The notes under the pieces: generated by a model
Database searches by the model: none
Seen by the model: only the letters and a program-made list of their open reading frames with translations
Told to the model about the DNA's origin: nothing
Position numbers and translations under genes: made by a program
From: Acidobacteriota bacterium
GTDB lineage: Bacteria; Acidobacteriota; Thermoanaerobaculia; Gp7-AA8
DNA: 52,830 nucleotides
Assembly: GCA_025463165.1 (NCBI GenBank)
Contig: JAOBAU010000113.1
Location: 1 to 52,830, forward strand
Direction of reading: 5' to 3'
Shown here: in pieces, positions 1-52,830 of the stretch
Layout: each line of letters starts with the position of its first letter
Position numbering within the stretch: position 1 is the stretch's first letter

Positions 1-1033
1 CGGCCTTGAAGCAGGCGTGGGTCATCAGGTGGAACACGCCCGAGGCATAGGCTTTGGTGCCCACGCCGATGAACATGAAGCCGAGCTGCGAGACGGTGGA
101 GTAGGCGAGGACTTTTTTGATGTCCCACTGCCGGATGCCGATCGTCGCGGCGAAGAGCGCGGTACAGGCGCCGACGATGGCGACGACCGCCATCGCCGTC
201 GGCGAGAGGCGATAGAGGACGTTCGAGCGGACGATCATGTAGACGCCGGCGGTGACCATCGTCGCGGCGTGGATGAGTGCGGAGACCGGAGTCGGGCCGG
301 CCATGGCGTCAGGCAGCCAGACGAAGAGAGGAATCTGCGCCGATTTGCCGGTGGCGCCGAGGAAGAGCAGGAGACAGATGGTGGTGATGAGCGCCGGCGC
401 GAGATTTCCATGTGCCGCGATCTGCGTGACTTTCGCGAAGTCGACCGTGCCGAAGTTCGCGAGCATCAGGAACATGGCGATGAGGAAACCGAAGTCGCCG
501 ATGCGATTGACGATGAACGCTTTCTTGCCGGCTGCCGGCGCGTAGCCGGTCTCGTAATAGAAGCCGATCAGGAGATAGGAACAGAGTCCGACGCCTTCCC
601 AGCCGACGAACATGAAGAGATAGCTGGAGCCGAGGACGAGGATGAGCATCGCGGCGAGGAAGAGATTGAGGTACGCGAAGTAGCGCGCGTAGCCGTCTTC
701 ATGCGCCATGTAGCCGGCGGAGTAAAGATGGATCATGAAGCCGATCCAGGTGACGATCATCAGCATGACGACGCTGAGCGGATCGAGCTGGAACGCGATG
801 TCGGCGGAGATGCCGCCGGAAGAGATCCAGTTGTAAACGACGTCGAGGTGACGCTCGCCGCCGGGATACGCGTGGTGATACTGCACGACGGCAATGGTCG
901 CGAAGACCGCGGCAAAAAACGTCGACGCCAGCGCCACCGCGGTGACGAACGCCTTGCCGGCCTTCCTGCCGACGAGCCCGTTCACCAGGAAGCCGATGAA
1001 CGGGAGGAGGGGGATTAGCCAGAGTTTGTCCAT
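1..1033 (-). CDS. nuoL: NADH-quinone oxidoreductase subunit L (partial, runs off window start)
   Basis: Not in ORF track because truncated. Minus-strand ATG at 1033 reads MDKLWLIPLLPFIGFLVNG..., later GKSAQIPLFVWLPDAMAGPTPVSALIHAATMVTAGVY and DIKKVLAYSTVSQLGFMF, hallmark NuoL/ND5 motifs. Confidence 0.97.
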   Translation of the reverse strand, partial: MDKLWLIPLLPFIGFLVNGLVGRKAGKAFVTAVALASTFFAAVFATIAVVQYHHAYPGGERHLDVVYNWISSGGISADIAFQLDPLSVVMLMIVTWIGFMIHLYSAGYMAHEDGYARYFAYLNLFLAAMLILVLGSSYLFMFVGWEGVGLCSYLLIGFYYETGYAPAAGKKAFIVNRIGDFGFLIAMFLMLANFGTVDFAKVTQIAAHGNLAPALITTICLLLFLGATGKSAQIPLFVWLPDAMAGPTPVSALIHAATMVTAGVYMIVRSNVLYRLSPTAMAVVAIVGACTALFAATIGIRQWDIKKVLAYSTVSQLGFMFIGVGTKAYASGVFHLMTHACFKA

Positions 1034-1035
1034 TT

Positions 1036-1125
1036 CGAGTGAGTGCTGAGTGCTGAGTGCTGAGTGCTGAGTCAAACCCCCGGGTGGGCGGGACTCAGCA
1101 CTCTGCACTCAGCACTCTGCACTCG
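1036..1125. repeat. Heptamer-array palindrome A: (GAGTGCT)n GAGTC - 18 nt spacer - GACTC (AGCACTC/TGCACTC)n
   Basis: Read directly: left arm 1036-1073, right arm 1092-1125, mutually complementary. Confidence 0.95.
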
Positions 1126-1168
1126 TATCTCCTCACGTCTGGCCGCCGTGAGGAGATCCTCGCGGCGG

Positions 1169-1579
1169 CTAAGTCTTGTCGTTCACGCGATCCCGATAAT
1201 CCTCCGAGGAGGCGGGGTCGAGCTCCCAGCGGTGGCGGTCGCGTTCTCGTTCTTTTTCGCCGACTTTCAACTCTTCGTCGTCGGCGTATTCGATTCCCAT
1301 GGCGCGGCCGATGTCGCTGACCTGGTTCTGTTCCGGGGTGGTCATCGATGAAACGGCCGATTCGTCGCCCGATCCCTCCGCGGTTTCGAAGCGGGCGTCG
1401 ACGTCGCCTCCCGTGACTACGAGACTGTCGGCGCCGTCCTCTTTGAGGCGGTGGCGCAGATTTGCGGAGCCGGCGCTGATGTCCGGAATCGGCGGCTCGA
1501 TCTCATCATCGATGCCGTTGCGGTTCCGGTCGGCGCGTTCGTTCTCTTCCCAGTCAATGAGCTTTTCGGTCTTGTCCAT
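1169..1579 (-). CDS. Small acidic protein, DUF6335-like
   Basis: TGGDVDA...GDES...TPEQNQVSDIGRAMGIEYADDEEL...RDRHRWELDPAS resembles the DUF6335 family as I recall it; AGGAG upstream. Confidence 0.75.
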   Translation of the reverse strand: MDKTEKLIDWEENERADRNRNGIDDEIEPPIPDISAGSANLRHRLKEDGADSLVVTGGDVDARFETAEGSGDESAVSSMTTPEQNQVSDIGRAMGIEYADDEELKVGEKERERDRHRWELDPASSEDYRDRVNDKT

Positions 1580-1632
1580 TTTCGATGCTCCTGTCGAGCT
1601 CGAAAATGCGACCTCCGCGCCAACGGCGCGTT

Positions 1633-1935
1633 TTACCAGTGCATCAGGTTCGCTTCGTCGACGTCGATCGTCTCGCGGTGATGGAACAGCGAGAGGAAGA
1701 TGGCGAGCCCGACCGCTGCTTCCGCGGCCGCGATCGCCATGACGAAGAAGACGAAGATCATTCCGTGTAACTGATGAAACTGCCTCGCGTAGGCGAGGAA
1801 CGTCAGGTTGACGGCGTTCACCATCAGCTCGATCGACATGAAGATCGTGATGCCGTTCCTGCGCGTGAGCACCCCGCAGACGCCGATCGTGAAGAGGATC
1901 GCGCTGAGGATCAGAAAGTAATGAGTCGGGATCAT
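1633..1935 (-). CDS. nuoK: NADH-quinone oxidoreductase subunit K
   Basis: C-terminal 100 aa of ORF 1633..2694: MIPTHYFLILSAILFTIG...RRN...MSIELMVNAVNL...AIAAAEAAVGLAI; start overlaps nuoJ stop. Confidence 0.96.
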   Translation of the reverse strand: MIPTHYFLILSAILFTIGVCGVLTRRNGITIFMSIELMVNAVNLTFLAYARQFHQLHGMIFVFFVMAIAAAEAAVGLAIFLSLFHHRETIDVDEANLMHW

Positions 1936-2459
1936 CGAGCCCCCTCTCCGTCGGCCGCGCGCACTTTCGATGGCAGCCGGCCGCTCAGCAGCAATGCGCC
2001 GACGATCGCCGCCAGCAGGAGGATGGAGACCATCTCGAACGGGAAGATGTACGCCTGAAAGAGCTCGACGCCGACCGCGCGTGCGTCGGCGTTGAACGGT
2101 CCGTTGGGGAGCTGCAGCGCCGCGTACTTGGCGATGTAGTAGACGAGCCCGAGGCCGAAGGCGGCGCTGCCGGTGTAGCCGAGGAACTGCTGGATGGGAC
2201 GCGTGTTCTCTTCGCGCGCGTGCTGCAGATTGAGCAGCATGATCACGAAAAGGAACAGCACCATGATCGCGCCGGCGTAAACGATGATCTGCAGCACGGC
2301 GAGGAACGGCGCTTCGAGCAGCACGTACATCACCGCCAGCGCGAAGAAGGACGCGACGAGTGAGAGCGCGCCGACCACCGGATTGCGATGGAGGATGACG
2401 GCGAGGGCGAAGATCACGGCGATGGCGGCGAAGACGAAGAAGACGATGAATTCGAGCAT
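1932..2459 (-). CDS. nuoJ: NADH-quinone oxidoreductase subunit J
   Basis: RNPVVGAL, LQIIVYAGAIMVLFLFVIMLL and PFEMVSILLLAAIVGA motifs. Confidence 0.96.
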   Translation of the reverse strand: MLEFIVFFVFAAIAVIFALAVILHRNPVVGALSLVASFFALAVMYVLLEAPFLAVLQIIVYAGAIMVLFLFVIMLLNLQHAREENTRPIQQFLGYTGSAAFGLGLVYYIAKYAALQLPNGPFNADARAVGVELFQAYIFPFEMVSILLLAAIVGALLLSGRLPSKVRAADGEGAR

Positions 2460-2462
2460 TGG

Positions 2463-3764
2463 CTAGATCCAGCCCTTCGCGATCGCCAGCGCGACGATGA
2501 TCAGATTTACCAGCGCCAGCGGCAGAAACACCTTCCAGCCGGCTTTCATCAGGATGTCGTACTTCAGTCGCGGGATCGTCCAGCGCACCCAGACGAAAAC
2601 GAACAGCATGAACGTCACTTTCACCACGAAGGCGAGAGCGGAGAGGAGGAATCCGAAGAAGGTCGGCGGCTCGTGGTACCAGGGGATGTCCCATCCGCCG
2701 AGGAAGAGCGTCACGATCAACGCCGACATCGTCGCCATCGCGATGTACTCGGACATGAAGAACAGCGCGAACTTCATCGACGAGTATTCAGTGTGGTAGC
2801 CGGCCACGAGCTCCGCTTCAGCTTCCGCGAAATCGAACGGCAGCCGGTTCGTCTCCGCGAATGCGGCGATGACGAAGACAACGAACGCGATCCACATCAC
2901 CGGCGAGAAGACGTTCCACGCGGGCAGCTTCACCGTGTCGAAGATGACGAAGTAGCCGGTCTGCTTCCAGACGACGTCGGTCAGCCGCAGCGAGCCGGCG
3001 ACGAGCAGTGCGCTGACCGCGGCGAGCGACAGCGCCAGCTCGTACGAGATCATCTGCGCCGACGCGCGGATGCCGCCGAAGAGCGAGAACTTGTTGTTCG
3101 ATGCCCAGCCGGCCATGACGATGCCGTACACGCCCATCGATGCGAGCGCGAAGACGAGCAGCAGTCCGACGTTCAGATCGGCGACGATCGGCTCGAAGAT
3201 GCGATTGCCGCCCGGGATGCGAATGGCATCGACGGCTTTCAGTCCGGCGAGGCTGAGGATGACGGCCAGTCCGCCGAGGATCAGCGCGGCGCCGACGAGC
3301 CAGCCGACGGCGACGTTCAGCTTGCTCGCGCCGCCGCGTGAGCTGACGCGCACGGTAGAGAACGCGACGCCGCCGCCGAGGAACAACAGCGCCAGCGCGA
3401 GCGTCCAGCCGATCGTCGACACGTGCTCGTAAAGGATTGCTTCGGGAATGAGGAACGGACGTCCCCACGGCACGACGGCGATCGTCGTCAGCGCGGGGAT
3501 GAGGCCGAACATTGGCGCGATCGTGAAGAGCCACTTGTTCGCGCCGGCCGGCGTGAAGTCTTCCTTGAGGACGAACTTCAGCGCGTCGGCGAATGACTGA
3601 ATGAGGCCGAACGGTCCGATGCGGTTCGGACCGACGCGATCCTGGATCAGCGCGCTGCCGCGGCGCTCGACCCAGACCATGATCGGCGTCACCTGCAGCA
3701 GCGCGCCGACGACGATGGCGATCTTGAGCAGCGAGAGAACGATGTCGGTGGTATCGAATGCCAT
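2463..3764 (-). CDS. nuoH: NADH-quinone oxidoreductase subunit H with internal hydrophobic insertion
   Basis: ERR...QDRVGPNRIGPFGLIQSFADALK, GWASNNKFSLFGGIRASAQMISYE, AETNRLPFDFAEAEAELVAGYHTEYS. Confidence 0.97.
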   Translation of the reverse strand: MAFDTTDIVLSLLKIAIVVGALLQVTPIMVWVERRGSALIQDRVGPNRIGPFGLIQSFADALKFVLKEDFTPAGANKWLFTIAPMFGLIPALTTIAVVPWGRPFLIPEAILYEHVSTIGWTLALALLFLGGGVAFSTVRVSSRGGASKLNVAVGWLVGAALILGGLAVILSLAGLKAVDAIRIPGGNRIFEPIVADLNVGLLLVFALASMGVYGIVMAGWASNNKFSLFGGIRASAQMISYELALSLAAVSALLVAGSLRLTDVVWKQTGYFVIFDTVKLPAWNVFSPVMWIAFVVFVIAAFAETNRLPFDFAEAEAELVAGYHTEYSSMKFALFFMSEYIAMATMSALIVTLFLGGWDIPWYHEPPTFFGFLLSALAFVVKVTFMLFVFVWVRWTIPRLKYDILMKAGWKVFLPLALVNLIIVALAIAKGWI

Positions 3765-3776
3765 CGCCGATCGTCC

Positions 3777-5378
3777 TTACGCGGGCTGGCTCGCCACTGC
3801 GCCGCTGCCGTCATCGCTCCAGACGACGTTCGCGAGCGCCGGCACATCGCCGCGCATCGTCTCGAACATCTCTTCGACGTCGGCGCTGCGGAACTCCGCT
3901 GCAGCGGGATAGAGCTTCACGCCGATGCGGCGGAAGATCTCGACGTCGGTGACCGCCTGGCCTTTCGGTGGATACGCCTGATGGATGCGCTGCACGCGTC
4001 CCTGCAGGTTGGTGAACGTTCCTTCTTTTTCGACGTGCACCGTCGCCGGGAGCAGCACGTCGGCGACTTCGTTGAGCGGATGATTGACGTCCCATGAATG
4101 AACGATGAGCGTCTTCGCCTGGCGAAGGTTGGCGATGACCTGCGGATCTTTCGCGCGATCGCTGAATCCGGCGTCGCAGATGTAGAGGACGTCGATGCCG
4201 GCGGCGCCTTCGGTCATCAACTGTTCTACAGTTTTCGTCGTTTTCGCGCCGACGCCGACGTTCTGCACGCCGCGGAAGTTCGGCGCGCCCTGCGTGCCGA
4301 GGATCCATTCGGTGCGCGTTTTCATTTTGATCGGGCCGATCGCGTCGACCATCACGTCGAGCGTCGCGGCGCCGGCGTTGTCGGCGAAGAGTTTCTTCGC
4401 CAGCCACGCTTCTTCATTGGTCATGTTCGCGGAAGCGATGACGGCGATCTTCTCGCCGCTCGTGCCGTTGAACGCCACGGCGATCGCGTCGAGCGCTTCG
4501 ATCCAGGTGGAGATGCCGAGGTAGTCGTCCTCGTTGCGAACCTTCGGGACGACCACGCGGTCGGTCTCGTAGCGCTCGTGCGAGAAGCGGCCGTAGTCGC
4601 ACAGCCAGTGATCGTTGACGTCGGGATTGACGCGCGGGCGATAGCGGAAGACCTGTCCGTTGCGATGGCCGACGAAGATGTTGCAGCCGACGTCGCAGCC
4701 GTTGCAGACCGACTCCGCGGAGTCGAGGTTCCAGACGCGTGATTCGAAGCGGAACTCGCGCGTGGTCAGTGCACCGGTCGGGCAGATGTCGGTGACGCAG
4801 GCCGACATCCAGTTGTCGAGCGGCGTGTCGGGGAAGACGCCGACTTCCGTCGCCGCGCCGCGCTTGAAGAAGCCGAGCTCTTTCGTCTCGGTGATCTCCT
4901 GCGTGAAGCGAATGCAGCGCGTGCAGTGGATGCAGCGATTCATGTTCTGCACGACGTGCGGTCCGATGGCCGTGCGGTCCATGCCGGGATAGGTGCGCTT
5001 GTACTCGCCGTAACGCGACTCGACCGAGCCGTAGTTGAACGAGTAATCCTGCAGCGGACACTCGCCGGCTTTGTCGCAGATCGGGCAGTCGAGCGGATGG
5101 TTGATGAGAAGAAACTCCATCTGCCCTTTACGCGCTTTGTCGACCTTGTCGTTATAGACGTGGATCTTCATCCCGTCTTTGACCGGAGTCGCGCAGCCCG
5201 CCTGAAGTTTCGGCATCCCTTCGACTTCGACGAGACACATGCGGCACTGGCCGACCACGGTCAGTGAGGGGTGGTAGCAGAAATGAGGGACGTGAACGTC
5301 CGCGGCTTTCGCCGCTTCGATGACGTTGATGCCGTCCTGGACGTCGACCTCGACGCCGTCGATCGTTACTTTCGCCAT
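3777..5378 (-). CDS. nuoG: NADH-quinone oxidoreductase subunit G (short form)
   Basis: VPHFCYHP, CRMCLVE, HPLDCPICDKAGECPLQD, RCIHCTRCIRF, CPTGAL and CNGCDVGC...WLCD Fe-S motifs; C-terminal EKEGTFTNLQGRVQR. Confidence 0.95.
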   Translation of the reverse strand: MAKVTIDGVEVDVQDGINVIEAAKAADVHVPHFCYHPSLTVVGQCRMCLVEVEGMPKLQAGCATPVKDGMKIHVYNDKVDKARKGQMEFLLINHPLDCPICDKAGECPLQDYSFNYGSVESRYGEYKRTYPGMDRTAIGPHVVQNMNRCIHCTRCIRFTQEITETKELGFFKRGAATEVGVFPDTPLDNWMSACVTDICPTGALTTREFRFESRVWNLDSAESVCNGCDVGCNIFVGHRNGQVFRYRPRVNPDVNDHWLCDYGRFSHERYETDRVVVPKVRNEDDYLGISTWIEALDAIAVAFNGTSGEKIAVIASANMTNEEAWLAKKLFADNAGAATLDVMVDAIGPIKMKTRTEWILGTQGAPNFRGVQNVGVGAKTTKTVEQLMTEGAAGIDVLYICDAGFSDRAKDPQVIANLRQAKTLIVHSWDVNHPLNEVADVLLPATVHVEKEGTFTNLQGRVQRIHQAYPPKGQAVTDVEIFRRIGVKLYPAAAEFRSADVEEMFETMRGDVPALANVVWSDDGSGAVASQPA

Positions 5379-5426
5379 AGTGTTCGCCTGGGTGATGCGC
5401 GGGGGATCGGTTCTTTCACATGAGGC

Positions 5427-5444
5427 GGGTGAAAGTTTTCACAA
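5427..5444. promoter_or_regulatory. Putative Rex-type (or CRP-family) operator upstream of nuoG
   Basis: GGGTGAA-AGTT-TTCACAA; on the minus strand TTGTGAA-AACT-TTCACCC, 12 of 14 positions matching TTGTGAA-N4-TTCACAA. Confidence 0.55.
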
Positions 5445-5519
5445 ACCGGTTGCGGAGCATAACGATTCAAATCTGCATCGTCAACGACATCACGCGAGGA
5501 GTAGTAGCATGCGCCTCGC

Positions 5520-6488
5520 ATGAAAAAAGACGTCCTCATCGCCATCGCCGCGATCGCCATCGTTGCCGCTCTCGCCTTCGGTTTGAATGCCATGCGGCTG
5601 CCTCTTCCTCCGACTCCCTCGCAGCCGTACGCGGCGTCTTCGTCCGCGACGGAAACGAAGTCTCCAAACGGGCACGTGGTCATGCGCGTCAACGGGGAAC
5701 CGGTCACCGAGGAGGAGTTCAACGTCGCGTTCCAGCAGCTGCCGGAGCAGCTCCAGCAGCAGTTCGCATCGGAGATCGGGAAGCAGGCGCTCGCCGAACG
5801 GATCGTCCGTCTGAAACTGCTCGAGCAGGAAGGCCGGAAGCAGGGACTGGAGAACGAGCCGAAGGTGGCCGCGCAGGTTGCGCTGAGCCGCACGAACGCC
5901 GTCGCCGACGCGACGTTCTCCAAAATGCAGAAGCCGGCCAGCGAAGCGGAGGTCACGAAGTTCTACGAACAGAACCGCGCGAAGCTCGAGTCGGTCGAGC
6001 TGAATCACATCCTCCTCTCGTACGCCGGCAGTGAAGCGCCGCCGCGCGAAGGCGGCGCGCGGCTGACGCAGGAGCAGGCCATTGCGAAAGCGCTGCAGAT
6101 TCGCGCGAAGCTCAAACAGGGCGGCGACTTCGCGGCAATCGCGAAGCAGTACTCCGACGATGCCGGCAGCGCGGTTCGCGGCGGCAGCCTCGGCGAGATC
6201 GCGCACGGCATGCTGCCGGCGGAGCTCGACAAAGTCGTCTTCGCGTTGCCGGTCGGTGAGGTGAGTCCGCCGGTGCCGTCGCGCTACGGCATTCACATCT
6301 TCAAGGTGACGAAGAAGCAGGGCGAGCCCAATCAGCAGATTCGCTCGATGATCGCGCAGCGCGTCGCGCAGCAGGACGCCATGCAGAAGATCGAAGCGAT
6401 GCGCAAATCGGCGAAGGTCGACTTCGATCCGAAGTTCTTCCCGAACGCGAAGATGCCGCCCATACCGCCGGTGCCGGTGAAAAACTAA
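5520..6488 (+). CDS. Parvulin-type (PpiC/PrsA/SurA-like) peptidyl-prolyl isomerase, membrane anchored
   Basis: N-terminal TM; VMRVNGEPVT; HILL...GGDFAAIAKQYSDD...GGSLG...VSPPVPSRYGIHIFKV rotamase motif. Confidence 0.92.
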   Translation: MKKDVLIAIAAIAIVAALAFGLNAMRLPLPPTPSQPYAASSSATETKSPNGHVVMRVNGEPVTEEEFNVAFQQLPEQLQQQFASEIGKQALAERIVRLKLLEQEGRKQGLENEPKVAAQVALSRTNAVADATFSKMQKPASEAEVTKFYEQNRAKLESVELNHILLSYAGSEAPPREGGARLTQEQAIAKALQIRAKLKQGGDFAAIAKQYSDDAGSAVRGGSLGEIAHGMLPAELDKVVFALPVGEVSPPVPSRYGIHIFKVTKKQGEPNQQIRSMIAQRVAQQDAMQKIEAMRKSAKVDFDPKFFPNAKMPPIPPVPVKN

Positions 6489-6518
6489 TCCCGGCGCGAT
6501 ACACTGTTGCCACCCCGC

Positions 6519-6905
6519 ATGACAATCGCCGCGCCGAAGGTTCTCGTCGTCGAAGACAACGACATGAACATGCAGCTCGTCGAGTATCTGCTCGAAGAGG
6601 GCGGATACGAGATCGTGAAAGCCAGCAGCGGCGAGGAAGCGCTGTCGATCACGCGCGACTCCGAATCGCCGGCGCCCGACATCATCCTGATGGACATTCA
6701 TCTGCCCGGGATGGACGGTCTGAGCGTCGTGCGCGAGATCAAATCGGATGAGCGGATGCGCGGCGTTCCGATCCTCGCGCTGACCGCGCACGCCATGCGC
6801 GGCGACAAAGATCGCTTCCTCGAAGCAGGATGCGACGGCTACATCTCCAAGCCGATCGACGTGAAGACGTTCCTCTCGTCGATCGAACAGTACCTTCGAA
6901 AATAA
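6519..6905 (+). CDS. Single-domain response regulator (DivK/CheY-like)
   Basis: VLVVEDN, PDIILMDIHLPGMDG, ALTAHAM, GCDGYISKPID. ATG 6519 preferred over TTG 6507. Confidence 0.93.
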   Translation: MTIAAPKVLVVEDNDMNMQLVEYLLEEGGYEIVKASSGEEALSITRDSESPAPDIILMDIHLPGMDGLSVVREIKSDERMRGVPILALTAHAMRGDKDRFLEAGCDGYISKPIDVKTFLSSIEQYLRK

Positions 6906-6923
6906 ACCAGCAGGAGTCCCTCA

Positions 6924-8057
6924 TTGAACATCCTCGTCCTCGGCTCCGGCCGCATGGGCCTCGGCGCCGCTTACGATTTCGCACAACAGCCTGACGTCGA
7001 GCGCGTCACCGTCGCCGACATCGAGCTCGCCCGCGCCGAAGCGGTCGCGAAGCGCATCGGCAGCGACAAAGTCGTCCCCGTGCAGATCGACGTCACCGAT
7101 CACAAAGCGGTCGTCGAGCTGATGCGCGGCCATGCATCGACGCTCAGCTGCGTCGTCTACAAACTCAACGTCCAGCTCGCACGCGCCGCCATCGAAGCGG
7201 GCACGAACTTCTGCGACCTCGGCGGCAACAACGACGTCGTCGGCGCCGAGCTCGCACTCGATGCCGAAGCGCGCGACGCCGGCATCACGATCGTTCCCGA
7301 CTGTGGACTCGCACCCGGCATGGTGGCGGTGCTCGTCGCACACGCGGTGGAGCGCTTCACGAACGTCGACGAGATCCACATTCGCGTCGGCGGACTGCCG
7401 CAGGATCCGAAACCGCCGCTCAACTATCAGATGGTCTTCTCGGTCGAGGGACTCATCAACGAATACATCGAACGTGCGCGTGTCATGCGCGACGGAAAGA
7501 TCCTCGAAGTCGAATCGATGACCGAGATCGAAGAGCTGGAGTTCCCGGCGCCGTTCGGAAAGATGGAAGCGTTCCAGACTTCCGGTGGCACGTCGACGCT
7601 TCCCGAAACGTTTCAGGGCCGCGTGAAAGAGCTCGACTACAAGACGATCCGCTACAAGGGTCATGGCGAGAAGATCAAGACGATGATCGACCTCGGACTC
7701 TGCAGCTCGACGCCGATTGAAGTCGACGGTGTGCGCATCGCGCCGCGGCGCCTCCTGTCGGAGCTCATCGTGAAGAACCTGCCGGCCGATGGACCGGACG
7801 TCGTGCTCGTCCGCGTCGAAGTGATCGGCGACGGCAAGCGCCTTCGTTACGACATCATCGATTACCAGGATGAAGCGACCGGACTCTCCGCGATGATGCG
7901 GACGACCGCGTTCCCGGCGGCGATCGTGGCGCTGATGATGGCGCGCGGCGACGTCGCGAAGAAAGGCGCCATGCCGCAGGAGCGCTGCATCCCGACGCAG
8001 AAGTTCATGGACGAGCTGGCGAAGCGGAAGATCGACGTGAAAGAGGAGTGGAGTTAA
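6924..8057 (+). CDS. Saccharopine dehydrogenase family / lysine 6-dehydrogenase-like oxidoreductase
   Basis: Rossmann GSGRMG, DCGLAPG, RVGGLPQ, YKTIRYKGH, SAMMRTTAFPA; TTG start with AGGAG upstream. Confidence 0.88.
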   Translation: MNILVLGSGRMGLGAAYDFAQQPDVERVTVADIELARAEAVAKRIGSDKVVPVQIDVTDHKAVVELMRGHASTLSCVVYKLNVQLARAAIEAGTNFCDLGGNNDVVGAELALDAEARDAGITIVPDCGLAPGMVAVLVAHAVERFTNVDEIHIRVGGLPQDPKPPLNYQMVFSVEGLINEYIERARVMRDGKILEVESMTEIEELEFPAPFGKMEAFQTSGGTSTLPETFQGRVKELDYKTIRYKGHGEKIKTMIDLGLCSSTPIEVDGVRIAPRRLLSELIVKNLPADGPDVVLVRVEVIGDGKRLRYDIIDYQDEATGLSAMMRTTAFPAAIVALMMARGDVAKKGAMPQERCIPTQKFMDELAKRKIDVKEEWS

Positions 8058-8060
8058 GCG

Positions 8061-8408
8061 ATGCAACTCCTGCTGCGATGGCTGCTGAACACGATCGCGC
8101 TGTTCATCGTGGTGACGGTCGTGCCGGGCTTTTCGTATCGGACGATCGTCACGCTGGCCATCGCCGCCGCGGTGCTCGGTCTGCTGAACGCGATCGTCCG
8201 GCCGATCCTTTTTCTGCTCACGCTCCCACTGACGATCGTAACGCTCGGCCTCTTTCTGATCGTGCTGAACGCGATCATGCTCGAGCTGACCGACGTGCTC
8301 GTGCCGGGCTTTGCCATCAGTCATTTCCGATGGGCGATCGTCGGTGCGATCGTTCTCGGGCTCGTGTCGCTGATCACGAATCGGATCGGACGGCGCGAGA
8401 AAAGCTGA
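8061..8408 (+). CDS. YvlD-like 4-TM membrane protein (phage holin superfamily IV domain)
   Basis: LGLLNAIVRPILFLLTLPLTIVTLGLFLIVLNA signature. Confidence 0.88.
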   Translation: MQLLLRWLLNTIALFIVVTVVPGFSYRTIVTLAIAAAVLGLLNAIVRPILFLLTLPLTIVTLGLFLIVLNAIMLELTDVLVPGFAISHFRWAIVGAIVLGLVSLITNRIGRREKS

Positions 8409-8449
8409 GTCTTGTTACACTAGCGCCGACTTTCGAAGGAGATCTGCTT

Positions 8450-8800
8450 TTGAACATCATCAAAAACCGCGTCAGTGACGTCACAGTGCTGGACATCCAG
8501 GGTGTGATCAAGCTCGGAGAGAGCGCCCGCGAGTTCTCGAGCTATCTCGAGAAAGTCCTCAATGACGAGACCGGTCCGGTGATGATCAACTTCGAAGCGA
8601 TCAACTACATGGACTCGACCGGCCTCGGCGAGCTCATCGGTTACCTGCAGAAGTTCGAAGACCGCCAGCGCAAGATGGCGCTAGTGAAACCGTCGCACCG
8701 AATCCTCGCCCACCTTAAGATCACGAAGCTGGATACCGTCTTCAAGATCTTCGATTCGCGCGAGACGGCGATGGCCTATCTGACGGATACGGCGGCTTAA
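8450..8800 (+). CDS. STAS-domain anti-sigma factor antagonist
   Basis: C-terminal part of ORF 8048..8800; INYMDSTGLGELI, LKITKLDTVF; TTG 8450 with AAGGAG upstream. Confidence 0.88.
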   Translation: MNIIKNRVSDVTVLDIQGVIKLGESAREFSSYLEKVLNDETGPVMINFEAINYMDSTGLGELIGYLQKFEDRQRKMALVKPSHRILAHLKITKLDTVFKIFDSRETAMAYLTDTAA

Positions 8801-8812
8801 TCAGGCGAACAA

Positions 8813-8901
8813 GGTGCTGAGTGCAAAGTGCTGAGTGCTGAGTCAAAGCACTCGGTTCTTTCGTTCTCCGACTCAGCACTCTGCACTCAGCACTCTGCAC
8901 C
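8813..8901. repeat. Heptamer-array palindrome B
   Basis: GGTGCT GAGTGCA AAGTGCT GAGTGCT GAGTC - 25 nt - GACTC AGCACTC TGCACTC AGCACTC TGCACC. Confidence 0.95.
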
Positions 8902-8961
8902 GTTGCGAAGCAACGCGTTTCCCGTTAGCATTCGCGCCCGCAGCGCAGCCACAACCGCGTT

Positions 8962-9333
8962 ATGACACACACCTTCATCCCCGTCTTAATCATGCTGATC
9001 GTCGCTCTCGGCGTCGGCGTGGTCATTCTTTCGCTGAACCGGGTCGTGGGACGGCATCAGCGCAATCCTTCGAAAGCGGCTCCGTACGAGAGCGGCGTGC
9101 CGCTTCTCGATACGAACCGCAAGCGCGTCAACGTCCGCTTCTACCAGATCGCGATGCTGTTCATTCTGTTCGACATCGAAGCCGCCTTTCTCTATCCGTG
9201 GGCGGTGATTTATCGCGACGCCAGCCACGGCAACGCCGGGATGTTCCTCTTCGGCGAAATGCTCGTCTTCATCCTTCTCCTCGGCGTCGGCTACGTCTAC
9301 GTCTGGAAGAAGAAGGCGTTCGACTGGAAGTGA
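8962..9333 (+). CDS. nuoA: NADH-quinone oxidoreductase subunit A
   Basis: PYESG, RFYQIAMLFILFDIEAAFLYPWA, C-terminal WKKKAFDW. Confidence 0.96.
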   Translation: MTHTFIPVLIMLIVALGVGVVILSLNRVVGRHQRNPSKAAPYESGVPLLDTNRKRVNVRFYQIAMLFILFDIEAAFLYPWAVIYRDASHGNAGMFLFGEMLVFILLLGVGYVYVWKKKAFDWK

Positions 9334-9342
9334 ATCCAACCA

Positions 9343-9873
9343 ATGGCTGATCTGCATCCCGACAATCCGTACGCAAAAGACCGCTTCCCCGATCGCGCGA
9401 AGCAGGTCGAGTTTCCGCCCGAGCACAAGGCGCGCTTCGAGCATCTGCTGACTCGCTATCCGACCAAAGAGGCATGCCTGCTGCCGACGCTGCATCTCGC
9501 GCAGGAAGTGTGGGGCTGGATCTCGCCGGAGGTCGTGCACTACGTCGGATCGCTGCTCGATCTCTCGCCGGCGCAGGTCTTCGGCGTCGTCTCGTTCTAC
9601 AACATGTACAACCAGAAACCTGTGGGGAAGTATCACCTGCAGGTCTGCACGAATCTCAGCTGCATGGTCTCGAATGCGTACGACATCTACGACCATCTCT
9701 GCGACCGCCTGAAGATCAATCCGGGCGAGACGACGAAGGACGGTCTCTACACCGTCGTCGAAGTCGAATGCCTCGGCTCGTGCGGCACCGCTCCCGTCGT
9801 GCAGATCAACAACGACTATCACGAGAACATGGACGTGGCGAAGATGGACGCGCTGCTGCCGACACTGAAATGA
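9343..9873 (+). CDS. nuoE: NADH-quinone oxidoreductase subunit E
   Basis: RYP...LLPTLHLAQ, VSFYNMY, CTNLSC...ECLGSC 2Fe-2S ligands. Confidence 0.96.
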   Translation: MADLHPDNPYAKDRFPDRAKQVEFPPEHKARFEHLLTRYPTKEACLLPTLHLAQEVWGWISPEVVHYVGSLLDLSPAQVFGVVSFYNMYNQKPVGKYHLQVCTNLSCMVSNAYDIYDHLCDRLKINPGETTKDGLYTVVEVECLGSCGTAPVVQINNDYHENMDVAKMDALLPTLK

Positions 9874-11174
9874 CCGAGCCGATCAAAGTTCTCACCGCCA
9901 ACATCGACAAGCCGAACTCGGCGTCGATCGAGACATACGGCGACTACGCCGCGGCGCGCAAAGCGCTGGCGATGAAGCCGGAAGACGTCGTCACGCTCGT
10001 GAAAGATTCGGAGCTCCGCGGTCGCGGCGGCGCCGGCTTCCCGACCGGCATGAAGTGGTCGTTCGTGCCGAAGAACGCGCCGAAGCCGACGTATCTCCTC
10101 TGCAATGCGGACGAGTCGGAGCCGGGCACGTTCAAAGATCGCGTCCTCATCGAGCAGGATCCGCATCTGTTGCTCGAAGGGATGCTCATCGCCGCGTACG
10201 CGATCGGCTCCTGCCCGATGGGCTACATCTACATTCGCGGCGAGTTCTATTTTGGCGCCACCGTCCTCGACAAAGCACTCGAAGAAGCGCGCGCCAAAGG
10301 CTTCCTCGGCAAAAACATTTTCGGCACCGGCTTCGACTTCGACATGACCGTGCACCGCGGTGCCGGCGCGTACATCTGCGGTGAAGAAACGGGACTGATC
10401 GAATCGGTCGAAGGTCATCGCGGACAGCCGCGTGTGAAGCCGCCGTTCCCCGCGGTCGTCGGCGTCTTCGGCGGACCGACCGTCGTCAACAATGTTGAGA
10501 CGCTCGCCTGCGTGCCACTAATCGTGAAGAACGGCGCGGAGTGGTTCAAAGGATTCGGCACGCCGAAGAACACCGGGCCGAAGCTCTACTGCGTCTCCGG
10601 CAACGTGAAGAAGCCGGGCGTCTACGAGTTCCCGATGGGCATCAATCTGAAGGAACTGATTTACGACCACTGCGGCGGCATCACCGGCGATCGCAAACTG
10701 AAAGCGGTCATCCCGGGCGGTGCTTCGGCGCCGATGCTGCTCCCTGATGAGATCGATCTGCCGCTCAACTTCGACGCGGTGATGAAAGCCGGCTCGATGC
10801 TCGGCTCTGCCGGAATCATCGTGCTCGACGAATCCGTCTGCATCGTCGACGCCGTGTGGCGTCTCGCGAAGTTTTTCGCGCATGAGTCGTGCGGTCAATG
10901 CACGCCGTGCCGCGAAGGAACGAACTGGCTGGAGTCAATCCTCGATCGTCTCGAGCGGGGAGAAGGACGTCCGCAGGATGCCGATCTGCTGCTCGACATG
11001 TCGGACAACATCGGCGGCAAATCGCTCTGCGCGCTCGGCGATGCGGCCATCGGCCCGGTGATCTCGAGCGTGAGGAAGTTCCGCGACGAATACGTCTATC
11101 ACGTGACGCACAAGTCGTGTCTGCCAGGCACACGCCGCTATCGCAGACTCGACATGCCGGTCGCCGCACACTGA
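9870..11174 (+). CDS. nuoF: NADH-quinone oxidoreductase subunit F
   Basis: LRGRGGAGFPTGMKW, NADESEPGTFKDR, GAGAYICGEETGL, ESCGQCTPCREG, CALGD; ATG 9870 overlaps nuoE stop. Confidence 0.97.
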   Translation: MTEPIKVLTANIDKPNSASIETYGDYAAARKALAMKPEDVVTLVKDSELRGRGGAGFPTGMKWSFVPKNAPKPTYLLCNADESEPGTFKDRVLIEQDPHLLLEGMLIAAYAIGSCPMGYIYIRGEFYFGATVLDKALEEARAKGFLGKNIFGTGFDFDMTVHRGAGAYICGEETGLIESVEGHRGQPRVKPPFPAVVGVFGGPTVVNNVETLACVPLIVKNGAEWFKGFGTPKNTGPKLYCVSGNVKKPGVYEFPMGINLKELIYDHCGGITGDRKLKAVIPGGASAPMLLPDEIDLPLNFDAVMKAGSMLGSAGIIVLDESVCIVDAVWRLAKFFAHESCGQCTPCREGTNWLESILDRLERGEGRPQDADLLLDMSDNIGGKSLCALGDAAIGPVISSVRKFRDEYVYHVTHKSCLPGTRRYRRLDMPVAAH

Positions 11175-11176
11175 CG

Positions 11177-11196
11177 ACGGCGCGACGTCGCGCCGT
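11177..11196. terminator. Perfect 20-bp palindrome just after nuoF stop (possible terminator or stabilising hairpin)
   Basis: ACGGCGCGAC/GTCGCGCCGT; only a short T tail. Confidence 0.5.
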
Positions 11197-11217
11197 TCAC
11201 GTCCGTATCTTCCCCGT

Positions 11218-13407
11218 ATGCCCCGGATCCTCTTCGCTCTCCTCTTCCTCGCCACCGCCGCTTACGCCGATACCGCCGACGTTTCCGTCGCGCTCAACAC
11301 GGTCCCGAGCGTCGTCACCGGCGGGCTCTATCCGGTCACGGTCTCGCTGCACAACGCCGGACCTGACGCCGCGGCCGGCGCACGCGTCCGCATCGAAATG
11401 ACGGATCGACGATTCGTGCCGCTCGACAAATATCCGAGCTGTCTCGTTGATGGCGACGCCATCCTTTGTTACGCATACGACTTCGCGGCAGGAGAGACGC
11501 GCGACTTCGCGCTGACGTTCACCGCGCACGACTCGCCAACGCCGATTTCCATTCGCGCGACGGCGATCACGACGAACGATCCGAATCCGGCGAACGACTC
11601 CGCCGGCGCAACCGTCAACGTCTTCGCCGCCGTCGATCTGCATCTCTCCGTCGACGTCTATCCGAGTCTGCAGCCGCGTCAACAGAGTCAGGTGCGATTC
11701 GACGTCCGCAATTTGTCGTCGACGCCGGCCGGACCGTTCAGCGCTCTCTTCACCTTTCCGGCGACGCTGACGGTGACGAGCTTTCCCGATCACTGCGATC
11801 AACTCGATTCGGCAAACTACCGATGCGATTTCGCCGGTCTGTCGTTCGGCATCGTCGCCGCCGCGTTTCAGGTCGTGCCCGATGACGGCAGTCATTCGGC
11901 GACGGTGAGCGGGTCGGTCGATTTCAACGGCGACGCCAACCCGTCCGACAATCGCGTGACGCTCGACGTGCCGGTGTATGACGTCGCGCAGCTGGTGGCG
12001 TCGATCACCTCGCCCGATCGGCTCGACGAATCGCGCACCGCCGCCATTCGCTATCACATCGAAAACAGGTCCGACGTTGCCGCGACGAACGTCGTCGTCG
12101 AGACGTTCGCCGGCTTCACTTCGACGATCGCCGGTTTCACCGCCGATGGCTGGTCGTGCGTGCCGAAAGGGAGCGAGCCCGGTCTGCGCTGTACCACGCC
12201 GACGCTCGCGCCGCGCGAAGCGCGCGACATCGTAATGAACGTCCTCTTCCCGACGCGCGAGCTGCGCGCGCAACTCTTCGCGAGCGTGACGCAAACGACG
12301 CCGGCCGAGTTTCGCGCTCTGCCGAACTTCACCACGGTGAACGGCGTCTTCTATCGCGTCTTCAACGTCACGAATGCGCTCGACCTCGGCGCCGGCTCGC
12401 TGCGCGCGGCCATCGACGCCGCGAACGCGCAATGCGGCAACGATCAGCTCAACATCCCATGCAAGGTCGCGTTCCAGGGCTCGCTCACGATCGCGCCACG
12501 CTCGCCGCTGCCGATCGTCACCGCTCCCGACTTCGCGATCGATGGCGCAGCGCAAACGTTCATCGACGGCGCGCTCGCCGGCGACACTGACGGGCTGCAC
12601 ATCAACTCGACGATCGCCGACGTACGAGGCCTCGCCATCCGCAATTTCGCACGCAACGGTCTGCTGCTCGAACGCGGAACCGCGCAGGTTCCGACGCCGA
12701 ATCAGGAGCAGCGCATCGTGCAGAATCTCCTCACCGTCAACGGCCTGCGCGGGCTGATGGCGCTCCGCTTCCAGGGCACGATCGCCGCGAACATCATCGG
12801 CAACAACGCGCGCAGCGCGATCTTTCTCTATCCCGCAACGAATACGACGATCCGCGACAACCGCATCGGCGTCGCGGCGGACGACTCGCCGCTGCCGAAC
12901 GGCGCGAGCGGCATCTTCATCGGACCGCAGTCGAACAACATCACGATCGAGAACAACGTCATCGCCAACAACAGCGACTTCGGCATCGCCGTCGCGCGTC
13001 CGGTGACGATCAACATCGCCGCGAATCGCTTCATCAACAGCGGACAGCGCGCCATCGACGTCGGCCTCGATGGTCCATCGCCCTCCGAACAGACCGCGCC
13101 CGCGCCGTCGATCCTTTCCGCTCGGTACGACGCCTCGAGCGGCGACACGATCATCGAAGGCTCCGGCGTCGCGCGCGCCTATCCGCGGCGCGAAACGCTC
13201 TACCTCTACGCGAACGCCGCCGACGTCGCGGAAGGACATCGCTTCCTCGGCACCACGACGGTCGATCGCGACGGCCGCTTCGTCTTCCGCGTACACGACG
13301 ATCTGCGCGGAACGTTCGTCGCTGCCGCCGGCGTGATCCTCACTGACTTCGGCGACATCGCCTGGCGGAACTCGACGGAGCTCAGCGCGCGGCTGCGAGT
13401 GGACTGA
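11218..13407 (+). CDS. Secreted protein with DUF11-like Ig domains and C-terminal right-handed beta-helix
   Basis: Signal peptide; HNAGPDAA, DPNPAND, DANPSDN motifs; VTNALDLGAGSLRAAI; Asn-rich IRDNRIG/IENNVIANN repeats. Confidence 0.75.
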   Translation: MPRILFALLFLATAAYADTADVSVALNTVPSVVTGGLYPVTVSLHNAGPDAAAGARVRIEMTDRRFVPLDKYPSCLVDGDAILCYAYDFAAGETRDFALTFTAHDSPTPISIRATAITTNDPNPANDSAGATVNVFAAVDLHLSVDVYPSLQPRQQSQVRFDVRNLSSTPAGPFSALFTFPATLTVTSFPDHCDQLDSANYRCDFAGLSFGIVAAAFQVVPDDGSHSATVSGSVDFNGDANPSDNRVTLDVPVYDVAQLVASITSPDRLDESRTAAIRYHIENRSDVAATNVVVETFAGFTSTIAGFTADGWSCVPKGSEPGLRCTTPTLAPREARDIVMNVLFPTRELRAQLFASVTQTTPAEFRALPNFTTVNGVFYRVFNVTNALDLGAGSLRAAIDAANAQCGNDQLNIPCKVAFQGSLTIAPRSPLPIVTAPDFAIDGAAQTFIDGALAGDTDGLHINSTIADVRGLAIRNFARNGLLLERGTAQVPTPNQEQRIVQNLLTVNGLRGLMALRFQGTIAANIIGNNARSAIFLYPATNTTIRDNRIGVAADDSPLPNGASGIFIGPQSNNITIENNVIANNSDFGIAVARPVTINIAANRFINSGQRAIDVGLDGPSPSEQTAPAPSILSARYDASSGDTIIEGSGVARAYPRRETLYLYANAADVAEGHRFLGTTTVDRDGRFVFRVHDDLRGTFVAAAGVILTDFGDIAWRNSTELSARLRVD

Positions 13408-13459
13408 CGCCGGGGGCGTATCATTGAGGCCTTTCCCGCGCTCGTGACGGAGGGTCTGC

Positions 13460-14014
13460 ATGCAGGAAGTGCACGTCAAGGCAGTTCCGGTGAATGGGCT
13501 TTGTCAGTTCGTCGCGCAGGAGCTGACTCCCGAGCAGCTTCGCGCCGCGACCGAGAAGATGGGAGCGGACAGCCGGTGGTTCACCGGACATCTCCTCGCG
13601 CACGAGATGGTTCCGCTGGCGCTCGTGAATCGCTTCACCGCGCTCTGTGCCGCGGAAAAGAAAGAACCGGTGCGGCAGTTCGCGAAACGCGCCGGCCGCT
13701 TCGGCGCGGCGCTCGGCGTGAAGAGCGTCTACAAGTTCATCCTCGCCGTGCTGTCGATCGAGTACGTGTTGAAGAAGGCGCCGTTCATGTGGACGCGCGT
13801 CTACGACGGCGGCACGATGGACGTCGACGCGACGGACAAACACGCGCGCATTCGCATCAGAGATTTTCCCGCGCACGAGGCCGGCTGCGGCCGCATCACC
13901 GGCTGGTTCGAAGTCGTCGGCGAGCGCGCCGGGGCGAAGGACCTTCGCTGTTCTCACACGTCGTGCGCCGCCGAAGGCGCTACCGAATGCGTTTGGGACT
14001 TCGAATGGCGATGA
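13460..14014 (+). CDS. Hypothetical V4R/HNOX-like ligand-binding protein
   Basis: C-terminal GCGRITGW...SHTSCAAEGATECVWDFEW resembles V4R; GGAGG upstream. Confidence 0.55.
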   Translation: MQEVHVKAVPVNGLCQFVAQELTPEQLRAATEKMGADSRWFTGHLLAHEMVPLALVNRFTALCAAEKKEPVRQFAKRAGRFGAALGVKSVYKFILAVLSIEYVLKKAPFMWTRVYDGGTMDVDATDKHARIRIRDFPAHEAGCGRITGWFEVVGERAGAKDLRCSHTSCAAEGATECVWDFEWR

Positions 14015-14019
14015 CCCTT

Positions 14020-14101
14020 CGGTGCTGAGTGCTGAGTCCGTCGAAAACTGTCACGCAGTGTTTGCTTCGACGCAGCACTCAGCACTCGGCACTCGGCACC
14101 G
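14020..14101. repeat. Heptamer-array palindrome C with internal CGTCGAA/TTCGACG stem
   Basis: CGGTGCT GAGTGCT GAGTC ... AGCACTC AGCACTC GGCACTC GGCACCG. Confidence 0.9.
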
Positions 14102-14135
14102 GTTGCGCTAGTCTTTCCGGCCGGGGGTTTCTCGT

Positions 14136-14591
14136 ATGAAGAAGTACGTGTGGGCGTTGTCGCTCGTCCTTGCAACCGCGTGCGCCGCCATCAATGCGCA
14201 AAAAGCGCAGGCGGTGCGCGCCGATACCGGCGAGTTCCACAATCTCAAAGTCCTGCCGCAGAACATCACACGCGATCAGCTCATCGCCACGATGCGTTCG
14301 TTCACCCGCTCGCTCGGCGTGAAGTGCGATCACTGTCACGTCGCCAATCCGGAAGGGGCGAAGGAACACTTCGATTTTCCGAATGATGCGAAGCCTGAAA
14401 AGAATGTCGCACGCGTGATGCTGCGCATGACGAAGCAGATCAACGCCGACTACATCGACAAGATCAACGAGCAGGGAACGAACGTCACCTGCTATACGTG
14501 CCATCGCGGCCAGGTCACGCCGGAATCATCATTGCCGCCGCTTCCCGCGGGTCAGGGACAGGGCGCACCACCTCCGCAACCTCACGGTTGA
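14136..14591 (+). CDS. Periplasmic dihaem cytochrome c (short reaction-centre-cytochrome-like family)
   Basis: Signal peptide; NLKVL, SLGVKCDHCH, ARVMLRMTKQIN, VTCYTCHRG. Confidence 0.85.
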   Translation: MKKYVWALSLVLATACAAINAQKAQAVRADTGEFHNLKVLPQNITRDQLIATMRSFTRSLGVKCDHCHVANPEGAKEHFDFPNDAKPEKNVARVMLRMTKQINADYIDKINEQGTNVTCYTCHRGQVTPESSLPPLPAGQGQGAPPPQPHG

Positions 14592-14612
14592 TCGCTGCAA
14601 ATCGGGCGTAGA

Positions 14613-14638
14613 ATTCGTGCTCCTGATCGAGCACGAAT
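14613..14638. promoter_or_regulatory. 10-bp inverted repeat spanning from the -10 box to the sigma-factor start codon
   Basis: ATTCGTGCTC-CTGATC-GAGCACGAAT, overlapping TAGAAT (14609-14614) and ATG (14637). Confidence 0.5.
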
Positions 14639-15812
14639 GGCCCGTTACGAAGAACGCGATGACTCGTACGATCTCCTGAATCAATATCTTCAGGAGATCG
14701 CACGAATCCCGCGCCTCACACCCGAGCGCGAGCGCGAGCTCGGTCAGCGCGTGCAGCAGGAGAACGACAAAGCCGCGCTCGAAGAGCTGGTGAAATCGAA
14801 TCTCCGCTTCGTCGTCTCGTACGCGAAACGCTATCGCAACGCGCACGTCCTCTTCCTCGATCTGATCAACGAAGGCAACATCGGGTTGATCCACGCCGCG
14901 CGGAAATTCGATCCCGACAAGAACGTGAAGTTCATCACGTACGCGGTCTGGTGGATTCGCCAGTCGATCCTGCACGCGTTGTCGGAACAGGGCGGCGCGT
15001 TCCGTCTGCCGCCGAAGCGCGCGAACCTGATGTACCGGCTCGAGAAAGCGATCGGCACCGCGATGACGGAAGGGAATCACATTCCGACGGCCGAGGAGCT
15101 GGCGGTGGAGCTGGGTGTGACGGTGAAGGAAGTGCAGACGCTGATGCACGCCAACGCCGACAACTTCTCATTGAATGCGGAGCTCGACGACGAATCGCAC
15201 ACCGAGCTCGCCGACGTCATCGAGCAGACCACGATTCCGTCTGCCGATTCGGAGATGCAGGCGCAGTCGCGGCGCGAAGAATTGCTCGCGCACATGGCGG
15301 AGCTGACGCCGAAAGAGCGGCTCGTGCTGACGCTGCGTCACGGCGTCAGCGACAACGTCCCGAAACGAATCAACGAGCTCGCCGCGTTTCTCAATCGCGA
15401 GCCGGCGAACATCGTGTCGGTGCTCGAAGCGGCCGAGCAGAAAGTGTGCGAGACGATCGCCATCACGCGCAGCGAGCTCGCGCAGTTGTTGCTCTACACG
15501 AATCCGAACGTCCGCGCCGCGCGCACGTTCTGGTCGGAGCTCGGCGACATCGCCGAAGGCGTCACGCCGCAGATCGACTTCGCGCGCGTCGGCCAGCTCG
15601 AGTCGCTGAAGCAGCACGGCTCGGTGCAGAAGACGATCGATGCGCTGACGCTCGAAGAACGGACGATCCTGAAACTGCGCTACGGCGTCCTGCAGGATGA
15701 CGAGCTGACGCTGCGCGACATCGGCGAGATTCTCGGTCTTTCGCGCGAGCGCGTGCGGCAGATCGAGTCGCGCGCCGAGCAGAAGTGCCGCCGCAGCGTG
15801 CGGCGCCGCTGA
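14637..15812 (+). CDS. RpoD/RpoS-family sigma-70 factor lacking region 1.1, with duplicated region 4
   Basis: YLQEI (1.2), SNLRFVVSYAKRY, DLINEGNIGL, KFITYAVWWIRQSI (2), PTAEELA (3), TLRDIGEILGLSRERVRQIE (4.2). Confidence 0.93.
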   Translation: MARYEERDDSYDLLNQYLQEIARIPRLTPERERELGQRVQQENDKAALEELVKSNLRFVVSYAKRYRNAHVLFLDLINEGNIGLIHAARKFDPDKNVKFITYAVWWIRQSILHALSEQGGAFRLPPKRANLMYRLEKAIGTAMTEGNHIPTAEELAVELGVTVKEVQTLMHANADNFSLNAELDDESHTELADVIEQTTIPSADSEMQAQSRREELLAHMAELTPKERLVLTLRHGVSDNVPKRINELAAFLNREPANIVSVLEAAEQKVCETIAITRSELAQLLLYTNPNVRAARTFWSELGDIAEGVTPQIDFARVGQLESLKQHGSVQKTIDALTLEERTILKLRYGVLQDDELTLRDIGEILGLSRERVRQIESRAEQKCRRSVRRR

Positions 15813-15854
15813 TTTGTCACAAGCGGAAGTGCTGTTCGTGACGTAACTAGTCGC

Positions 15855-17456
15855 GTGACTACGCGCACTCTCGTCCTCATCTCTCTTCTTGCAGTCTCGT
15901 CCGCCGCGATTGCGCAGGACTATCGAATCGATGTCGATCGCGCGCACTTCGATGCCGCGACGGGCGCGCTCCCGGCGCACATCACCGTCACCAACGACAG
16001 CGATGCGCCGATCAGCGGCGTGGAGCTCTTCTTCGCCGGACAGTTGGTTCACGCCGCGAGCGGAAGCGGCTGGACCTGCACGGAGAGTCGCAACCAGCCG
16101 ACGAAGTGCGACTTCGCCGGTACGTTCGCCGCCGGTGAGATCGCAACGGTCGACGCGATCGTCGTCTTCGCGCAGCAGCCTTCGCGCATCAGCGTTGACG
16201 GCAATCTCTTCTGGACGAACGCGGCGGGTCAGCGCACCTTCATCTCGCGGCGATTGCCGCTCGCGGTCTACAAGGCTTTCGTCGTGACGCGGACGGCTGA
16301 CAGCGGCAGCGGCTCGTTGCGTGACGCGATCGTGGCGCTCAACGCCGACGCTGTTTGCGCATCGCTGCCGTGCGGCATCGCGTTCAACTTCGCGCCGAGC
16401 GCCGACGAGAAGTGGCAGACGATTCACGTTCGGTCGGAACTGCCGGCGCTCACCGCCGCGGACGTCACCATCGACGGCGATTCACAGAGCATCTTCGCCG
16501 GCGACACGAATGCCGACGGCCCGGAAGTCGAGCTGCGCGGTGAAGGAGTCGCTGGCGATGGATTCGATTTCCGTTCCGCGGTCTCCGAAGTGCGCGGAAT
16601 GGCGATTGGCGGCTTTGGACGCAACGGCATTGCGCTCACGGTTCGCTTGCGCGAGCACGGCGTTTTTCGCTTTCTGCACAACTACCTCGGCACCGACGCC
16701 ACCGGTTCCAATGCCGCGCCGAACGGACTGCGCGGGATCTCGATCACCGGCGGTTACGTCGAAGGCGAGATCCGCGACAACGTGTTGAGTGGCAACGGAC
16801 GCAGCGGACTGTGGGTCTGGACGGAACAGTCTCCCGGCTTCCGTCTCGCGGAATCGATGAACGTGGCCGGCAATCGCGCCGGCCTGCAGGCGCATTCCGA
16901 CGCGCCGCTGCCGAATGGCGCGAGTGGCATGTTCTTCGGGCCCGCCGTCGACGGCGCTGCAGTTGAAGGAAACACGATCGCGTACAACCGCGACTTCGGC
17001 GTCGCCGTCGGTCGCGGCGCGCGACTGATGCGCGTGCGCGGAAACTCGATCGCGCACAACGGCGTCGGCGGCATCGACGTCGGTCTCGATGGTCCGACGC
17101 CGGCCGGCGTCGATGCGGAGTTCAGCGATGTGCCGGCGCCGCTGCTGCAGTCCGCGACGTACGACGCTGCCACGAACACGACCACGATCGCGGCGACGGT
17201 GCCGCCCAGCTTCTACTTCGTCATGAATCAGGTTGATTTCTATGTCAGCGAAACGCGTGAGCACGGCGACTACGCGGAAGGCGAGCGCTATCTCGGGACA
17301 TCGAAAACACAACCGGGAACGAATGTACGAACGCTGACGGTGCCGGGCGATCTGCGTGGCCGATTCGTCAGCGGCGTGACGTTCCGAACGCGCGACGCAG
17401 AGGGCTCGCTCCTCTACGACACCGGCGAACCGAGCAACGCGATCGAGGTGAAGTGA
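15855..17456 (+). CDS. Secreted beta-helix protein, paralogue of 11218..13407
   Basis: Signal peptide; shared motifs GSLR.AI, PLPNGASG.F.GP, IDVGLDGP.P, DLRG.FV. Confidence 0.75.
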   Translation: MTTRTLVLISLLAVSSAAIAQDYRIDVDRAHFDAATGALPAHITVTNDSDAPISGVELFFAGQLVHAASGSGWTCTESRNQPTKCDFAGTFAAGEIATVDAIVVFAQQPSRISVDGNLFWTNAAGQRTFISRRLPLAVYKAFVVTRTADSGSGSLRDAIVALNADAVCASLPCGIAFNFAPSADEKWQTIHVRSELPALTAADVTIDGDSQSIFAGDTNADGPEVELRGEGVAGDGFDFRSAVSEVRGMAIGGFGRNGIALTVRLREHGVFRFLHNYLGTDATGSNAAPNGLRGISITGGYVEGEIRDNVLSGNGRSGLWVWTEQSPGFRLAESMNVAGNRAGLQAHSDAPLPNGASGMFFGPAVDGAAVEGNTIAYNRDFGVAVGRGARLMRVRGNSIAHNGVGGIDVGLDGPTPAGVDAEFSDVPAPLLQSATYDAATNTTTIAATVPPSFYFVMNQVDFYVSETREHGDYAEGERYLGTSKTQPGTNVRTLTVPGDLRGRFVSGVTFRTRDAEGSLLYDTGEPSNAIEVK

Positions 17457-17459
17457 GCG

Positions 17460-17729
17460 CTATTGCTGCTTGTTGCGCAGACCCGCGGCGATCTCATCCA
17501 TCTTCGTCTGATGGAACTCGTTGACGAAGCGCTGCAGCTGTTCCTCGGGCATCGACGTCATGTCCGACGTGTAAACCTTCTTCAACGCGCCGGCGAGGTA
17601 GACCTTCGTCTCGACGCGCCACGCAGGGCGTGGAAAGAATTCGGTCTGGATCGTCAGTTTCTTCGTACCGACATCGAACGCATCGAGGCGTCCCATCGGC
17701 AACTCGCGGGGCGGAGCGACGTCGGTCAT
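17460..17729 (-). CDS. Hypothetical protein (89 aa)
   Basis: C-terminal part of ORF 17460..18062 from MTDVAPP; TACCAT 8 nt upstream; globular composition. Confidence 0.7.
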   Translation of the reverse strand: MTDVAPPRELPMGRLDAFDVGTKKLTIQTEFFPRPAWRVETKVYLAGALKKVYTSDMTSMPEEQLQRFVNEFHQTKMDEIAAGLRNKQQ

Positions 17730-17750
17730 GTTGCGATATGGTAGACGAAG

Positions 17751-18149
17751 ATGCGGCTCGAGCATTTGACCGATGATGAGGAAGACCACTGGCGGGGGGA
17801 GTTCGCGCAGGAGAACTGGATTTTCGGGGCGCTGCGACTCAGCATCACGCTCCCCGAATTCGCCGGCGGCGTGCCGTCGCTGCGCGACATGCACTTCGGT
17901 TATTACCTGCAGCCGCTGCATCTGAACGCGGACGATCGCGAAGATCTGCCGCGCAAGCTCGCGTACGTCGTCGCGCGCCGTAAACCGCCGCTCGACTTTC
18001 TCGAGCTCGTCGGCGCGGGGCTGCGCATTCCGCACTGCTTTCCGCAGGGCTTCACGCTGCACAGCGTCCTGCGCATCACGCTTCAGGAACTGCGTCGCCT
18101 GCCGCTCCGCGATGACAGCGGCCGCGTCGCCGCACGGGAAGAATCATGA
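17751..18149 (+). CDS. Hypothetical protein, first gene of ABC operon
   Basis: Stop overlaps next ATG (ATGA); TATGGT 8 nt upstream. Confidence 0.7.
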   Translation: MRLEHLTDDEEDHWRGEFAQENWIFGALRLSITLPEFAGGVPSLRDMHFGYYLQPLHLNADDREDLPRKLAYVVARRKPPLDFLELVGAGLRIPHCFPQGFTLHSVLRITLQELRRLPLRDDSGRVAAREES

Positions 18150-19885
18150 CTCCGATCCGCCGTCTTCTTCACTACTTCAAACTGCATAAAGCGTCGCTCA
18201 CCGCCGGCGCGCTTTGCGTCGTCGGTTCCGCGGTGTTTTCACTCGCCAAACCGCTCATCGTCGGCAACGCCGTCAACGCGCTGACGCATTCATTCACGCG
18301 CGCGATGTTGCTTCGCTACGGACTGCTGCTGATCGGCGCGTCGGCGATCGAAGGGATCTTTCTCTACCTGCAGCGCTGGATCATCATCGGCGCGTCGCGG
18401 CGCATCGAGTACGAGATGCGCAACGATTTCTACGCGCATCTGCAGCGGCTGCCGCTTTCGTACTACCAGGACCAGCGCACCGGCGATCTGATGTCGCGCG
18501 CCACGAACGATCTCGCGTCCGTGCGCATGCTCATCGGTCCGGCGGTCATGCACTCGTTCTCGTCGCTGCTCGTCGTGACCGGCGCGTTCATCATGATGTT
18601 GCGTATCGAGCCGCGCATGGCGCTCATCTCCCTTTGCGCGGTGCCGGTCGTGGCCGGGATGGTGAAGTACTTCGGCGAGCAGATTCACGTTCGCTTCAAA
18701 TCGGTACAGGACTACTTCGGCGACATCTCCGCGCGCGTGCAGGAAAACCTCGCCGGCGTGCGCGTCGTGCGCGCCTTCGGTCAGGAGCGCAACGAAGCGG
18801 AGATTTTTCGCGAGATGAATCGCGAGTACGTGAATCGCAATCGTTCGCTGATCCGCCTCACCGCGACGTTCTATCCGGGACTGCACGCCATGATCGGACT
18901 GATGTTCGTCATCGTCTTCTTCATCGGCAGCCGGAAGATGATCGCCGGCACGATGACGATCGGTTCGTTCGTCGCCTTCCAGTTCTACCTCGGACGGATG
19001 ATCTGGCCGCTCATCGCCCTCGGATGGGTCATCAACCTGTTTCAGCGCGGCATGGCATCGATGCAGCGCCTGCACGAAGTCTGGTCGGTCGATCCGGGTG
19101 CCGATACGAATGAAGGGGAGCGTGTCGAAGGAACGGTGCGCGGCGACATCGAGATTCGCGAGCTGACGTTCACCTACACCAATCATCCGGTGCTGCGCGA
19201 TGTGAACCTCAGCATCCGGCACGGAGAAACGGTCGGCGTCGTCGGCCGCACGGGGAGCGGGAAATCGACGCTGCTCGCGCTGCTGACGCGGACCTTCGAG
19301 CCGCCGCCGAACAGCATCTTCATCGACGGCCGTCCGATCGAAACGATTCCGCCGCGCCAGCTGCGCGAATGGATCGGGATGGTGCCGCAGGAGACGTTCC
19401 TCTTCTCGGAATCGATCGCGGAAAACATCCGCTTCGGAAGAGCAGAAGCGAACGCCGGCGAGTTGCGCGACGCCGCAACGATGGCCGGCTTGTCGATGGA
19501 TGTCGAGACCTTCTCGCAGGGACTGGAGACCGTGATTGGAGAGCGAGGCATCACCCTTTCCGGCGGACAGAAACAGCGCACCGCGATCGCGCGTGCGCTC
19601 GTCCGCGAACCGATGATCCTCCTGCTCGACGATTCGCTCAGCGCCGTCGACACCGCAACCGAAGAACAGATCCTCACCGCGCTGCGAAACGTGCGCAAAG
19701 GAAGAACAGTCCTCATCGTCTCGCATCGCGTCTCGTCGGTAAAAGACGCCGATCACATCGTCGTCCTCGACGAAGGAAAGATCGTCGAGCGCGGAACCCA
19801 CGACTCACTCCTCGCGCACGACGGCTACTACGCCGACCTCTATCGACGCCAAACGATCGAGGCGGAGCTGGAGGAGATTGCTTAA
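18146..19885 (+). CDS. ABC exporter, permease-ATPase fusion (MdlA/YheI-like degenerate half)
   Basis: TMD plus GRTGSGKST, LSGGQKQR, non-canonical Walker B LLLDDS. Confidence 0.94.
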   Translation: MTPIRRLLHYFKLHKASLTAGALCVVGSAVFSLAKPLIVGNAVNALTHSFTRAMLLRYGLLLIGASAIEGIFLYLQRWIIIGASRRIEYEMRNDFYAHLQRLPLSYYQDQRTGDLMSRATNDLASVRMLIGPAVMHSFSSLLVVTGAFIMMLRIEPRMALISLCAVPVVAGMVKYFGEQIHVRFKSVQDYFGDISARVQENLAGVRVVRAFGQERNEAEIFREMNREYVNRNRSLIRLTATFYPGLHAMIGLMFVIVFFIGSRKMIAGTMTIGSFVAFQFYLGRMIWPLIALGWVINLFQRGMASMQRLHEVWSVDPGADTNEGERVEGTVRGDIEIRELTFTYTNHPVLRDVNLSIRHGETVGVVGRTGSGKSTLLALLTRTFEPPPNSIFIDGRPIETIPPRQLREWIGMVPQETFLFSESIAENIRFGRAEANAGELRDAATMAGLSMDVETFSQGLETVIGERGITLSGGQKQRTAIARALVREPMILLLDDSLSAVDTATEEQILTALRNVRKGRTVLIVSHRVSSVKDADHIVVLDEGKIVERGTHDSLLAHDGYYADLYRRQTIEAELEEIA

Positions 19886-19888
19886 TTC

Positions 19889-19960
19889 GGCATGAGGCAT
19901 GAGGGACGAGGTATGAGTGGGAGGCTTCTCACTCATGCCTCATTCCCCATGCCTCATGCC
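19889..19960. repeat. Heptamer-array palindrome D, variant unit GGCATGA/TCATGCC
   Basis: GGCATGA GGCATGA GGGACGA GGTATGA GTGGGA ... TCTCAC TCATGCC TCATTCC CCATGCC TCATGCC between the two ABC genes. Confidence 0.9.
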
Positions 19961-19972
19961 TGACGGAACGTC

Positions 19973-21820
19973 ATGGCTGAAATCGAAAAACACGAAGACG
20001 AAGGCGCGAAGTCGTTCGATCCGCATCTTGCGCGGCGGCTGCTGCACTACCTTCGTCCGTATCGCGCGCGGGCGGGGTTCTCGGTGCTGCTCGTCATTCT
20101 TTCGTCGGCGCTGGAGATCGTCGGGCCGGCCATCATCGCCATCGCCATCGATCTCTTCGTGAAGCCGGTGCCGGGGAGCAGCACGATCGGCGTCAGCGGA
20201 CGGATCGGCGTGTGGCTCGCGGCGCATGGCTGGAGCCTCGACGTCGTCACCGGCATCAACGTCGCCACCTCGGTTTATCTCACCGCGCTCGTGCTCGGTT
20301 TCGCGGTGCTCTATTCGCAGATGGTCCTGATGAACGTGATGGGCCAGTACATCATGTACGACCTCCGCAAGGAGATCTTCGGCCATCTGCAGAAGCTCGA
20401 CATCCGCTTCTTCGATCGCAATCCGGTCGGACGGCTGATGACCCGCGTGACGACCGACGTCGACGCACTGAACGAGATGTTCACCGCCGGCTTCGTCGCC
20501 ATCTTCGGCGACATCGTCGTGCTCGCCGGCATCGTCGGCGTGCTGTTCTGGATGAACTGGCGGATGGCGCTCGTCCTCTTCTCCATCACGCCGTTCATCG
20601 TGCTGGCGTCGATGTGGTTCCGCCGCGGTGCGCGCATCACCTACAGACAGGTGCGCGCGCGCATCGCCGCGATCAACGCGTTTCTGCAGGAGCACATCTC
20701 CGGCATGTCGACCGTGCAGCTCTTCAATCGCGAAGAGGCGGAGGCGGAGAAGTTCGAGGTGCTGAATGCGAAGCACCGCGACGCGAACATCGATTCGATC
20801 TTCTACTACGCCGTCTTCTATCCGGTCATCGAGCTCGTGCAGACGATCGGCATCGCGCTGATCGTCTGGTACGGCGGCGGTCAGGTCGTGCAGAAGACGC
20901 TGTCGATCGGCGCGCTGATCGCCTTCTTTCAATACGCGCAGCGTTTCTACGAGCCGATCTCGGATCTGTCGGAGAAGTACAACATCCTTCAGGCGGCGAT
21001 GGCGGCGAGCGAACGGATCTTCCGGCTGCTCGATACGCCGGTGGCCATTGAAGACAGCGGCGAGCTTGCAATCACCGAGCTCGAGTCGATCGAGTTCCGC
21101 AACGTCTGGTTCGCGTATAACGAGGAAGAGTGGGTGCTGAAAGACGTCTCGTTCCAGGTGCGGCGCGGCGAGCGGGTCGCGCTCGTCGGTCACACTGGCG
21201 CCGGGAAGACGACGGTCACTTCGCTGCTGCTGCGTTTCTACGAGATTCAGCGCGGCGAGATTCTCATCAATGGAGTCGACATCCGGCGCTACTCGCTTGT
21301 CTCGTTGCGGCGGCTCTTCGCCATCGTGCAGCAGGACTTCTTCCTCTTCACCGGCAACGTCTCGCAGAACATCGCGCTTGGCGATCCGTCGATCGGCGAA
21401 GAGCGCGTGCGCGAAGCGGCGGTGCGCGTGCAGGCCGACCGCTTCATCAGCAGATTGCCGGAAGGTTATGCCGCCGAGGTGAGGGAGAGAGGGGCGGGGT
21501 TCTCGGTCGGGGAGAAACAGCTGCTGTCGTTCGCGCGCGCGCTGGCGTTCAATCCGCCCGTGCTGATCCTCGATGAGGCGACCTCATCGATCGATACGGA
21601 AACCGAGCGGCTGATTCAGGACGCCATCCGGACGCTGATGGAAGGGCGGACGTCGATCGTCATTGCGCACCGGCTTTCAACGATCCGTTCGGCCGACACG
21701 ATTCTCGTGTTCCACCATGGCGAGATTCGCGAGCGCGGCACGCACGAGGAGCTGATGGAGACGAACGGTCTCTACCGTAGGCTGTACGAGATTCAGTATC
21801 GCGAAGCAGCGCTCGTGTGA
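19973..21820 (+). CDS. ABC exporter, permease-ATPase fusion (MdlB/YheH-like half)
   Basis: GHTGAGKTT, degenerate signature FSVGEKQL, ILDEATSS; heterodimer partner of the upstream gene. Confidence 0.94.
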   Translation: MAEIEKHEDEGAKSFDPHLARRLLHYLRPYRARAGFSVLLVILSSALEIVGPAIIAIAIDLFVKPVPGSSTIGVSGRIGVWLAAHGWSLDVVTGINVATSVYLTALVLGFAVLYSQMVLMNVMGQYIMYDLRKEIFGHLQKLDIRFFDRNPVGRLMTRVTTDVDALNEMFTAGFVAIFGDIVVLAGIVGVLFWMNWRMALVLFSITPFIVLASMWFRRGARITYRQVRARIAAINAFLQEHISGMSTVQLFNREEAEAEKFEVLNAKHRDANIDSIFYYAVFYPVIELVQTIGIALIVWYGGGQVVQKTLSIGALIAFFQYAQRFYEPISDLSEKYNILQAAMAASERIFRLLDTPVAIEDSGELAITELESIEFRNVWFAYNEEEWVLKDVSFQVRRGERVALVGHTGAGKTTVTSLLLRFYEIQRGEILINGVDIRRYSLVSLRRLFAIVQQDFFLFTGNVSQNIALGDPSIGEERVREAAVRVQADRFISRLPEGYAAEVRERGAGFSVGEKQLLSFARALAFNPPVLILDEATSSIDTETERLIQDAIRTLMEGRTSIVIAHRLSTIRSADTILVFHHGEIRERGTHEELMETNGLYRRLYEIQYREAALV

Positions 21821-21826
21821 CGATTA

Positions 21827-21842
21827 TTTGACTGATGTCAAA
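21827..21842. promoter_or_regulatory. FNR/CRP-family-like palindrome TTTGAC-N4-GTCAAA
   Basis: TTTGAC-TGAT-GTCAAA in an AT-richer intergenic stretch about 70 bp upstream of 21911. Confidence 0.5.
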
Positions 21843-21910
21843 AACAGGCATACCTTCAGCATCCGTGTTACGCAAAGAAGTACGCCCACGGGGGGAGAGG
21901 AGGGGAAAGA

Positions 21911-22147
21911 ATGACCGTGAGGTTTTTCCCCGGGAGCCGGAGATCAAAGACCGGCCTGATTGAAGGGTTTTTGTCGAGATACCGCGTCGCGCACGAGTTA
22001 GTGCAGCCGGAGGATTACAAGTCGAAGACGTTTCGTCTCGGCACCGATCCGGCGGTCGAAGTGGACGGAATGCTTTTTGTCGACCCCAACGTCGACGCGC
22101 TGAAAAAGATCCTTCACGTCGACGGCGACGAGGCTCAGCCCGTCTGA
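21911..22147 (+). CDS. Small glutaredoxin-fold-like protein without cysteines
   Basis: C-terminal DPAVEVDGMLFVDPNVDALKKIL resembles NrdH/Grx C-termini; GAGGAG upstream. Confidence 0.55.
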   Translation: MTVRFFPGSRRSKTGLIEGFLSRYRVAHELVQPEDYKSKTFRLGTDPAVEVDGMLFVDPNVDALKKILHVDGDEAQPV

Positions 22148-22159
22148 CAATGAGAGCCT

Positions 22160-22459
22160 TCAGGCGGCCGGGAAAATCCCGGCCGCTTCTTTTTCCACGG
22201 CACTCTTGATCCGCGGCTCGAACGGCTTCGCGATCAGCGGCAGTTTGCCTTCGATGATGACGTCGGTGTCGGTGATCTCCAGCGATCCGCTGACCTTGAA
22301 GCCGCGCGCCGCCCCCGAGAACGTCAGCTTCTCGCCATCCCACTGATGCTGCGACTCGTTGAGGTAATGGCCGTATTGCGCGAGCGCCTGCCCCAGCCGC
22401 TCATCGATCGCCTTCCGAGCCTTTTCCTTCGTCGTGTGATGCGGAACCGTCAGTCGCAT
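22160..22459 (-). CDS. Polyhydroxyalkanoic acid system family protein (PHA_gran_rgn-like)
   Basis: VPHHTTKEKAR...WDGEKLTF...VSGSLEITD...LPLIAKPF pattern; AGGAG upstream. Confidence 0.75.
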   Translation of the reverse strand: MRLTVPHHTTKEKARKAIDERLGQALAQYGHYLNESQHQWDGEKLTFSGAARGFKVSGSLEITDTDVIIEGKLPLIAKPFEPRIKSAVEKEAAGIFPAA

Positions 22460-22504
22460 GTGGTCGTCTCCTGTGTACGCGCGAATTGCGGGCGCATTCT
22501 ACCG

Positions 22505-22687
22505 TCAGCCGCCGTACGCGCGGAACGCAAGCACCGCGAAGATCACGACGATGATCAGCAGAAAGATCCGTCCGACGCTCATCATTCGACTGTGAGCAAC
22601 GTGACGCGTTCCCCGCGGTTTGATGCCGGTGACTGCAGCGATCCCGCAAACGACGACAGCCATTCCAAGCCATACCATCCAGTTCAT
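22505..22687 (-). CDS. Small 2-TM membrane protein
   Basis: MNWMVWLGMAVVVCGIAAVTGIKPRGTRHVAHSRMMSVGRIFLLIIVVIFAVLAF, downstream of comM. Confidence 0.6.
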   Translation of the reverse strand: MNWMVWLGMAVVVCGIAAVTGIKPRGTRHVAHSRMMSVGRIFLLIIVVIFAVLAFRAYGG

Positions 22688-22722
22688 GGCGAAGTCTTCC
22701 GCAAGAGACGAGCCATCGCCGA

Positions 22723-24264
22723 TCACCCGCTCCGAAAATACGAACGATCGAGCGCCCGATACTGCACAGCTTCGGCGACATGCGCGGTCTCGATGTGTCC
22801 CGAGCCTGCGAGGTCGGCGATCGTTCGCGACACCTTCAGCACGCGGTCGTACGCGCGCGCGGAAAGGCCGAGTCGGGTCATCGCCTGTTCCAGAAGTCGT
22901 CGCGACGGCGCGTCGAGCTCGCAGTGGCGCCGGAGCGATCGCGTCGCCATCTCCGCGTTGCACTGCATCGAGGTCCGGCGAAACCGTTCGCGCTGAATCG
23001 TGCGCGCCTGCTCGACGCGATCGCGTATCGCCGATGACGGTTCGCCGCTCGCCGTCGATGACACCTCGGCGGCAGTCAGCGCCGGCACTTCGACCTGCAG
23101 GTCGATCCGATCGAGCAGCGGCCCGGAGATCTTCGCGAGGTAACGCGCGATCTGGATCTGCGAACAGCTGCACTCGTGCCGGCTGTCATTGAAGTAGCCG
23201 CACGGACAGGGATTCAGCGCGGCGGCCAGCGTGAAGCGCGCGGGGAACGTCACCGTGCGCGTGACGCGGCCGATCGTGACGACGCCGTCTTCCATCGGCT
23301 GCCGCATCACCTCAAGCGTGTCGCGGCGGAACTCCGGCAGCTCGTCGAGGAACAGCACGCCGTGATGCGAAAGACTCACTTCGCCCGGACGCGGCGGACT
23401 TCCGCCTCCGACGAGACTGGCCGTCGAGATCGTGTGATGCGGCGCGCGGAACGGTCGCTTCGCGAGCAGGCCACTTCCTTTCGGTAGCGTGCCGGCGACG
23501 GAGTGAATCTTCGTGGTGGTGATCGCTTCGTCGGACGAAAGCCGCGGCAGGATTGACGGCAATCGTTTCGCGAGCATCGTCTTGCCGGAGCCGGGAGGTC
23601 CGACCAGCATCACGTTGTGGCCGCCCGCCGCCGCAACTTCGAGCGCGCGTTTCGCCTGCGCCTGTCCGCGCACGTCGGCGAAGTCGGCCGCCTCGCCGAA
23701 GTCGAATTCGACCGCGGAGCACGACAGCGCGCGCGGCAGCGGCGTGTCGCCGCGCAGATGCGCGATAAGCGACGTCAGATGCGCGGCGCCGATGACGCGG
23801 ACCGACGCGACGGCGGCCGCTTCGGCGGCGTTGGCCATCGGGACGATCAACTCGCGCACCTCGTCGTCGCCTGCGAGTGCGGACGAGATCGAGAGCGTTC
23901 CGCGAATCGGCGCGATCGTTCCATCGAGCGACAGCTCGCCGGTAAAGACACGTCCGGCGATCTCTTCGTCGCGTAAGAACTCGAGGGCGTGAAGGATGCC
24001 GATCGCGATCGGCAGATCGAACGACGATCCTTCTTTCTTCACATCGGCCGGAGAAAGATTGACGGTGATCCGGCGCGGCGGCATCCAGAGGCCGCAGTGG
24101 TGCAGGGCGGAGCGGACGCGCGAGTACGCCTCGCGCACGGCGGCGTCCGGAAGTCCGACGAGAGTGAAGCCGGGCAGGGCGGCGTAGCTGCCGCCGTCGA
24201 CTTCGACGATGATCCTTGTTGCATCAATTCCGAGTGTCGCGGCACTCCATACTTTCGAAAGCAT
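22723..24264 (-). CDS. comM: YifB/ComM Mg-chelatase-like AAA+ ATPase
   Basis: VGLPDAAVRE, ITVNLSPADVKKEGSSFDLPIA, GPPGSGKTM, PFRAPHHT, GVLFLDELPEF, NPCPCG, SGPLLDRIDL; start MLSKV at 24264. Confidence 0.95.
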   Translation of the reverse strand: MLSKVWSAATLGIDATRIIVEVDGGSYAALPGFTLVGLPDAAVREAYSRVRSALHHCGLWMPPRRITVNLSPADVKKEGSSFDLPIAIGILHALEFLRDEEIAGRVFTGELSLDGTIAPIRGTLSISSALAGDDEVRELIVPMANAAEAAAVASVRVIGAAHLTSLIAHLRGDTPLPRALSCSAVEFDFGEAADFADVRGQAQAKRALEVAAAGGHNVMLVGPPGSGKTMLAKRLPSILPRLSSDEAITTTKIHSVAGTLPKGSGLLAKRPFRAPHHTISTASLVGGGSPPRPGEVSLSHHGVLFLDELPEFRRDTLEVMRQPMEDGVVTIGRVTRTVTFPARFTLAAALNPCPCGYFNDSRHECSCSQIQIARYLAKISGPLLDRIDLQVEVPALTAAEVSSTASGEPSSAIRDRVEQARTIQRERFRRTSMQCNAEMATRSLRRHCELDAPSRRLLEQAMTRLGLSARAYDRVLKVSRTIADLAGSGHIETAHVAEAVQYRALDRSYFRSG

Positions 24265-24364
24265 GGCAGGTTGCGACCCGCGGAAGTCCCGTGCCGAGGC
24301 TACCTCGGCGACGAAGAAGAAGGCAAGAAAAGGACGGGCATCGGGATTGCGCCGTACAAACCTC

Positions 24365-25816
24365 GTGATTCCCCGCCTCGTGCTGCTCCTCGCGCTCGTG
24401 TCAGCGTCGTCGCTGGCCGACTGCATCGACAACGGCCACTACACGATCGCCGCGACGACGAATCCGCTGACCGGCGGCCGCTATCCGTACACCGAAGATC
24501 TGACGCACCATCTCGATGACAAACCGGTCGGCGGCGAGGTGACGGTTGCCTATCGCACGGAGGGCGCGTGGACGAAGCTCCAGAGCGGCTGCGCCTCGTT
24601 CGATGAGAAGAACATCAGCGCTGCCGGACCGGTGAATCTCCTGCTCCGCGCGTCGATTCATCTGGAGTATGGGAAGCAGCAGGCGCCCGCCGGTACGCGT
24701 TATGAGGTGCAGCTACGGATCGGACGGACGGCCGATGATCCGCAGCCGTTCGTTGCGATCGACGAAGAGCGCCGGCTCGATGGTCGCTATCCGCAAAGCA
24801 TCCGGTTCGCCGCAATCGCGCGTGATCTCCCGGCGGGGAACTGGGTCTACTCGATGTGGATGCGCATCATCGACGGGCCGCCATCGAATCAGATCACGCT
24901 CGATCTGCAATGGATCACCGCGCAGGGCGTGCCGAACGTCTATCCGGCGGCGCTGACGCGTTCGAGCGGAGACGTGATCGTCGGCACGAACTGGACTGAC
25001 GTCGCGCCGCCGATGGTGATCGACACGCCGTACGACATCGACGCGATTCTGCAGTCGTCGTTCACGATCGCAGGTGCGAGCGCCGACGCCGGTCTGATCG
25101 AGATTTCCTTCACCGCCGATGCGCCGCAACCCGGCTCGCGTTTCGGCGTGATCGCGCTGCCGCCGATGCTTCCCGATCGCGCCGTCGTCTTCGATCACGC
25201 TGATGCGCTCGAAGACGGAGGCCACACCATTCAACTGCGAATGCGAACGACGAAAGGGGAGGTGCGCCTTCGCGACATCCGCGCGGAATGCGTTTCGTTT
25301 CCGCGTCAGCTCCTGCGTCCGACGATCATTCCGCTGCAGATCGGCTACGACGCGCAGCCGTTCGTCGCGACCGCCGGTGATGAGCAGCCGGCGGCGATGA
25401 GTCCGGTGTGCGGGCGATGGACGAAAGTGCTCGACATGGAGCTCGAGCCATCAGGTGGTCCGCTCTCGTGGACGTTCGAAGGATTCGTCGAGATTCTCGG
25501 CGCCGACGTCAGCGGTTACGGGCAGCTCGGAATCGACGTCACGCATCGCGAACGCGATCGTTCCGACCCTTCGCGCGAGGTCGATTACGCGACCGATATG
25601 GGGATGTTCGAGTTCCAGGTGACGCCCGGCCGCGATGGGATTTACATCTTCGGCGACTGTAGCAAATGGGGCAATTTCAAGCGTGGCGCGCATGTATCGC
25701 TCTGGATTCGCAGAATTGAGGGATGCAATAACGCACCATTTGGCGGGCCGTTTCGGGTCGGCCGGCGCTGGCTTTCGATCAAACTTCTCCCCTCCGAAGG
25801 TCCCCACCTTCCGTAG
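24365..25816 (+). CDS. Secreted hypothetical protein with three apparent internal beta-sandwich repeats
   Basis: GTG 24365 gives a signal-like IPRLVLLLALVSASSLA; repeats marked by WT.. and G.(H/W)....(W/R)(M/I)R motifs. Confidence 0.65.
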   Translation: MIPRLVLLLALVSASSLADCIDNGHYTIAATTNPLTGGRYPYTEDLTHHLDDKPVGGEVTVAYRTEGAWTKLQSGCASFDEKNISAAGPVNLLLRASIHLEYGKQQAPAGTRYEVQLRIGRTADDPQPFVAIDEERRLDGRYPQSIRFAAIARDLPAGNWVYSMWMRIIDGPPSNQITLDLQWITAQGVPNVYPAALTRSSGDVIVGTNWTDVAPPMVIDTPYDIDAILQSSFTIAGASADAGLIEISFTADAPQPGSRFGVIALPPMLPDRAVVFDHADALEDGGHTIQLRMRTTKGEVRLRDIRAECVSFPRQLLRPTIIPLQIGYDAQPFVATAGDEQPAAMSPVCGRWTKVLDMELEPSGGPLSWTFEGFVEILGADVSGYGQLGIDVTHRERDRSDPSREVDYATDMGMFEFQVTPGRDGIYIFGDCSKWGNFKRGAHVSLWIRRIEGCNNAPFGGPFRVGRRWLSIKLLPSEGPHLP

Positions 25817-25969
25817 CCGTAGCCCAATTAATTCAATGGGTTAGGTCCGCCTCGCCAGCTAACGGCTGAGGCCGCGGAAGCGACTAAAAAGGGAGCCGGT
25901 AACAATAATTTAGAATAGATTGCCGGGCTGGCACGTTTTTCAAAGTCTCCAAACGTTACCGGTTAATTG

Positions 25970-25997
25970 TTGACAAAATGATTTCCGATTTTATGAT
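25970..25997 (+). promoter_or_regulatory. Sigma-70-type promoter TTGACA-N16-TATGAT
   Basis: Read directly in the AT-rich interval upstream of 26033. Confidence 0.65.
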
Positions 25998-26032
25998 CTT
26001 AGGCGGGTCGGTGATGGGTGAGGAGTCGGAGC

Positions 26033-26413
26033 ATGGCATTTGAGAAATGGGAGCCGCAACCGGAGTTCGAGCGTTTCCCCGCTTCGGCGACCATCGTGCA
26101 GTCGCGACTGATCCGCCTGCCGACGCCCGTCGCCAACATGCTTCGCCTGCGCGGCAGGACCAGCGCGAACCTCTACTACGACAAAAAGCGGAAGCTCATC
26201 GGCATCCGTCCGCTCGATAAAAAGGAAGAGGGCGCCGCGAAGATTCGCCAGTCCGACAAGTCGACGTCGCTGCACGTTCCGAGCTTCTTCCGCTTCTACG
26301 ACATCGAAGTGCCCGGCATCAAACGCTTCCACTGCTGGTACGACGAGAAGGAGCGGATGGCGATGATCGACATCTCGCGTCCGTCGCCGCGCGGACGTCC
26401 GGCCGGCACGTAA
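26033..26413 (+). CDS. Small basic protein, possible AbrB-like DNA-binding fold with C-terminal AT-hook-like PRGRP
   Basis: GAGGAG RBS; LIRLPTPVANML...LYYDKKRKLIGIRP; ends RPSPRGRPAGT. Confidence 0.65.
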   Translation: MAFEKWEPQPEFERFPASATIVQSRLIRLPTPVANMLRLRGRTSANLYYDKKRKLIGIRPLDKKEEGAAKIRQSDKSTSLHVPSFFRFYDIEVPGIKRFHCWYDEKERMAMIDISRPSPRGRPAGT

Positions 26414-26416
26414 CGC

Positions 26417-26677
26417 TCAGCGCTCGATGCTCGCGAGGTGGCGGCGATCGAGCACCATGTACGTGTCGGTTTCGGTGAACGCGAACGCAGGCCAGTCGAG
26501 CTCCGCCGGCCCATCGAAGTAGAGCGTCTCGATTGGCCGGAGTGAGGTTTTCGGCGCGCGGTACTTCTCTGATCGCGGCCGACCCTTCGTTCCACGCATC
26601 GATGGGATCGCCAGCGCTCCGCGCGTGCGGATCGTCCGCGGAATCTCGAAGGCATCGATCGTATCCGTGTTCGTCAT
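26417..26677 (-). CDS. Hypothetical protein (uncertain)
   Basis: MTNTDTIDAFEIP...; fills the gap convergent on 26413; no family recognised. Confidence 0.4.
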   Translation of the reverse strand: MTNTDTIDAFEIPRTIRTRGALAIPSMRGTKGRPRSEKYRAPKTSLRPIETLYFDGPAELDWPAFAFTETDTYMVLDRRHLASIER

Positions 26678-26873
26678 CGGAGCTGCGTTGTGCCGCCGAC
26701 CAGAGGACGTAGCGATCGAGCCGACTCGCGTGTACATAGCCACCTGATGCGCAGCCTTCGTGTCCGCGGGCATCGCAGAGGATACCTGCACGGGATTGTT
26801 CCGCCAGTCAGCCATTCGAGCGAATTGGTGATCTGGGTCCCGTCGCAGATGACGCGCGATTCTCCTCCAAACA

Positions 26874-26901
26874 AAAACGGCGGCCTCGCGGCCGCCGTTT
26901 T
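26874..26901. terminator. Intrinsic terminator, potentially bidirectional
   Basis: AAAACGGCGGCC-TCGC-GGCCGCCGTTTT, 20 bp after the SGNH gene stop. Confidence 0.85.
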
Positions 26902-26921
26902 CATCGCTGCGTAAAAGCAGA

Positions 26922-28376
26922 TCAGTGGTTGGAGATGCGGCGCGTGCGGCCGGGAGCGGCCGATGGCGCCGGGGTCTCGACGAACATCGTCCGGAACTGT
27001 GCGGCTGACTCGTCGCTGAGCGACCACGGCGTCGACGCGAGGACCGCGTCGCCGTTCGTGGTGCGGGCGAGGAACGAGATCGCGCCGTTGTTCGTGAAGA
27101 ACGGGGTGACCGAGGCGACCGGGATCTTCGTGCCGTAGCCGCGGTTGATGGCGCGGATGAACTCGTTCGCGAACAGCGTGTAGCCGAGGTCCGTGAAGTG
27201 CAGTCCGTCGAGGCTGAAGAAGCCGCCGGTGACGAATGCGTTGGTCACCGAGAACGGGCCGATGGCGATGCCGCCCGGCGCCGTGACGCGGTTGAAGAGA
27301 CCCGAGAAATCGGCGACCGGAATCTGGCGCGCGCTGGCCGCGGTGTTGATCGCCGCGTTGATGTCGACGGCGCGCTGCACGATCTCCGTGATCTCGGTGC
27401 CGGTCAGTGCATCGGCGTCCGGCAGCGGCTCACCGGCGTGCGGCAGCGCGTTGAACGGCGGAATGGCCTTCAGCGCCGGCGGAATGCCGTAGCCGAGGCG
27501 CAGGTCGGTCTGTGCGTGCAGCGGAACGCGCGAGTTGGCGTCGAGCTGGCCGAGGACGCCGTTCGTTTCGGCGAAGTAGTAGATCACTTTGCCGTCCGGA
27601 CCGAGGACCGGCTGGCCGGTGGCCGGATTCACGATGTACGGCGCGATGAGGTTGATGTACGGCAGCGTGGCGGGATTCGTCGGCAGGTTGCTGACGACGA
27701 TGCCGGCATCCGGCGCGCCGGCGCGCAGCTTGTCGAGGAGTGCGTTGTACGAGGTGGTGAAGGCGGCCAGCGGCGTGAGCGACTTCGACGTGCCGCTGGT
27801 GAGCGCGGTGAGGACGTCATTCGCTCCGAGCTCGACGATGATGAACGTCGGATGAAGCGCGAGCGCCTGATTGGCCTGCGTGCCGAGTCCGCGCAGGATG
27901 AACTGCGCGAACGACGTCGCGGTGCTCGTCGCCGGCTGCGCGCCGGTCAGCGTGTCAGCCTCCGTGGCTTTGATTCCCGGGACGCTGAGGTTGTTGTACG
28001 GACGTCCGAAGCCGGTCACGAGCGGAGTGCCCGAGCCGGGAGCCGGCGAGATTACGACGCTCGGCGCGATGCTGACGAGCTGGTTCTCGCTGCCGATGCC
28101 GGGGAAGCTCACCAGCGGCTGCGCGAAGCAGTTGTCGGCCGCGGTTGCGCTGACGCCGCAGACGGTGAGACCGACCTGGCGCGCGATGACCGCGGGGAAG
28201 CTGTACTGCTGATGGTTGACGTTCAGCGATCCGGACTCGAGTCCGGAGCCGAGGCTCGTGCCGATGACGACGAGGCGGGTGAAGTCGGCTTTTCCTGGTG
28301 CAGCGAAGACCGGCACCGCTGCGACGGCAAGGACGGCAAGGACCGCCACAAATCGTGCGAAGCTCTTGTTGCTCAT
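26922..28376 (-). CDS. Secreted SGNH/GDSL-family hydrolase
   Basis: Signal peptide from MSNKSF; VIGTSLG, YNNLSVPG, ELGANDVL, FSLDGLH. Confidence 0.85.
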   Translation of the reverse strand: MSNKSFARFVAVLAVLAVAAVPVFAAPGKADFTRLVVIGTSLGSGLESGSLNVNHQQYSFPAVIARQVGLTVCGVSATAADNCFAQPLVSFPGIGSENQLVSIAPSVVISPAPGSGTPLVTGFGRPYNNLSVPGIKATEADTLTGAQPATSTATSFAQFILRGLGTQANQALALHPTFIIVELGANDVLTALTSGTSKSLTPLAAFTTSYNALLDKLRAGAPDAGIVVSNLPTNPATLPYINLIAPYIVNPATGQPVLGPDGKVIYYFAETNGVLGQLDANSRVPLHAQTDLRLGYGIPPALKAIPPFNALPHAGEPLPDADALTGTEITEIVQRAVDINAAINTAASARQIPVADFSGLFNRVTAPGGIAIGPFSVTNAFVTGGFFSLDGLHFTDLGYTLFANEFIRAINRGYGTKIPVASVTPFFTNNGAISFLARTTNGDAVLASTPWSLSDESAAQFRTMFVETPAPSAAPGRTRRISNH

Positions 28377-28404
28377 CACTCGGTTCTCCTTAGGGTTTGA
28401 TCGC

Positions 28405-29694
28405 TCAGAACTTGTAACCAAAGTTCACGCTGATCAGGTTCGCGTCGGTTTTGTAGGTGCCGTTGAAGTGATCGGAGTTGATGCCGCCGGTGCTGCGATC
28501 CTTGAAGTGCAGGACGAACTCGGTGGCGTCGATGATCCACGGTCCTTTGTGGTAGCCGACACCGAACGAAACGCCTTCGCGATCGGAGTCGGGGAGGAGC
28601 GGACCGACGCCTTCCGTCGGCTGCGGGTTCTCGTCGTAGACGACGCCGAGACGAACGTCCCAGTTCGGCGTGACCGGATGGTTCGTGCCGAGGCGGAACG
28701 AGTTCGTGTTTTCCCAGTTCTGCGGACGATGAAGGTTCAGCGCCGGCGTGCTGTCGAACGCGATGTCGAGATTCTTGAAGCGGCTCCACGTCGTGTGCGT
28801 CACATCGAACTCGACGTCCCAGTTCGGAATGAGCGTCGTGGCGACGCCGATCGAGGCGATGGCCGGGAAGTCGATCGAGGTGCTGATCCCCTGGTTGGCC
28901 GGAAGACCGGCGCGAACGGCGGCGTCGAACTGCGCGTTGCCGGTGAGGATCTGCGTGAACTTCGCTTTGCCTTTGAAGTCGATGGTCTGGTCAGTGCGGT
29001 ACGACGCACCGAAGCGCCACGTCGGCGACGGCTTGAACAGCAGGCCGACGTTCCAGCCCCAGTTGTTCTCCCAGTCGCTGGCGAGATACACGTTGGCGAC
29101 GTCGGCGAAGTTCTGCGTGAACGGGTTGAGCGCGCCGTTGTTGCGGTTGAGCGAGATCTTGGCGCGGCGATACTCGGCGCCTGCGCCGAGTGCGAAGCGG
29201 CCGTCGCTGGTCTGCCACGCGATGGCCGGCTCGACCGAGAGCGTCTTCACGTTCGCGTCGCGCGAGATGAAGCGGCCCGGGAAGTCATCCTGCCAGTTGG
29301 TGCGCAGACCGAACGCGGAGAACGCGCCGAGTCCGAAGGTGAGGTTCTCACCGATCGGCACGACGAGGTACGCGTTCGGCGGCGTGAACGTGTGACGCTT
29401 GTAGTTCGCGCCGCTGATGCCGACCGTGAACGGATCGTCCTGGTCGCCGGTGAAGTCGTTCGAGAAGTTGATGATCGTCGCGCCGCTGATGAACGACAGA
29501 TGCCGTTGCTGCGCGATGCCCGCGACGTTGTAGAAGATCGCGCTCGGATCGTCGGCAGTGGCGACGAATGCACCGCCCATCGCGGTTGCCTTCGCACCCT
29601 GTTCGAAAATCGAGAATCCGGAGCCGAACGCCACTCCGCCCACTGCCAGGATCGTTGCCGGGATCAGTAGTGAAAGTCTGGTCAGAAGACGCAC
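28405..29694 (-). CDS. FadL/OmpP1/TodX outer-membrane transporter
   Basis: SGFSIFEQGAKATAMGGAFVATADDPSAIFYNVAG hatch motif, LPDSDR, terminal GYKF. Confidence 0.92.
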   Translation of the reverse strand: MRLLTRLSLLIPATILAVGGVAFGSGFSIFEQGAKATAMGGAFVATADDPSAIFYNVAGIAQQRHLSFISGATIINFSNDFTGDQDDPFTVGISGANYKRHTFTPPNAYLVVPIGENLTFGLGAFSAFGLRTNWQDDFPGRFISRDANVKTLSVEPAIAWQTSDGRFALGAGAEYRRAKISLNRNNGALNPFTQNFADVANVYLASDWENNWGWNVGLLFKPSPTWRFGASYRTDQTIDFKGKAKFTQILTGNAQFDAAVRAGLPANQGISTSIDFPAIASIGVATTLIPNWDVEFDVTHTTWSRFKNLDIAFDSTPALNLHRPQNWENTNSFRLGTNHPVTPNWDVRLGVVYDENPQPTEGVGPLLPDSDREGVSFGVGYHKGPWIIDATEFVLHFKDRSTGGINSDHFNGTYKTDANLISVNFGYKF

Positions 29695-29816
29695 AGGTGT
29701 GACCTCCTAAGTCGTTTACATTTGCAGGTTAATCAAGTTTGTGGACGGCGCGGATCATAGCACAGCAATTCCGTCAAATAGCCGCGCGTTCCGGTGCCCG
29801 ACAGGGAGAGAAAACC

Positions 29817-30608
29817 ATGCGTCGTCTGCTCATCTTCATCGCCATTGCGATGCTCGCACTGCCGGCTTTTTCCGGCACCGCTTACGACTTCCGTTCGGCG
29901 ACGACCGGCATCCGAAAAACGACGATGAGCGGCCACATCGAAGTGGAAGGGAAGAACCTTCGGATGAACGTCGTCGAAGGCGACGGAAAGCTCTTCCGCA
30001 ACGGCGCGATCGTCCTGTCGAAAGACGGCGGCAAAACGCTCGTCGTCACCTCACCCTCGGACAAAACCTTTTACGAAGTGAACCTGAACGATCTCCTCGG
30101 CGGCGCCGGCGCGATGCTGAAGTCGCTCGGCGATCTCGTGAAGATCACCTTCGACAATCAGAAGGTCGCCGTGCGCGATGCCGGCGCCGGTGAAACGATC
30201 GAAGGCTATCCGACGCGCAAGTCGTTGCTCGATGCGTCGTACGACATGAATGTGATCACCGGCGGACAGAAAATGTCGACGCATATGTCGATGAAGACCG
30301 AGAGCTGGACGACCGATCGCATCGCCGCCGACGCCATGAACTGGTTCCAGACGACCGGAGTGCGCACCGGCATCGACGGAATCGACAAGCTGATCGAAGC
30401 GCAGAGCCGCGCGACGAAAGGCGGCTTCCCGCTGAAGCAGGTAACGACGGTGACGGTCGATCGCGGCGGACAGAAGATGGTGTCGACGACGATGGCGACC
30501 GTGACGAACATCGCCACGCGGCCGATCGCCGCAAAAGAATTCGCGATGCCGGCCGGTTATCGGAAGGTACCGAGCCCGCTCGATCGGATGATGGCAGGCC
30601 GGCCTTAG
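29817..30608 (+). CDS. Secreted DUF4412-like protein
   Basis: Signal peptide from MRRLLIF; [26 protein letters not shown]. Confidence 0.7.
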
Positions 30609-32008
30609 CGGTCGAGCAGTTCGCGCAGCACGGCGTTGGCCAGCTCGGCCTTCGCTTTTCCGCGCGTCTCTTTCATCAGCTGGCCGACGAGGAAACCGAA
30701 GACCTGCTGCTTGCCGCCGCGGTACTGCTCGACCTGCGCGGCGTTCGCGGTGATGACGCGCTCCGCCGCTTCGCGGATCGCCGACGGATCGCTGATCTGC
30801 GAGAGCCCTTTGCGCTCCACGATCGTCTCCGGCGCTTCGCCGCTCTGCGACATATCGTCGAAGATCTCTTTCGCTGACTTGCCGCCGATCGCGCCGCTGT
30901 CGATCAGTTTGATCAGCCGCGCCAGCATCGACGGCGTGACGCGATACTCCTCGAGCTCGACCTTCTCTTCATTGAGCACGCGCAGCACTTCGTTGCGCAC
31001 CCAGTTCGCTGCCGCTTTCGCGTTCGCCGCTTCCGCCGCCACCGCTTCGTAATACTCAGCGAGCGCTTTCGTCACCACGAGCGCTTCGGCATCTTTCACG
31101 CTGAGGCCGAAGTCACGCTGATAGCGCGCCGCCCGCGGCGCCGGCAACTCCGGCAGCGCGCGGCGAATCTCTTCGATCTGCGACGGCTCGACGTCGAGCG
31201 TCAGCAGATCGGGATCGGGAAAATATCGATAGTCATGCGCTTCTTCCTTCGAGCGCATCACGCGCGTCTCGCCCGTGGCGACGTCGTAGAGCCGCGTCTC
31301 CTGATCGATTTTTCCGCCGCGCTCGAGCACCGCGATCTGCCGTTCGATCTCATGTTCGATCGCGCGTCCGACGTAGCGGAACGAGTTCAGGTTCTTCGTT
31401 TCCGTGCGCGTGCCGAGCTCTTCACCTTCGCGGCGCACGGAGACGTTTGCGTCGCAGCGCAGCGATCCCTCTTCCATGTTGCCGTCGCACGCGCCGGTGT
31501 ACATCAGCACCTGACGCAGCCGCGTCAGATACGCGACCGCGTCATCGGCATTGGCGAGGTCGGGCTCCGTCACGATCTCGACGAGCGGCGTGCCGGCGCG
31601 ATTGAGATCGACGAGCGAGCCGTCGCCGTGATGCATCAGCTTCCCGGCGTCTTCTTCCATGTGAATGCGGCGAATGCGCACGTCGCCGATGCGGCCGTTC
31701 GTCGCGATCGGCCGGTCGAACTGCGAGATCTGGTAGCCCTTCGGCAGGTCGGGGTAGAAGTAGTTCTTGCGCGCGAAGACGGAGCGCGGATGCACTTCGC
31801 AATCGGTTGCCAGTCCCATGCGAACCGCGAGCTCGACCGCTTTCCGATTCAGCACCGGCAGCGATCCGGGATAGCCGAGGCAGATCGGACAGACGTGAGT
31901 GTTCGGCGGCGCGCCGAAAGCGGGGGAGCATCCGCAGAAGATTTTGGTGCTGGTGAGCAGTCGCGCGTGGACCTCGAGTCCGATGACCGCTTCCCACTTT
32001 CCCGGCAT
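30605..32008 (-). CDS. gatB: Asp/Glu-tRNA amidotransferase subunit B
   Basis: [65 protein letters not shown]. Confidence 0.98.
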
Positions 32009-32093
32009 GGCGGCGGATTATACGCACCGATACGAAACGCCCTCGCCATCCGTATCAGCTACAATTACGGCCTTCCGCCGCCCACGGAGTCAG

Positions 32094-34364
32094 ATGCAAC
32101 GCTCTTCTTTGCTTCGCACGTATTACGTCGCGGCCATCGTTGTGGCCACGGCGTGCGTTGCATTGGAGCTGGCGACGGAGCCGAACGCTTCGCCGCGCGC
32201 GCTTCTCTTCTTCGCGGCGCTGGTGATGCTCTCGTCGTTTCTGCGCGTCGACGAGCGTTCGATCGGCTTCGAAGCGGCGCCGGTTTTCGGAGCGATGATC
32301 CTCTACCACGACCCGGTCGTGGCGATCGTCCCGGTCTTCGCCGGCATCGGCCTGCGCTGCGCGTACGACGCGTTCGTCGATCGCGCCGCGCGCCGCGTCG
32401 AGCCATTCTACGAAGCGGCCGAGCTCGGGCTCTCGTATTACGTCGTCGCGCTTTTGTATGCGTCGGCCGTCGCGCGCACCGCGCCGCTGATGGCGAAAGT
32501 CTCCGGCTACATCCTGCTGATGGTCGGCTGTGTCGTCGCGCATCTGATCTTCGCGTCGATCCGCCGCTATCTCGATGAAGAGCGCGGACCGCTCGACTTC
32601 CGCAGCACGCTGGCGTCGCAGACGCGGACGCTGCTGCTGGTCAGTCCGATCGTCGGACTCGAGGTGATGAGCTTCGCCGCGTACGGCGGACTCGGATTCG
32701 CCGCCGCGTATCTGCCGGTGCTGCTCGTCGCGTATGCGCTGCGTCGCGAGTCGGTGGCCGAGAAACAGAACGCCGATTTGATTCGCCGCAATCGCGAGCT
32801 GTCGATTCTCACCGAGAGCGCGGCGCAGATTCTCTCAGCAGAGGGCGATGAAGAGACGCTGCGGCGAATGGTGTCGCTGCTCGGCGGACTGGCGAAACTG
32901 AAAGCGTGCGCGGTCGTGACGTGGGAGATGAATCCGGAGATCGCCGGAACCGTCTATCGATATGGCGAGTGTCTGCCGACCGATCAGGAGATCGGCCGCT
33001 GGGTCGACTCCGCGGGATTCGCGCAGTCGGCGCCGAGCCGCGCGTTCGTTTTTCAGAATGAGCTGCGCCGGTTTCCTCTGTCGAACGGCAGCGGCATTCA
33101 GGTGCTCATCGGCATTCAGACAGTCGAAGTCATCTACGGAATCCTCATCTACGAGACCGAAGACGCGTCGATCATCAAGACCGGCAATCTCAATCTGCTC
33201 ACGCTGCTCGTCAATCAGACCGCGGTGTCGCTGCAGGACCAGCTGCTGCGCCGCGAGATGCGCGACAAGACGGAGCAGCTCGAAGCGCAGGCCGCCACGA
33301 TGTCGACGATTCTCGAAGTGTCGAACGGACTGATCGGCTCGTTCGACATCGACGCCATGCTGACGCGCATCGCACTCGCGGTGCGGACCGCGCTCGGCTT
33401 CGAAGTGGTCGTCTTCGCGCTCTTCGATCCGAAGAAAGACGAGTTCGTCCGGCGCGCGCACGCGGGGCTCGATGACGTGTGGGAAGAGGTGCGCAGGAAG
33501 CACGTCTCGTCGAGCGAGATTCGCGCGTTCTTCAACGAAGAGTTCCGCATCTCGGGATCGTTCTTCGTGTCGCATACGGCGCTCGTGCAGAGCGAGCATG
33601 GGTTCTTCGTGCGGCCCGACGACACCGGTGAAAAGCTCGTCGCCGAATGGCACGAGAACGACATGATCATGGTGCCGCTGATGAGCGCCGATCAGGTCAT
33701 CGGCTATCTCTCGGTGCGCGAGCCGCACGATCGCCGCGTGCCGACGATGGAGAAGCTGAAGACGCTCGAGATCTTCGCCGTGCAGGCCGTGACGGCGCTG
33801 CAGTCGGCGCGGCAGTACGAAGAGATCAAACGCCTCACCGCCATCGATGCGCTGACGCCCGCGTACAACCATCGCTACTTCCAGGAAGCGCTCGCGAAAG
33901 AGATCCATCGTCATCAGCGCACCTCGCATCAGTTCGTTCTGGCGATGCTCGACATCGACAACTTCAAACGCTTCAACGACACATTCGGCCATCCGGTCGG
34001 CGACGAGATCCTGAAAGGTCTGGTCGATGAGTTGCTGACCAACGTGCGCGATATGGACGTCGTGGCACGTTACGGCGGCGAAGAATTCGCGATCATCTTT
34101 CCCGAGACGCGCGGCGTGGCAGCGCGCGATGCGGCGAACCGTTTGCGCGAGCTGGTCGGCAAGCGTGAGTTCGCGCTGCCGCAGGTCGGACGGGCGCTGC
34201 GGATCACGGTCAGCATCGGCGTGGCGGTCTTCCCGGAAGACGGCGAGACGAACGCCGATCTGATCAACCACGCCGATATCGCTCTCTACCAGGCGAAGAA
34301 GAACGGCCGCAATCAGGTCGTGCTCGCGGCGGACGTCGCGGCAAACGAAGCGACCGGCGCGTAG
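32094..34364 (+). CDS. Membrane-bound GAF-GAF-GGDEF diguanylate cyclase
   Basis: Multi-TM N-terminus, two GAF-like regions, DIDNFKRFNDTFGHPVGD, I-site RDMD, active site RYGGEEF. Confidence 0.92.
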   Translation: MQRSSLLRTYYVAAIVVATACVALELATEPNASPRALLFFAALVMLSSFLRVDERSIGFEAAPVFGAMILYHDPVVAIVPVFAGIGLRCAYDAFVDRAARRVEPFYEAAELGLSYYVVALLYASAVARTAPLMAKVSGYILLMVGCVVAHLIFASIRRYLDEERGPLDFRSTLASQTRTLLLVSPIVGLEVMSFAAYGGLGFAAAYLPVLLVAYALRRESVAEKQNADLIRRNRELSILTESAAQILSAEGDEETLRRMVSLLGGLAKLKACAVVTWEMNPEIAGTVYRYGECLPTDQEIGRWVDSAGFAQSAPSRAFVFQNELRRFPLSNGSGIQVLIGIQTVEVIYGILIYETEDASIIKTGNLNLLTLLVNQTAVSLQDQLLRREMRDKTEQLEAQAATMSTILEVSNGLIGSFDIDAMLTRIALAVRTALGFEVVVFALFDPKKDEFVRRAHAGLDDVWEEVRRKHVSSSEIRAFFNEEFRISGSFFVSHTALVQSEHGFFVRPDDTGEKLVAEWHENDMIMVPLMSADQVIGYLSVREPHDRRVPTMEKLKTLEIFAVQAVTALQSARQYEEIKRLTAIDALTPAYNHRYFQEALAKEIHRHQRTSHQFVLAMLDIDNFKRFNDTFGHPVGDEILKGLVDELLTNVRDMDVVARYGGEEFAIIFPETRGVAARDAANRLRELVGKREFALPQVGRALRITVSIGVAVFPEDGETNADLINHADIALYQAKKNGRNQVVLAADVAANEATGA

Positions 34365-34387
34365 CAGCCTCATGTACCCTTGCGCGC

Positions 34388-35701
34388 ATGAAACGCGCGC
34401 TCGTCCTTCTCGCATTCATCGCCGTTCCCACTTTCGCGCAGTCGCTCGACGCGCTCGTCGACAAAGAACTGCCGTCGCTCGTCGAGACGTACAAGAAGCT
34501 CCACGCGGCGCCCGAGCTCTCGACACAGGAAGCGAAATCGTCGGCGCTGCTCGCCGCGCGTTTGCGCGAGCTCGGCTACAGCGTGACCGATCACGTCGGG
34601 AAGTACGACGATCCGTCGCTGACGTCCTACGGTGTCGTGGCGGTGATGAAGAACGGCGACGGGCCGGTGGTGCTCGTCCGCAGCGACATGGACGCGCTGC
34701 CGGTCGCGGAACAGACGGGACTTCCGTACGCCAGCACGGTTCGCGCGAAGAGTCCTTCCGGCGATGACGTCCCGGTGATGCACGCATGCGGACACGACAT
34801 TCACATGACGACGTTGATGGGCACGGCGTCGATGCTGGCGCAGCTGAAGGATCGCTGGCACGGCACGGTGCTGCTCGTCGGTCAGCCGGCGGAAGAGGTG
34901 GTGAAGGGGGCGAAGGCGATGCTGAACGACGGCATCTACGAGCGCTTCCCGCGGCCGGCGTATGCGATCGCGCTGCACGACTCCGCCGATCTCGCCGCCG
35001 GCACGATCGGTTACACGCCCGGCTACGCGCTGGCGTCAGGCGATTCGGTGAACATCACCGTACGCGGTCTCGGGGGCCACGGCGCGTCGCCGCAGAAAAC
35101 GAAAGATCCGGTCGTGCTCGCGGCGCAGATCGTCATCGCGCTGCAGACGATCGTCAGCCGTCAGAACTCGCCGCTCGATCCGGTCGTGGTGACGGTCGGT
35201 GCCATTCACGGCGGCACGAAGCGGAACATCATTCCGGATGAAGTGCAGCTTCTCCTGACCGTTCGGACCTACAAGCCTGAGGTAAGAAAAAATGTCCTTG
35301 CGGCAATCGGCCAGATCGCACGCGGCACGGCCATCGCCGCCGGATTCCCGGAGGATCGGATGCCGGTCATCGAGCTGCTCGATCACGAATCGGTCGCATC
35401 GACGTACAACGATCCCGCGCTGACGGAGCGGCTGGCGAAGGCGCTTGGCCGGGTCCTCGGCGACGCGAACGTGATCAAAATCGATCCGCTGATGGTGAGC
35501 GAGGACTTCGGTCTCTTCGGCGTCGACCGCAAAATCCCGACCGCGCTCCTGCACCTCGGCGCCGTCGATCCGGCGCGCATCGCGGCCGGCGGTCCGTTGC
35601 CGGCGCTGCACTCCAGCAAATGGGCGCCGCTGCCCGAGCCGACGCTCCGTACCGGCGTACGCGCACTGACGACGATGGTGCTCGAGTTGATGAAGAAGTA
35701 G
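34388..35701 (+). CDS. M20D amidohydrolase with signal peptide
   Basis: RSDMDALP, MHACGHDIH, QPAEE, GGHGASP, SEDF, LHS. Confidence 0.93.
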   Translation: MKRALVLLAFIAVPTFAQSLDALVDKELPSLVETYKKLHAAPELSTQEAKSSALLAARLRELGYSVTDHVGKYDDPSLTSYGVVAVMKNGDGPVVLVRSDMDALPVAEQTGLPYASTVRAKSPSGDDVPVMHACGHDIHMTTLMGTASMLAQLKDRWHGTVLLVGQPAEEVVKGAKAMLNDGIYERFPRPAYAIALHDSADLAAGTIGYTPGYALASGDSVNITVRGLGGHGASPQKTKDPVVLAAQIVIALQTIVSRQNSPLDPVVVTVGAIHGGTKRNIIPDEVQLLLTVRTYKPEVRKNVLAAIGQIARGTAIAAGFPEDRMPVIELLDHESVASTYNDPALTERLAKALGRVLGDANVIKIDPLMVSEDFGLFGVDRKIPTALLHLGAVDPARIAAGGPLPALHSSKWAPLPEPTLRTGVRALTTMVLELMKK

Positions 35702-35767
35702 CGTGTGACCGGTTTGCGGTTGGCGCAACGATTGCTCCTGCATTTATGGAATGCAGGAGGGTCGGAC

Positions 35768-36007
35768 GTGCAATACACGATCGAAGCACGGCAACTGACG
35801 AATGGTCAGTCGCAACGCGCTGTATTCGACTGGCAGCCGAGAGAGACGGTCATCGAAGCGGCGTCGCCCGACGACGCGATCTCCCGATTCGTCACTGAAA
35901 ATGAGTCGGAGCTGGTGAGCCTCAGCCGCCCGCTGCGCGGCTCCGAATCGATTGCCACCGTGAAGAAGAACGACTCGGTCTTCGTCGTACGTATCTACAC
36001 TGCCTGA
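35768..36007 (+). CDS. Hypothetical protein
   Basis: GTG 35768 preceded by GGAGG within ORF 35705..36007. Confidence 0.6.
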   Translation: MQYTIEARQLTNGQSQRAVFDWQPRETVIEAASPDDAISRFVTENESELVSLSRPLRGSESIATVKKNDSVFVVRIYTA

Positions 36008-36122
36008 GCCTGCCGGCCGTTTTCGTTTGCCCGGCGGTGCAAAATCTGATCGCGCGATCCCTGGCGAATCTGCAAATGAGCGTGTATCCTCGATCGGTTC
36101 CGACTCACGGTCACGGTCGCTC

Positions 36123-36527
36123 ATGTCCCGTACAGATCCGCCGCAGCGGCGTCTTCAGGCACTCGTCGTCGATGACGACCTGGCGCTTCGAGGACTGTTC
36201 ACGACGCTGCTGACGCGCCGCGGGTTCGACGTCGACTGCGCTCCCGACGGCCGGCTCGCCTTCGATCAGCTCGAGCGCCACACCTACGCGGTCATCCTCG
36301 TCGACCTGATGATGCCGGACGTGAACGGCTTCGAGCTGCTCGCGAGGATGCAGCGCGAGAGTCCGATGCTGCTGCCGCGCGTGATCGTGATGACGGGAGC
36401 GAGTCAGCGGACGATTCAGCAGCTCGATACGCGCGGGATCTGGGGACTGATCCGCAAGCCGTTCGACATCGAAGATCTGGTGACGTCGGCGATCGACTGT
36501 GCGGAAGGACGGCGCCACGACGCGTAG
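36123..36527 (+). CDS. Single-domain response regulator
   Basis: LVVDDD, ILVDLMMPDVNG, VMTG, IRKPF. Confidence 0.9.
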   Translation: MSRTDPPQRRLQALVVDDDLALRGLFTTLLTRRGFDVDCAPDGRLAFDQLERHTYAVILVDLMMPDVNGFELLARMQRESPMLLPRVIVMTGASQRTIQQLDTRGIWGLIRKPFDIEDLVTSAIDCAEGRRHDA

Positions 36528-36547
36528 CGAGTAAACTACGCCGCGCT

Positions 36548-37276
36548 ATGAGTGCGGTGTGGGCGCTGTCCGCGTTTGTGATGACTCTTGCCGGCGGCGC
36601 GTTCGCGTTCCGGTATCAGAAGTATCTCTTCTTCATCATGGCCTTCTCGGCCGGTCTGCTGATCGGCGTGGCCTTCCTCGATCTGCTGCCGGAAGTGATC
36701 GAGATCGCGCATCGGTCGTCGCTCGACGTGCGGGGCCTGATGATCACGATGCTGTCGGGATTCGTCGGCATCTTCCTGCTCGAGAAGCTGACGATCATCC
36801 ACAGCGAGAAGCAGCACGACACGCCGGGACATCGCCACAACGTCGGCCTCGTCGGCGCGCTCGGACTTTCGTTCCACAGTTTCCTCGACGGACTGGCGAT
36901 CGGCGTCGGCTTCCTCGCAGGTACGGAAGTCGGCTTCGTCGTGCTGCTTGCCGTCGTCGCGCACGACTTCGCCGACGGACTGAACACCGTGACGTTCATG
37001 CTCGCTACGCGCAACAGCCTGTGGCGAACCGTGGTGCTGCTGGCGGTCGATGCGCTCGCGCCGGTGGCCGGCGCACTCGTCGCGAACGTGATCCGCATTG
37101 ATCCAATCCTGCTCGCATATCAGCTCGCGTTCTTCGCCGGATTTCTCCTTTATCTCGGCGCCAGCGATCTCCTCCCGCACGTCCACGAAAAGCCCCGCGC
37201 CGCCCTCATCGTCGCCACCCTCGGCGGCCTCACGACGGCGGGACTTCTCGTTTATGCGCTGGACGCCGTCCACTGA
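36548..37276 (+). CDS. ZIP-family divalent metal transporter
   Basis: AFSAGLLIGVAFLDLLPE, His-rich loop, HSFLDG, AHDFADG, DLLP. Confidence 0.9.
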   Translation: MSAVWALSAFVMTLAGGAFAFRYQKYLFFIMAFSAGLLIGVAFLDLLPEVIEIAHRSSLDVRGLMITMLSGFVGIFLLEKLTIIHSEKQHDTPGHRHNVGLVGALGLSFHSFLDGLAIGVGFLAGTEVGFVVLLAVVAHDFADGLNTVTFMLATRNSLWRTVVLLAVDALAPVAGALVANVIRIDPILLAYQLAFFAGFLLYLGASDLLPHVHEKPRAALIVATLGGLTTAGLLVYALDAVH

Positions 37277-37281
37277 AATCC

Positions 37282-37385
37282 AGTGCTGAGTGCAGAGTGC
37301 TGAGTGCTGAGTCGCTCCGCTGCACGAAAGCTCATCGGGCATCACGAGGCCTTTTTCTCAGCACTCAGCACTCTGCACTCAGCAC
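37282..37385. repeat. Heptamer-array palindrome E
   Basis: AGTGCT GAGTGCA GAGTGCT GAGTGCT GAGTC - about 43 nt - CTC AGCACTC AGCACTC TGCACTC AGCAC. Confidence 0.95.
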
Positions 37386-37407
37386 CTCTCCTGGTATGCT
37401 TCGCCGC

Positions 37408-39516
37408 ATGAAGCGAGCACTCATCGGATCCATTCTTTTTCTATTCGCTGTCTCCGCGTTCGCTCGTCCGATCACGGAGAAGGACATTTTCAAGTTCCAG
37501 TGGATCGGCGATCCGCGTCTGTCGCCTGACGGTTCGCAGGTCGCGTTCGTCCGCGTGACGGTCGACGAGAAAGAGGATCGCTACGCGACGTCGCTCTGGT
37601 CGGTGCCGATCGCGGGCGGCGAGCCGCGGCGTCTGACGAACGGGCCGCGCGACTCGGCGCCGCGCTGGTCGCCGGACGGAAAAACGCTGGCGTTCCTGCG
37701 CGTCGGAGAGAAGAAAGGGAAGCCGACGGAGTCGCAGGTTTTTCTGCTGTCGATGAGCGGAGGCGAGTCGCACTCGCTGAAGTCGCTGACGCGCTCGGTC
37801 GAATCGATCGCGTGGTCGCCGGATGGGAAAACGATCGCGTTTACCGCCACGATGCGTTCGTCCGATCTCGACGAGAAGAAGAAGGGGACGGAGGAACCGC
37901 GCGAGAGCGACGTCCTGATCATCAATCAGGCTACCTATCGCGAGAACGGTTCCGGCTTCAACGATCCCTCGCGCGCGTCGCACGTCTGGACGATCGCCGT
38001 TCCCGGTTCCCCGGTCGATGAAACCGCGAAGCCGAAACAGCTGACGAGCGGCGATTACGACGAAGGCGACGTGGTCTGGAGCGCGGACGGCTCGCGCCTT
38101 TTCTTCACCACGCTGCGCATCGCGGAGCCGTATTACGAGCCGGAAAAGACGGAGCTCTGGTCGGTGCCGGCCGCGGGTGGCGAGTCGTCGCGGCTACTGA
38201 CGTTTGAAGGACCGATGTCGCGTCTCTCGCCGAGTCCCGACGGAAAGTGGCTGGCGTTCTCCGGCTACATTTCGAATCCGGTCCGCTCTTACAACGAGCC
38301 CGATCTTTACGTGGTCGGTACAGCCGCTGGCGCGCAGCCGCGCAATCTCACCGCATCTTATGACTACGATGTCCTTGCCGGCGTGAGCGGCGATCAGCAC
38401 GCGCCGCGCGGTGGCGGTGGCGCGCGTCCGATCTGGAGCAGCGACTCGCGGTTCGTTTACGCGTCGACGGTCGAGGAAGGGAAGTCGAACCTCAACCGCT
38501 TCGACGCGACCTCCGGCGCAATGACGCCGGTGACGAGCGGCAAGCATGACGTGATCTCTTATGCGGTCGGCGCCGGGAAAACCGTCGCGCTGATCTCGAC
38601 GCCGACGCGAATCGGCGACCTCTTTGCCGTCGACGCGAACGGCTCACTGAAACAGCTGACCGATCTCAACGGTCCGCTCTTTCACGAACTGACGCTGACC
38701 GAGCCGGACGAGATACGGCTCACCAGTTTCGACGGAATGAAGATCGAGACGTGGGTACAGAAGCCGGCCGATTTCGACGCCACGAAGAGATACCCGCTGA
38801 TCCTGAATATTCACGGCGGACCGCACGCCGCCTACGGTTACACGTTCGATCACGAATTCCAGTGGATGGCGGCGAAGGGTTACGTCGTCGTTTATCCGAA
38901 TCCGCGCGGCTCGTCGTCTTACGGCCAGGAATTCGGCAACGTCATTCAGTACCGTTATCCCGGCGATGACTACAAGGATCTGATGGCGTCGGTCGACGCC
39001 GTAATCGCGAAGGGTTACATCGATCCGAAGAAACTCGGCGTCACCGGCGGCAGCGGCGGCGGGCTGCTGACGAACTGGACCATTACGCAGACCGATCGCT
39101 TCGCGGCCGCCGTTTCACAGCGCGACATCGCCGACTGGTCGACGTTCTGGTATGTCGCCGATTTTCAGCAGTACCAGCCGTCCTGGTTTCGCAAAGCGCC
39201 GTGGCAGGATCCGCAGGATTACGCGGCCCGCTCGCCGATCACGCACATCGAGAATGTCCACACGCCGCTCATGCTCATCCTCGGCGAAGCCGACTGGCGC
39301 ACGCCGCCAATGGCCGGCGGCGAGATGATGTTCCGCGCGCTGAAATACCTGCACCGCCCCGCGGTGATGGTTCGCTTCCCCGGCGAGTCGCACGAATTGT
39401 CGCGCTCGGGAAAACCGTGGCATCGCGTCGAACGGCTGCAGAACATCGTCAACTGGTTCGACAAATGGCTGCTCGGCAAACCGATGCCGCAATATGACAA
39501 GGGATTACGGCAGTAA
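37408..39516 (+). CDS. S9-family (acylaminoacyl/dipeptidyl) peptidase with TolB-like propeller
   Basis: Signal peptide from MKRALIG; WSPDG repeats, IHGGPH, NPRGSSSYG, nucleophile GGSGGG, GESHEL. Confidence 0.93.
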   Translation: MKRALIGSILFLFAVSAFARPITEKDIFKFQWIGDPRLSPDGSQVAFVRVTVDEKEDRYATSLWSVPIAGGEPRRLTNGPRDSAPRWSPDGKTLAFLRVGEKKGKPTESQVFLLSMSGGESHSLKSLTRSVESIAWSPDGKTIAFTATMRSSDLDEKKKGTEEPRESDVLIINQATYRENGSGFNDPSRASHVWTIAVPGSPVDETAKPKQLTSGDYDEGDVVWSADGSRLFFTTLRIAEPYYEPEKTELWSVPAAGGESSRLLTFEGPMSRLSPSPDGKWLAFSGYISNPVRSYNEPDLYVVGTAAGAQPRNLTASYDYDVLAGVSGDQHAPRGGGGARPIWSSDSRFVYASTVEEGKSNLNRFDATSGAMTPVTSGKHDVISYAVGAGKTVALISTPTRIGDLFAVDANGSLKQLTDLNGPLFHELTLTEPDEIRLTSFDGMKIETWVQKPADFDATKRYPLILNIHGGPHAAYGYTFDHEFQWMAAKGYVVVYPNPRGSSSYGQEFGNVIQYRYPGDDYKDLMASVDAVIAKGYIDPKKLGVTGGSGGGLLTNWTITQTDRFAAAVSQRDIADWSTFWYVADFQQYQPSWFRKAPWQDPQDYAARSPITHIENVHTPLMLILGEADWRTPPMAGGEMMFRALKYLHRPAVMVRFPGESHELSRSGKPWHRVERLQNIVNWFDKWLLGKPMPQYDKGLRQ

Positions 39517-39525
39517 ACCAAAAAT

Positions 39526-39603
39526 GTGCTGAGTGCTGAGTGCAGAGTGCTGAGTCACGCTTCGCGTCCTCGGCCTTTTGACTCAGCACTCAGCACTCTG
39601 CAC
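39526..39603. repeat. Heptamer-array palindrome F between convergent genes
   Basis: GTGCT GAGTGCT GAGTGCA GAGTGCT GAGTCA - 21 nt - TGACTC AGCACTC AGCACTC TGCAC. Confidence 0.95.
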
Positions 39604-39607
39604 TGAT

Positions 39608-42600
39608 TTAGAGCTTTTTCGTATTGTCGTCGGGATTTCGATCGATCAGTTTATTGAACGGATCGATTCCCGCCTTCGTCGGCTTACCGCTCACAACGAT
39701 GTCGAACGTCGTCTTCGGCTGCGTGATGTGGCGCTTCTCCATGAAGAGCACCTTGTCGTCATCCTTTGACTTGCCGGACGCAAGGACGCCGACGTCGATC
39801 CAGTCATTGATCGCGATCGGCTGCTCGGCACCTTTGCCGTCGCCGCGCAATTTCTTCGACTCCACCGTGAATGTAACGCGGTATTTGTCGCCCGCGAGCG
39901 GCGTCGCTTTCACTTCGGTCGTCTTGTTGTCGTAAAGCGTGATCGTCTCGAAGAGATCGTTGATGATCCCGCGCTGTTCCGGCGGCGTCACTTTGCGGAA
40001 CTCCTCCACGAGATCGAGCGCCGTCGGGTAGGGAGGCTGTGTGAATGCGTACTTGCGGAGGAACTCGCGGCACGCCGCATTAACGCGGTCTTCACCGATG
40101 TAATCGCGCAGCGCGTACATGACGAGACTGCCTTTGCGGTAGTGGAGATATTGCTGGTTTTCCACTTTCTCCAGCGGCATCTCCGCGACCAGTTCACCAC
40201 CGCGGCCGTTCAGATAACGGTCGAGCTCCCACTTGAGGAACTTGCGCATGTGCGCTTTGCCGTACTCCTTCTCCATCACCATCAGCGCCGAATACTGTGC
40301 CATCGTCTCGACGACCATCGTCTCGCCCTGGACATTGCCGCTGACGGCCTGATGTCCCCACCACTGGTGCGCGACTTCGTGCGCGGTGACGTAGAAGACG
40401 TAATCGATGTTGTCGGGATTGCGCAGGTCGGCAATGAAGCCGATCGATTCCGAATACGGGATCGTATTCGGGAACGACTGTGCGAATGACGCGTATCGCG
40501 GAAATTCGAGAATGCGAACCTGCTGATGCTGATAGGGCGAGAAGTTCGTCGTGCAGTAATCGAGCGCCTTTTTCACGCCGTAAATCATCCGATCGACGTT
40601 GTACGGATGTTTGGCGTCGTAATAGATTTCGATCGGGATACCTTTCCAGCTGTCGCGTTTCACCTGATAGCGCGCTGACAAGTACGCCCAGAAATCGAGG
40701 ATCGGCGCCGTCGTCTTGTAGTGGAAATAGCGGCGGCCGCCGGCCGTCCATTCTTTCTGCAGATATCCGGGCGCGAGCGCGATCTGATCGGCCGAAGTGC
40801 TGACCGTCGTATCGAGATTGATCCAGTCGGCTTCGGTCGACAATCCATTGACCATGCGCGCCTGCATGTCGGTCGCCGGCCGCAGTCGCTCGATCGGGCC
40901 GAGCCCGTATTTCTTCCGCTTGCTGCGGTCCTGCAGCTCGACGCCTGCCGGGTAGCCGAGGTGCGGGAAATAGGAGCCGTTGTTGAAGAAGGTGCCGTTC
41001 TCGACGAAATTGTTGTTCGGACGGCTGTTGACGAAACCGGGATTCTCGACGGAGATGTTGTACGACATCTGCAGCGACGCGCCGGGAGCGAGCGCCGGCG
41101 TCAGTTTGTAGATCGTGTAGCCGAGATCCGTATCGCGCGATTTAATCGTCGCGCCCGGAATCTCGACTGTTCCCTTCAGCTCACGCGGAAGCGTCACGTG
41201 CAACTCGGGAATCGGCGCGGTGGTTTTGTTCACCATCGTGTAATGACCGCGAATCGACGCCGCCCGCTTCTCCGGGTAAATATCGACGTCGGCCTGCACG
41301 TCGGTAATGCGCGGCTGTGCGAGCCTCGCGTACTGCTTGTATTTCTTTTCGGTCTCCGCCTGGCGCTTCTCACCCTTTTCGGCAGTCTCGTAATGATTGA
41401 GCACGTTTTCGTTGTAGAAGACGTAGCAGCCGGTGGCGATGAAGGCAAGCGCAAAGACGGCGACGAGCGTCGCGGCCGTACCACTGAAACGAGCGCTCAC
41501 CGCGCGCAAACGCGATGCGAGGCTGGTTTCGGTTCCGCGCGCCCAGAGGAGATGCGTGGCGATGACGAGGAGCACCGCCGCGAAGAGCCAGTAAACGAAC
41601 AGGATGATCTGCGGCAGGAAGAAATGGCCGAAGCCGTTCATATCCGAATAGACCGGATCGGGGAGGACGAAGAAGAGATAGAGATTGTGTTCGAAGTGCA
41701 GCGGCGGCATCGCCGACGTCAGCACGAAATAGACGAGCACGAGGAGAAATCCCGCGTATTTGTTGCTCGTCAGTACCTGCACGACGAACGCAAGGACGCA
41801 GATGAGCACGATCTGCGCGCCGGCGGTCAGGAACACACCGGTTCCATATAGCCCGAGCTCGTAATTGTGAAAGCCCTTGGCCGTCTGGACCACGAGCATC
41901 GATACCGTTGCGGCGATGAGCATCACGCCGCTCAGCACGCCGATCGTCAGCAGCTTCGCGCCCCACACCGCGGAGTTGGAAACCGGCGTGGCGTCGATCA
42001 CTTCATTGAGCTTCACCTGGCGTTCGCGCCAGACCATTTCGCCTGCATAGAACGTCAGCAGCACGATGGCCAGAAATGCGAAGCCGCCGGCGATCGAGTT
42101 CACCATGATGTGTGTGACCGGATAGACGGGCGTACCGAAATTGCGCGCCTGCGCGAGGGCGACGAACACCGTGTTCGCGACCGCGAGCGCGGTCACGATG
42201 AGGAACGGGATTCCTTTCAGCACCATCGGCAACTCGATGCTGAGCACGCTGCGAAACTGCTGGAACCAGGTGCCGCGATCGAAGCGCTGTTCGACGCGCG
42301 GCAGCACGAGCGCCGCGCGCGCGGCGAGCGGCGCTTCGGTTTCCACCGGACGCCGTTTCCCGGCACGATTCGGCTGCTCGAAACGAAAGCGCCAGATCGT
42401 GACGCCGACGAGCAGCAGTCCGACGCCGAGCCACAGCAGCCGGTTCATCATCAGATCGCCGGTCGGCGGCCACGGCAGTCGCGAGTTTTTCTCGAAGACC
42501 GTCCAGTAGCGCGCGGTCTTCGAGAAGGCGTTGATCCCGAACGGATCGACGAGTGCCGCGATGTGATCGTTCTCGATGTCGCTCGTGAAGCGGCGCGACG

Positions 42601-43177
42601 CGAGATAGCCGACGAAGAAGAGCACCATCGACGCGTACGTCGCCATGATGTTGCGCGTCAGCGATGCGACGCAGAAGAAGAGCGCGGAAATGAGCAGCAG
42701 GTTCGGGATGATGCCGATTCCGAACGCGACGAGAAACGGCTTCAGGCTGAACGCACCGACCGTTTCCTGATCGATCCACCACATCTTGTTGCCGATCGCG
42801 AACGCCACCGCGGCGGCGACGAAGACCATGATCGACATCGTGAACGAGCCGCCGAAACGTCCGGCGAGGAACGGCACTTTGCGGATCGGCGCGGTGAAAA
42901 AGAGCGCGTCGGTTTTCTGATCGTAATCGCGATAGGCGGCGTTGCCGACGAACGCGGTCGTCGTGAAGATGCCGAAGATCGTCATGATCATCAGGAGCTG
43001 CATCAACACGAACGGCGCGTTGCGATTGACGTTGCCGACGGCGCCGCCGAGCTGAATTCCGTCCGTCGTCACGATGAGGAACGTGAAGAGAAAGAAGATG
43101 ATCGACGAGACGTAGATCATCGGCTGCCGCAATTGATAGCGGAGCTCGAAGCCAAAGATTTCGCGGAACTGTCTCAC
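39608..43177 (-). CDS. ABC-2 permease (two TMDs) fused to M1-family metallopeptidase
   Basis: Two hydrophobic permease blocks then HEVAHQWWG-x-E zinc motif, YRKG; IDPFNKLIDRNPDDN end. Confidence 0.9.
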   Translation of the reverse strand: MRQFREIFGFELRYQLRQPMIYVSSIIFFLFTFLIVTTDGIQLGGAVGNVNRNAPFVLMQLLMIMTIFGIFTTTAFVGNAAYRDYDQKTDALFFTAPIRKVPFLAGRFGGSFTMSIMVFVAAAVAFAIGNKMWWIDQETVGAFSLKPFLVAFGIGIIPNLLLISALFFCVASLTRNIMATYASMVLFFVGYLASRRFTSDIENDHIAALVDPFGINAFSKTARYWTVFEKNSRLPWPPTGDLMMNRLLWLGVGLLLVGVTIWRFRFEQPNRAGKRRPVETEAPLAARAALVLPRVEQRFDRGTWFQQFRSVLSIELPMVLKGIPFLIVTALAVANTVFVALAQARNFGTPVYPVTHIMVNSIAGGFAFLAIVLLTFYAGEMVWRERQVKLNEVIDATPVSNSAVWGAKLLTIGVLSGVMLIAATVSMLVVQTAKGFHNYELGLYGTGVFLTAGAQIVLICVLAFVVQVLTSNKYAGFLLVLVYFVLTSAMPPLHFEHNLYLFFVLPDPVYSDMNGFGHFFLPQIILFVYWLFAAVLLVIATHLLWARGTETSLASRLRAVSARFSGTAATLVAVFALAFIATGCYVFYNENVLNHYETAEKGEKRQAETEKKYKQYARLAQPRITDVQADVDIYPEKRAASIRGHYTMVNKTTAPIPELHVTLPRELKGTVEIPGATIKSRDTDLGYTIYKLTPALAPGASLQMSYNISVENPGFVNSRPNNNFVENGTFFNNGSYFPHLGYPAGVELQDRSKRKKYGLGPIERLRPATDMQARMVNGLSTEADWINLDTTVSTSADQIALAPGYLQKEWTAGGRRYFHYKTTAPILDFWAYLSARYQVKRDSWKGIPIEIYYDAKHPYNVDRMIYGVKKALDYCTTNFSPYQHQQVRILEFPRYASFAQSFPNTIPYSESIGFIADLRNPDNIDYVFYVTAHEVAHQWWGHQAVSGNVQGETMVVETMAQYSALMVMEKEYGKAHMRKFLKWELDRYLNGRGGELVAEMPLEKVENQQYLHYRKGSLVMYALRDYIGEDRVNAACREFLRKYAFTQPPYPTALDLVEEFRKVTPPEQRGIINDLFETITLYDNKTTEVKATPLAGDKYRVTFTVESKKLRGDGKGAEQPIAINDWIDVGVLASGKSKDDDKVLFMEKRHITQPKTTFDIVVSGKPTKAGIDPFNKLIDRNPDDNTKKL

Positions 43178-44067
43178 GCCGCCTTCTCCTCGGCGGCCAC
43201 ATTCCGCAGCGTCGAGAAGTAGACGTCCTCGAGGCTCGTCGACACCGCTTCAAACGACGGGTCGGGCTGCGTCTCGCTGAAGACGTGAATGACCGTACGG
43301 CCGGCGACGAGCTTCGTCGAGATGACGGCGTGCTCCTGCTGAAACGTTTCGAGCTCGCCCTTCGCGATGACGCGGCGCCAGACCTTTCCTTCGAGATTGC
43401 GGATCGCTTCGAGCGGCTCGCCCTGCATCAGCACGCGGCCGCCGGAGATGATGGCCATGTTCGAACATAGGTCGCTGACGTCTTCGACGATGTGCGTCGA
43501 AAGGATGACGACGACGTTCTCGCCGATCTCGGAGAGGAGGTTGTGAAACCGAACGCGCTCGCCGGGATCGAGTCCCGCCGTCGGCTCATCGACGATGATC
43601 AGTTTCGGATTTCCGAGCAGCGCCTGCGCGATGCCGAAGCGCTGCCGCATGCCGCCGGAGAACGTGCCGAGTCCCTGCTTGCGAACGTCGTGTAGATTCG
43701 TGCGACGCAGCAGCGCGCCGACGATCTCTCTCCGCTCCTTCGATTTGTAGATGCCTTTGAGCACCGCGAAGTGCTCGAGCAGTGTCTCCGCGGAGATGCG
43801 CGGATAAACGCCAAACTCCTGCGGCAGGTAGCCGAGGATTTTGCGGACGTCGTCTTTCTGCTTCAGCACGTCGATGCCGGCGAAGCTGATCGAACCGGCA
43901 TCCGCTTCCTGCAACGTGGCGATGGTGCGCATCAGCGTCGACTTCCCGGCGCCATTCGGCCCAAGCAGCCCGAACATCCCGGTCGGAATCGTGAGCGATA
44001 CGTCATCGAGCGCGCGCACGCCATTCGCGTACGTTTTCGAGAGGCCGGAAATCTTTAGTTCCAACAC
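43174..44067 (-). CDS. ABC transporter ATP-binding protein
   Basis: GPNGAGKST, FSGGMRQR, IVDEPT; GGAGG precedes GTG 44067/TTG 44064; overlaps permease start. Confidence 0.94.
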   Translation of the reverse strand: MLELKISGLSKTYANGVRALDDVSLTIPTGMFGLLGPNGAGKSTLMRTIATLQEADAGSISFAGIDVLKQKDDVRKILGYLPQEFGVYPRISAETLLEHFAVLKGIYKSKERREIVGALLRRTNLHDVRKQGLGTFSGGMRQRFGIAQALLGNPKLIIVDEPTAGLDPGERVRFHNLLSEIGENVVVILSTHIVEDVSDLCSNMAIISGGRVLMQGEPLEAIRNLEGKVWRRVIAKGELETFQQEHAVISTKLVAGRTVIHVFSETQPDPSFEAVSTSLEDVYFSTLRNVAAEEKAA

Positions 44068-44128
44068 GGATGGATCCTCCAATGAAAGTTGGGCGGTTAT
44101 ACGCGGGCGTGCGCTGCAGGTTGCGAAC

Positions 44129-44232
44129 GAGTCCTGAGTCCTGAGTCCTTAGTCCTGAGTGCTCGACCCACAGCGCGGGCTGTTCGTCGACGCGGAGCGT
44201 TACTCAGGACTCAGGACTCAGGACTCAGGACT
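44129..44232. repeat. Heptamer-array palindrome G, variant unit GAGTCCT/AGGACTC
   Basis: (GAGTCCT)3 TAGTCCT GAGT - 41 nt - ACTC (AGGACTC)3 AGGACT. Confidence 0.95.
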
Positions 44233-44236
44233 TGCT

Positions 44237-45226
44237 TCATCTCGCATCCGGAAACGAATTCACCCGATTCGCAATCGGCTTCACCGTCTTCAGATAGTCA
44301 TAGATCGCGCCGAGGTCGTTGTCGGTCATTTGCGCGAAGGCGAGCCAGGGCATGACGGTGTTGCGGCCTTTGGCGGCGACGGGAGGGTGGAGCGGATCGA
44401 TGCTTGCGAAGGCGCGGAAGCGGCCGATGAACTCTGCTTTTGTGGCGCGGCCGAGGTAGTTGTCGGGATGCGGGGTGAGGTTCGCGGTTAGGACGCGGCC
44501 CCAGGGTCCGCGCATTTCCCAGCCGCCGGAGAACGGCTTGTCGGCGATGAGGCCGTTCTTGTCGTCGTGCGGCGTGTGGCATTCGTAGCAGCCGGCGATC
44601 GTCGTCAGGTACTTGCCGTACTTCAGCGAGTCGTGCGGATCGGGCGCGCTGACCGGACCATCGAGCGGTTGCGGCGCGAATTTCACGAAGAGGTTGACCG
44701 GGAAGTCGATCCGCTTGGCGACGACCTGATTGCGCACCGGCTTGAGCGTGCGCAGATAGACGACGATCGACTTTGCGTCTTCGTCGCCGAGGTTGCGCAG
44801 ATGCGTGTACGGCATCATCGGAAAGAGCGCGTCGCCGTTGCGATCGACGCCTTCGCGAATGGCGCGCAGGATCTCGCCGTCCGTCCATTTGCCGAGGCCT
44901 GTTTCGGGATCGGAGGTGATGTTTTGCGCGGCCACGACGCCGGGAAATCCGAGTTTCTTGTCGAAGACAAATCCGCCCTGTCCCTCGGCGCCCGGCTTGA
45001 CCGGAAAGGCGAAGCCGTCGATGTGATCGGAATGGCAGCCGAGGCAATCGGAGACGTGATTGACCAGATAGCTGCCGCGCGCGAGCCGCGCCGGAGTTGA
45101 TTCGATCTTCTCCGCCGACGCCGGGCGCTGCGCCGGTTTCCGCATCGAGAGATACGAGACGCCGCCGAGGACGAGGGCGAGCACGACGAGCACAACTCCG
45201 CCGACGATCTTCAAAAAAGTCTTCAT
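44237..45226 (-). CDS. Membrane-anchored dihaem cytochrome c
   Basis: N-terminal TM from MKTFLK; CLGCH and CYECH; NITSDPETGLGKWTD, MMPY, MPW. Confidence 0.9.
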   Translation of the reverse strand: MKTFLKIVGGVVLVVLALVLGGVSYLSMRKPAQRPASAEKIESTPARLARGSYLVNHVSDCLGCHSDHIDGFAFPVKPGAEGQGGFVFDKKLGFPGVVAAQNITSDPETGLGKWTDGEILRAIREGVDRNGDALFPMMPYTHLRNLGDEDAKSIVVYLRTLKPVRNQVVAKRIDFPVNLFVKFAPQPLDGPVSAPDPHDSLKYGKYLTTIAGCYECHTPHDDKNGLIADKPFSGGWEMRGPWGRVLTANLTPHPDNYLGRATKAEFIGRFRAFASIDPLHPPVAAKGRNTVMPWLAFAQMTDNDLGAIYDYLKTVKPIANRVNSFPDAR

Positions 45227-45269
45227 TTGTGTGACTCCTGGATTTCCGGACGAGCGATATTCTACCGCC

Positions 45270-46760
45270 ATGCTTCTTGCGCCGATTCTTCTTGCCGCCG
45301 CCGCGTCCGTCGCCGTGCAGCACTACGAGATGTTTGAATCGAAACAGCTCGTGCCGATGCTCACCGAGGTGCTGAAATTTCGAACGTACGCACACAACGA
45401 TGAAGCGCGCGACGCGCAGCAGCAGTGGGTGATGAAAACCGCGCAGACGCTCGGACTGGAAGCGCGCGACGCGGGCAAAGTCGTCGAGATCGAGCTCCCC
45501 GCGACCGTCGCCGATGCGCCGGTGCTCGGCCTCGTCGTACACGGCGACGTGCAGCCTGTCGAAGAAGAAGCGTGGTCGTTCCCGCCGTTCGCGGGACGCG
45601 TCGACAAAGGTTACGTGTACGGACGCGGCGCCGCCGACGACAAGGGACCGCTCGTCCAGGCGTTGCTCGCGATGCACGTCATCAAAGAGAGCGGACCGAA
45701 AGTGCGCACGCACACGATTCGGCTGCTCGTCGGCAGCGATGAAGAATCCGACAACACCGACATCGCCGAGTATCTGAAGGCGCACAAAGCTCCCGACTAT
45801 TCGCTCGTGCTCGACTCCGCGTTTCCGGTCGTCGCGGGTGAGAAAGCGTGGCAGGCGCTGACGGTGACGACGTCGCTCGCGCCGCGCGCCGGCGTCGCGA
45901 AACCATACGAGGTCGTGGCGCTCACCGCCGGACTCGCGACGAGCATCGTTCCCGATCATGCGGAAATCACGCTGCGCTGGCTCGATGGCGTGCCGCAATG
46001 GGACGCGCTGCTGCAGTCGCTCGGCAAGCTCCCGGCCGGCACGCGCATTACGCACGGCGAAGAGGGCAATCAGCTGCGAATCGTCGCGTACGGGAAGTCG
46101 GCGCACGCCGGTGTGAACATCACCGGCGGCCGCAATGCGCTCGTCGCACTGGCGCGCGCGCTCGATGGAAAGCTTCCCTCCGGCGGCGCGAACGATCTCC
46201 TCTCCTTCGCCCGCCTCGCCGGACGCGATCTAACCGGTACAGGCCTCGGCATCACCGATTCCGATCCGCTCTGGGGTCACTACGACGTCAACGTTGCGAC
46301 GATCAAAACGGACGCGAATGATCCCAAGAAAACGACGCTGACGATCAACATCCGTCGCGTGCCGCCGCGTACCGGCGAGCAGCTCGAGCTGAAACTGCGC
46401 CGCTTCGTGACCGCGTTCAACACGCGCACGGGCGCCGGACTGACGTTCGGCGGATTCTTCGCCGATGAGCCGCTCGTCTTCGATCCGAAAGGCAAACTCG
46501 TGCGGCGACTGCTCGCGAATTACGGAGCCGCGACCGGCACGAAGTCACCGAAGCCGGCCATCTCCGGCGGCGGAACGTACGCGAAGCGACTGCCGAACGC
46601 GATCGCCTTCGGGATGTGGTTTCCCGGCAAGCCGTACCCGGGACACGACGTTGACGAGCGGATCACGATCGCCGATCTGCATCGCGGCGCACACGTGTTG
46701 ATTCGGACGCTGGAAGACATCGTCGGGAACCCGCGGATCGTCGAGCCGTTCAAGCCGTAG
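45270..46760 (+). CDS. M20 dipeptidase (PepV/Sapep-like) with signal peptide
   Basis: HGDVQP, GRGAADDKGP, SDEES, GKSAH, GGGTYAK, GHDVDE. Confidence 0.9.
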   Translation: MLLAPILLAAAASVAVQHYEMFESKQLVPMLTEVLKFRTYAHNDEARDAQQQWVMKTAQTLGLEARDAGKVVEIELPATVADAPVLGLVVHGDVQPVEEEAWSFPPFAGRVDKGYVYGRGAADDKGPLVQALLAMHVIKESGPKVRTHTIRLLVGSDEESDNTDIAEYLKAHKAPDYSLVLDSAFPVVAGEKAWQALTVTTSLAPRAGVAKPYEVVALTAGLATSIVPDHAEITLRWLDGVPQWDALLQSLGKLPAGTRITHGEEGNQLRIVAYGKSAHAGVNITGGRNALVALARALDGKLPSGGANDLLSFARLAGRDLTGTGLGITDSDPLWGHYDVNVATIKTDANDPKKTTLTINIRRVPPRTGEQLELKLRRFVTAFNTRTGAGLTFGGFFADEPLVFDPKGKLVRRLLANYGAATGTKSPKPAISGGGTYAKRLPNAIAFGMWFPGKPYPGHDVDERITIADLHRGAHVLIRTLEDIVGNPRIVEPFKP

Positions 46761-46762
46761 CG

Positions 46763-48304
46763 TCAGCGCCGCACGAGCTCATAGATCTCCGACGCGCCGA
46801 AATCGGCCACGCGTTGCACGCGATAGCGCGGCACGTCGACGTGCAACTCGCGCGCGGTCTTCACGAACGTCTGGCCGATGTCGAGATTGGTGACGAGGAA
46901 GAGCCGCTGCGCGTTGACCTTCGGCCGCGTCGCGTCGATCGGAATTCCTGCGCGCTGCAGATAGAACGTGAGCGGCACATCCGATGGCGTGAGAGCGACG
47001 ACTTCGTCGCCGGGCTGCAGCCGCCGCTGCAACTCGTCGGCGATGAGCGGTCCGGTGCGCAGGTTCCCGGTCTCGCGCGGATGCGGACCGTAAGTAATGT
47101 CGTGCGCGAGTAGCGCGACGAGCGCAATGGCGACGATCCGCTCGACGTGAATCTGCATCGCAATCGCGGCGATGGTGATGAAGAAGAACGGTAAAAACGC
47201 GAACCAGATCCGCGATGGCGGCACGTAGCGCTCGGCGAACGTGAAGGCGAGCACGGCGAGAAAGCCGAGCCAGATCGGATAGCGAAACGACGACAGCCGG
47301 CGATGGAACACGAGCGCGGCGAGGAAGGCGAGTGCGGCCGCGAACTGCAGCGCGCGCGGGAAGCCGACCATGAGCCGGATCACGATCGCGTGCGACATGA
47401 AAGGCACGTCGTGGAGAAAATGGTCGAGCGTCGACGGCGCGTTGTAACCGTTCGTCGCGATCGACGTCGGACCGCTGATGACGAGCACCGGGTAGTACGC
47501 GAGCATCGTGAACGCGCCTGCGAGGAGACAGGCGATGACGATCGCAATCCATCGCGACGGCCGCTCGACGATCGCCCACGCCACGATGAAAAGGAACAGG
47601 GTGATCATCACCAGCACCGACGCGAAGCCCAGAGCGACGGCGATCGCGAAGAGCAGCGCGACTATGCTGTTGCCGGTGCGGAGCAATGTCGCCATCGCCA
47701 TCGCGGCGATCAGCGCGAACGCGGCCATCATCGCGTAGCCGCGGCCGTCGGTCGAATAGGCGACGATGACCGGCGACGTCGCGACGAGTCCGGCCGCGAT
47801 CAGCGCGCCGCGCCGATAGAAGACGCGTGACGTTGCGTACGCCAGCGGAATCAGCGCCAGGCCGGCAATGAATGCGGGAAGGCGCAGCGCCCATTCGCGC
47901 GGTCCGAAGATCGCGCCGGAGATGTGCATCAGCAGCGTGTTGAGCAGGTGATTGTTCGGCGAGCTCCAGATCGTCACGCCGACGATGAGCGGCTTCGACG
48001 CGTAGTAAAGCCACGATGACGCTTCATCGGTGCCGATCGGATTGTTGAGCTCGCGGACTCGCAGCCAGATGCCGATGACGAAGAAGATGACGAGCAGCGC
48101 GACGTCGAGCGGCGCCGTGTCGCGCGCTGCGGCGGCGATGCGATTCCAGAGCAGCGGCGCGTCGTTGCGCAGTTGCGCGCGCAGCGCTGCAACGTGTTGC
48201 GGGCGGAGTCGCGAGACGAGCGCATATGCGAGCGCGAGCACGACGACGAGGACGATCGTCGCGACGGAAAGCAGCGACACGATCGTCGATTCGAGCTCCG
48301 GCAC
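46763..48304 (-). CDS. GT-C fold glycosyltransferase (family 39/83-like)
   Basis: TM then DE motif (IGTDEA), NNHLL, EWALRLP, YSTDGRGY; GTG 48304 with TACAAT 6 nt upstream. Confidence 0.82.
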   Translation of the reverse strand: MPELESTIVSLLSVATIVLVVVLALAYALVSRLRPQHVAALRAQLRNDAPLLWNRIAAAARDTAPLDVALLVIFFVIGIWLRVRELNNPIGTDEASSWLYYASKPLIVGVTIWSSPNNHLLNTLLMHISGAIFGPREWALRLPAFIAGLALIPLAYATSRVFYRRGALIAAGLVATSPVIVAYSTDGRGYAMMAAFALIAAMAMATLLRTGNSIVALLFAIAVALGFASVLVMITLFLFIVAWAIVERPSRWIAIVIACLLAGAFTMLAYYPVLVISGPTSIATNGYNAPSTLDHFLHDVPFMSHAIVIRLMVGFPRALQFAAALAFLAALVFHRRLSSFRYPIWLGFLAVLAFTFAERYVPPSRIWFAFLPFFFITIAAIAMQIHVERIVAIALVALLAHDITYGPHPRETGNLRTGPLIADELQRRLQPGDEVVALTPSDVPLTFYLQRAGIPIDATRPKVNAQRLFLVTNLDIGQTFVKTARELHVDVPRYRVQRVADFGASEIYELVRR

Positions 48305-48326
48305 CGCTCGATTGTAGGATGCCGCC

Positions 48327-48776
48327 ATGCGACTCGCTGAACGATTGCTGCGTGATCTTCGCTCCACATTCGACGGCAACGCGTGGCACGGCACGCCGGT
48401 CCGTCGTCTGCTCGACGACGTGGACGACGCGCGCGCGAACGCGCATCCGATCGACGGCGCGCGCTCGATCGCGGAGCTGCTCGCGCATCTCAGCTCGTGG
48501 ATCGGCATCGTCGATCGACGGCTGCACGATGAGCTGTTCGAGGTCACGTTGGAGGAAGATTTTCCGGGCGTCGACGGCGTCGCGTTCAGCGAGCTGATCG
48601 AACAGCTCGAGCGCAGACACGCGGTCCTTTGTGCAACCGTCGAAGCGATGGACGATGCGGAGCTCGACCGCAAAGTTCCCGACGGCCGCTACACGAAAGA
48701 CTTCATGCTGCGCGGGCTCATCCATCACACGACGTATCACGCGGCGCAGATCGCGATGCTGAAGAAATTCGGATGA
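48327..48776 (+). CDS. DinB-family protein
   Basis: AWHG, SIAELLAHL, HHTTYHAAQI. Confidence 0.88.
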   Translation: MRLAERLLRDLRSTFDGNAWHGTPVRRLLDDVDDARANAHPIDGARSIAELLAHLSSWIGIVDRRLHDELFEVTLEEDFPGVDGVAFSELIEQLERRHAVLCATVEAMDDAELDRKVPDGRYTKDFMLRGLIHHTTYHAAQIAMLKKFG

Positions 48777-49627
48777 GCGAGCTCGCGACGCTCATTCAGC
48801 GCGCGCGGCGTCTGGTCGTGCTCACCGGCGCCGGCTGCAGCACGGAATCCGGCATTCCCGATTACCGCAGTCCCGGCGGCGCGTGGACGCGGCACAAGCC
48901 GATCTACTACAGCGCGTTCGTGCGCAGCGAAGAGGTGCGCCGCTTCTACTGGGCGCGCAGCTTTCGCGGCTGGACGCGGTTCTCCGCGGCGCGTCCGAAC
49001 GCCGCGCACTACGCGCTCGCGGAGCTCGAGAATCGCGGCACGGTGCGGCAGCTGATCACACAGAACGTCGACGATCTGCATCAGGAAGCGGGCAGCCGCG
49101 CGGTGATTCAGCTGCACGGCCGCAATCGGCTGGTCGTCTGTCTCGACTGCCGCAACGAATCGCCGCGCGAAGAGATGCAGTCGCGGCTTGCGGAGTTGAA
49201 CGCGGAATGGATCGCGCGAACTGAGTGGGATGGACTGCACGCCGATGAAGCGGACTTCGCGCCGGATGGCGACGCCGAGCTGGCGCGCGATCGCGTTGCC
49301 GGATTCGAAGTTCCGGCGTGCGAGCGTTGCGGCGGCGTGCTGAAACCGGCGGTCGTGTTCTTTGGCGAAACCGTTCCGCCGCAGAAAGTCATCGACGCGA
49401 TGAGCGCCGTCGATGACGCCGACGCGCTGCTCGTGGCCGGCTCATCGCTCACCGTCTGGTCGGGCTTTCGTTTCGTGAAGCGTGCCTCCGATCGCGGTTT
49501 GCCGATCGCGATCGTCAACATCGGTCCGACGCGCGGCGACGACCTCGCATCGATACGCGTCGAGGAGAAAGTCGGCATCGCACTGCCGCGCGTTATCGCG
49601 GCGCTCGATGCAACTCGATCAGCGTGA
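48773..49627 (+). CDS. Sir2-family NAD-dependent deacylase, class II (SIRT4-like)
   Basis: TGAGCSTESGIPDYRS, TQNVD, LHG, CLDC/CERC, APDGDA, KPAVVFFGE, GSSL; ATG 48773 overlaps DinB stop. Confidence 0.93.
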   Translation: MSELATLIQRARRLVVLTGAGCSTESGIPDYRSPGGAWTRHKPIYYSAFVRSEEVRRFYWARSFRGWTRFSAARPNAAHYALAELENRGTVRQLITQNVDDLHQEAGSRAVIQLHGRNRLVVCLDCRNESPREEMQSRLAELNAEWIARTEWDGLHADEADFAPDGDAELARDRVAGFEVPACERCGGVLKPAVVFFGETVPPQKVIDAMSAVDDADALLVAGSSLTVWSGFRFVKRASDRGLPIAIVNIGPTRGDDLASIRVEEKVGIALPRVIAALDATRSA

Positions 49628-50717
49628 TCTCCGGCGTCATGCCGAGACGGAAGGGGAGCAGCCAGTAACCGGTGCCGGTGTTGACGTAGAGCTGCGAATC
49701 GCCGCGTTCGTAGAGTCCCATATGGAACGGGAGAAACACTCCGGCGAGCGACCAGCGCAGCGGACGAAATCCGAACTGTCCGCCGTGCGTGTGCGCGCAA
49801 AGTGTGAGCGGCAGATGGCGTTCGCGCGCGTCGGCGAAGCCTTTCGGCTGATGCGCGATGACGATCGGGAACGCATTCGGCGGACGACGGGCAAGCGCGG
49901 CGTTCAGATCAGGAGCGAGTGCACGTGTGCCGGCGTAGTCGGACACGCCGGCGAACCAGACGCCGCGCATGTCCGCACCTTCATTCACGAGCAGGCGGAT
50001 GCGCGAGTTGCGCAGTGCGGCGATGACGCCGTATGGATCGCCGTACATCTCGTGGTTGCCGAGGACCGCGACGAGCGGACGTGACGGCGAGAGTGATTGC
50101 GTGCCGGCGAGCAGCTTCGGGACGAAGTACGGATCGTCGTCAACGAGATCGCCGGCGATGACGACCGCGTCAGCGTTCAGTGATTCCGTCGTGGCGAAGA
50201 TTTTGGTCAGCCGCGATGAACGCGTGAAGAGACCGACGTGCAGATCGCCGAGCAGGGCGATGCGAAAGCCGTCGAGGTGCGGCGGCAACGTGTTGATGAC
50301 GATCGGTACGCGCTCCACGCGCAGCGGAACGAGCGCCTGATACATCCCGACCAGGCCGCCGGCGATGACGATGGTGATGAAGACGCGCGACGGCCAGCGC
50401 GCGAACTCTGCAAACGGATGGCGGCGCGCGAACAAAAGCCAGATGAAAAGAGTTGCCGCGATCACGAACGAATAGAGAATCGCAAACACAGTCCACGCAA
50501 ACCACGGCGGACCGAGCGTCGCGCGCAGGAACCGCGAGAGATCGGTCCGCGCATTCAGGATCGGGAGGCAGAGCCACATCAGATTGCAGCCGATGGCGAC
50601 CGCGAGAATCAGCCGCTTTCGCCGCGGATGAATGCGCAGCAACTGGCGCACGGAGAGAACGTTGAAAGCGAGGAAGATGGCCGCGACGAGCGCGACGATG
50701 AGCGCGATCCGGAGCAT
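49593..50717 (-). CDS. Membrane-anchored metallophosphoesterase (YkuE-like)
   Basis: DLH, GDLVD, GNHE, AHQP, HTHGGQ; start 50717 or 50729. Confidence 0.9.
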   Translation of the reverse strand: MLRIALIVALVAAIFLAFNVLSVRQLLRIHPRRKRLILAVAIGCNLMWLCLPILNARTDLSRFLRATLGPPWFAWTVFAILYSFVIAATLFIWLLFARRHPFAEFARWPSRVFITIVIAGGLVGMYQALVPLRVERVPIVINTLPPHLDGFRIALLGDLHVGLFTRSSRLTKIFATTESLNADAVVIAGDLVDDDPYFVPKLLAGTQSLSPSRPLVAVLGNHEMYGDPYGVIAALRNSRIRLLVNEGADMRGVWFAGVSDYAGTRALAPDLNAALARRPPNAFPIVIAHQPKGFADARERHLPLTLCAHTHGGQFGFRPLRWSLAGVFLPFHMGLYERGDSQLYVNTGTGYWLLPFRLGMTPEITLIELHRAPR

Positions 50718-50744
50718 GAAAGGCGGCATGATACATTCGCCGCG

Positions 50745-51128
50745 GTGGCGCATTTCGACATCCCGCTCGACCTGCCGCACGCCAGCCGGCTCGCCGATCG
50801 GATTCTGAATCTCATCGAGCGGCACACCGAGGAGCTGGGCGTCGAGGTGCCCGAGGCGATCGATTGTGCGGAGCGGCTGACGAGCCTTCTCTTCCGTTTC
50901 GGCGATGAGGAAATGACGCCGACGAACTCCGAGTCGCTGCAGGCTCGCGATGAAGCGGCGGTGCTCGGCCGCGAGCTCGTCACGTACCTCGAGGCATCAC
51001 CGATCAAAAGCGATCGCCTCGGCCAATACGTCAGGAACCTCTTCGAATGCCTGGAGCTCGGCGCGGAAGGGGCGGAAATCTCGCTGCGCGCCGGAGAGAA
51101 TCCGCACTCGCTGCAGCGGCCGATCTAG
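50745..51128 (+). CDS. Hypothetical helical protein
   Basis: C-terminal part of ORF 50238..51128 from GTG 50745; TACATT 7 nt upstream. Confidence 0.65.
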   Translation: MAHFDIPLDLPHASRLADRILNLIERHTEELGVEVPEAIDCAERLTSLLFRFGDEEMTPTNSESLQARDEAAVLGRELVTYLEASPIKSDRLGQYVRNLFECLELGAEGAEISLRAGENPHSLQRPI

Positions 51129-51352
51129 TCGAACGCCAGGACGATTTCCTGCGTGTCGAACTCGCGCACTTTGACCACTTCGCGCTGCATCAGCTGCTGC
51201 TTCAGGAAGCGGTGCAGCACGACCTGCTCGCGGAGCTCGTCGAGCTGTGCCTGCGTCGCCGGCTGGTCGTTGTCGAATACGCTGTGGCGGCGGATGCCGG
51301 CTTCCAGCCGATCAACCTGCACACGCAGCCAGTCTGTGTATCGCATTCTCAT
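51125..51352 (-). CDS. Small hypothetical coiled-coil protein
   Basis: Fills the gap between genes, 4-bp stop overlap; no family recognised. Confidence 0.55.
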   Translation of the reverse strand: MRMRYTDWLRVQVDRLEAGIRRHSVFDNDQPATQAQLDELREQVVLHRFLKQQLMQREVVKVREFDTQEIVLAFD

Positions 51353-51450
51353 GACGATGCATATCTTCGGTTCGGCGCGCGGAAAGTTGCGTGAGCGCCG
51401 TCACGAATTCGTCGCCGTAACGAGTTCGCAACAGTCGTACGATATGGCGC

Positions 51451-52830
51451 ATGAAACGAACGTCAATGTGTTGTCTTGTCGTCCTCGCGCTCGTCGCGAC
51501 CGTTGCCGGCGCCGAGCGTCTGCAGCTCGGCGATCGCGCGCGCGTCGTCAACGTCAGCGATCCGCAGCTCTCGCCTGACGCGCGCCAGCTCCTTTGCTCT
51601 GTCTCGCGTGTGAACCTCGCCGAGAACCGCCACGAGCCGCAGCTCGTCGTCATCGACGTCGCCAGCGGCGAGCAGCGTCCGCTGACGTCGGATCGTCGCG
51701 GTGTCGCGTCGGCACGCTGGTCGCCGGACGGTGCGCGGATCGCGTTCCTCGCCAATGCGACGAACGAGAAAGATGCGAAGCGGCAGCTCTGGGTAATGAC
51801 GATGATCGGCGGCGACGCACGCCGCATCACCGACGCGGCGAAAGGCGTGCAGCAGTTCGCCTGGAGTCCGGACGGCGCGACGATCGCGTTCGTCGCGGCC
51901 GATGACGTCGAGCGCGCCGACAAACACAACCTGTCGTTCGAAGTAGGAGACGACGACTTTCTGACGACCAGCGCGCCGACGCCGTCGCACATCTGGCTCG
52001 TCGCGTCCGACGGCGCGGGCAAAGCGCGGCGCCTGACGTCGGGCGCATGGAGCCTGCCGGTGGCGAAGCCGCCCGGACCGGTGCCGTCGCCGCTCTCGTG
52101 GTCGCCGGACGGAAGGTCGATCGCGTTCGTGCGGCTCGCCACGCCGCACACCGGCAACACCGACAGCGCGCATCTCGAGCTCGTCGACGTCGCCAGCGGC
52201 ACGACACGCCGCGTGACGCCGAGCGGCGAGCGTGAAAGCCATCCGCTCTTTTCGCCGGATGGAAGCAGCATCGCCTACCTGCACTCGCGCGACGATCAGC
52301 GGCTCAACGAAACATCGGTCTGGGTCGCACCGGCCGCCGGCGGCGCGGGACGCGAAGTGACGCACGACATCGATCGCAATCTCGTTCGCGCCATCTGGAT
52401 GCCGGACGGAAAATCGCTGCTCGTCGGCGCGCACGATGCGACGTCGACCGGCTACTGGCTGCAGCCGCTCGATGGCAGCTCCGCGCGCCGCCTCAACCTC
52501 GGCGACGTCGAGCCGTCGTGGTCGTTCTGGATCGATGCGTCGGTCGCGACGAACGGCACGATCGCCTTCACCGGCACGACGCCGTCGCGCCTGAAAGAAG
52601 CGTACGTGATGACGTCTGCGACTGCTGCGCCGAAGCAACTGACGAACGTGAACGAAAAGCTGTCATCGTTGCAGCTCGGCCGCTCCGAACGGATCACGTG
52701 GACGAACGAAGGCTTCGATGAAGACGGCGTCGTGACGTATCCACCCGACTTCGACGCGAAGAAAAAGTATCCGCTTGTCCTCTACATTCACGGCGGACCG
52801 CGCGCGTCGTCGACGACCGGCTGGTCGTTC
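51451..52830 (+). CDS. S9-family peptidase (partial, runs off window end)
   Basis: Not in ORF track. MKRTSMCCLVVLALVATVAGA signal peptide, WSPDG repeats, ends PPDFDAKKKYPLVLYIHGGP. Confidence 0.92.
   Translation, partial: MKRTSMCCLVVLALVATVAGAERLQLGDRARVVNVSDPQLSPDARQLLCSVSRVNLAENRHEPQLVVIDVASGEQRPLTSDRRGVASARWSPDGARIAFLANATNEKDAKRQLWVMTMIGGDARRITDAAKGVQQFAWSPDGATIAFVAADDVERADKHNLSFEVGDDDFLTTSAPTPSHIWLVASDGAGKARRLTSGAWSLPVAKPPGPVPSPLSWSPDGRSIAFVRLATPHTGNTDSAHLELVDVASGTTRRVTPSGERESHPLFSPDGSSIAYLHSRDDQRLNETSVWVAPAAGGAGREVTHDIDRNLVRAIWMPDGKSLLVGAHDATSTGYWLQPLDGSSARRLNLGDVEPSWSFWIDASVATNGTIAFTGTTPSRLKEAYVMTSATAAPKQLTNVNEKLSSLQLGRSERITWTNEGFDEDGVVTYPPDFDAKKKYPLVLYIHGGPRASSTTGWSF

Follow-up and report, generated by a model that had tools for sequence, protein, structure and literature searches.

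A complex I locus without nuoB, nuoC, nuoD and nuoI in a Thermoanaerobaculia genome, and a stand-alone nuoB-nuoCD-nuoI operon that probably completes it

Introduction

Detachment of nuoB, nuoC, nuoD and nuoI from the main complex I operon, with nuoC and nuoD fused, is already reported for Chloroflexi: according to Chadwick et al. (2018, ISME J), as summarized in PMC7117926, the Anaerolineae-type '2M' complex I has these genes apart from the main operon and a second nuoM between nuoL and nuoM. The NuoL of this enzyme is lengthened (PMC6606698). A complex I-like enzyme of 11 subunits that lacks the N module is described in two further sources (PMC11238625, PMC3144371). As for regulation, nuoA1-N1 of Streptomyces avermitilis is reported to belong to the Rex regulon, with an operator over the -35 element at nuoA1 (PMC5355995), and TTGTGAAW4TTCACAA is given as the Rex consensus of Staphylococcus aureus (PMC2883068).

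The window analyzed here is an entire contig of 52,830 nt from a metagenome-assembled genome (MAG) of the class Thermoanaerobaculia (5.1 Mb, 471 contigs, 4.2% contamination). Like the Chloroflexi '2M' arrangement, this genome has detached nuoB, nuoC, nuoD and nuoI and a fusion of nuoC with nuoD, but the phylum is Acidobacteriota, a single nuoL, nuoM and nuoN are present in the locus (completed on contig C336) and in its relatives, 14 contiguous operons of which read L-M-N, and NuoL has the usual length (664 aa for the ortholog in genome G087). No locus labeled Chloroflexota occurs among the best 80 NuoCD loci, and the nearest non-acidobacterial NuoCD relatives among these carry contiguous canonical operons, which hints that the detachments in Chloroflexi and Thermoanaerobaculia may have arisen independently. 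The canonical order A-B-CD-E-F-G-H-I-J-K-L-M-N is found in Latescibacterota, Zixibacteria, Calditrichota, Gemmatimonadota and some Acidobacteriota loci. The set described below equals that of the canonical 14-gene operon in its subunits, in the fused CD and in the short NuoG (about 520-530 aa), whereas its genes are distributed over three transcription units that lie apart from one another in the genome. The 11-subunit enzyme corresponds in make-up to another set of the same genome, on contig C443, from which the window set differs by having NuoE, NuoF and NuoG.

Results

Two divergent nuo units in the window

Pfam scans and gene coordinates show two divergent units, nuoA-E-F on the plus strand and nuoG-H-J-K-DUF6335-L on the minus strand. 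They are separated by about 3.6 kb with five unrelated plus-strand genes, encoding a PPIase (5520-6488), a response regulator (6507-6905), a saccharopine dehydrogenase (6924-8057), a holin-like protein (8061-8408) and a STAS protein (about 8460-8800). A terminator-like hairpin of heptamer repeats (8830-8856, plus strand) lies between the STAS gene and nuoA (8962-9333; PF00507, E 6e-33). After a 9-bp gap nuoA is followed by nuoE (9343-9873; PF01257, E 6.5e-52), which overlaps by 4 bp with nuoF (9870-11174, 434 aa; PF01512, PF10589 and SLBB). On the minus strand, a sigma-70-like promoter (5456-5484; TTGACG, 17 nt, TATGCT), recognized as a consensus match, precedes a short form of nuoG (3777-5378, 533 aa; PF13510, PF10588, PF22117, PF22151 and PF00384). 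It is followed by nuoH (2463-3764, 433 aa; PF00146, E 1e-112, matched in two stretches), by nuoJ (1932-2459; PF00499), which begins 3 bp after the nuoH stop, and by nuoK (1633-1935; PF00420). A gene for an acidic DUF6335 protein of 136 aa without a hydrophobic segment (1169-1579; PF19861, E 5e-27) sits between nuoK and nuoL, a position that it also holds in genomes G031, G012 and G087. The N-terminal 369 codons of nuoL (2-1108; PF00662 and PF00361) run off the contig end, and the real nuoL start is probably near 1030. The remainder of nuoL, then nuoM, nuoN and rex, lies on C336. An exact overlap of C336 with the window start was sought and none was found; the two nuoL pieces map onto one nuoL in G087, G031 and G012. 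The end of C336 also carries about 15 codons that resemble a paralogous nuoL.

The preliminary description of this stretch had stated that nuoE follows nuoA after 9 bp and nuoJ follows nuoH after 3 bp, and that nuoB, nuoC, nuoD and nuoI are absent without remnants. The gene coordinates confirm the spacings, and remnants are indeed absent because the two gaps leave no room for them. Matches to PF01058 (NuoB), PF00329 (NuoC) and PF00346 (NuoD) number zero in the window, and within the genome they are confined to contigs C4 and C443.

A stand-alone nuoB-nuoCD-nuoI operon elsewhere in the genome

The whole-genome search and copy count proposed in the preliminary description revealed a second nuoB/C/D/I set besides that of C443. 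The genome has two copies each of nuoA, nuoB, nuoC, nuoD, nuoH, nuoI, nuoJ, nuoK, nuoL, nuoM and nuoN, and single copies of nuoE, nuoF and nuoG. C443 carries a separate, self-sufficient 11-gene operon, nuoABCDHIJKLMN, with its own nuoB, nuoC, nuoD and nuoI and without an N module. Outside C443, nuoB, nuoCD and nuoI occur only on C4, as a stand-alone three-gene operon in which nuoC and nuoD are fused into one 592-aa ORF (PF00329 and PF00346), and nuoA, nuoH and nuoJ to nuoN occur only in the window and on C336. All 14 core subunits A to N are thus encoded by the window (A, E, F, G, H, J, K and L), C336 (the C-terminal part of L, M and N) and C4 (B, CD and I). The N module is complete, with PF01512 and PF10589 in NuoF, PF01257 in NuoE and Fe-S domains in NuoG. 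The C4 proteins keep CC...GACA...GCPP in NuoB, two CxxCxxCxxxC motifs in NuoI, and GPSHPATHG (GPxHPxxHG) and DRLNY (...NY...) in NuoCD, which we take to be Fe-S cluster ligands and quinone-site residues. The earlier judgment that random decay is an unlikely cause of the loss is supported.

The B/C/D/I proteins of C4 and C443 share 30-55% identity. Against canonical 14-gene operons, NuoI of C4 scores 120-169 bits and that of C443 62-90 bits. For NuoA, NuoH, NuoJ and NuoK, the window and C443 copies are not clearly separated by their similarity to outgroup canonical operons, and the NuoD comparison is biased because the query lengths differ. Outgroup similarity, clear for NuoI only, was therefore dropped as a main argument for pairing the two sets.

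The split is shared across Thermoanaerobaculia

A fused NuoCD of the C4 type occurs in 99 of 121 sampled genomes of the class, and each of the 99 also has a NuoE match; among the other 22, NuoE is not matched in 20 and only weakly in two, counts to be read with the relatedness of the genomes in mind, since these are not independent samples. The preliminary description had reasoned that a split that is the norm for the lineage would be a simple rearrangement, and the class does follow one pattern: nuoA is directly followed by nuoE and nuoF in all 20 class regions examined, and nuoB, nuoC/D and nuoI were not detected in any of them. In 14 of the 20, nuoA-E-F-G-H-J-K-L-M-N is contiguous without B, C, D and I, so that the N-module genes of these relatives lie inside the nuo operon. 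In the family of the window, nuoA-E-F is adjacent in 30 of 30 loci.

Four relatives (G022, G001, G021 and G042; 96-99% complete) were chosen for having a single NuoD match. In all four, the sole PF00346 gene is a fused nuoCD within a stand-alone B-CD-I operon, and three of them (G001, G021 and G042) have a nuoA-E-F-G-H-J-K-L(-M-N) operon that lacks B, C, D and I. In two single-contig genomes the loci lie far apart on one chromosome, with nuoE at 2.52 Mb and nuoCD at 5.46 Mb in G055, and at 2.21 and 5.70 Mb in G087. Other Acidobacteriota show further groupings, including B-CD-E-F-G-I and B-CD-G-I, and loci from which nuoI, or nuoB and nuoI, are absent from their usual places. A description of the Thermoanaerobaculia gene order was not found in the literature searched; one may stand in supplementary tables such as Supp. 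Table 4 of 10.1101/2020.10.01.322446, where Nuo genes of MAGs of this kind are listed.

Rex operator-like sites upstream of nuoB and nuoG

The rex gene (C336:1106-1786, minus strand; PF06971, E 1.5e-15, and PF02629, E 2.2e-17) adjoins nuoN and is the genome's only PF06971 match; nuoN is followed by rex in 13 of 17 relatives. A Rex operator-like palindrome (5427-5444, minus strand; TTGTGAANNNNTTCACAA, 2 mismatches) is found between the promoter-like site and nuoG, 48 bp upstream of the gene start and immediately after that site, and is kept in G087, G031 and G012. A similar site with 1 mismatch (C4:10930-10947) lies 34 bp upstream of nuoB, where its left half is the -35 hexamer, as with the operator over -35 reported for S. 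avermitilis nuoA1. At up to 2 mismatches such sites number six in the 5.1-Mb genome, the nuoB and nuoG ones included, and none lies upstream of the C443 operon. Across 150 loci (1.71 Mb), 42 of 45 such sites fall in the 200 bp that precede a nuoB, nuoA or nuoG start, and a motif derived from the nuoB upstream regions of relatives alone has one other match in the genome, upstream of nuoG. A Rex-like box also precedes nuoA in several canonical operons (L080, L086, L141 and L156).

The site is not universal. In the family of the window, 0 of 30 loci have a Rex-like site near nuoA at up to 3 mismatches, and therefore not all nuo pieces share the operator. Many of the more distant B-CD-I loci likewise lack a box at up to 2 mismatches, as do 6 of 14 contiguous operons and all 7 loci examined of the single-NuoD relatives. 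The operator consensus and the PF06971-PF02629 architecture equal those of known Rex regulons, from which the present case differs in that rex ends a nuo operon and the putative operators stand on two pieces of a split nuo set. Judging from the sequence, the NADH-sensing repressor Rex probably acts on at least two of the nuo units. The preliminary description had suggested a Q module encoded as a separately regulated operon elsewhere; the C4 operon fits its location, and separate regulation is weakened because this operon and the nuoG unit share the operator-like site. A CRP reading of the palindrome (TGTGA-N6-TCACA) gave only three unrelated palindromes genome-wide and was replaced by Rex.

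Discussion

The split is shared by the class and accompanied by the C4 operon; most likely, therefore, the window holds part of the genes for an ordinary respiratory enzyme whose gene set is dispersed, namely a complex I of the 14-subunit type with its N module and membrane arm in the window and on C336 and its Q module on C4 (probability about 0.85). NuoE, NuoF and NuoG would form the NADH-input module, NuoA, NuoH, NuoJ, NuoK and NuoL together with NuoM and NuoN from C336 the membrane arm, and NuoB, NuoCD and NuoI from C4 the quinone-reduction module, the products of all three contigs assembling into one standard NADH:quinone oxidoreductase. The split into nuoB-CD-I and nuoA-E-F-G-H-J-K-L-M-N is old and common to most of Thermoanaerobaculia, and in the family of the window the long operon was cut again into nuoA-E-F and nuoG...N-rex. 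Rex, by sensing NADH/NAD+, may tie the expression of the pieces together at least in part, with the operator-like sites at the nuoB-CD-I and nuoG promoters as its likely points of control. Assembly and Rex control are what we infer; the observations behind them concern which genes are present, their order and co-occurrence, and the conservation of the operator-like sites.

The main competitor to this reading is a shared Q module, in which NuoB-CD-I would dock on either membrane arm, the 14-type one encoded by the window or the 11-type one from C443, to give hybrid enzymes, detachment allowing the module to be dosed independently. This genome does encode two of each, membrane arms and Q modules, a promoter of its own is predicted at nuoB-CD-I, and peripheral-arm genes have become detached in several different ways in the phylum, but C443 has its own B/C/D/I, only 30-55% identical to the C4 proteins, and in the four single-NuoD relatives the detached module is the only one and is accompanied by a single membrane arm, so that the split can be explained without exchange. 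We consider it quite unlikely. The broader idea that modular detachment is selected for, the Rex-controlled NuoB-CD-I being a dosable module that serves more than one membrane arm in two-arm genomes, is prompted by Q-module detachment, taken as independent, in both Thermoanaerobaculia and Chloroflexi and by the related re-sortings in other Acidobacteriota; it is hardly more probable.

Very improbable is the possibility that the window subunits use the Q module of C443 or, as the preliminary description had offered, a non-standard connector, while the C4 operon serves another enzyme. The connector finds no support, as the detached operon is the sole NuoD-family source in the four relatives, three of which have, alongside it, the operon lacking B, C, D and I. 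The same reading is opposed by the company of fused NuoCD and NuoE in 99 of 99 genomes, by the operator-like site common to C4 and nuoG and absent at C443, and by the closer match of C4 NuoI to canonical NuoI. An assembly or binning artefact of a fragmented or contaminated MAG might be suspected because the window ends within nuoL and paralog-like nuoL codons stand at the C336 end. However, the nuoA-nuoE and nuoH-nuoJ junctions are internal to the contig, nuoA-E-F is adjacent throughout the family, and the closed relatives G055 and G087, which also have separate loci, refute this explanation, to which we give next to no weight.

The apparent anomaly of the window is removed on the reading of one enzyme encoded in pieces: the gene set is complete and its core is not missing. 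A whole class of Acidobacteriota is seen to have its complex I genes in two or three units, with the cuts falling at the boundaries between functional modules. Genome annotation and metabolic reconstruction should take account of this, since these bacteria are widespread in soil and sediment and a nuo operon that lacks B, C, D and I might be miscalled as incomplete. The arrangement also offers a natural case for the study of co-regulation among split operons of one complex.

Two further features of the minus-strand unit were observed. In the window NuoH, some 85-90 aa that include two hydrophobic segments are inserted at residues about 104-193 (window about 3186-3455), and the tblastn alignment of this protein with the C443 copy breaks there. 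A regex scan found 111 heptamer-repeat arrays genome-wide, eight of them in the window; an inverted pair of these arrays (1041-1124), between the DUF6335 gene and nuoL, can form a hairpin that could end transcription ahead of nuoL-M-N-rex.

The nuo genes missing from the window lie in a stand-alone operon

The window spans one entire contig (C127) of a MAG with 471 contigs (96% complete, 4.2% contamination), and its genes were called by Pfam scans and by reading of frames. In the Pfam scans the nuo genes fall into two divergent units, a point missing from the preliminary description. One unit, on the plus strand, consists of nuoA (8962-9333), nuoE (9343-9873) and nuoF (9870-11174), and the other, on the minus strand, consists of nuoG (5378-3777), nuoH (3764-2463), nuoJ (2459-1932), nuoK (1935-1633), a DUF6335 gene (1579-1169) and, truncated by the contig end, nuoL (1108-2). 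Between them lie about 3.6 kb with five unrelated plus-strand genes for a PPIase, a response regulator, a saccharopine dehydrogenase, a holin-like protein and a STAS protein. The gaps first reported, 9 bp from nuoA to nuoE and 3 bp from nuoH to nuoJ, are exact, and both junctions are too small to hold any remnant of nuoB, C, D or I.

Family searches of the genome place NuoD and NuoB domains at two locations only, on contigs C4 and C443. The missing genes form a stand-alone operon on C4, where nuoB (10982-11566), a fused nuoCD (11563-13341; 592 aa, PF00329 and PF00346) and nuoI (13341-13985) are tightly packed, with a zinc peptidase gene and a rubrerythrin-like gene as neighbours. Expected motifs are retained in the C4 proteins, namely those of the cysteines, GPxHPxxHG and the tyrosine in its conserved context. 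Contig C443 carries a complete 11-gene operon, nuoA-B-C-D-H-I-J-K-L-M-N, without E, F and G. In tblastn of all subunits, E, F and G are single-copy genes in the genome, and A, B, C, D, H, I, J, K, L, M and N each occur exactly twice; one set is the self-contained C443 operon, and the other is scattered as A-E-F, G-H-J-K-x-L-M-N and B-CD-I.

The remainder of nuoL, followed by nuoM and nuoN, is found on contig C336, and the nuoL pieces of the window and of C336 both map to one nuoL gene in three relatives. The break between the window start and the C336 end falls within a conserved nuoL motif, and the last ~15 codons at the C336 end are closer to the paralogous C443 nuoL than to the ortholog. 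Such a pattern is typical of breaks in assembly, and a tangle between the nuoL paralogs is its likely cause.

A split typical of Thermoanaerobaculia

We annotated the best 80 loci with relatives of the C4 NuoCD by tblastn, with flanks of up to 6 kb; most are labelled Thermoanaerobaculia, phylum Acidobacteriota. A complete B-CD-I triplet without any other nuo gene in the locus is present in 49 of these 80, and 7 further loci, interrupted by a contig end, are consistent with a stand-alone B-CD-I. The remaining 24 show several kinds of arrangement: B-CD-E-F-G-I (two Blastocatellia loci), B-CD-G-I (one locus), a Holophagae-type order in which E-F comes at a distance after A-B-C-D, canonical A-B-CD-E-F-G-H-I-J-K operons (Latescibacterota, Zixibacteria, Calditrichota, Gemmatimonadota and a Chryseobacterium-labelled MAG), and a few fragments ended by a contig boundary.

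The class sample comprised 121 genomes, which include G004 and G104 (flagged unpublished) and, being related, are not independent samples. A match to the window NuoE is found in 101 of the 121 and a C4-type fused NuoCD in 99 (in 98 as a single open frame, in one divided between two contig ends); all 99 genomes with the fused NuoCD also have a NuoE match. Among the 22 genomes without it, 20 show no NuoE match (18 of family f13, one of f6, and G053), and two (G010 and G020) show weak NuoE matches only. In closed genomes the two loci lie far apart on one chromosome (2.52 and 5.46 Mb in G055, 2.21 and 5.70 Mb in G087, 1.21 and 1.37 Mb in G036).

In all of the 20-kb regions around nuoE from 20 class genomes, picked for long contigs, nuoE and nuoF come immediately after nuoA. 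A single contiguous nuoA-E-F-G-H-J-K-L-M-N without B, C, D and I occupies 14 of them (families f5, f7, f9, f10, f11, f14, f15 and f16). In the other six, from the window's own family and order (f1, f2), A-E-F stands on its own and is divergent from a nuoG 2.9-6.7 kb away, or nuoG is out of reach; A-E-F is likewise adjacent in 30 of 30 further f1/f2 loci. Twenty acidobacterial regions outside the class, a tally that alone includes genome G261, show many orders, including canonical, B-CD-E-F-G-I, B-CD-G-I and A-B-C-D...E-F, as well as operons without nuoI alone or without nuoB plus nuoI. Loci L146, L147, L151, L157, L139 and L045 of other Acidobacteriota are partial re-sortings of these last kinds, with nuoI alone missing, with nuoB and nuoI missing, or with a B-CD-G-I cluster. 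Because of these surveyed loci and genomes, we conclude that the class normally has its nuo genes split and that the order of peripheral-arm genes is fluid across the phylum.

The separate loci very likely encode one complex I

Four relatives that are 96-99% complete (G022, G001, G021 and G042) have a single NuoD match in the class sample. A PF00346 family search finds one NuoD-family gene in each, and in all four this sole gene lies within a stand-alone B-CD-I. Three of them (G001, G021 and G042) also possess the nuoA-E-F-G-H-J-K-L(-M-N) operon lacking B, C, D and I, which leaves the detached operon as their one possible Q module. Because of these single-NuoD relatives and the 99/99 co-occurrence, the window-type locus and B-CD-I are predicted, very likely correctly, to encode one enzyme. 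In one ordinary complex I, the A-E-F unit would supply the N module plus NuoA, the G-H-J-K-L-M-N unit NuoG with the membrane arm, and the B-CD-I unit the Q module.

The preliminary description held that the absence pattern was unlikely to be random, which is borne out, and allowed that a split common to the lineage would make it a simple rearrangement, which is what the class-wide gene-order survey finds. The window locus is thus one instance of a rearrangement found throughout the lineage, in an enzyme that is otherwise ordinary. The Chloroflexi arrangement of Chadwick et al., as outlined in PMC7117926, shares with the present case the detachment and the nuoC-nuoD fusion; its 2M feature, as outlined there, differs from the single nuoM and the nuoL of normal length found here. 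According to PMC12361115, most complex I clades are a mixture of split and single-cluster forms. The literature searched, supplementary tables lying outside the search, holds no account of this gene order in Thermoanaerobaculia, and the available sections of two acidobacterial genome papers mention only Nuo complexes or partly fragmented operons. New here are the class-wide extent, the further split within one family and the Rex link.

Rex-like operators precede nuoB and nuoG

Reading of the upstream regions revealed a block that is conserved ahead of nuoB among relatives and recurs ahead of the window's nuoG. A pattern built from the relatives' nuoB upstreams alone has only two matches on both strands of the 5.1-Mb genome, before nuoB on C4 and before nuoG. 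It conforms to TTGTGAANNNNTTCACAA, the Rex operator consensus given in PMC5355995 and PMC2883068. At ≤2 mismatches the genome has six Rex-like sites. The site at C4:10930, with 1 mismatch, precedes the nuoB start by 34 bp, and its left half is a -35-like hexamer 17 nt from TAGAAT. Window 5427-5444 holds another, with 2 mismatches, 48 bp ahead of nuoG; a promoter-like TTGACG-17-TATGCT is immediately upstream of this site. The second-best site in the genome (C463:8259; L177 2760-2777; 1 mismatch) precedes a multihaem cytochrome c7/c3-type gene by 93 bp, and some of the remaining three are apparently intragenic. The sole PF06971 match in the genome is a PF06971+PF02629 gene of Rex architecture that abuts the nuoN stop on C336, and rex follows nuoN in 13 of 17 relatives examined. 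In S. avermitilis, PMC5355995 describes Rex at the nuoA1 promoter, with its site over the -35 region and nuoA1-N1 repressed; the predicted operator at nuoB here has the same -35-covering geometry.

Across 150 fetched loci (1.71 Mb, ≤2 mismatches) there are 45 Rex-like sites: 24 within 200 bp upstream of nuoB, 13 upstream of nuoA (in contiguous class operons or canonical operons elsewhere), 5 upstream of nuoG (two being the same G087 site fetched twice, and one lying inside an operon) and 3 elsewhere. Against the Rex reading, a site is absent from 6 of 14 contiguous operons, from most of the more distant B-CD-I loci and, at ≤2 mismatches, from all 7 loci of the single-NuoD relatives; against shared Rex control, no site occurs near nuoA in 30 loci of the window's family at ≤3 mismatches. 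The genome scan (≤2 mismatches) also finds no site before the C443 operon, which fits an enzyme without an NADH module, as a single case. We infer that a rise in NADH would release Rex from its operators and derepress the Q-module operon together with the nuoG...N(-rex) unit. The split possibly arose by gene relocation, or by duplication of a Rex-controlled ancestral operon with complementary losses; the latter would explain an operator at the promoter of both units.

Additional features of the nuo loci

On C443 (L006 8872-11111, minus strand), NuoB and NuoC are each extended at the C-terminus, with a PF04060 'putative Fe-S cluster' domain at the end of the extension; over 85 aa the two extensions share 66% identity. 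They may be an electron-input domain for an enzyme lacking the N module. The window NuoH has an insertion of ~85-90 aa (residues about 104-193; window 3186-3455) with two hydrophobic helix-like segments. The C443 NuoH is without it, and NuoH proteins of other families align better to the C443 copy than to the window copy. A full-length 433-aa match in genome G031 suggests that the insertion is common to the family.

The DUF6335 protein (136 aa) is very acidic and has no hydrophobic segment. Its gene also lies between nuoK and nuoL in G031, G012 and G087 and is absent from the contiguous nuo operons of other families; the protein could be an accessory factor, an assembly factor or a mere passenger. 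A small plus-strand ORF at window 14112-14591 matches PF02276 (photosynthetic reaction-centre cytochrome c subunit; E 2e-16) and directly precedes a sigma-70 family gene at 14592-15812.

Hairpins of tandem 7-nt units and their reverse complement occur in the window at 1041-1124, 8820-8895, 14074-14094, 37281-37380 and 39531-39605, and another lies upstream of nuoB on C4. The genome contains 111 arrays of at least three 7-nt units. In relatives, the corresponding intergenic positions hold hairpins of a similar kind, but the sequence of the unit differs from genome to genome.

What the first reader, a model, noticed from the sequence alone, without database searches (positions are those of the whole stretch)
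15303..15788. Sigma-70 factor with two tandem region-4 domains, the first with a rewritten recognition helix
Seen: LTPKERLVLTLRHGVSDNVPKRINELAAFLNREPANIVSVLEAAEQKV (15303-15446) aligns without gaps over 48 aa to LTLEERTILKLRYGVLQDDELTLRDIGEILGLSRERVRQIESRAEQKC (15645-15788), with a 66-aa linker between them. The copy in the normal position has lost the -35-reading RERVRQ motif, while the displaced C-terminal copy keeps it. Established: region 4 binds the beta-flap, the -35 element, activators and anti-sigmas. Inference: the first copy may hold the flap or act as a decoy while the second reads DNA further upstream, implying a non-standard promoter geometry. I know of no described sigma factor with this architecture.
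Basis: partly seen in the sequence, partly recalled or inferred. Interest (0 to 1): 0.75.

Follow-up and report, generated by a model that had tools for sequence, protein, structure and literature searches.

The report
Sigma factor with tandem region-4 domains
An alternative RNA polymerase sigma factor of soil Acidobacteria carries a degenerate extra copy of its promoter-reading domain plus a folded spacer ahead of the working copy, a conserved layout for which I found no published description and which may change how promoters are measured.

Summary
ORF 14637-15812 (+) is a 391-aa sigma-70-family factor (regions 1.2, 2, 3). Residues 223-270 and 337-384 align without gaps: 14 of 48 identical, and 0 of 100,000 shuffles reach the score. 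Profile tests show the first copy is a true region-4 homologue. It keeps the 4.1 helix but has lost the DNA-reading helix; the last copy is canonical (RERVRQ kept).

The "66-aa linker" is a conserved, confidently folded helical module of sigma4-unit size. No sigma4 signal could be detected in it.

The gene is not an artefact. All 120 listed homologues are 386-396 aa. Two soil assemblies from other studies span it without indels. All 15 listed variant sites in the insert are third codon positions.

The insert was found in 8 of 401 genomes sampled from the phylum, all in one order. A separate true RpoD exists in the genome.

Moduliflexota sigma factors carry three clear sigma4 units, and one unnamed protein carries 6-7. 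Tree, AU test and unit similarities indicate independent origins. In all three lineages the first unit best keeps the 4.1 signature, and only the last keeps the HTH.

Best reading (inferred): the first copy docks on the core enzyme, and the tethered last copy reads the -35 element. No published description was found. I rate it a new variant of a known kind.

The parts
14637..15812 (+). Gene for the 391-aa alternative sigma-70-family factor with a C-terminal sigma4 array
   Evidence: ORF listed. Pfam finds r1.2, r2, r3 and r4, all above their cut-offs. Soil contigs from two other studies span it without indels.
14670..14768 (+). Region 1.2 (aa 12-44)
   Evidence: Pfam Sigma70_r1_2, 39.1 bits against a cut-off of 22.
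14787..14990 (+). Region 2 (aa 51-118)
   Evidence: Pfam Sigma70_r2, 68.2 bits. It is one of the two most conserved parts of the protein, at 0.16 bits mean entropy over 48 sequences.
15033..15248 (+). Region 3 (aa 133-204), followed by the region 3.2 linker
   Evidence: Pfam Sigma70_r3, 53.1 bits. The 3.2 stretch has low pLDDT, as expected for an extended linker.
15282..15452 (+). sigma4a (aa 216-272): the first, degenerate region-4 copy. Its 4.1 helix is conserved; its HTH is rewritten and variable.
   Evidence: hhalign gives 98.4% probability against a canonical region-4 profile. My own region-4 HMM scores 15.8 bits. Pfam makes a partial hit. Entropy is 0.28 bits in the 4.1 helix and 1.42 bits in the HTH. 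AF2 places helices at 225-235, 245-252 and 256-274.
15453..15641 (+).
   Evidence: AF2 pLDDT block means are 76-91, with helices at 278-287, 294-301, 315-327 and 329-335. Eleven columns are invariant across 8 diverse genomes. No sigma4 signal was found by Pfam or hhalign. Fold search was inconclusive, with best Z 3.8.
15642..15809 (+). sigma4c (aa 336-391): the canonical region 4, with the RERVRQ recognition helix
   Evidence: Pfam Sigma70_r4 scores 61 bits on this part alone. My own HMM scores 67.7 bits. HTH entropy is 0.15 bits. Its closest match is the region 4 of P0196, a canonical relative in the sister group on the tree, at 29/46 identities.
17463..17729 (-). Conserved ~89-aa protein of no known family. 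It is usually encoded directly next to the sigma gene and is a possible partner (inference).
   Evidence: tblastn finds it adjacent to the sigma gene in 6 of 8 relatives' loci. In 4 of them it lies immediately downstream on the same strand; in 1 (L019) upstream on the same strand; in 1 (L012), as in the window, on the opposite strand. No Pfam family.
14609..14614 (+). TAGAAT, a -10-like hexamer 22 nt before the sigma start codon
   Evidence: Present at the same relative place in the window, L013, L014, L015 and L016. L017 has TACAAT. None was found in L018 or L019. No conserved -35-like partner at any spacing from 12 to 69 nt.

Best explanation
The gene encodes an alternative sigma-70-family factor. 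It is not the housekeeping one. Its C-terminal region 4 has been expanded into a three-unit array:
- sigma4a, a true but degenerate region-4 copy;
- a conserved helical middle module of the same size;
- sigma4c, a canonical region 4.

Shown:
- The array is real, translated in frame and under purifying selection.
- It is conserved through one order of Thermoanaerobaculia.
- Comparable arrays arose independently in at least two other lineages.
- In all three lineages the first unit is the one that best keeps the region-4.1 signature. Only the last unit keeps the DNA-reading helix-turn-helix.

Inferred mechanism:
- sigma4a follows region 3.2 at the canonical distance. It takes the core-docking place at the beta-flap / RNA-exit side of RNA polymerase and no longer reads DNA.
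- sigma4c, tethered through the middle module, reads a TTGACA-like -35 element with the unchanged RERVRQ helix.
- The -35 reader would then not be fixed rigidly by the flap. This predicts promoters with a longer or more variable -35/-10 distance, or dependence on a partner protein.
For: Architecture:
- establish the two homologous copies.
- The genome has a true RpoD elsewhere (TIGR02393, 410.6 bits, above the 354 cut-off). This protein reaches only 170.9 bits in that search.

Reality and selection:
- All 120 listed homologues are 386-396 aa and 79-99% identical.
- The insert alone finds 142 proteins at E<=0.001 among 323 candidates.
- Contigs from two other studies span 14600-15794/15828 with 39 and 55 substitutions and 0 gaps.
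- 35 of the 40 listed variant sites, and 15 of 15 in the insert, are third codon positions. 48 further sites were not shown.

Position:
- In alignment A1, sigma4a aligns without a gap to the 4.1 helix of the canonical ~280-300-aa relatives. The 114 extra residues follow it.

Complementary conservation over 48 sequences:
- sigma4a 4.1 helix 0.28 bits entropy, against 1.42 for its HTH.
- sigma4c HTH 0.15 bits, against 0.57 for its 4.1 helix.

Split HMMs built from 78 canonical region-4 domains, in bits:
- 4.1 half: Acidobacteria first unit 17.7, last 15.1. Moduliflexota first 31.4, middle 5.8, last 9.9. P0304 first 32.3, last 15.1.
- HTH half: Acidobacteria first -0.9, last 52.2. Moduliflexota first -0.9, last 58.1. 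P0304 first 12.7, last 51.5.

Independent origins:
- On region 1.2-3 columns each clade is monophyletic (SH-aLRT 99-100), but the two are not sisters.
- The AU test rejects a joint clade (p 0.0005, lnL difference 68.8).
- Each last unit is most similar to the region 4 of a canonical relative from its own neighbourhood on the tree: 29/46 (score 141) to P0196 and 27/52 (score 138) to P0216, against 19/45 (score 106) to each other.
- The best stored relatives of P0304 are single-sigma4 sigmas.

-35 reading:
- The sigma4c recognition helix matches that of solved SigA chains, rervrqie against rerirqie.
Against: - No experiment or model here shows which unit contacts the beta-flap.
- In this clade the last unit is a complete region 4 (67.7 bits against 87-88 for canonical relatives). 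Its 4.1 half scores almost as well as that of the first unit (15.1 against 17.7 bits), so it could dock on the flap itself. The polarity is clear only in Moduliflexota and P0304.
- No -35-like element at any fixed spacing (12-69 nt) was found upstream of the conserved TAGAAT before the sigma gene in 6 loci. The best column sum was 13 of 36. That promoter need not be read by this sigma.
- Expression is not shown. The RNA run laid holds only short pieces over conserved parts, which may belong to other sigma genes.
- The AU test group was named after the first tree had been seen.
Confidence: 0.4

Rival explanations
1. Looped-out regulatory insert. sigma4c occupies the ordinary place on the beta-flap and reads an ordinary -35 element. 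sigma4a and the middle module form a 114-aa accessory module between region 3.2 and region 4, sitting at the RNA-exit side. There it would modulate promoter escape or bind a regulator, for instance the conserved ~89-aa neighbour.
For: - sigma4c is a full canonical region 4, including a 4.1 half at 15.1 bits.
- The insert evolves faster than the rest: 53-96% identity against 79-99% for the whole protein. Entropy is 1.0-1.2 bits. Accessory modules often behave this way.
- A small conserved gene lies beside the sigma gene in 6 of 8 relatives' loci.
Against: - The 4.1 helix of sigma4a is among the most conserved stretches of the protein (0.28 bits) and lies exactly where a canonical 4.1 helix lies.
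- In Moduliflexota and P0304 the last unit has a poor 4.1 half, 9.9 and 15.1 bits against 31-32 for the first unit. That is hard to reconcile with the last unit doing the docking.
- In P0304 the loop would have to hold about 320 residues.
Confidence: 0.33
2. Built-in decoy or autoinhibitor. The degenerate sigma4 units mimic region 4. They either bind factors that target region 4 (anti-sigma-type proteins, activators) or fold back on sigma4c or sigma2 to keep the free sigma inactive until it meets core enzyme or a signal. This resembles the way sigma-like domains are used in partner switching.
For: - A region-4 fold without DNA-reading residues is kept under selection.
- A conserved unknown small protein is encoded next to the gene.
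- From general knowledge, not tested here: degenerate sigma-like domains serve as decoys in PhyR-type regulators.
Against: - No anti-sigma gene was recognised nearby. The neighbours have no Pfam family.
- Nothing in the data shows an intramolecular contact.
- The Moduliflexota version sits behind dnaJ and an hspR-like gene, with no homologue of the small protein detected by tblastn at E<=1.
Confidence: 0.15
3. Functionless relic of a tandem duplication (the extra units merely being tolerated), or an assembly or annotation artefact.
For: The HTH of sigma4a and the middle module are the most variable parts of the protein.
Against: - Length is kept at 386-396 aa in all 120 listed homologues.
- The insert is present in 8 of 401 sampled genomes, spanning two families of one order.
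- There are invariant core residues across 33-58% identical middle modules.
- 15 of 15 listed insert variants are at third codon positions.
- Two contigs from other studies show no gaps.
- The same layout has arisen more than once.
Confidence: 0.04

Closest known systems
Group 2/3 sigma-70-family factors of about 280-300 aa (RpoS / SigB / cyanobacterial group-2 type). The nearest relatives here are P0196, P0202, P0199 and P0210.
   Same: They share regions 1.2, 2, 3 and 4. Identity is 48-51% outside the insert. The recognition helix carries the same RERVRQIE motif. The best NCBIfam hits are RpoD/SigA-family and RpoS models.
   Different: These relatives have a single region 4. The window protein has 114 extra residues (a degenerate region 4 plus a helical module) between region 3.2 and the canonical region 4. 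All equivalog and subfamily cut-offs are missed.
Moduliflexota sigma factors of 386 aa (Candidatus Moduliflexus flocculans P0340, Candidatus Vecturithrix granuli P0350)
   Same: The overall layout and length match: r1.2-r2-r3 followed by three units of about 56 aa. The first keeps the 4.1 signature and the last keeps the HTH.
   Different: - All three units are still recognisable region-4 domains in 9 of 9 proteins tested; here the middle one is not.
- They are not sister to the window's clade (AU p 0.0005).
- The gene context differs: dnaJ, an hspR-like gene, then sigma, in 2 of 2 loci read.
P0304, an unnamed 703-aa protein from public read assemblies
   Same: It has r1.2-r2-r3 followed by a tandem array of region-4 units, with the same polarity: the first unit is best in the 4.1 half and the last is best in the HTH half.
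   Different: It has six HMM-detected units plus one more judged by eye, and an N-terminal extension. Its nearest stored relatives are other single-sigma4 sigmas. It was seen on only 2 contigs.
ECF sigma factors with fused C-terminal regulatory extensions (ECF41/ECF42 type; PMC3426412, search listing and abstract only) and PhyR-type sigma-like decoy domains (recalled)
   Same: The shared concept is an extra domain attached to, or derived from, a sigma domain that modulates sigma activity. Degenerate sigma-like folds can serve protein binding rather than DNA reading.
   Different: Those extensions lie after sigma4 and are not sigma4 copies. PhyR is a response regulator, not a sigma factor. Neither has tandem region-4 units between region 3.2 and the DNA-reading region 4.

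Membership tests
Sigma-70 family of RNA polymerase sigma factors | Region 2 (core binding, -10 recognition) present | tested here: met
   Pfam Sigma70_r2 scores 68.2 bits against a cut-off of 24, over aa 51-118. VIA-align gives Z 15 to sigma-S and SigA chains.
Sigma-70 family of RNA polymerase sigma factors | Region 4 with a helix-turn-helix for the -35 element | tested here: met
   Pfam Sigma70_r4 scores 70.1 bits for the whole protein and 61.1 bits on aa 327-391 alone. The RERVRQIE helix aligns to SigA chains.
Sigma-70 family of RNA polymerase sigma factors | Passes NCBI's family-level model | tested here: met
   TIGR02937 (superfamily model) scores 128.3 bits against a cut-off of 42.9.
Group 1 primary sigma factor (RpoD/SigA) | Reaches the RpoD equivalog-domain score | tested here: not met
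   TIGR02393 scores 211.9 bits and 170.9 bits in the genome search, against a cut-off of 354. A different locus (C344) scores 410.6 bits in a 665-aa open frame.
Group 1 primary sigma factor (RpoD/SigA) | Region 1.1 and a long N-terminal part | tested here: not met
   Region 1.2 starts at residue 12. No Sigma70_r1_1 hit appears among the 18 families at E<=1.
RpoS (stationary-phase sigma of Proteobacteria) | Reaches the RpoS equivalog score | tested here: not met
   TIGR02394 scores 202.9 bits against 378.7. NF004207 scores 199.4 against 394.
ECF (group 4) sigma factors | Only regions 2 and 4, with no region 3 or 1.2 | tested here: not met
   Regions 1.2 and 3 are present above their Pfam cut-offs.
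Sigma factors with a tandem sigma4 array (proposed here; not a described family) | Two or more region-4 homologous units after region 3 | tested here: met
   sigma4a scores hhalign probability 98.4% against a canonical region-4 profile. My own HMM makes two hits in 8 of 8 clade members tested.
Sigma factors with a tandem sigma4 array (proposed here; not a described family) | The middle unit is also sigma4-derived | tested here: inconclusive
   For: the module has sigma4-unit length (114 aa = 2 x 57) and a helix order like a sigma4 unit. Against: hhalign probability is <=1.2% to any sigma4 profile, split HMMs score about -1.4 bits, and the fold search peaks at Z 3.8 to winged-helix regulators.

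The most novel reading that the evidence does not exclude
Tandem sigma4 arrays define an unrecognised class of sigma factors that has evolved repeatedly (3 units in a Thermoanaerobaculia order, 3 in Moduliflexota, 6-7 in another lineage). In this class the two jobs of region 4 are split between copies: the first copy docks on the beta-flap, and the last reads the -35 element at the end of a protein tether. The number of units would then set, or relax, the -35/-10 distance, giving a promoter geometry not covered by current promoter models.
Probability: 0.3. Interest if true: 0.85.

Novelty: new variant of a known kind. Interest (0 to 1): 0.66.

Why it matters
Region 4 is the part of sigma that fixes the -35 reader on the beta-flap. 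That fixing sets the classical 17-bp promoter spacing. Region 4 is also the main target of activators and anti-sigma factors.

A conserved, repeatedly evolved expansion of this domain, with loss of DNA reading in the first copy, would be a natural experiment in uncoupling core docking from DNA reading. If the tether model holds, promoters of these sigmas would be invisible to standard -35/-10 searches in Acidobacteria, which are abundant in soil. The unit number (3 to 7) could act as a molecular ruler.

Even under the more conservative insert model, this would be the first lineage-specific domain I know of (recalled) between region 3.2 and region 4, at the RNA exit channel.

Tried and rejected
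- Complex prediction. I submitted the beta-flap part of RpoB from genome G070 (255 aa, alignment of 7) with sigma4a of the same genome (72 aa, alignment of 8). The result was no verdict (scores 0.13 and 0.15 against a mark of 0.32; controls not run). It says nothing either way.
- rpoB in the window's own genome. It was not found with TIGR02013 or PF00562; the MAG is 96% complete. A relative's pair was used instead.
- Middle module. Pfam found nothing at E<=10. hhalign against sigma4, r2, r3 and r1.2 profiles gave probability <=1.2%. Folded alone it reached pLDDT 70. Foldseek PDB found nothing at E<=0.001. VIA-align wide gave best Z 3.8 to MarR-type winged helices, below any meaningful level. 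The ESM Atlas gave 0.81, which is chance level. Its origin therefore stays open.
- Whole-model fold search. It only returned full-length sigma factors and is uninformative for the repeats.
- Promoter geometry. I scanned 6 sigma-upstream regions, anchored on the conserved TAGAAT/TACAAT, for a TTGACA-like hexamer at spacers of 12-69 nt. No spacing stood out (best 13 of 36). The sigma-70 consensus scan of 13900-16100 found 0 sites.
- Expression. The one RNA run laid (X20) holds only 4 short pieces over conserved parts. That is no evidence of transcription.
- AU test on the 142-row tree. It did not finish in two 288-s runs. It was replaced by a 41-row subset.
- The search for related loci with the middle-module alignment. 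The single-protein scan of genome contigs gave 2 loci.
- Earlier notes of this scan. None near the locus.
- Literature. Six full-text searches found no paper describing tandem region-4 domains in a sigma factor. Passages read in 10.64898/2026.10.08.757525 and PMC11119718 mention domain architectures, and the latter a class for 'duplicated essential domains'. In the passages seen there was no sigma4 array. Their supplementary tables could not be opened and might list such architectures.
Full report
**What is there.** The coordinates of the finding lie in one ORF, 14637-15812 (+), 391 aa. Translation reproduces the two quoted peptides (aa 223-270 and 337-384) with 66 residues between them. Pfam finds region 1.2 (aa 12-44), region 2 (51-118), region 3 (133-204) and region 4 (best stretch 334-385; two stretches counted), all above their cut-offs. 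NCBIfam places the protein nearest RpoD/SigA-family and RpoS models, but below every equivalog or subfamily cut-off. Only the superfamily model TIGR02937 passes. The genome has a genuine RpoD elsewhere (contig C344, TIGR02393 410.6 bits, 665-aa frame), while this gene reaches 170.9 bits. It is therefore an alternative sigma factor with regions 1.2 to 4.

**Is the repeat more than chance?** Yes.
- The ungapped register gives 14 of 48 identities and a BLOSUM62 score of 56. None of 100,000 shuffles reaches either value. It is the only off-diagonal register in the protein scoring above -4.
- BLASTP gives E 1e-5.
- Profiles of the two segments, built from 41 family members, align at 93.8% probability.
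- I built a region-4 HMM from 78 canonical relatives of 270-300 aa. It hits the first copy at 15.8 bits (i-E 4e-7, profile positions 4-35) and the last copy at 67.7 bits. As a profile-profile comparison, the first copy matches canonical region 4 at 98.4% over 53 columns.
- In deeper-branching clade members the first copy is matched over nearly the whole domain: L010 at 34.0 bits and L009 at 28.5 bits.
- Split HMMs show what has been lost. The 4.1 half scores 17.7 bits in copy 1 and 15.1 in the last copy. The HTH half scores -0.9 against 52.2 bits (medians over 48 sequences).

**The "linker".** AlphaFold2 with a 42-sequence alignment gave mean pLDDT 73, but block means of 80-94 across residues 211-350. 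It predicts three consecutive helical units:
- helices 225-235, 245-252 and 256-274;
- helices 278-287, 294-301 and 315-327 (plus 329-335);
- helices 339-349, 359-366 and 370-390.

The distance between the starts of the first and last copies is 114 aa, which is two units of 57. The middle unit has 11 invariant columns across 8 genomes that are only 33-58% identical there. It has no detectable sequence similarity to region 4 or to any other sigma region. A 13-residue loop replaces the 3-residue HTH turn. Folded alone (pLDDT 70) it finds nothing significant in the PDB. It is a folded, conserved module. Whether it is a decayed sigma4 stays open.

**Reality, selection and distribution.**
- All 120 listed homologues are 386-396 aa and 79-99% identical. 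Where named, they are called Thermoanaerobaculia or Acidobacteria.
- The insert alone retrieves 142 proteins at 53-96% identity, so it evolves faster than the rest of the protein.
- Contigs from two soil metagenomes of other studies span the gene with 39 and 55 substitutions and no gaps.
- 35 of the 40 listed variant sites, and 15 of 15 in the insert, are third codon positions. 48 more sites were not shown.
- In a sample of 401 genomes of the phylum, the insert is found in 8: family f1 6 of 7 plus the window's genome, and family f2 1 of 1, both in the same order. It was not found in the other 97 families searched.
- Five genomes without the insert, one from the window's own family (G216) and four from other families of the class, hold only RpoD-like frames of 570-670 aa at 34-39% identity. 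One of these five, G024, is unpublished, and this statement rests partly on it.
- In the 50%-identity library the only full-length partners are P0191 (69% identity) and P0215 (36%). The next relatives are canonical 280-300-aa sigmas that lack the 114 residues.

**Other sigma4 arrays.**
- P0215 belongs to a Moduliflexota clade (Candidatus Moduliflexus flocculans, Candidatus Vecturithrix granuli). Pfam counts three Sigma70_r4 stretches in it (97.9 bits). My HMM finds three units in 9 of 9 members tested, for example 216-269, 272-321 and 329-374.
- I scanned 149 stored representatives. 127 have one region-4 hit and 12 have two or more.
- Of those 12, four are the window family and its fragments (P0191, P0193, P0195) and P0215.
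- Three are frames of 2,087-7,852 aa with widely spaced hits.
- Four look like fused or weakly matching cases.
- One, P0304 (703 aa), has six tandem hits, plus a seventh unit judged by eye. Pfam confirms four stretches at 126.9 bits.

**Independent origins.**
- On region 1.2-3 columns, the Acidobacteria and Moduliflexota clades are each monophyletic (SH-aLRT 99-100). Each is nested among different single-sigma4 relatives.
- The AU test on a 41-row subset rejects a joint clade (p 0.0005). The caveat is that the group was named after the first tree was seen.
- The last units are closest to the region 4 of a canonical relative from their own neighbourhood on the tree: 29/46 to P0196 and 27/52 to P0216, against 19/45 to each other.
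- The best stored relatives of P0304 are yet other single-sigma4 sigmas.

**How it probably works.** In all three lineages the first unit keeps the best 4.1 signature (17.7, 31.4 and 32.3 bits), and only the last keeps the HTH (52.2, 58.1 and 51.5 bits). Within the window's clade the conservation is complementary. Entropy is 0.28 bits for the first 4.1 helix, 1.42 for its HTH, 1.19 for the middle module, 0.57 for the last 4.1 helix and 0.15 for the last HTH.

The first unit follows region 3.2 without a gap relative to canonical sigmas. In known holoenzyme structures (established knowledge), region 3.2 leaves the RNA exit channel right at the flap, where region 4.1 begins. I therefore favour a division of labour, at about 0.4:
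- sigma4a docks on the core enzyme;
- sigma4c, tethered by the middle module, reads a TTGACA-like element with its unchanged RERVRQIE helix.

This predicts a longer or more flexible -35/-10 spacing.

The main rival, at about 0.33, is that sigma4c docks normally and residues 216-335 form a looped-out regulatory insert. In this clade sigma4c is a complete region 4 with a near-equal 4.1 score, which keeps this rival alive. A decoy or autoinhibitor role (0.15) and a neutral relic (0.04) follow. Nothing here tests flap binding or promoter geometry directly.

**Context.** The ancestral gene order in relatives is sigma, a ~89-aa protein, a 132-aa protein and two ABC exporter genes, mostly on one strand (L014, L017; partly L015, L018, L019). 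In the window and in the 96%-identical L012 the small gene is inverted. In the window only, a beta-helix gene (15855-17456) is inserted after the sigma gene. The small proteins have no Pfam family. The Moduliflexota gene sits behind dnaJ and an hspR-like MerR gene in 2 of 2 loci read.

**Comparison and novelty.** The protein is a member of the sigma-70 family. It is not a member of group 1, RpoS or ECF by their defining scores or regions. I found no published description of tandem region-4 domains in six full-text searches and in passages of two architecture papers. Supplementary tables could not be read. I rate it a new variant of a known kind: a recurrent sigma4-array architecture whose function is unknown.

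Noticed in passing
window 15855-17456 (+): This is a 533-aa right-handed beta-helix protein gene directly after the sigma gene. It is absent at this place in L012, whose sigma is 96% identical; there the small conserved gene follows the sigma directly. It therefore looks like a recent insertion. A related DUF11 + beta-helix gene lies at 11218-13407.
   Followed up: partly
window 17460-18062 (-) and 17751-18149 (+): The 200-aa ORF listed on the minus strand is a chimera. Only its C-terminal ~89 aa (17463-17729) behave as a conserved protein. Its N-terminal half is the antisense of a conserved 132-aa gene on the plus strand, whose end overlaps the start of the first ABC exporter gene (18146). 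Neither small protein has a Pfam family. The Atlas lists Acidobacteriota 'hypothetical protein' clusters for the 89-aa one (score 0.96).
   Followed up: partly
window 14136-14591 (+): This is a 151-aa c-type cytochrome of the photosynthetic-reaction-centre cytochrome family (PF02276, 60.8 bits). It ends 45 nt before the sigma start. A homologue lies about 1.7-2.5 kb upstream of the sigma gene in L013-L016.
   Followed up: partly
window 14609-14636 and the same place in L013-L016: After the conserved TAGAAT comes a conserved pyrimidine-rich GCTCC-like stretch, a few bases downstream, before the start codon. It could be part of a leader or discriminator. I have no explanation for it.
   Followed up: no
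L038:2734-5639 and L040:3426-6161: In Moduliflexota-type contigs the three-sigma4 sigma gene directly follows dnaJ and an hspR-like MerR-family gene on the same strand. This hints at a heat-shock or stress role for that version.
   Followed up: partly
protein P0304 (703 aa): This sigma-70-family protein has an array of six (probably seven) diverged region-4 units after region 3. It was seen on 2 contigs, the longest 20.6 kb. The organism is unknown.
   Followed up: partly
protein P0230 (349 aa): This relative has an insert of about 60 residues inside region 4, between the 4.1 helix and the HTH (alignment A1). This region of the family seems prone to insertions.
   Followed up: no
genome G000 (whole): rpoB was not found with TIGR02013 or PF00562 in the window's own assembly (96.2% complete, 471 contigs). 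It is probably unassembled.
   Followed up: partly
window 13460-14014 (+): This 184-aa ORF has only a weak V4R-domain hint (16.9 bits, below the cut-off). It is conserved at 70% identity upstream in L014.
   Followed up: no
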